The translations under genes and the position numbers were made by a program. DNA of 24,090 nucleotides from a virus (Duplodnaviria > Caudoviricetes): the IMG/VR virus record IMGVR_UViG_3300044999_000111, positions 1 through 24,090 of that record. One strand, 5' to 3'. Positions 1-24,090 of this stretch are shown here, in pieces. Positions within the stretch are counted from its first letter, which is position 1; every line of letters begins with the position of its first letter. The notes below the pieces were generated by a model. It saw only the letters and a list, made by a program, of their open reading frames with translations. It did no database searches and had not been told where the DNA came from.

Positions 1-291
1 GTCATGGTGCGTACCTATCTCAACAAGTTCTCCATGGCCGGGCCAAAAGTGCTCGACATCCGCGTGCACCCGAACATGCCGGCGGGTGCGCTGTTGATGA
101 CCTCGCGCACCTTGCCCTATCCGTTGTCGAACGTCGGCAACGTCGTGCAGGTGCGCACTCGGCAGGACTACTACCAGATCGAATGGCCGCCGCGGGCGCG
201 CCGTTACGAGACCGGCGTCTACGCCGACGAGGTGCTGCAGCACTATTTCCCGCCGTCCATGGCGGTGATTGCGAATATCGCGGCGGGGTAG
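1..291 (+). CDS. Major capsid protein, C-terminal part (5' end lies outside the window)
   Basis: Frame open from base 1 and ending ...RQDYYQIEWP...YETGVYADEVLQHYFPPSMAVIANIAAG*, which resembles HK97-fold capsid C-termini. Lies upstream of the neck genes. The window cannot show whether this copy is full length. Confidence 0.7.
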   Translation, partial: VMVRTYLNKFSMAGPKVLDIRVHPNMPAGALLMTSRTLPYPLSNVGNVVQVRTRQDYYQIEWPPRARRYETGVYADEVLQHYFPPSMAVIANIAAG

Positions 292-327
292 TCCGCGTCG
301 CTCTCGCTCCGCTGCCCGCGTTCGCGG

Positions 328-400
328 TGCGCGGGCGTGACCCACGGCATCCATGTGGCTTTGTCGCTGCATGGATTGCCGGGGCCTGCCTGCAATGACG
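328..400. repeat. Degenerate palindromic REP-like element (copy 1)
   Basis: tgcgcgggcgtgacccacggcatccatg...catggattgccggggcctgcctgcaatgacg aligns with the better-conserved copy at 2073-2148. Confidence 0.65.
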
Positions 401-419
401 TGCTCACGAGATCAAGCAC

Positions 420-1040
420 ATGAAACCACCGCTGCCGCGCACCTTGAGCGCCGTGCCTCGATTGCCGCACGTGCAGCTTGAGATCGTCAATGCAATCCAT
501 ACGCTTGCTTCGCCTTCTGTCGACCAATCTGGTGGATCGCTAGACTCCACGGCACTAGACGCCAATTGCGCGTTGGCAAGGAGAATCTTCCGCTCCTCTC
601 TACGGGAGGAATTTTGTAAGGCAGGCTTCCACTCGGACCAGCCGCGCTGGCGGAGGGGGAGTGGACGAAGAAGCGGACGTTGGTCAGGGGGAGCTGGTAG
701 TCTCATTACGGATCAAGCCCATAGGCGGCTGCGCGGGGGTCACCACTACGTGCCAAAAGAAATCTTCGAGAATCTATATAAGAAAAATCAGCTAAGACCG
801 GAAACTCGAAAGGTTCTTGATGAAGCTATCACTGGGCGACTTCCGAAAGGCCTTCACAAGAACGACAAACCACACAGAGAATATACAAAGGCGGTTTTGG
901 GGCTGTGGCATCAATTCTTGGAAAGACACGGAATTCGGTCCGAAGACATGACGCCCGACCAAGCGCGAAAATTCATTCACGAGGTCCTTCACTCAAGCGA
1001 TCCAAGAATAAGCCTTTATAATGGTAGATTTCGGCGTTAA
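420..1040 (+). CDS. Polymorphic toxin 1 with C-terminal AHH/HNH-like nuclease domain
   Basis: First 32 aa are 23/32 identical to ORF 2169. Has a KAGFHSDQPR...SGRW motif, then a lower-GC C-terminal domain with GHHYVP...LHKNDKPHREYTKAV, matching the xHH...H-x(n)-H-x2-Y pattern of AHH-type His-Me nucleases. Overlaps or abuts a small downstream gene. Confidence 0.65.
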   Translation: MKPPLPRTLSAVPRLPHVQLEIVNAIHTLASPSVDQSGGSLDSTALDANCALARRIFRSSLREEFCKAGFHSDQPRWRRGSGRRSGRWSGGAGSLITDQAHRRLRGGHHYVPKEIFENLYKKNQLRPETRKVLDEAITGRLPKGLHKNDKPHREYTKAVLGLWHQFLERHGIRSEDMTPDQARKFIHEVLHSSDPRISLYNGRFRR

Positions 1041-1500
1041 AATGCATGCGGAATGGTCGGGTGCAATTATGGGGAAAAAAAAGCGAAGCGAGGAAGACGA
1101 GGATCGTCGCTATGACGAGCAATTCAATAACTTTCTGCTGCTTCGAGATCGAATAGAGAATCTTTTGGAGCAATATGGCCGTGCCGACTCATTGGCGGAG
1201 CTGGGCGACTTTTCCGCGCATTATCATTTCGTTCAATCAAATCAAGTAAAGGTATCTGTCGCGAATCTCGACCTATTTCAGCCATTTATTGTCTATCAGC
1301 TGCAGGATATCGTGAAGGAATTTCCGGGGTGGGAAATCGTATATGCCGTAACCCTCGACGATCATCTGAAGGACTGGCCCAATATGGGCTTGTATATTCG
1401 TGGTGATGAAATTATCGACACGTTGCAGCGGCAGTATTTTCCAAAAAAATATCAATGCATAGCATATGCGGGCAGTAGGCTTGGGAGAGAACCAGATTGA
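1021..1500 (+). CDS. Putative immunity protein for toxin 1 (start uncertain: 1021, 1042 or 1069)
   Basis: Small soluble ORF with an acidic N-terminal patch, AT-richer codons, coupled to the toxin 3' end. Family not recognised. Confidence 0.6.
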   Translation: MVDFGVKMHAEWSGAIMGKKKRSEEDEDRRYDEQFNNFLLLRDRIENLLEQYGRADSLAELGDFSAHYHFVQSNQVKVSVANLDLFQPFIVYQLQDIVKEFPGWEIVYAVTLDDHLKDWPNMGLYIRGDEIIDTLQRQYFPKKYQCIAYAGSRLGREPD

Positions 1501-1552
1501 AAGATCTCAATCCGGGCAGACTTCAGTACCGCGCTGAGAAGGAAACTCGCGC

Positions 1553-2029
1553 GCCGGCGTCGTCGTCGAGATCGACGCGGCGCTCAAGAACCGCTGGGAC
1601 AATTACCGGCTCTCGCCCGACACCATGTGGGTCGGCTCGCAGGTCGCCAACGACCTGTCGAAGAAGATCCTGGCCGGCAATGCCAATGCGGCGCAGCGCT
1701 TCGTGTTCGATGCCGACCAGGGCGCGCTCGGCGGCGGCGTCATGGTGCGTACCTATCTCAACAAGTTCTCCATGGCCGGGCCAAAAGTGCTCGACATCCG
1801 CGTGCATCCCAACATGCCCGCGGGCGCGCTGTTGATGACCTCGCGCACCTTGCCCTATCCGCTGTCGAACGTGGGCAACGTCGTGCAGGTGCGCACCCGG
1901 CAGGACTACTACCAGATCGAATGGCCGCCGCGGGCGCGCCGTTACGAGACCGGCGTCTATGCCGACGAGGTGCTGCAGCACTATTTCCCGCCGTCCATGG
2001 CGGTGATTGCGAATATTGCGGCGGGGTGA
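1553..2029 (+). pseudogene. 5'-truncated duplicate of the major capsid gene 3' end
   Basis: Frame reads AGVVVEIDAALKNRWDNYRLSPDTMWVG...IANIAAG*. In-frame TGA at 1535-1537, so there is no N-terminal part. Last 96 codons encode the same peptide as 1-288. Confidence 0.8.
1739..2029 (+). repeat. Direct repeat of 1-291 (offset 1738 nt)
   Basis: Codon-by-codon comparison gives 9 synonymous substitutions plus a TAG/TGA stop change and no amino-acid changes. Weaker similarity continues through the spacer and about 30 codons of the next ORF. Confidence 0.97.
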
Positions 2030-2072
2030 GTCTGATCCCGCTGTGATCCGTCCGACCGCGCGTCTTCACTTT

Positions 2073-2148
2073 GTCATGCGCGGGCTTGACCCGCGCATCC
2101 ATGCCGCCTCGCTGCCGCATGGATTGCCGGGTCAAACCCAGCAATGAC
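2073..2148. repeat. Palindromic REP-like element (GTCAT...ATGAC; CGTC-tagged type seen in Alphaproteobacteria)
   Basis: GTCATgcgcgggcttgacccgcgcatccatgc...gcatggattgccgggtcaaacccagcaATGAC: inverted termini with internal hairpins. Confidence 0.8.
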
Positions 2149-2168
2149 GCATTGCAAAGGTCAAACAC

Positions 2169-3290
2169 ATGAAGACACCGCTACCGCGCACCTTGAGTGC
2201 CGTGCCCCAGACATTGCACACGCAGCTCGAGATTGCCAAGGCGATCCGCACGCTTGCCGGGCCGGACCAAGATGAATTGTTGCGGCAGCGGCGCGTGGAG
2301 ATCGCGGCGATCCGCCGCGATTTGGAGACGCTGCCAGGAGAAATTCGTAAGGCCGGTGCAGAATGCTTGGCACTGGTGAAAGCGGGCCTGCGCGCGGCGC
2401 TGACAAAGACATATGACCCCGACCAGCCGCGGGCGCCGGCCGGCAGTTCCGACGGCGGGCGATGGAGGAGTGGGACGGGCAGCGAAGGGTCAAGCGATTT
2501 ACCGACGCTCCCCGGCGCCGGCGCGAGTGAATCTTCAGCGGGGCGCGTCCGATATGCGTCGCTGGAAAACCCGTCCCCCGGCACGCGGATCGATGCTGCA
2601 GGCCGCGCCGGGGCCGCGACGGGAAGTGCCCGCCTGCTCCCAGCGCCGCGTAATGACACGGTCATACCGGACATGCCGTATGCATCGGAATTCCCCGGTG
2701 GCAGGGCCGATTTGGTTTTCGACGACCCGGCCGGCTATCACGTCATTAGCGCGTACGAGATTCCCGACAATCATCCAAAGCATCCGGTGCCCGTTGTCGA
2801 CAGCTCGGGGCGTCAAATTGATGACGATCAGGGTAATTCGCTTCTGCGGCCGGATGACCTGACTCCGGAAAAATACGTTGAAGCGGGGATGGCTGCTCGT
2901 TCCTTGGCTGCGGAGATCCACCAATTCAATGAGCAGGCAGCGGCCGGCCTATTGGAGCCGAGCGCCATGGCGGGTCTGGCGGCGAAAATTGCTTCGCAAT
3001 TGGCTCCGTTCACTCATGGCGGCTCTTTGGATGCCGAACGCTTCGACTCATACTATGTTCGCGAATACCGTCACTACACGAGCATCGCTACGGGAATTTT
3101 CATGGCTGCGGCCGGCGTCAGCAGGGAGGATGCACTCGCATTTGCGGACTTTTACGCCTCACTTAAATCCAAATTTGGTTCCAGCGAAATGATGGATGAA
3201 TCTTACGTGCACTCGACCAAACAAGATATTGAGGATAATCTGAGGGGCTATGATCTATATGAATCCGGGCGCGTTCGATCCAAGCGATGA
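2169..3290 (+). CDS. Polymorphic toxin 2 with C-terminal helical domain, possibly Ntox44-like
   Basis: Leader shared with ORF 420 and a KTYDPDQPRAPAGSSDGGRW motif, then a Gly/Ser/Pro linker. C-terminus FTHGGSLDAER...YTSIATGIFMAAAG...DIEDNLRGYDLY loosely resembles the Ntox44 pattern. Next gene starts at the base after the stop. Confidence 0.6.
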   Translation: MKTPLPRTLSAVPQTLHTQLEIAKAIRTLAGPDQDELLRQRRVEIAAIRRDLETLPGEIRKAGAECLALVKAGLRAALTKTYDPDQPRAPAGSSDGGRWRSGTGSEGSSDLPTLPGAGASESSAGRVRYASLENPSPGTRIDAAGRAGAATGSARLLPAPRNDTVIPDMPYASEFPGGRADLVFDDPAGYHVISAYEIPDNHPKHPVPVVDSSGRQIDDDQGNSLLRPDDLTPEKYVEAGMAARSLAAEIHQFNEQAAAGLLEPSAMAGLAAKIASQLAPFTHGGSLDAERFDSYYVREYRHYTSIATGIFMAAAGVSREDALAFADFYASLKSKFGSSEMMDESYVHSTKQDIEDNLRGYDLYESGRVRSKR

Positions 3291-3845
3291 ATGAGGTTCG
3301 AAATGCAAGGCGAAGGTCGCGATCGAATCCTTTATTGGCCAGCCATCCTCGCCGTTGCGTTTCCGATAGCTTGTGTCCTCGTCTGGATCGGCCGGCTCAT
3401 TCTGCCGCCGATGGTGGCTTCAGCGATCCTCACGCTCTGGGCGGGTACGATCGTGCTGGCCGTTACCCTGTGCGCGGTATGGCTCTATGAGCAAGCTTGG
3501 CGCCGGCTGGTATCGACCCTCGTGTTGCCGATAAGCGTGATCGCCGTGATATTGTATCTTGACTTCGCTTGGCCTGGCGGCCAGAGGGCGGGCGACTACA
3601 TTCATCTTTTCGCTTCGTACCCTTATTACCTCGATGAAATATCGAAGCTGCCCGAGCCGAAATTTAACGTGTGGCGGTGGTCGGGCAGCACACCCTGCAA
3701 CACCGGGTTGGCCTATGATGAGGGTGATACGATAATGTCCGATGCGCTATCTGAGGACTGGAAGGAAAGAACGAAGAATCTTCGGCTCGACCTTCATGTC
3801 GAATCCCGCGCGTTCGGGCATTTTTATTTCGTCGACATCTGTTAG
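3291..3845 (+). CDS. Putative membrane-anchored immunity protein for toxin 2
   Basis: About three hydrophobic segments in the first ~95 aa, then a small soluble domain (GLAYDEGD...FGHFYFVDIC). ATG abuts the toxin TGA. Confidence 0.6.
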   Translation: MRFEMQGEGRDRILYWPAILAVAFPIACVLVWIGRLILPPMVASAILTLWAGTIVLAVTLCAVWLYEQAWRRLVSTLVLPISVIAVILYLDFAWPGGQRAGDYIHLFASYPYYLDEISKLPEPKFNVWRWSGSTPCNTGLAYDEGDTIMSDALSEDWKERTKNLRLDLHVESRAFGHFYFVDIC

Positions 3846-4052
3846 CGGGCGAAGCGCGACAATCCGCTGGCTCGGCTCGCAGACAATGAGATGACCGCGG
3901 TCGAGATGCAAGGCACATGCGGCCGCTGCCCGGTTATGCGTTCTTTTGATCGATCTTGACCAGCAGCCGGCCGGCAGCGTCGAGGCCGCTTGCGTGCTGA
4001 GCCCACGAGCTGTGTGAACCGGCGCGCTCACCTGAAAATCACGAGGTTTGCC

Positions 4053-4262
4053 ATGAAGCTGAAAGCGCCGGAAGGCGGCGGCGATCCTTGCGTCGCCGGC
4101 GTCGTTATTGCGCCGCGCGAGGGCGTCTATGAGGTCGAGGCCGAGATCGGCGCGCTGTTGATCGAGTGTTTTGGCTTCGTCGAAACCGGCGCCGAGCAGA
4201 AGCCCAAAGCCGCGCCGCGGCGCCCGCGGGCGGCCGCGAAAAAGACTGCGGCGGAGGATTGA
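4053..4262 (+). CDS. Small phage protein with basic tail, in the usual post-capsid position
   Basis: ATG 4053 preceded by GAGG; 69 aa MKLKAPEGGG...AAKKTAAED; stop 2 nt before the adaptor ATG. Confidence 0.65.
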   Translation: MKLKAPEGGGDPCVAGVVIAPREGVYEVEAEIGALLIECFGFVETGAEQKPKAAPRRPRAAAKKTAAED

Positions 4263-4264
4263 AA

Positions 4265-5095
4265 ATGGCCGCATCCGATCTCGCCACGCTCGCCGACGTC
4301 AAAACCTGGCTCGCCGGCTCGAGCGGCATCGGCTCGTCCGACGACGCGCTGATCTCGCGCCTGATCACCGATGTGAGCGGCGCCATCACCGCCTATCTCG
4401 GCCGGCCGTCGTTGACGCCGCGGCTGTTCATGGAGCGGCTCGACGGCAACGACAAGACGCGTTTGTTCCTGCGCCACTATCCGGTGCTACAAATCATCAC
4501 GTTGTTGATCGACACGGCCGTCGTGCCCGCGGCGGCGCCGGTCGGCATGCCGTCCGCCAAAGGCTATCTACTCGAATCCTGGGACGGCTTGCCGCCCGGC
4601 CGGCCGCAGGCGCTCGACGTGTTTCGCACGTTCTATCGCAAGGGCCGGCAGAACGTCGTGGTCGATTATTCGGCCGGCTATGCGGTGGAAAGCGAAGCCG
4701 CGAACGTGCCCACCTCGCCGGGGCCGTATAGCGTTGCGGCGGCGGCGCCGCTTGGGCCGTGGGCCAGCGATGCCGGCGTCACTTATGCCAACGGCGCTCC
4801 GCTTGTGGCGGTGGCGAGCAATCCGGCCGCAGGTGAATATGCGGTCGCGAACGGCGCGTACACGTTCGCCGCCGCCGATGCTGGCGCCGCCGTGCTGATC
4901 TCCTACGGCTTTATTCCGGCCGCGATCAACAACGCCTGCATCGAATGGGTGGCGGAGCGCTACCGCTACCGCACCCGCGTCGGTCAGAGCGCGCAGACCG
5001 TGCAAGGCCAGCAGACGGCGTCGTATAGCCTCAAGGATATTCCGGATTTCGTCCGCGCCTCGCTCGATCCCTATCGCAGCGTGGTGGGGGCGTGA
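4265..5095 (+). CDS. Head-tail adaptor/connector (HK97 gp6-like) with extra beta-rich insertion
   Basis: N-terminus LATLADVKTWL...DDALISRLI...ITAYLGR and C-terminus IPAAINNACIEWVAERYR...LDPYR are typical of gp6-like adaptors. ATG 4265 follows GGAGG. Confidence 0.8.
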   Translation: MAASDLATLADVKTWLAGSSGIGSSDDALISRLITDVSGAITAYLGRPSLTPRLFMERLDGNDKTRLFLRHYPVLQIITLLIDTAVVPAAAPVGMPSAKGYLLESWDGLPPGRPQALDVFRTFYRKGRQNVVVDYSAGYAVESEAANVPTSPGPYSVAAAAPLGPWASDAGVTYANGAPLVAVASNPAAGEYAVANGAYTFAAADAGAAVLISYGFIPAAINNACIEWVAERYRYRTRVGQSAQTVQGQQTASYSLKDIPDFVRASLDPYRSVVGA

Positions 5096-5568
5096 TGTTT
5101 CAGCTCGATCTGCGCGACGATTACAGCGCGAGCCTTGCCGGCATGCCCGACCGGGTGCGCCAGGCGCTTTCGAGCAAGGCCAACGTGCTCGCCATGGCGT
5201 TGGAAGCGAAGATCCAGCAAAAGCTTTCCGGCGGCGTGCTCAATACGCGAAGCGGCGCGCTGGCGAGCTCGATCGTCGCGACGGTCGACGAATCTTCGGC
5301 CGACGTCTCGGTCCGCATCGGCACATCCGGCGACGTCAAATACGCCGCGATCCAGGAATTCGGCGGCACCATCCCGCCGCACGAGATCGTGCCGGACAAG
5401 GCCAGGGCGCTGGCTTTCGTGGTGGGCGGCAAGCAGGTCTTCGCGGCGCGGGTGAACCTGCCGGCGGTGACGATGCCTGAGCGGTCTTATCTGCGCTCTT
5501 CGCTGGGGGAGATGGCGGAGGAGATTGTCGAGGGGTTGAGCGACGCTGTCATCGAAGCCGTCGACTAA
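5092..5568 (+). CDS. Neck/virion morphogenesis protein (HK97 gp10-like)
   Basis: Motifs RSGALASSI, YAAIQEFGG and MPERSYLR; overlaps the adaptor stop. Confidence 0.8.
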   Translation: MMFQLDLRDDYSASLAGMPDRVRQALSSKANVLAMALEAKIQQKLSGGVLNTRSGALASSIVATVDESSADVSVRIGTSGDVKYAAIQEFGGTIPPHEIVPDKARALAFVVGGKQVFAARVNLPAVTMPERSYLRSSLGEMAEEIVEGLSDAVIEAVD

Positions 5569-5626
5569 AGCTCAAGTAGATCTCGCCCAAACCGCTTTCC
5601 CTTTTGCACCGAATGGAGACGATCGC

Positions 5627-6677
5627 ATGCTCGAATTGCGAGGATTGCGCGCGTTTTCGCTTTCGGCGATCCGGGATGTCGAGGGCGTTTCGTTCGACGC
5701 GCAAGGAGTATTTGTGGGCGGCGTGCCACTGCTTAGGAGTGCCCATGTCGGAACTGAGCACAGCACATTGACCGTTCGACAGATTGGGGAGCTCAACGAC
5801 GAATTGACAACACGCTACCGGCTTCCGATCGACGCCTCATCAAAGCTCGGAGCGTTAGCATTGATCGCCAAGGCGCTTAGTCGCGGCGATCTCGCCATGG
5901 CCGCCATCGCCACCGTGCAGATGCAATTTCCCAATCCGCCCTGCTTGGCTAAAGGGGCGGAATCCGCTGACGAGCTTGAGCGTCGCGCTTTTGAGTTCCA
6001 TCGCAGCCACTTACTCAAGTCGAATTGGGACCCAGCGAAACATCCACGCGCCGGTATGCCTCCAAATCCCGGTTGGTTTGTGCCGGCGATAGCGGCACCC
6101 GAAGCTCCCAACGTCGTGCCGGTTATGATGGATCCCAGGCATAAGCCTTGGGAAAGACCGGAGTTTGGCGGTGGTGGCGGGGCGGGCGGACCACCTGAGC
6201 TTCCTTTTCCGCGAGGGTTGCCCCGGGTTTCGCCTCCAAGCGAACCCTTATCGACACCAGAAGCTCCAGCGAAGGCGCCGTCCGGGCCGCCCGCAACAGT
6301 TGAACCGCAACCAAAGCTGCCGTTTCCGGGCGGGCTACCGCCAAAACTGGCGCCATACACAGGAGGCAAGACTTCTGGAATTCTTGATATCCCAAACCAT
6401 TCTCCGATTGAACTGGAGAGCGGATATGATGGCCCAGCAGCAAATATGCCGCCGAAGAGTTCTGGATTTGACTTGATTACGAAGTCACACGTAGAAGGCC
6501 ACGCTGCCGCTATTATGCGCGATCAAGAACTCATGCAGGGTACCCTTTACATAAATAATCCGGACATAATGTGATACCTGCACTGAATTGCTTCCGAAGA
6601 TGCTTCCACCGGGCGCCACATTAGACGTTATTCTCCCCAGCGGTAAGGTCCTAAGATTTAGAGGTATCGGTCCATGA
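5627..6677 (+). pseudogene. Polymorphic toxin 3: DddA/SCP1.201-family cytidine deaminase, split by a +1 frameshift at about 6568
   Basis: Reads LAPYTGGKTSG...SHVEGHAAAIMR...LYINNPDI, then a stop at 6572-6574. Removing one A at 6568/6569 gives CDTCTELLPKMLPPGATLDVILPSGKVLRFRGIGP*, ending at 6677 with an ATGA overlap on the next gene. The HVE and NN...CxxC...LLP motifs parallel DddA. Confidence 0.88.
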
Positions 6678-7072
6678 AGATCAAATATGCCAATCAGCAG
6701 GATAAATTAGACATAATGAATGGCGAGGTTATTGCAGACGAGGCATCGCTCGTCGACTTACTCAACAGAAGGCGAAGCAACGCTCCGTTCTTCGGACGAT
6801 TCTCAGGCGACAACGGTTTTGAGCTTATGATCGGGATGGGCGGTGAGATTGGTTGCGTCCAATACAGTCGCACTGACGGCGATCCGCCGTACCTCGTCGC
6901 CGTTCCACCTCAACCACGTTTGACGAGCGGGTATGTCGAGTTTCGCACGGCAAATACTCCCACTCCGGTGCCGGCACGAAACATATTGACCTTCGACGAA
7001 TTGAAAAAGATAGCGTTGCATTTTCTGGAAACGGGCGAGCGTAGCGACGCTTTTTCTTGGGACTCCATATAA
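6674..7072 (+). CDS. Imm1-family (DddI-like) immunity protein
   Basis: 132 aa with LMIGMGGEIGCVQY and the C-terminal ALHFLETGERSDAFSW typical of Imm1; directly follows the deaminase. Confidence 0.82.
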   Translation: MKIKYANQQDKLDIMNGEVIADEASLVDLLNRRRSNAPFFGRFSGDNGFELMIGMGGEIGCVQYSRTDGDPPYLVAVPPQPRLTSGYVEFRTANTPTPVPARNILTFDELKKIALHFLETGERSDAFSWDSI

Positions 7073-7149
7073 CAATTATCCTGCCCTGAAATTCACGGTT
7101 TAAGGCTGCGGCTACGGGGTAATGGAACGGCAATTCACGAGGAAACGCG

Positions 7150-7596
7150 ATGACCACGGTCACCCGCGAACAGATTTCCGTTGCCTTCTTCGATCTCATC
7201 AAAGGCGCGGCGAGTTTCACGGCGAAGAGCCGGCGCTTCGTGCATTGGGATCAGGTCAACGAGACGCAGATGCCGTTTCTGACCATGCTCAAGACCGGCG
7301 AGGTGCGCGGCCGGCAGAGCGAGGGTTTGCCGACGCTCACTATCAATGCCCACGTGTTCGTCTATCTCTCAGCCGGGATGGATCCGGAGGATACGCCGGA
7401 TACCGCCATGAATGCGCTGCTTGATGCCGTCGATGCCGCGGTCGTCCCGAGCGGGGCCGACGCGGTGAACGGCAACAAACAAACGCTCGGCGGCCTCGTC
7501 GCTCATTGTTATTCGTTCGGCCCGGTGTTCATCGATACCGGCGACGTCGACGGCAAGGCGGTCGCCGCGATTCCGTTCCAGATTTTGGTGCCGTAA
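7150..7596 (+). CDS. Probable tail terminator/completion protein
   Basis: 148 aa immediately before the tail tube; TREQI...P.L...LLDAVDAA...TLGGLV pattern; GAGG RBS. Confidence 0.7.
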   Translation: MTTVTREQISVAFFDLIKGAASFTAKSRRFVHWDQVNETQMPFLTMLKTGEVRGRQSEGLPTLTINAHVFVYLSAGMDPEDTPDTAMNALLDAVDAAVVPSGADAVNGNKQTLGGLVAHCYSFGPVFIDTGDVDGKAVAAIPFQILVP

Positions 7597-7606
7597 CCGC
7601 ACCGCA

Positions 7607-7699
7607 AATGGCGAGCGGCGAATAGCGTGTAGGTGAGGGGTTTTGTTCTCTCCAAGCGCCATTCGCCATTCGTCATTCGCTTTTCGCCCATCCCCCATT
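7607..7699. repeat. Heptamer tandem inverted repeat (hairpin)
   Basis: Left arm AATGGCG AGCGGCG AATAGCG; right arm CGCCATT CGCCATT CGTCATT CGCTTTT CGCCCAT. CGCCATT is the reverse complement of AATGGCG. Confidence 0.8.
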
Positions 7700-7727
7700 T
7701 CCAAAACTCTGACCAGGAGACACATCC

Positions 7728-8468
7728 ATGACCCAATACGCCTTCGGCTCCGGCACGCTGATCGGCAAGCGCACCGATGTCGCCAATACGCCGCCCGCGC
7801 TGCTCGGCACGCTGGAATCGGTTTCGCTCGATTTCGACCGCAAGGTCGAGTTCCTGCTCGGCCAGTACAATATGCCGGTTGCGGCCGGCGGCGGCGAGTT
7901 CAAGATCGCCGGCAAGGCGAAATACGCGCGCCTGCAGGCGAACCAGATCAACAATCTGTTCCTCGGCCAGACCTTGGCCGCCAACAGCATGCTGGAAATG
8001 ACCACGGGCGAGACCGACACGGTCGCATCAGGCGCCGTGACCGTCGTCAACAGCGGCACCTTCGCCGAGGATTACGGCGTGTTCTATGCCACAAGCGGCG
8101 CGCAACTCGCGCCGGTGGCGTCATCGCCGGCGCAGGGTCAATACAGCGTGGCGGGCGGCATCTACAGCTTTAATACCGCCGACAACGGCGCGGCGGTGCT
8201 GATCTATTACACTTACAATGTCTCCTCCGGGAACAAGATCAGCCTCACCAACCAGCTCACTGGCCCAATGCCGACGTTTGAAATCTCGTTGAAGGAAACC
8301 TTCAACTATTTCGGCGTTGCCAAGGATTTGGTGGTGAAGCTCAACGCCTGCGTCTCGCCGAAGCTATCGCTGCCGTTCGCCAACCAGAAATTCACCGTCG
8401 CCGAGTTCGATTTCCAGGCCATTGCGGACGCGTCGAACAATATCGGCAGCATCAGCTTGAGCGAATAG
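7728..8468 (+). CDS. Major tail (tube) protein
   Basis: 246 aa, beta-rich (YAFGSGTL...SVSLDF...EFDFQAIAD), AGGAG RBS, located before the chaperones and tape measure. Confidence 0.82.
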   Translation: MTQYAFGSGTLIGKRTDVANTPPALLGTLESVSLDFDRKVEFLLGQYNMPVAAGGGEFKIAGKAKYARLQANQINNLFLGQTLAANSMLEMTTGETDTVASGAVTVVNSGTFAEDYGVFYATSGAQLAPVASSPAQGQYSVAGGIYSFNTADNGAAVLIYYTYNVSSGNKISLTNQLTGPMPTFEISLKETFNYFGVAKDLVVKLNACVSPKLSLPFANQKFTVAEFDFQAIADASNNIGSISLSE

Positions 8469-8479
8469 GGAGATGCCGC

Positions 8480-8872
8480 ATGAGCCTCGAGCGTGACGAA
8501 TCCATCGATCTTGCGACGGCGCGCCCGGTGCGGCTCGCCGGCCGGGATTTCCACGTAGCGCCGCTGTCGCTGCGGCAGATCCTCGCCATTGCCGATTACG
8601 TGCCGAAACTGTCGGGCATCGGCATGGACAATCTGTCCGGCGAGCGGCTTGCGCCGCTGGCCGAGGTGCTGTGGCACGGCCTGCGCCGCGCCCATCCGCG
8701 ACTGACCCATGACGAGTTTTTCGATCTGCCTATCACCATCGCCGAGCTCGTCGCGGCATTGCCGGTCGTCATCGAGCAGGCCGGCGGCAGAAAGGTCGAT
8801 GCCGTGGGGGAAATTTCGGCGACGAGCGCTTTGACGCCTTCGACTGGCGGGCCCTCGTCGCCGACCTCGTGA
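8480..8872 (+). CDS. Tail assembly chaperone (lambda gpG equivalent)
   Basis: 130 aa between tube and tape measure, with GGGGGAA near its 3' end. Confidence 0.75.
   Translation: MSLERDESIDLATARPVRLAGRDFHVAPLSLRQILAIADYVPKLSGIGMDNLSGERLAPLAEVLWHGLRRAHPRLTHDEFFDLPITIAELVAALPVVIEQAGGRKVDAVGEISATSALTPSTGGPSSPTS
8806..8812 (+). promoter_or_regulatory. Putative programmed -1 ribosomal frameshift site GGGGGAA
   Basis: Codons GTG GGG GAA. The -1 frame is open from here (GNFGDERFDAFDWRALVADLVIELNW...) to the stop at 9069. Confidence 0.75.
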
Positions 8873-9069
8873 TCGAGCTCAACTGGACGCGCGATCAGGT
8901 TTTGGACCAGGTCGACGTTTTCTTTCTCGAAGACCTGCATCGCGCCTGGGCGGATTGTCCGTCGCTGCGGCGGCTGTTCGCTGCGTATCTCGGCCATAAG
9001 CCGCCGGCGAAATTGTCGAAGAACTATCACGACCTGCTCGCCATGTTCCCGACTGGAACCATCAAGTGA
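8806..9069 (+). CDS. Tail assembly chaperone frameshift extension (gpGT equivalent)
   Basis: The track ORF 8869-9069 is in the -1 frame relative to 8480 and extends upstream without a stop to the slippery site. Confidence 0.7.
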   Translation, partial: GGNFGDERFDAFDWRALVADLVIELNWTRDQVLDQVDVFFLEDLHRAWADCPSLRRLFAAYLGHKPPAKLSKNYHDLLAMFPTGTIK

Positions 9070-9087
9070 ACCGCCGAGGCAATCCCC

Positions 9088-10308
9088 ATGGCCGACGATA
9101 ATCGGGTTGAGATTCAATTCGGCGCCAATACCGACGAAGCGTTGGCCGGCATTGCGCAAGTGAAAGACTCGCTCCTGGGGTTGACTGCGCCGATCAAGGA
9201 TGTCGGCGCCTCGTTCGACCGCCTGGGTGAAACGTTCGGAGCGGCATTTCCGGTGGAGCGGATCGCCGAGTCCGTGAGGGGGGTGGCGGATTTTGGTGCG
9301 GCGGCGCAGCGCGCCGCGTCGCAAACGAAGGCGATAGGCAACGAAATCAAGCTGCTGCAACAGGGCCTCGCGCAAAAAAAGATCCTCATCGATGCCGAGG
9401 CCAAACAATATCAGATAACGCAAGATCAGAAATACGCGCTGCTGGAAGCAGCGACGGAAAAGGAATTCGAGGCGCAGCGCGCTGTCCTGCAAAATGCGAT
9501 GATGGCCGACAACGCCACTTTGGCGAGCAAGCAGGCTCTTAAGGCCAAGATCGCTTTGCTTGAGGCAAAGCACACGACAGACATGCTCAAGCTCGATGAG
9601 CAATCGATCGCCGCCCAACAGGCACTCTGGACCGGCTATCTTTCGAACGTGACCGGGGCGTTCAATTCGCAACTTCGCGGCCTCCTTGAAGGAACCACCA
9701 CGTGGAAAAAGGCGTCGGTCAAGATCTTGGAGGACTTGACCGTCAAGTTCATCGAGACGGCCGAGTCAACGGTCGTCAAATGGCTGGCGGCTGAAATAGC
9801 CAAGACGACAGCGACAACAAGCGGTACCGCGGCCCGGGTGGCGGCCGAGCAGGGTGCGGCGAGCGCCGGCATTTTCACGACCATAACCGACGCGCTTAAG
9901 TCTATTTTCGCCTCAGGCGGCAAGACCGCGGCCGAAGTGTCGGCCGCAGTCGCGCCCGAGGCCGGTCCCGCTGCGCCGGCGATCGGCCTGGCGGCGGGTG
10001 GTGCGATCATAGCCGGCGCTACCGGATTTATCGCCAGCGCGGACGTCGGCACCGACTACGTCGTGCGCAGCGGCCTCGCTGTCATCCATCAGGGCGAAAA
10101 GATCATTCCGTCGGCGAAGACGTCGGGACCGTTCACCGGCGCCGGCATGGCCGGCACCGTTCACGCCCCGGTGAGCGTCAATATCTCGGCCTTGGATTCG
10201 CGAAGCGTCGAACGCTTCTTCCACGACAACGCCAAACACATGATCCGCGCCATCAACAACGGCATCAAGAGCGGCGCCCATCTCGGGCTGCGCGGCGCGC
10301 GGGCATGA
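9088..10308 (+). CDS. Tape measure protein (short, 406 aa)
   Basis: Ala-rich helical sequence following the chaperones; C-terminal DVGTDYV...AVIHQGEKIIP and VNISALDSRS motifs typical of TMP ends. Confidence 0.85.
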   Translation: MADDNRVEIQFGANTDEALAGIAQVKDSLLGLTAPIKDVGASFDRLGETFGAAFPVERIAESVRGVADFGAAAQRAASQTKAIGNEIKLLQQGLAQKKILIDAEAKQYQITQDQKYALLEAATEKEFEAQRAVLQNAMMADNATLASKQALKAKIALLEAKHTTDMLKLDEQSIAAQQALWTGYLSNVTGAFNSQLRGLLEGTTTWKKASVKILEDLTVKFIETAESTVVKWLAAEIAKTTATTSGTAARVAAEQGAASAGIFTTITDALKSIFASGGKTAAEVSAAVAPEAGPAAPAIGLAAGGAIIAGATGFIASADVGTDYVVRSGLAVIHQGEKIIPSAKTSGPFTGAGMAGTVHAPVSVNISALDSRSVERFFHDNAKHMIRAINNGIKSGAHLGLRGARA

Positions 10309-10323
10309 CAGGAGTGAAACACC

Positions 10324-10944
10324 ATGACGACGCCGCCTTCGCTCCCGACATTGCCGGGGCTGGCCTGGTCGCGCCGCAAGAAGCCCGCGTTCAACACGCG
10401 CATCGCCTCGCATGCGTCGGGCCGCGAGGTGCGCGTCGCGCTGATGAACTATCCGCTTTACGAGTTCGAGGCGACCTATGGCCTCACGTCGTCGGCGAGT
10501 GGATTTGCCGGGCTCGGCGCGTCGAGCCTGCAAAACCTGATGGGCTTTTTCCTGCAGCTGCAGGGCCAGTTCGGCACGTTTCTCTATACCGATCCGGACG
10601 ATAATTCCGTGACCGGCCAAGGCATCGGCATCGGCGACGGCGCGACGACCGCCTTCACCTTCGCCCGCGCGCTCGGCGGCTTCGCCGAACCGGTCGGCTG
10701 GGTCACCGCGGTCTCGCATGTCTATCTCAATGGCACGCCGCAATCGGGCGGCAGCTATGGCCTGACGATGCCGAACACGCTGACCTTCACGGCGCCGCCC
10801 GGCGCCGGCGTCGTGGTGTCCACCGACTTCTCTTTTGCCTTCCAGTGCCGGTTCGTCGACGACCAGATGGAATTCGAGGAATTCATGTCGAACCTGTGGA
10901 AGCTCGAAAGCATGAAATTCCGCAGCGTGAAGAGCGGGCAGTAA
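10324..10944 (+). CDS. DUF2460-family distal tail protein (RcGTA g12-like)
   Basis: PAFNTRI...SGREVR...FF...GQFGTFLYTDPDD...GIGDGATTAF...FQCRF motifs. Confidence 0.85.
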   Translation: MTTPPSLPTLPGLAWSRRKKPAFNTRIASHASGREVRVALMNYPLYEFEATYGLTSSASGFAGLGASSLQNLMGFFLQLQGQFGTFLYTDPDDNSVTGQGIGIGDGATTAFTFARALGGFAEPVGWVTAVSHVYLNGTPQSGGSYGLTMPNTLTFTAPPGAGVVVSTDFSFAFQCRFVDDQMEFEEFMSNLWKLESMKFRSVKSGQ

Positions 10945-10945
10945 G

Positions 10946-11833
10946 ATGAAGCCCGCACCAACTGCGCTCATCTCGTATCTCAACGCGGCGCGCACCAGCG
11001 CGGATGCGCAGTTGCTGATGGCAGACGCATTTTTGTTCACGCTGCAAGGCGGCGCAACGCTCGCCTATACCAACATCGACGTGACTTTCACCTATGCGGG
11101 CGTCACCTATCTGGCGAATTCCATCCTGGTCGACGGCCTCAAATACAAGGCCGCGGTCGGGCTCGAGGCCGACCAGCAACAGATCACCGTCGCGGCGCGC
11201 TCGACCGATACCATCGCCGGCGGGGCGCCGTTTCTGCAGGCTTTGCGCGACGGGTCGTTCGACGGCTGCGAGATCGTGCGCTATCGGGTGTTTTTCTCCG
11301 ACCGGCTGGGCGGCATGGCGATCGGCGCGGCGATGCTGTTCAAGGGACGGCTCGGCAATATCGATGAGATCGGCCGCACTTCGGCAAAGCTGACTGTCAA
11401 TTCCGATCTGGTGCTGCTCGACATCGACATGCCGCGCAACATGTACCAGCCGACCTGCCTGCACACGCTTTACGATGGCGGGTGCAAGCTCAGCAAGACG
11501 TCGACATCGCCGTCGTTCAGCAGTAGCGGAACGGTCGGCGCCGGATCGACGGCCTCGATCATCTATTGGCCCGGCGCCAATGCCAGTTTTGCGCAAGGCA
11601 CGATCACGTTCACGTTCGGCGTTCTCGCCGGCGTGACGGCGACGGTCGGTTCGGTGGTGAACGGCTCCTCGTTGAACCTCATTAATCCGCTGCAGAGCGT
11701 GCCGGCGCCCGGCGACGGCTTCACGGTTTATTTCGGCTGCGATCACACGCTGACGACGTGTCAGGCGAAGTTCAACAATCTGGTCAATTTTCGCGGCTTT
11801 CCCTACGTGCCGCCGCCACAAATGGCGATATAG
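10946..11833 (+). CDS. DUF2163/BR0599-family baseplate hub protein (RcGTA g13-like)
   Basis: YQPTCLHTLYDGGC and GCDHTLTTCQAKFNNLVNFRGFPYVP Cys cluster. Confidence 0.9.
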   Translation: MKPAPTALISYLNAARTSADAQLLMADAFLFTLQGGATLAYTNIDVTFTYAGVTYLANSILVDGLKYKAAVGLEADQQQITVAARSTDTIAGGAPFLQALRDGSFDGCEIVRYRVFFSDRLGGMAIGAAMLFKGRLGNIDEIGRTSAKLTVNSDLVLLDIDMPRNMYQPTCLHTLYDGGCKLSKTSTSPSFSSSGTVGAGSTASIIYWPGANASFAQGTITFTFGVLAGVTATVGSVVNGSSLNLINPLQSVPAPGDGFTVYFGCDHTLTTCQAKFNNLVNFRGFPYVPPPQMAI

Positions 11834-11917
11834 CAGAGGACGGACGACAGATGACGGACGACGGAAAGCAGATGGACGATGATTATCCGTCGCCCGTCGT
11901 CTGCCTTCCGTCGTCCG
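11834..11917. repeat. Heptamer tandem inverted repeat overlapping the NlpC/P60 start
   Basis: Left arm CAGAGGA CGGACGA CAGATGA CGGACGA CGGAAAG CAGATGG; right arm TTATCCG TCGCCCG TCGTCTG CCTTCCG TCGTCCG. TCGTCCG is the reverse complement of CGGACGA. Confidence 0.8.
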
Positions 11918-12375
11918 GCTCGCAACGCGCGGCCGTTGTCGCCGCGGCGCGGTCGTGGATCGGCACGCCCTACCACAATTGCGCCGATATCAAGGGTGTC
12001 GGCGTCGATTGCGGCATGCTGCTGGTGCGAATCTTCGTCGACCTGAATCTGTGCCCACCGTTCGATCCGCGGCCTTATCCGGTGGACTGGCATCTGCATC
12101 GCAGCGAAGAGCGCTATCTCGGCTTCATCTTCGATCGCGGCGCCGAAGTGGTGCAGCCGCTGCCGGGCGACGTCATGGTGTTCCGTTATGGCCGTTGTTA
12201 CTCGCACGGCGGCATCGTCACCGCGGTAGCGCCGTTGCGCATGGTTCACGCCTACCACCAGGCGGGAATGGTCATCGAGGACGAAATTTTGCGCAACGCC
12301 GTTCTTGCCGATCCGGTGCGTAAGCCGCTTTTTTTCAGCATCTGGGCCAAAAAAAGCGGCAACAAGAAATCATGA
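11851..12375 (+). CDS. NlpC/P60 tail-associated peptidase (RcGTA g14-like); start uncertain (11851 or 11872)
   Basis: AARSWIGTPY...GVDCGML...PGDVMVF...SHGGI...MVHA, carrying the catalytic Cys/His/His. Confidence 0.9.
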   Translation: MTDDGKQMDDDYPSPVVCLPSSGSQRAAVVAAARSWIGTPYHNCADIKGVGVDCGMLLVRIFVDLNLCPPFDPRPYPVDWHLHRSEERYLGFIFDRGAEVVQPLPGDVMVFRYGRCYSHGGIVTAVAPLRMVHAYHQAGMVIEDEILRNAVLADPVRKPLFFSIWAKKSGNKKS

Positions 12376-12384
12376 GCGCAGGCC

Positions 12385-15300
12385 ATGAGCATATTCCGCA
12401 GCGGCGGATCACAACCAGCATCGACGCCGGACTATACCGGCCTGCAAATCCAGACCGCGGTCTCGGCGCTGCCGATCCCGATCGTGTGGGGAACCAGCAA
12501 GCTCGCGCCGAACGTCATCTGGTATGCCAACTTCAAGGCGATCGCGGCCGGTAGCAGCGGCGGCGGCGGAAAAGGACTCTTCAACAGCGGCAGCGGCAAC
12601 AGCAACACCGGCCAATACGACTATAAGGCCGACGTCATCCTGGCGATCTGCGAAGGGCCGATCACGGGCATCGGGGATGTTTGGCGCGGACAGTCGACGA
12701 CGTCGCTCGGCGCGCTCGGGCTGTCGCTGTTTCTCGGCGGCACGCCGCAACTTGTCTGGTCCTATCTCTCCACGCCGGCCGCCACCAGTTCGATCGTGGG
12801 GATCCTCGCCGATATCCAGCCGACGCTCGGCGAAGCGGCGTTATTGGGTCAGGTCGCGCTGACCTATCAGGGCACAGCTTATGTTGCCGCTGCGCAATAC
12901 GACCTGTCCAGCAGTGCGACGCTCGACAACCACAATTTCGAGGTTTTGGGATTTCTCTGGGCCACCGGCCATGGGCAGACGCCCTATACCGACGTTCCGG
13001 GCACGACGGCAATTTTCGTCGATGCCGATCCGGCGCAGGTCGTCTCCGACTTCCTGACCAATCCGCAATATGGCGTCGGCTTCCCGGCGGCTTCGATCGA
13101 CACGACGTCGCTGATCGGCTCCGGCGGCGACGCGTCGTACCAGACCTATTGCCGCGCGGTCGGCCTGGCGTTCAGCCCGGCGCTCACCGACGCCGAGGCG
13201 GCATCGGGCATTCTCAATCGCTGGCTGCAGCTGACCAATACGGCTGCCGTCTGGTCGGGCGGCCTGCTGCGCTTCATTCCCTATGGCGACACGGCGGTGA
13301 CCGGCAACGGCGTGACGTTTAATCCGAACGTGACGCCGATCTACGATCTCGGCGACGACGACTACATCGTCGAGAACAATGCCGACCCGCTCACGGTGTC
13401 GCGCACCGATCCTTATCAGGCCTACAACGTCTGGCGCGTGGAATGCGCCGATCGCAACAATGCCTACAACCTCACCCCGGTCGAAGCGCGCGATCAGAAC
13501 GCCATCGAGCTGACCAGCCAAAACCTCGGCGGCGGCCGCGGCGAGCGCATTGCGCCAACCGTCACGGCGCACGAAATCTGCGACACCGGCGTGGCCCTGA
13601 TCACGGCGCAGCTGATGCTGCAGCGCGCGGTCTATATCCGCAACACCTACAAGTTCCGCCTGTCGTGGGAATATTGCCTGCTCGATCCCATGGACCTGGT
13701 GACGGTCACCGACACTGTGCTCGGCCTCAACAAGACGCCGATCCGCATCACCAATATCGAGGAGAACGAGAACGGCTATCTGGAGATCACCGCGGAAGAG
13801 TTTCCACTCGGCTATGCAACGGCGACAAAATACGCGACGACCTCGGTCATCAATGTGCCGAACGACCGCAACGCCGATCCGGGTTCGGTCGCCGACGTCC
13901 TTATCTTCGAGCCGACCGACCAGCTGGGCGGCGGCCTCAAGATCATGGCGGGCGCGTGCAGCGTTAATCCGCTGTGGGGCGGCTGCAATATCTGGCTGTC
14001 CTATCAACAGGATGGCAACTACAGCCAAATCGGCACGGTCACGGCCGGCGCCCGCATCGGCGTCATCACCGCTGACCTGCCAGCCGTCGGCGTCAGCGTC
14101 ACCGGGCAGACCATCGACCAGGTCCATACGCTGGCGGTCGATCTGACTGAAAGCGCGGGCGTGCTGTCGTCCGGCACCCAAGCCGATGCCACGGCGCTGA
14201 ACAACCGCTGCTATGTCGGCGGCGAGATTATCTCCTACGAAACTGCGACGCTCACGGCCGCGAACAAGTACAATCTCAGTTATCTGGTGCGCGGCGCCTA
14301 TGGCACGGAAGACCAGATCGTCGACCATCCGACCGGTACCAAATTCGCCCGCATCGATGGCGCGTTTTTCTCCTACCCCTACGATCAAAGCCGCATCGGC
14401 GACACGGTCTATCTGAAGTTCCAGAGCTTCAACGTCTACGGCGGCGGCACCCAATCGCTCGCCGACTGCACCGCGTTCGCTTACACGATCACCGGAGCGG
14501 CGCTGGCTTCCCCACTGCCCGACGTCAGCGACCTCTACACCAACTATGAGGCCGGATTCCAGAAGATCTACTGGGACGAGATCGATGATTTTCGCAACGG
14601 CATTCTCTACGAAGTCCGCCAGGGCGATGCCTGGGATAACGCTCAGTTCATCCGCTCGCAGGCGCATCCGCCGTTCATCGCGCAAGGCAACGGCACCTTC
14701 CTGATCAAAGCGCGCTGTCAGCCGGTCGCGGGGCTGACGGTCTATAGCGAGAATGCGTCGGCGATCGAGATTTCCGGTAACCAGCTTTCGCTCAACCTGC
14801 TCGCCGGCTTCGACGAAAAGGCGACCGGCTGGACCGGCACGTTCCAGAACGGCATCGGCGTCGATGCCGGAAACTTGAGGCTTGGCGGCGCCGGGAATAT
14901 CCTCGGCGCCAATCCGCTGCTGCAATCGGCGGTGACCGACGCTGCGACCACAAGCGGCGACGTTTTGTCGTTCGGCTATCTGCCGTCGGATGTTGCGGTC
15001 GGCATGGCGGTCGCCGATACCACGACGGCCGGCGTCATCCCGGCGCTCGCGACCGTCACTGCGATCAACTACAACGCCATCGATTATGGCCCAGTCGTGG
15101 GCACGGTGGCAGCAGACTTCGATTACGGTGCGGTTACAGCCTCGGCCACGACCGATGTCGATTATGGTGCCATCACCGGCACGTTGGCTACGGTCACCAT
15201 CAGCGCGCCGGTTGCCGGCGTTCTGTCCGGCGACACCATCGTGTTCTCAATTCCGGATGTGCTCGACTTCGGCGGCGTGATCACCGATACGTCGGTCTAC

Positions 15301-15903
15301 TACACCATCCCGGCGGCGCACATCGTCAATGCCGGATCGGTGGTGCAGGCCTCGGTGAACGCGTCGACGCAGATCCAGGGCGTGCCGGTCGGCCAGAATG
15401 TTCTTGCCGACGCCGACGTCCTGACCGATCCCGATATTCTCGGCTCGGCCTCGACCCAATATGTCGACGGCTGGATCGAAATCGCGCTGTCGCAGGACGG
15501 TTCGACATTTGGGGCGTGGCAAAAGTTCGTGCCCGGCGTGTTTCCGGCGATGGCATGGAATTTTCGGCTGGCTCTGCAATCGAGCGATCCAAACACCATC
15601 GCCGAGGCATTGGCGTTCAATTTCACGGTGCAGCTGCCGTCGCGCATCGATCATTATCAGCAACAAACGGTGCCAAGTGGCGGCCTCACCATCGCCTTCC
15701 AGCGCGACGGCACCACGGCGCCGGCGGCGTTTAACGGCGGGCCGGGCAGCGCGGATCTGCCCTATGTGAGCGTGTCGTGGCAGCCGACGGCGGGGGATCA
15801 ATACAGCATCAGCGCCTTGTCGCTGTCGCACCTGACAATTCGTTTCAGCAACGCCGGCTTTGTCGAGCGTGACAACGTCAACATAACGGTCGAGGGATTT
15901 TGA
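12385..15903 (+). CDS. Large tail tip/host-specificity protein (gpJ/RcGTA g15-like)
   Basis: 1172 aa with PIPIVWG...NVIW, AICEGPI, YQGTAY, DADPA, LDPMDLVTV and LVRGAYGT motifs; follows NlpC/P60. Confidence 0.85.
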   Translation: MSIFRSGGSQPASTPDYTGLQIQTAVSALPIPIVWGTSKLAPNVIWYANFKAIAAGSSGGGGKGLFNSGSGNSNTGQYDYKADVILAICEGPITGIGDVWRGQSTTSLGALGLSLFLGGTPQLVWSYLSTPAATSSIVGILADIQPTLGEAALLGQVALTYQGTAYVAAAQYDLSSSATLDNHNFEVLGFLWATGHGQTPYTDVPGTTAIFVDADPAQVVSDFLTNPQYGVGFPAASIDTTSLIGSGGDASYQTYCRAVGLAFSPALTDAEAASGILNRWLQLTNTAAVWSGGLLRFIPYGDTAVTGNGVTFNPNVTPIYDLGDDDYIVENNADPLTVSRTDPYQAYNVWRVECADRNNAYNLTPVEARDQNAIELTSQNLGGGRGERIAPTVTAHEICDTGVALITAQLMLQRAVYIRNTYKFRLSWEYCLLDPMDLVTVTDTVLGLNKTPIRITNIEENENGYLEITAEEFPLGYATATKYATTSVINVPNDRNADPGSVADVLIFEPTDQLGGGLKIMAGACSVNPLWGGCNIWLSYQQDGNYSQIGTVTAGARIGVITADLPAVGVSVTGQTIDQVHTLAVDLTESAGVLSSGTQADATALNNRCYVGGEIISYETATLTAANKYNLSYLVRGAYGTEDQIVDHPTGTKFARIDGAFFSYPYDQSRIGDTVYLKFQSFNVYGGGTQSLADCTAFAYTITGAALASPLPDVSDLYTNYEAGFQKIYWDEIDDFRNGILYEVRQGDAWDNAQFIRSQAHPPFIAQGNGTFLIKARCQPVAGLTVYSENASAIEISGNQLSLNLLAGFDEKATGWTGTFQNGIGVDAGNLRLGGAGNILGANPLLQSAVTDAATTSGDVLSFGYLPSDVAVGMAVADTTTAGVIPALATVTAINYNAIDYGPVVGTVAADFDYGAVTASATTDVDYGAITGTLATVTISAPVAGVLSGDTIVFSIPDVLDFGGVITDTSVYYTIPAAHIVNAGSVVQASVNASTQIQGVPVGQNVLADADVLTDPDILGSASTQYVDGWIEIALSQDGSTFGAWQKFVPGVFPAMAWNFRLALQSSDPNTIAEALAFNFTVQLPSRIDHYQQQTVPSGGLTIAFQRDGTTAPAAFNGGPGSADLPYVSVSWQPTAGDQYSISALSLSHLTIRFSNAGFVERDNVNITVEGF

Positions 15904-15904
15904 C

Positions 15905-17581
15905 ATGATCAAATGCATTCGCGCGGCCTTTGCAGCATTCTTCGTCGCCGGCACGATCGTCGCGGCAACCCCGGCAGCGGCGGTGCCCCTCATCTGCGTC
16001 ATGCCGACCTCGGGCACGGTGTCCGGGCTCACGCTGGTCAACGACATCAACAACTGCCTCGGCAGCGCGCTCGCGCTGTTCGCAGGCGGCACAACGCCCG
16101 ACTCGCCGACGACGGGAATGCTGTGGTGGAACACGAACACCGGCTACGTCGCACAATGGGACGGCACAGGCTGGAACAATCTCTGGAATGTCGACACCAC
16201 CAACCACTTGAATGCCGTGCAGATCGGTGGCGGCGTTCAGGCTACACTGGCCAGCGCCTCCATCACCGATCTGTGGTCGGTGCCGGCCGGCTCCGTCGCG
16301 GTGACCGGGACGAGCACGATCACCCAATTGGCGAATGGTCATGCGGTGCCCGGCACGCTCAAGATCGTGACATTTGCCGGCGCGCTGACCTTGACGCAAG
16401 GCGGGGGTACCGGCGGCACGCCGCTAAATTTGCCGAACAACGGCAGCAACATCGCCACGGCGGCGGGCGACTATGCGATCGTGCTGGCGCTCACCGCGAC
16501 CAATGTCCAGGTGATCCAGTACACGCGTGCCACCGGCGCGGCGCTGTCGACGCAAGGCCTCAATGTCGGCGCCGGCGCGCTCGGCGCCTCGGCGCTGCCG
16601 AGCTTCGGGCAACCGCTCAACCTGCAGATCAATACTGCGGTCCCGAGCAGCCAGCTCACCGTGTCGATCGTGGGCGTCAACGGTTCTAATCCATCGTCGA
16701 CCAATCCTGTGCTGGTCGGCTTTCGCTCGCAGACAGGATCACCTAGCGGCACGAATATTTTCGGTTCGCTGCAGGCGGCGCTCAGCGTCACGCTGGCGAC
16801 GACGAGCTCGATGGGCTGCACGACGGCTGTGTCCTGCCGGCTGTGGGTGACGCTGATCTGCCAGACCGAATCCGCCGGCGCCTGCACCTCGATTCTGGTC
16901 GGACTGTCCAACCAATCGACGTCGACGCAGATTTTTCCGCTTGCCGAAGAAAAGCTGCAAAGCACAGGGCCTGGGACGACGGGGGGTACGAGCGCCGGCA
17001 CCATTCAAACCTCCGTCGCCAGCCTGTCGGGCGTAGGCGTTCGCATCGTCGGCTTCATCGAGGCAACCTGGACGTCGGGGACAGGATGGGCCTCGCCGAA
17101 CAGGGTGGCACTCTTCGCGCCCGGCATGCACAAGCCGGGCGATGTGGTGCAGAGCGTCTATGCGTCGAACGCGACGGGGGCGGGCACGTCAAGCAATTCG
17201 CCGACCACGTTTTTGAGTCAGGCGATGACGCTAAGCAGCGCGATCAATCTGGTTCGGATCAATGCGGGAGCCTTTGGATCGACCGGCGCTCAGCAGAATT
17301 CGATAACCATTCAGATGTACCGCGGCACGATCGCGCTTGGCGTCGGGCAAGGCATCGGTTGCGTCGCCGGCGGCTGTACCACCGCTGCCGTGCAGGCCGG
17401 CGTGTCGTTCCCTCTGCTTGACCAACCCGGTAGCACATCGCCAACCTACAATTTGAAATTTCTCAGTGGCAATAATGTCAACAACGTAACGATCAGCGGC
17501 GCGACAATGGTGCTGGAAGAAATCATGGGCGCGCTCGAGCCGGGTAACGACGCCGGCGCGCCGCTGCGGCTGGTGGGGTAG
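15905..17581 (+). CDS. Tail fibre-like protein with apparent N-terminal signal peptide
   Basis: Fibre anchor-type segment DINNCL...FAGGTTP...GMLWWNT...WDGTGW; Gly/Ser/Thr-rich. N-terminus MIKCIRAAFAAFFVAGTIVAATPAAA. Confidence 0.7.
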   Translation: MIKCIRAAFAAFFVAGTIVAATPAAAVPLICVMPTSGTVSGLTLVNDINNCLGSALALFAGGTTPDSPTTGMLWWNTNTGYVAQWDGTGWNNLWNVDTTNHLNAVQIGGGVQATLASASITDLWSVPAGSVAVTGTSTITQLANGHAVPGTLKIVTFAGALTLTQGGGTGGTPLNLPNNGSNIATAAGDYAIVLALTATNVQVIQYTRATGAALSTQGLNVGAGALGASALPSFGQPLNLQINTAVPSSQLTVSIVGVNGSNPSSTNPVLVGFRSQTGSPSGTNIFGSLQAALSVTLATTSSMGCTTAVSCRLWVTLICQTESAGACTSILVGLSNQSTSTQIFPLAEEKLQSTGPGTTGGTSAGTIQTSVASLSGVGVRIVGFIEATWTSGTGWASPNRVALFAPGMHKPGDVVQSVYASNATGAGTSSNSPTTFLSQAMTLSSAINLVRINAGAFGSTGAQQNSITIQMYRGTIALGVGQGIGCVAGGCTTAAVQAGVSFPLLDQPGSTSPTYNLKFLSGNNVNNVTISGATMVLEEIMGALEPGNDAGAPLRLVG

Positions 17582-17590
17582 GGCACCGCG

Positions 17591-18040
17591 ATGGCAACGG
17601 TAACACAAGTCCAACTGCGCCGCGGCACTTCGGCCCAGGTCGCCACCTTCACCGGCGCGCAGGGCGAGGTCGTGGTCGACACCACCAACAACCGTGCCGT
17701 GGTGCACGACGGCGCGACGGCCGGCGGCTTCGCCCTGGCGCGGCGCGCCGAAAAGCAGCGCGCCATCCACGGCTCGGCCGACTTGCCGGTCACCGCGGAC
17801 GACGTCATCCTTAACGTTAATGTCACTTCGCCGCTGACAATCACCGTGCCTGCGGCATCGTCGCGCGTCGGTAATCCAATCGAGTTCAAGATCATGCCTG
17901 CTTCGTCTGCCGTAACATTAGCCCCTACCGGAAGCGACACCCTCGACGGCCGAACGTCGCTATCTCCGTCGGCCGGCTCACGGACGAAACTCCTTCCCTA
18001 TTTCGACGGAACCAACAACGCTCTGGGTTACTCGCTATGA
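17591..18040 (+). CDS. Mtd N-terminal domain protein (fibre-associated)
   Basis: QVQLRRGTSAQVATFTGAQGEVVVDTTNNRAVVHDGATAGGFALAR closely resembles the N-terminus of Bordetella phage Mtd. It is followed by a small beta domain, not a C-type lectin. Confidence 0.8.
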   Translation: MATVTQVQLRRGTSAQVATFTGAQGEVVVDTTNNRAVVHDGATAGGFALARRAEKQRAIHGSADLPVTADDVILNVNVTSPLTITVPAASSRVGNPIEFKIMPASSAVTLAPTGSDTLDGRTSLSPSAGSRTKLLPYFDGTNNALGYSL

Positions 18041-19566
18041 AAATCATCAGGTTGATCGCGGCGGCAGGGGTTCTATCGGTCTGTACGCTTGCAGTTTTCG
18101 CTTGGCTCGCCCTGCAGCAAATGGCCTTCGCGGATTACTATCCGGGGCTGCTGCAGCCGGGGCAGGTGCTGGGAAATAACGGTTCGTCGCCGGCACCCGC
18201 AGCCGCGATATCCATGTTCGGAGCGGTTGCAGCGCCGGGCGGCGCGCAGCTTTATGCCGCGCCCACCGCGCAAGGTAGCGGCAATTGCCTTAGTGCCGCA
18301 AACGCCTGTACGCTTCCGACGGCGTGCGCTTTCCGCAGCCAAGTCACGACCTTTATCAGCGGCGGCTTCAACATCAACTTGGCGAGCGGGACGTACAATA
18401 CCACCAATGCCGATAGCGCCATTTGTTCGATCTATGGCAATGCCGGCGGGAGCTCATCGGCGCTCACATCGCTGATCGGCAATGTCGTCAGCGGTTCGTG
18501 CATTTCGCAAACTGCCGTTATCTTGGCTGTTCCGAATAATAGCACGGGGGTTTTGATAAAAGACGGCGGCGAGGTCGTCTTAAATTGCGTTGAGATTACT
18601 CTCGGCAGCAATGCCATAGGTATCCAAAACGCCGGCCAAAGTGCGATTGCCGATTATGATAATGTCACGTGGGGCAGCGCGGGCAGCAACAGCGTCGATG
18701 TCAGCGGCTCCTATGGTGCCTACATCAATCTGACGAGCGCCGGCGAAACGATCATCGGAAATCGGTCCTTTCATTGGTTGCTCAGCGGCAACGCCGTTCT
18801 TAACGCCGGCGGGCTCACAACTCTCACGGGAACGCCGGCATTCGCGGGCGCTTTTCTGTCAGCGTCGGGAAACAATTTTATTTTCCTGGCCGGCTGGACT
18901 TTCAGCGGCTCTGCGACGGGCACGCGTGCTACCCTCAACGGGCCTGGTTACATGGTCACGGCAGGCGCGGCGGCGTGCAATTCCGCTTTTCCCGGCGGTG
19001 GCGGGTGTGCGTTCAGCAATGGTTTCCAGGACAACGCCGGCGAAGGTGCGGTCCTGCCGAACCCGTCGCCATCGACCCTCGGTGGCATCAAGAGCTATGC
19101 TGCGGTATCCCATCAGTGGATCAATCAAATCTCAACCGGCGGCGCGCCAAGCTCGACGCAGCCGGCCACCTCCGATCTCAGCGACGTCACCGCGCCGACG
19201 ACATGGACCGCTACTGACGGCAGCGGTGCGGGTCTGACGTTTACTACAAGTGGGGACACAAGATACGTAAAAAATGGGAAAGTTTGCATTGTCTCATTCA
19301 TGGTCCAATGGCCGACGACATCAGATACGCACACGGCTCAAGTCAACGGTATTCCTTCTGCATGTGCAGCCTATAGCGGCACGTTCAATTGGGTTGCCGG
19401 CGGCAGCTCTCTTACAGGCATCGGAAGTATCGGCAGCGGCATTGCGTGGGTCGCTTTACAGGCCGGCGGTACGTCCTTGTTCTTTTTTGGTAATGCGAAT
19501 CCGTTGACGAATGCAAATATGTCGAACGGCATCGTTCGCGGCACGATTACATACATTACAAACTGA
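18037..19566 (+). CDS. Tail fibre/spike-like protein with apparent signal peptide
   Basis: Gly/Asn/Ser-rich, probably beta-helical core; PSPSTLGGIKS fibre motif; C-terminal TWT...RYVKNGKVCIVSF fibre-tip domain. N-terminus MKIIRLIAAAGVLSVCTLAVFAWLALQQMAFA. Confidence 0.65.
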   Translation: MKIIRLIAAAGVLSVCTLAVFAWLALQQMAFADYYPGLLQPGQVLGNNGSSPAPAAAISMFGAVAAPGGAQLYAAPTAQGSGNCLSAANACTLPTACAFRSQVTTFISGGFNINLASGTYNTTNADSAICSIYGNAGGSSSALTSLIGNVVSGSCISQTAVILAVPNNSTGVLIKDGGEVVLNCVEITLGSNAIGIQNAGQSAIADYDNVTWGSAGSNSVDVSGSYGAYINLTSAGETIIGNRSFHWLLSGNAVLNAGGLTTLTGTPAFAGAFLSASGNNFIFLAGWTFSGSATGTRATLNGPGYMVTAGAAACNSAFPGGGGCAFSNGFQDNAGEGAVLPNPSPSTLGGIKSYAAVSHQWINQISTGGAPSSTQPATSDLSDVTAPTTWTATDGSGAGLTFTTSGDTRYVKNGKVCIVSFMVQWPTTSDTHTAQVNGIPSACAAYSGTFNWVAGGSSLTGIGSIGSGIAWVALQAGGTSLFFFGNANPLTNANMSNGIVRGTITYITN

Positions 19567-19599
19567 CGGCTCAAGGCGATTACGAGAGCGAATGACCAG

Positions 19600-20831
19600 A
19601 TGACAGTCAAGCATGTTCAGCCATCGATAGCATTGTGTTGTGTCTTGTCGATGTTTTTCGCCGCTACAAATCCAACGGTACCGCAAAGCACTACGACGGA
19701 AGGCGTGATGCTTCCCACCGTCAACGGCGCACCCTTCACATCCGGACCCGTTAACGTCGACAACTCGCATTGTGGTTGGAACTACGTGCTCAGCGGTGGC
19801 GCGTTCTATACAACCATGGTGCCCAGCGCGTCCGGCTTCCCTGTCGGCTGCCGCGTAACGATCACCAACGCTGATCCGTTGCCGACTGGATCGAATGCGA
19901 CCGGCGCAAAGTGGGTCAAAATCGGCGGCATCCAAGGCTGTCAGGCGACGGACTGGGTTGGCACATATCTCTACCCGCAACAGAGCATGGCGGTGACCGT
20001 GGTCGCCATCGATAAATGGCAAATCACGCAGTGCCCCAATCTCTGGCAAATGCCGGCCGGCAATCGTTTTGTTCTGAATTGGGATCCGGTCAACGATTCC
20101 GATAGGCCCGGTGAGGCGGACGGGCTCGCCACTGGATCACGGGCGCTCAAGACTGCCAACAACGCGCTGTACTTTGCCAGCCAGATCATGGCGGCCAACG
20201 TATCGGCGCAATTCACGGTGAAATGCACTTATAACGGCGGCAGTTGCTCCGGCCAGTCCGATCCGCTGGGCATACATTGGCCACCGCATGGAGGCTCGCC
20301 AATTGGCTCGCAAGGGGGCTCCGGTATCATTTTGAACTGCAACGGTGCATCGCTGACGGGCAATCCTTCCTATGGCGGCTTCTTCGCCGCGGCGATCATC
20401 CAGCCGACCGGGTGCAACTTCGTCAATGGCGTCACGGTTGCCTGGGGAGCGGTCATTTTGGACGTGGGTGCCGGCGGCAATACTTATTGCGCTCCCGAGG
20501 GCGGTACGGTTTTTCAAGCGACCTATCATGCCCTCATCGTGCTCGGCAAACCGTCGAGGATTTGCGCCGGCAATGTCGGGTTATTGTTAGCCCTCAATAT
20601 GCACGGCGAATTTGAAAACGATTCGACGATGACCTTCAGCGGTCCTCTCGCTGTAGCCAATGGCGTCGTCGTCGAGGGCGGCCGAGCAACGCGATCTTTG
20701 GCAAAGTCGAGGGCGGATCAAACGTTACCGGGGTAAAGTGGAACCTGTTTCAAGGCAGCGCTCTGAGCGGCAGCGCGAATGTGCCGGGAACGAGTCCCGG
20801 CAGGACGTGCAGCACCTGCACGGATGACTAA
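19600..20831 (+). CDS. Tail fibre/spike-like protein with probable frameshift near 20680 (as read, stops at 20736)
   Basis: Hydrophobic N-terminus, VPSASGFPVGCRVTITN module, DPVNDSD...DGLATGSRALKT motif. The -1 frame from 20682 continues PSNAIFGK...VTGVKWNL...VPGTSPG...* to 20831. Confidence 0.55.
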
Positions 20832-20898
20832 CCGCTGTTAGCTCACTGGCCACTATCCGCGCGTTGCCCGCTGTCAAATCATGTTATGAACGGCGGCG

Positions 20899-23004
20899 AT
20901 GACGATTGCCGAAACAAAACAGCCGCCGGTAACGGCGCCGCGCGCGCCGGTCTCGCCGGGTTCCGAATCGCCCGATCGAGGAAAGACGGCCAGCCAGTTC
21001 GACTATCGGCCCGACATCGACGGGCTACGCGCCGTCGCCGTCTTGGCGGTGATTGGCTTCCACGCCTTTCCGGCCTGGATTCGCGGCGGGTTTGTCGGCG
21101 TCGATGTGTTCTTCGTCATTTCCGGTTATCTCATCAGCACCATTTTGCTCACCGGCATGGAGCGTGGCTCATTCCGCTTCTGGCAGTTCTACATACGGCG
21201 AATCAGGCGAATTTTTCCGGCCCTGACTGTCGTGCTGCTGGCCTGCATGGTGGCCGGCTGGTTGGTGCTGTTTTCGTCCGAATACAAGGCGCTCGGCAAG
21301 CACGTTGTCGGCAGCGCGGCGTTTGTTTCCAACTTCGTGCTGTGGAACGAGGCCGGTTATTTCGACAAGGCCGCGGCAACCAAACCGTTGTTGCACATTT
21401 GGTCGTTGGGAATTGAGGAGCAGTTTTACATCGTCTGGCCCTTGTTGTTGTACCTAGTCTGGAAGCGTAAAGCAGCAACGTTGGCGCTTCTGCTGGGGTT
21501 GCTCGTCTTCAGCTTCACTTTCAATGTGATGTCGTCCGATCCGGCAGCGGATTTTTACTCGCCGCTGACGCGATTCTGGGAATTGATGGCGGGCGCCGTT
21601 CTGGCCTATCTGTCACTCAATGGAGAGCAGCTAGCCGGGATCTTTCGCAATCTGCCGCGACCTGCTCTTCAAATAATCGATGGTGGCGTTACGCCAGAGT
21701 CGATAACGCGTAATGTTACGGCTGTAGTCGGGCTGCTGCTCATCGTTGCGGCCGCGCTGACGCTTGACGAGACAGGGAAGTTTCCGGGTTGGTGGGCTTT
21801 GCTGCCGGTTATGGGCACCTACCTGATGATTGCGTCGGGGCCCCACGCATGGATCAATAACAAGCTACTCGCGAATCGGGGGCTAGTTGCAATCGGCTTG
21901 ATCAGTTATCCGCTCTACCTGTGGCACTGGCCGCTATTGTCCTTCATCCGCATCGTCAATGGAAAGGCGCCGTCCGCGACCGTCGCGGCGCTTGCAATCT
22001 TGCTCAGCTTCGCGCTGGCGTGGCTGACTTATTTGCTCGTGGAGAAACCATTACGTTTCGGCAAATCGGCGCCGGCCAAAGCAGTTGCATTGCTGGTGGT
22101 GATGGTGGCGGTTGGCTTGGTGGGATATTTCACCTATGCCAAAGGCGGATTTCCGTTCCGCAACCCAGGCTCCGAGGACCTTGTGGCGGCGGCGCAAGAT
22201 TATGAGCCTTCGGCAGGACTGACATTAGGCAATCCAAACGCACCGGAAACGATTCTAGTCGGCGACAGCACGATGAGCCAATATGTTCCCAGAGTGCGAA
22301 AGTTGATCGAGCAGAGCGCGATCGACCTCAATCGTAACAGAATCATATTCGACGTGCTTGGCGGCTGTCCGCCAATTCCTGACATCGCGCGCGATCAGAA
22401 TCCAGCTTGCGCGCCGTTCATAGATAGGGTGCTGCCGACGCTGGACGGCGAGAAGGTTAAAACCGTTGCTTTAACAGCGTTTTGGACCACTGAGTTCACC
22501 ATAGCTGAATATTACCTCCGTGCCGATAAGTCGAAGGTTTTGCTGCGAGATTCGGAAGCGGCCCAGGATCGCGCCCTCGATAATTTTTCGACCTTAATTT
22601 CTCATCTGGTCGGTGCCGGTAAAAGAGTTTTTGTGCTCTTGGAGACTCCATCATCGAACATATACGATCCGGCAACATTGATGCCGACCGGATGGTATCG
22701 TTTGCTCGCTCGATCAAAAACTCCGCAAAGCCCGACCCGTGCGAACATGGAAAAATTCGTCGGCAGGATCAGCGAAAAAATTCAGCGCGCGGCAGAGGCG
22801 GCGGGCGCCCGGGTGATCAAGCCGTTGGACTATCTTTGCGACAGTGAATTCTGTCCGATCGCCGACGAAGACGGTCATCTCATGTACTACAATTACGATC
22901 ACCTGCGCACTTCCTACGTGCGCGATCACGCGACCTACATCGATCAGATATTTCACCCCGATGTAGATCACGCAAAGCCGACGGACGGACCGTCCGCACG
23001 GTAG
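20899..23004 (+). CDS. OafA-like O-acyltransferase (acyltransferase-3 plus SGNH domain)
   Basis: YRPDIDGLRAVAV, GGFVGVDVFFVISGYLI, RRIRRIFP, HIWSLGIEEQFY and SYPLYLWHWP motifs; C-terminal GDS and terminal DHL motifs. Confidence 0.93.
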   Translation: MTIAETKQPPVTAPRAPVSPGSESPDRGKTASQFDYRPDIDGLRAVAVLAVIGFHAFPAWIRGGFVGVDVFFVISGYLISTILLTGMERGSFRFWQFYIRRIRRIFPALTVVLLACMVAGWLVLFSSEYKALGKHVVGSAAFVSNFVLWNEAGYFDKAAATKPLLHIWSLGIEEQFYIVWPLLLYLVWKRKAATLALLLGLLVFSFTFNVMSSDPAADFYSPLTRFWELMAGAVLAYLSLNGEQLAGIFRNLPRPALQIIDGGVTPESITRNVTAVVGLLLIVAAALTLDETGKFPGWWALLPVMGTYLMIASGPHAWINNKLLANRGLVAIGLISYPLYLWHWPLLSFIRIVNGKAPSATVAALAILLSFALAWLTYLLVEKPLRFGKSAPAKAVALLVVMVAVGLVGYFTYAKGGFPFRNPGSEDLVAAAQDYEPSAGLTLGNPNAPETILVGDSTMSQYVPRVRKLIEQSAIDLNRNRIIFDVLGGCPPIPDIARDQNPACAPFIDRVLPTLDGEKVKTVALTAFWTTEFTIAEYYLRADKSKVLLRDSEAAQDRALDNFSTLISHLVGAGKRVFVLLETPSSNIYDPATLMPTGWYRLLARSKTPQSPTRANMEKFVGRISEKIQRAAEAAGARVIKPLDYLCDSEFCPIADEDGHLMYYNYDHLRTSYVRDHATYIDQIFHPDVDHAKPTDGPSAR

Positions 23005-23037
23005 CGACGTTCTAAGTCAATCCATCCTTGCCGTTTA

Positions 23038-23056
23038 ACGCATCGACCTGATGCGT
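23038..23056. other. Short intergenic inverted repeat
   Basis: ACGCATC-gacct-GATGCGT between the acyltransferase and the lysis genes. No adjacent U-tract; function unknown. Confidence 0.35.
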
Positions 23057-23089
23057 CCGAAACATTTGTAAAAACAAAGAGGTAACTGC

Positions 23090-23470
23090 ATGCGAGCGAT
23101 TCTCGCCACGCTGTTCTTTTGTGCATTGCTCCCGGCCGCGCACGCCGAGACGGCGTCGTATTACGGCTTCGAATCCGGCCGCCACACCGCGAGCGGTGAG
23201 CGGTTCGATCCGAACGCCATGACGGCGGCGCACCGCACGCTGCCGTTCGGCACGCTCGTTCGCGTCACCTATCGGGGCCGCTCCGTCGTGGTGCGCATCA
23301 ACGATCGCGGGCCGTTTGTCCAAAAGGGCGGCCATTTCACCCGCGACATCGACCTGTCGGAAGGCGCGGCGCGCCGCATCGGTCTTCCCGGCGTCGGCCA
23401 GGTGACCATCGAAGTGATCGACAAAACCGAGCTTTACATCCCGAAACACGGCGATTGGGGAGTTTTCTGA
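23090..23470 (+). CDS. RlpA-like double-psi beta-barrel lytic transglycosylase with signal peptide
   Basis: ASYYG...TASGERFD...[11 protein letters not shown]...VRINDRGPF...IDLS motifs; leader [19 protein letters not shown]; no SPOR domain. Confidence 0.9.
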
Positions 23471-24090
23471 TGCAACCACTTGTCATCGACATCTATCACG
23501 GCGACGCCGTGCAGGATTTCGCCAGAGTGAAGGCGGCCGGCATCGTCGGCGTCATCCACAAAGCGAGCCAGGGCGGCGCCGTCGTCGACCGGGCCTATGC
23601 CAGCCGGCGCAAGCTCGCGCTCGCCGCCGGCCTCAAATGGGGCGCCTATCACTTCTTCGATTTCAGCGCGCCCGCCGCGGCCCAGGCCGAGCATTTCCTT
23701 TCGGTCGCGGACGCGGATTCCGACACGCTGGTCGCGTTCGACTGGGAGAATGTCGGCAGCCGCGAGCCGAGCTCAGCTCTGGCCAAGGCGTTTCTCGAAG
23801 CGATCGAGGCAAAACTTGGCCGCAAGGCGGTGATCTATTCCGGCAACGTCGCCAAGGAACAGATCGCCGGCAAGGACGGCTATTTCGGCGCCCACAAGCT
23901 CTGGCTCTGCCAATACGGGCCGGTGGCGAAAGTGCAGGCGAGCTGGAAAGCGCCGTGGCTTTGGCAGAACAACGGCGACAGTTTTGGCCCTGGCCCGCAC
24001 ACCATCCCCGGCATTTCAGGCCTCGTCGACAACAACACCGTCGTGCCGCCGATGACGGCGGACCGGCTTGTCGCGGAGTGGGCAACATGA
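23470..24090 (+). CDS. GH25 muramidase (endolysin)
   Basis: VIDIYHG, IHKASQG, WGAYHF, AFDWE, IYSG, LWLCQY, LWQ and VDNN motifs. ATG 23470 overlaps the upstream TGA and follows GGGAG. Confidence 0.9.
   Translation: MQPLVIDIYHGDAVQDFARVKAAGIVGVIHKASQGGAVVDRAYASRRKLALAAGLKWGAYHFFDFSAPAAAQAEHFLSVADADSDTLVAFDWENVGSREPSSALAKAFLEAIEAKLGRKAVIYSGNVAKEQIAGKDGYFGAHKLWLCQYGPVAKVQASWKAPWLWQNNGDSFGPGPHTIPGISGLVDNNTVVPPMTADRLVAEWAT

Follow-up and report, generated by a model that had tools for sequence, protein, structure and literature searches.

Pairs of genes resembling toxins and their immunity partners lie among the head and neck genes of the DNA analysed in this study, a stretch of 24,090 nucleotides from a tailed-virus record (the window). 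This raises the question of whether the predicted toxins travel in the particle encoded around them and, if so, whether this particle is still a phage. We consider it probable (roughly 0.6) that the window is part of a head-tail-lysis cluster adjacent to aspS, which is retained by the host as a non-replicating factory of toxin-injecting particles.

All genes described here are located on the + strand. The window begins within the capsid-position gene, the 3′ end of which (1..291) matched the unnamed PHROG 13692 (E 8e-34) and is flanked by protease and connector in relatives; it represents either the true end of the capsid gene or a further duplicate. After a spacer with a hairpin-like repeat (300..419), two ORFs with coupled partner ORFs follow as described in the first-pass annotation, 420-1040 with 1021-1500 (20-nt overlap) and 2169-3290 with 3291-3845 (abutting). 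Between them, a duplicate of the capsid-position gene's 3′ third was found (1551..2029; capsid residues 367-524; array arm), which the annotation had overlooked. Positions 1-289 and 1739-2027 are 97% identical, and cassettes 1 and 2 therefore form a tandem array. An assembly artefact was rejected as the cause of the duplication, since duplicates were present in 19 of 49 deduplicated loci and contigs of the runs X1 and X2 spanned the junction. The spacer repeat is also duplicated (2070-2168; repeat families D2, D7 and D19); at 2070-2150 the contig depth was 1,200-2,200 compared to about 7, and this copy is therefore a high-copy genomic repeat. The connector, head-tail adaptor and neck genes (4053..5568; PHROG 748, 442 and 5/26; Pfam PF05135 and PF05069) are followed, as had been noted, by the third toxin-partner pair. 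According to Pfam and PHROG profile matches, the rest of the element (7150..24090) comprises the terminator-position gene, tail tube, tape measure, tail tip and fibres, and also an O-acetyltransferase, a lytic transglycosylase and a GH25 endolysin. All three pairs thus share the strand of the structural genes and lie amid capsid-position, connector, adaptor, neck and terminator-position genes. The described AT-richness of the C-terminal tips and partners was reproduced, with GC contents of 0.46-0.56 compared to 0.60-0.67 in the structural genes; the cassette leaders (0.58-0.64) are in between. There were no Rfam matches in 1-8500, and promoters and terminators were as frequent as expected by chance.

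The first cargo protein (420..1040) consists of leader A, a lysine site followed by a sequence motif (~600-700), and a tip predicted to be a GHH-type HNH-like nuclease. In the alignment, GGHHxVP is invariant and a later histidine is conserved. The atlas matches of this tip, which serve as a lead, were AHH/SHH/GHH2 clusters (score 0.92-0.94), and tips of this type are borne by portal proteins in three of four long matches. No Pfam match was obtained for the tip, and comparing its profile with that of the common HNH tip gave no significant match. Partner 1 (1021..1500), a predicted immunity protein of a conserved family matching no known one, was found directly after 9 of the 10 tips of this class.

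Cargo 2 (2169..3290) has the helical leader A at residues 16-81 and its lysine site with the motif at ~2400-2470. Beyond the motif, the structure model predicts a disordered linker and then a folded, mostly helical tip (pLDDT ~90 over residues 190-365). The tip had no Pfam match, Foldseek returned nothing for the model at E 0.001 and no PDB match, and a wide fold search gave coiled-coil matches to the leader only. As a lead, Ntox44 occurred in 24-26% of the members of the top atlas matches, and by resemblance the tip may be Lipocone-like. Ntox44 goes unmentioned in PMC12419801. Partner 2 (3291..3845), the N-terminal half of which is hydrophobic (stretches read from the alignment), is a predicted membrane-bound immunity protein and came after this tip class in 16/16 cases.

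Cargo 3 (5627..6677; leader B, lysine site and motif at ~6015-6085) is the only one in the window with a toxin-family match of the tip above the Pfam cut-off, tips 1 and 2 being leads. Its DddA-like deaminase tip matched PF14428 (E 8e-12) with an X placed at a break in the frame, and PDB DddA chains at E 3e-5. The three cassettes of the first-pass annotation are real, but 5627-6677 is not a single ORF and the third of the supposed three working toxins is interrupted before its CxxC: owing to a frameshift near 6566-6572, the ORF ends at 6574, and 6570-6677 with the CxxC is encoded in the next frame. HxE and CxxC are therefore not in one chain in the window; HVEG and CxxC share a single frame in 14 of 21 relatives. 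The break may be a sequencing error. Partner 3 (6674..7072) is an Imm1 immunity protein (PF14430, E 3e-9, above the cut-off) and gave no PDB sequence match.

The C-terminal domains of the three cargo proteins had been regarded as unrelated. The proteins themselves are not: the first two have a common leader, and all three contain the lysine-preceded motif with the consensus K-Y-x-P-D-Q-P-R-x-P-x-G-x-x-x-G-G-x-W. This motif was present in 63 of 97 sequences, with 138 matches on the coding strand and 0 on the opposite strand, and lysine stood immediately ahead of it in 130 of 136 cases (background 0.165). There are two leader families with 48 members each, which showed no similarity to core proteins. 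Of 30 ORFs at the portal site, 20 have the motif in the same reading frame as a portal-homologous part. Fusions of the motif to portals (loci L187, L201, L231 and L239) and to prohead proteases (L196 and L219) were also found in unrelated head modules, one L196 protein combining Peptidase_S78 with a CdiA-type RNase. Altogether, the motif was tallied in 4,665 protein clusters, and it is repeated ahead of effector domains in polyvalent proteins. Among the best 143 library matches, 105 had at least two copies (median spacing 249 aa), and lysine preceded 227 of 323 copies; the 29 scanned included 16 with ADP-ribosyltransferases, one with Acb1 and one with MuF. Short motif queries (36-40 residues), which are a weak test, gave no credible match among records of cultured phages.

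Relatives display the polymorphic toxin-immunity architecture that had been proposed, with a conserved N-terminal part, variable tips and a partner tracking the tip. Tips are exchanged at fixed positions of homologous loci, namely after portal, protease, capsid and neck. The 118 tips compared fall into 25 clusters, and the partner co-varies with the tip in 87 of 91 cases (shuffled mean 33, maximum 42). Membership of tips in toxin families was found among relatives, also via a CDI nuclease; tip families above the cut-off (6/41) include DddA, RNase A-like, Ntox37 and barnase (with barstar), and most tip clusters had no family match. Tips were shorter than 100 aa in 35 of 137 closed motif ORFs. 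Cassette arrays in relatives are often made from duplicated 3′ gene ends, and X1 and X2 are >99.5% identical in cassettes 1 and 2 and differ at the neck site.

We propose that the cargo would be expressed together with the late operon and that its leader would co-assemble with the prohead. Tagged toxins would be packed into heads and trimmed by the prohead protease; a cut after the lysine would make the motif the new N-terminus, which may serve as ejection handle. The toxins would be injected into neighbouring or rival bacteria while the partner would shield kin, and new cassettes could be acquired by recombination via the duplicated 3′ gene ends. Head loading and injection had already been suggested from the window; the motif on portals and prohead proteases supports them circumstantially, but motif cassettes far from head genes weaken them. 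Motif ORFs occurred in 38 of 96 capsid-negative genomes, and in 20 off-locus stretches there was no cluster gene within 3 kb, with leader, lysine, motif and often a nuclease tip retained.

These cassettes bear on a reading that we regard as unlikely, in which the toxins are real and not head cargo, i.e. bacteriocin-like proteins produced as part of the lysis programme and set free, or intracellular addiction or abortive modules, for which the head region is merely a tolerant, well-expressed site. Leader-B-family cassettes surviving off-locus and in capsid-negative genomes are in line with this, as are the right-end cassette, which outlasts deletion of the structural genes, and the membrane-bound look of partner 2, which agrees poorly with toxin injection into the cytoplasm. 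However, the tag is built into the polypeptide chains of portals, prohead proteases and polyvalent proteins, receptor-binding or translocation domains were not seen, and motif matches are concentrated in capsid-positive genomes (85 in 25, compared to 65 in the 96 capsid-negative ones).

The window ends short of aspS, and its genomic position is deduced from relatives whose adaptors are 93-97% identical. In these Xanthobacteraceae-type soil Alphaproteobacteria of one genus, the cluster is single-copy and located beside aspS, with the capsid gene 8-30 kb downstream in all 12 genomes having both on one contig and a regulator no more than 10 kb away in 38 of 39 cases. Capsid and unlinked rpoB trees have 5 of 14 splits in common (random maximum 4; Mantel 0.48, p 0.0007); two of the distance tests comparing capsid and aspS did not reach significance (p 0.09 and p 0.07). 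Purifying selection on the capsid equals that on aspS (dN/dS 0.15 vs 0.14; 18 genomes, dS ~0.45). Fixed locus, vertical inheritance and purifying selection, by which gene transfer agents are recognised, were thus all found in related genomes. This selection and the exchange of whole cassettes between near-identical strains argue against a slowly decaying cryptic prophage, in which cassettes pile up as self-maintaining insertions with no working particle today. We judge this quite improbable, even though internal deletions (8 of 10 regulator-positive, capsid-negative stretches) and loss are frequent (the capsid was found in no more than 25 of the 121 genomes from the genus and 3 of the 151 from the family), tips are broken, no small terminase was identified, and the single RNA run compared did not support cargo expression. 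A small-terminase candidate turned out to be a partner gene. Least probable is an ordinary active temperate phage family integrating near aspS, with tagged effectors that aid infection as in MuF-toxin phages: the adaptor is present in 59 viral-contig loci, a CI-like repressor is kept, other phages use the tag and the edge search covered tyrosine integrases only, but these were absent from either edge in 5/5 genomes (right edge scanned in part), no integrase or replication families lay between aspS and terminase in three genomes scanned, two full capsid copies were never seen in one genome, the tree is congruent with the host, and a viral-collection locus (L214) itself spans aspS. The earlier suggestion of a domesticated weapon rather than only a phage thus gains support from related genomes, in which the locus is fixed, no integrase was seen in the parts scanned and the tree follows that of the host.

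Tailocins and extracellular contractile injection systems are domesticated phage machinery for conflict, freed by lysis; unlike them, the cluster described here has retained its terminase, portal, protease and capsid genes, and no sheath match was obtained. T4 internal proteins have a capsid-targeting leader that is cut off by the prohead protease, and their polymorphic cargo is injected with the DNA. Different from these, the leaders here comprise 60-130 aa, with a predicted cut after lysine and then a conserved tag, and the cargo is predicted to be toxic and paired with an immunity partner. The tail-tip families of RcGTA include DUF2460, BR0599, Phage-tail_3 and Rcc01698, all common to this cluster and GTAs. 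Unlike GTAs, the cluster has another capsid family, CI-like, GcrA-like and DUF6362 regulators with no DUF6456 match, its own lysis genes and predicted toxins. It resembles the Caulobacter GTA, as described in the accessible part of PMC11150451, in being a probably host-retained head-tail cluster, with no replication families seen in the three genomes scanned.

MuF toxins, according to the accessible parts of PMC5576092 and PMC3482391, combine a variable C-terminal toxin with a neighbouring immunity gene in the head module, as do the cassettes described here, and head loading and injection were proposed for them; PMC3482391 also raises the speculative idea that remnants of prophages provide a secretion system of phage origin. 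In agreement with the first-pass annotation, the three cargo proteins had no Pfam or PHROG match to MuF, Rhs, CdiA, PAAR or VgrG and no head-morphogenesis match (Pfam E 0.05, PHROG E 0.01); instead of a MuF domain, the window cassettes have stand-alone leaders and the lysine-preceded tag. MuF toxins occupy, in these parts, a single site after the portal, whereas several sites are used here, in the window after capsid and neck; relatives also use the portal site, mostly as fusions. Tandem arrays with duplicated structural-gene 3′ ends and the fixed, vertically inherited locus are further differences. Polyvalent effectors (accessible parts of PMC5512222 and PMC9503650) are fused to portal, MuF or capsid-processing peptidase, and packaging is predicted. 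The tag found here recurs ahead of their domains, and the same parts name no such tag; unlike polyvalent proteins, the cassettes encode single toxins with cognate partners, predicted for killing.

If our main reading is true, toxins would be delivered through a host-retained phage head, an idea dating from 2012, of which no fixed-locus example was found in the accessible parts of the literature compared. Across the 4,665 protein clusters, the tag provides a 20-residue handle for virion-delivered effectors. It also opens the way to testing a long-standing question, namely how effectors are selected for packing into the heads of tailed phages and for ejection from them. At somewhat less than even odds, the lysine plus DQPR/HPR tag may be a general, undescribed cut-and-eject signal and the domesticated headed particle a multi-toxin, kin-recognising weapon of soil Xanthobacteraceae. 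If so, this tag would mediate delivery from the head for thousands of proteins of tailed phages, with portal fusions at one end of the range and polyvalent anti-defence polyproteins at the other.

The window, a complete 24-kb virus-collection record, opens with the 3′ part of a capsid-position gene, so labelled from its position and an unnamed PHROG family, and extends to an endolysin. Its head-neck region carries three co-oriented two-gene inserts of lower GC content, as the first-pass annotation had described in reporting co-oriented, AT-richer toxin-partner pairs among head and neck genes. Each insert, or cassette, consists of a predicted toxin (cargo 1, 420-1040; cargo 2, 2169-3290; cargo 3, 5627-6677) and an adjacent predicted immunity gene (partner 1 to 3). 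Cassettes 1 and 2 are arranged as a tandem array, in which a capsid 3′-end copy, a similar spacer and a similar leader come before each unit. A high-copy palindromic repeat without Rfam match lies directly 3′ of the capsid stop codon (300-400 and 2070-2150). The variable C-terminal domain (tip) of cargo 1 is probably an HNH-type nuclease. Tip 2 is a helical domain, folded in the predicted model, with a lead to Ntox44, and its motifs agree only loosely with the Ntox44 signature given in PMC3482391; since partner 2 is hydrophobic, a membrane or periplasmic target is hinted at. The third toxin domain, proposed at 5627-6677, had to be revised in extent: the open reading frame stops at 6574, and the CxxC motif lies in the next frame, ending at 6677. 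Its partner is an Imm1 protein. With X placed at the break, cargo 3 scores as DddA-like (E 8e-12), DddA chains align with it, and HVEG and CxxC share a single frame in 14 of 21 relatives. Several fibre-like genes, an Mtd_N protein and an O-antigen acetyltransferase occupy 15905-23004, a block variable among relatives.

All three cargo proteins share a tag consisting of a Lys site and a motif (consensus K-Y-x-P-D-Q-P-R-x-P-x-G-x-x-x-G-G-x-W). A Lys was found 5-9 residues ahead of the motif core in 130 of 136 cases (background 0.165), and hydrophobic-x-Lys in 128 of 136 (background 0.046). The capsid-position protein has the same type of Lys site at residues 49-51, just ahead of the start of its PHROG match, and the neighbouring protease is XkdF/S78-like. 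We infer that this protease may cleave after the Lys. Stand-alone cargo carries leaders of two families, A, predicted to be helical, at the capsid and protease sites and B at the neck site. Of the 30 motif ORFs located at the portal site, 20 share a reading frame with portal homology, and tip 1 is found on portals in three of four long matches. Short tips occur in 35 of 137 closed motif ORFs, some of them perhaps due to assembly indels.

Relatives were gathered with the adaptor as query, which yielded 59 viral loci and 37 loci from genomes; most of the genome loci bear the titles Xanthobacteraceae or uncultured Alphaproteobacteria. A motif profile derived from these loci and refined by iteration gave 138 coding-strand matches in 63 of 97 sequences, positives that are partly circular, and, as a non-circular control, none on the opposite strand. 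Of these matches, 49 follow neck, 46 capsid, 30 portal, 6 protease and 1 connector genes; 6 are unplaced. Loci with an adaptor identity of at least 60% numbered 71 after deduplication. In these, the capsid-connector site (n = 49) was empty in 16, occupied by a motif ORF in 29 and by a different insert in 4; for the neck site (n = 58) these numbers were 9, 37 and 12. Duplicated 3′ pieces were present in 19 and 11 loci, respectively. Tips of at least 60 aa (n = 118) fell into 25 clusters. The cassettes vary at fixed positions among relatives, a point that the first-pass annotation had proposed to check. The partner cluster matched the tip cluster in 87 of 91 cases (drawn from 101 pairs, with clusters of at least two members), compared with a shuffled maximum of 42. 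Toxin-family cut-offs were exceeded by 6 of 41 representative tips, and two gave weak AHH matches. Two sequencing runs of one study (X1, X2) matched cassettes 1 and 2 at >99.5% and had ~1.75 kb of different sequence at the neck site. Other inserts include an unrelated, reverse-oriented 414-aa gene within one capsid-connector interval (L060:8416-9660, minus strand) and recurrent motif-free inserts (loci L010, L012, L013, L015 and others) that follow the tail tube (~1.2 kb long), the adaptor (1.4-1.6 kb) or the tape measure gene (1.9-2.8 kb, including a second Dit-like gene).

Scanning viral sequences for the motif confirmed 274 matches, and 62 loci were kept, 61 of them new; of these 61, 16 were outside this cluster family. 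Fourteen of the 16 were scanned, and in them the motif was part of portal or prohead protease fusions or located among head, neck, tail or lysis genes, a context biased by the virus-selected collection. An unrelated HK97-type head module (L196, L219, L220) has protease-tag-toxin fusions in tandem, and a CdiA-type RNase forms the end of one of them. A library-wide profile search returned 4,665 clusters, with repeated motif copies in 105 of 143 new top matches. Pfam matches in 21 of 29 scanned top proteins were mostly ADP-ribosyltransferases, GNAT, Nudix and zeta toxin, with Acb1 and MuF once each among the 29. Library proteins P0246-P0275 and others are giant proteins with 4-10 tags, each ahead of a different enzyme domain (ART, GNAT, Nudix, zeta, Acb1, topoisomerase IB), and resemble cleavable cargo polyproteins. 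The library motif proteins, known here from protein sequences, are like the polyvalent proteins, for which packaging into heads is predicted (PMC5512222, PMC9503650).

In five related genomes the motif matched 36 times, with 33 of these matches within the cluster or just past it. Upstream, the gene order is ppk-ppx-rnd-aspS, a divergent CI-like repressor, GcrA-like, DUF6362, an unknown ORF, a cold-shock gene and the large terminase; in locus L098 the regulatory block from the CI-like repressor through the GcrA-like protein and DUF6362 to the cold-shock gene covers 7755-10906. There are additional cassette sites after the cold-shock gene and after the terminase gene, and the cold-shock 3′ end is duplicated in L102. 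No integration or replication families were detected among the scanned upstream genes of three genomes, called by a crude script, and no tyrosine integrase at either cluster edge in any of five genomes; one short tyrosine integrase lies inside an array. The capsid was matched in 25 of 121 genomes of the genus (two as fragments), never as two full copies, and DUF6362 in 46 of 121. By hand tally of coordinates, DUF6362 and aspS shared a contig in 39 genomes, and in 38 of these DUF6362 was no more than 10 kb downstream; for the capsid, the distance downstream of aspS was 8-30 kb in all 12 such genomes. The window, which ends short of aspS, would accordingly be placed beside this gene. In genome G210, ~41 kb separate aspS and the regulators (C42:30381-71948), and a second element may occupy this site. 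Over 18 genomes, dN/dS was 0.15 for the capsid and 0.14 for aspS. Capsid and unlinked rpoB trees (17 genomes) had 5 of 14 splits in common (random maximum 4; Mantel 0.48), and the aspS tree shared 4 splits with rpoB; two tests of capsid-aspS comparisons were not significant. The genome sets behind these counts, rates and trees are mostly incomplete assemblies and overlap the 37 adaptor-fetched loci.

Loss of the cluster is frequent: of ten regulator-positive, capsid-negative stretches, eight had internal deletions and two stopped at contig ends. A right-end cassette (~480 aa, Imm52 partner; L112:13384-15653, L127, L131, L135, L140) outlives structural-gene deletion and also occurs elsewhere in the chromosome. 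The motif was present in 21 of 25 capsid-positive genomes (at least 85 matches) and in 38 of 96 capsid-negative ones (at least 65). In 20 hand-chosen off-locus stretches, 19 of 22 motif ORFs had a B-family leader and none an A-family leader, no cluster genes lay within 3 kb of them, and head and tail matches were absent from the 68 of 119 neighbouring frames that were scanned; six of 19 scanned tips were CDI-type nucleases. Off-locus cassettes may be cargo loaded in trans, or relics, or family B may be independent of the head.

The system resembles MuF toxins in its proposed mode of action and differs in that the cargo tested negative for MuF, which agrees with its earlier description as not MuF-type. 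It shares inheritance features with gene transfer agents; no small terminase was identified. Effector fusions to portal and protease are already described (PMC9503650). The tag did not appear in term look-ups in the accessible text of PMC5512222 and PMC9503650, whose supplementary alignments could hold it, and no description of tag, arrays or locus was found in the literature searched.

Beyond the gene anatomy, we infer as the most likely mechanism that derepression would switch on one late operon, and that leaders, or portal and protease fusions, would carry cargo into the prohead, where the protease would cleave it after Lys. Toxins led by the tag would then exit with or ahead of the DNA, and cells holding matching partners would survive. 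Recombination between duplicated 3′ gene ends may stack or swap cassettes, leaving the structural gene unharmed.
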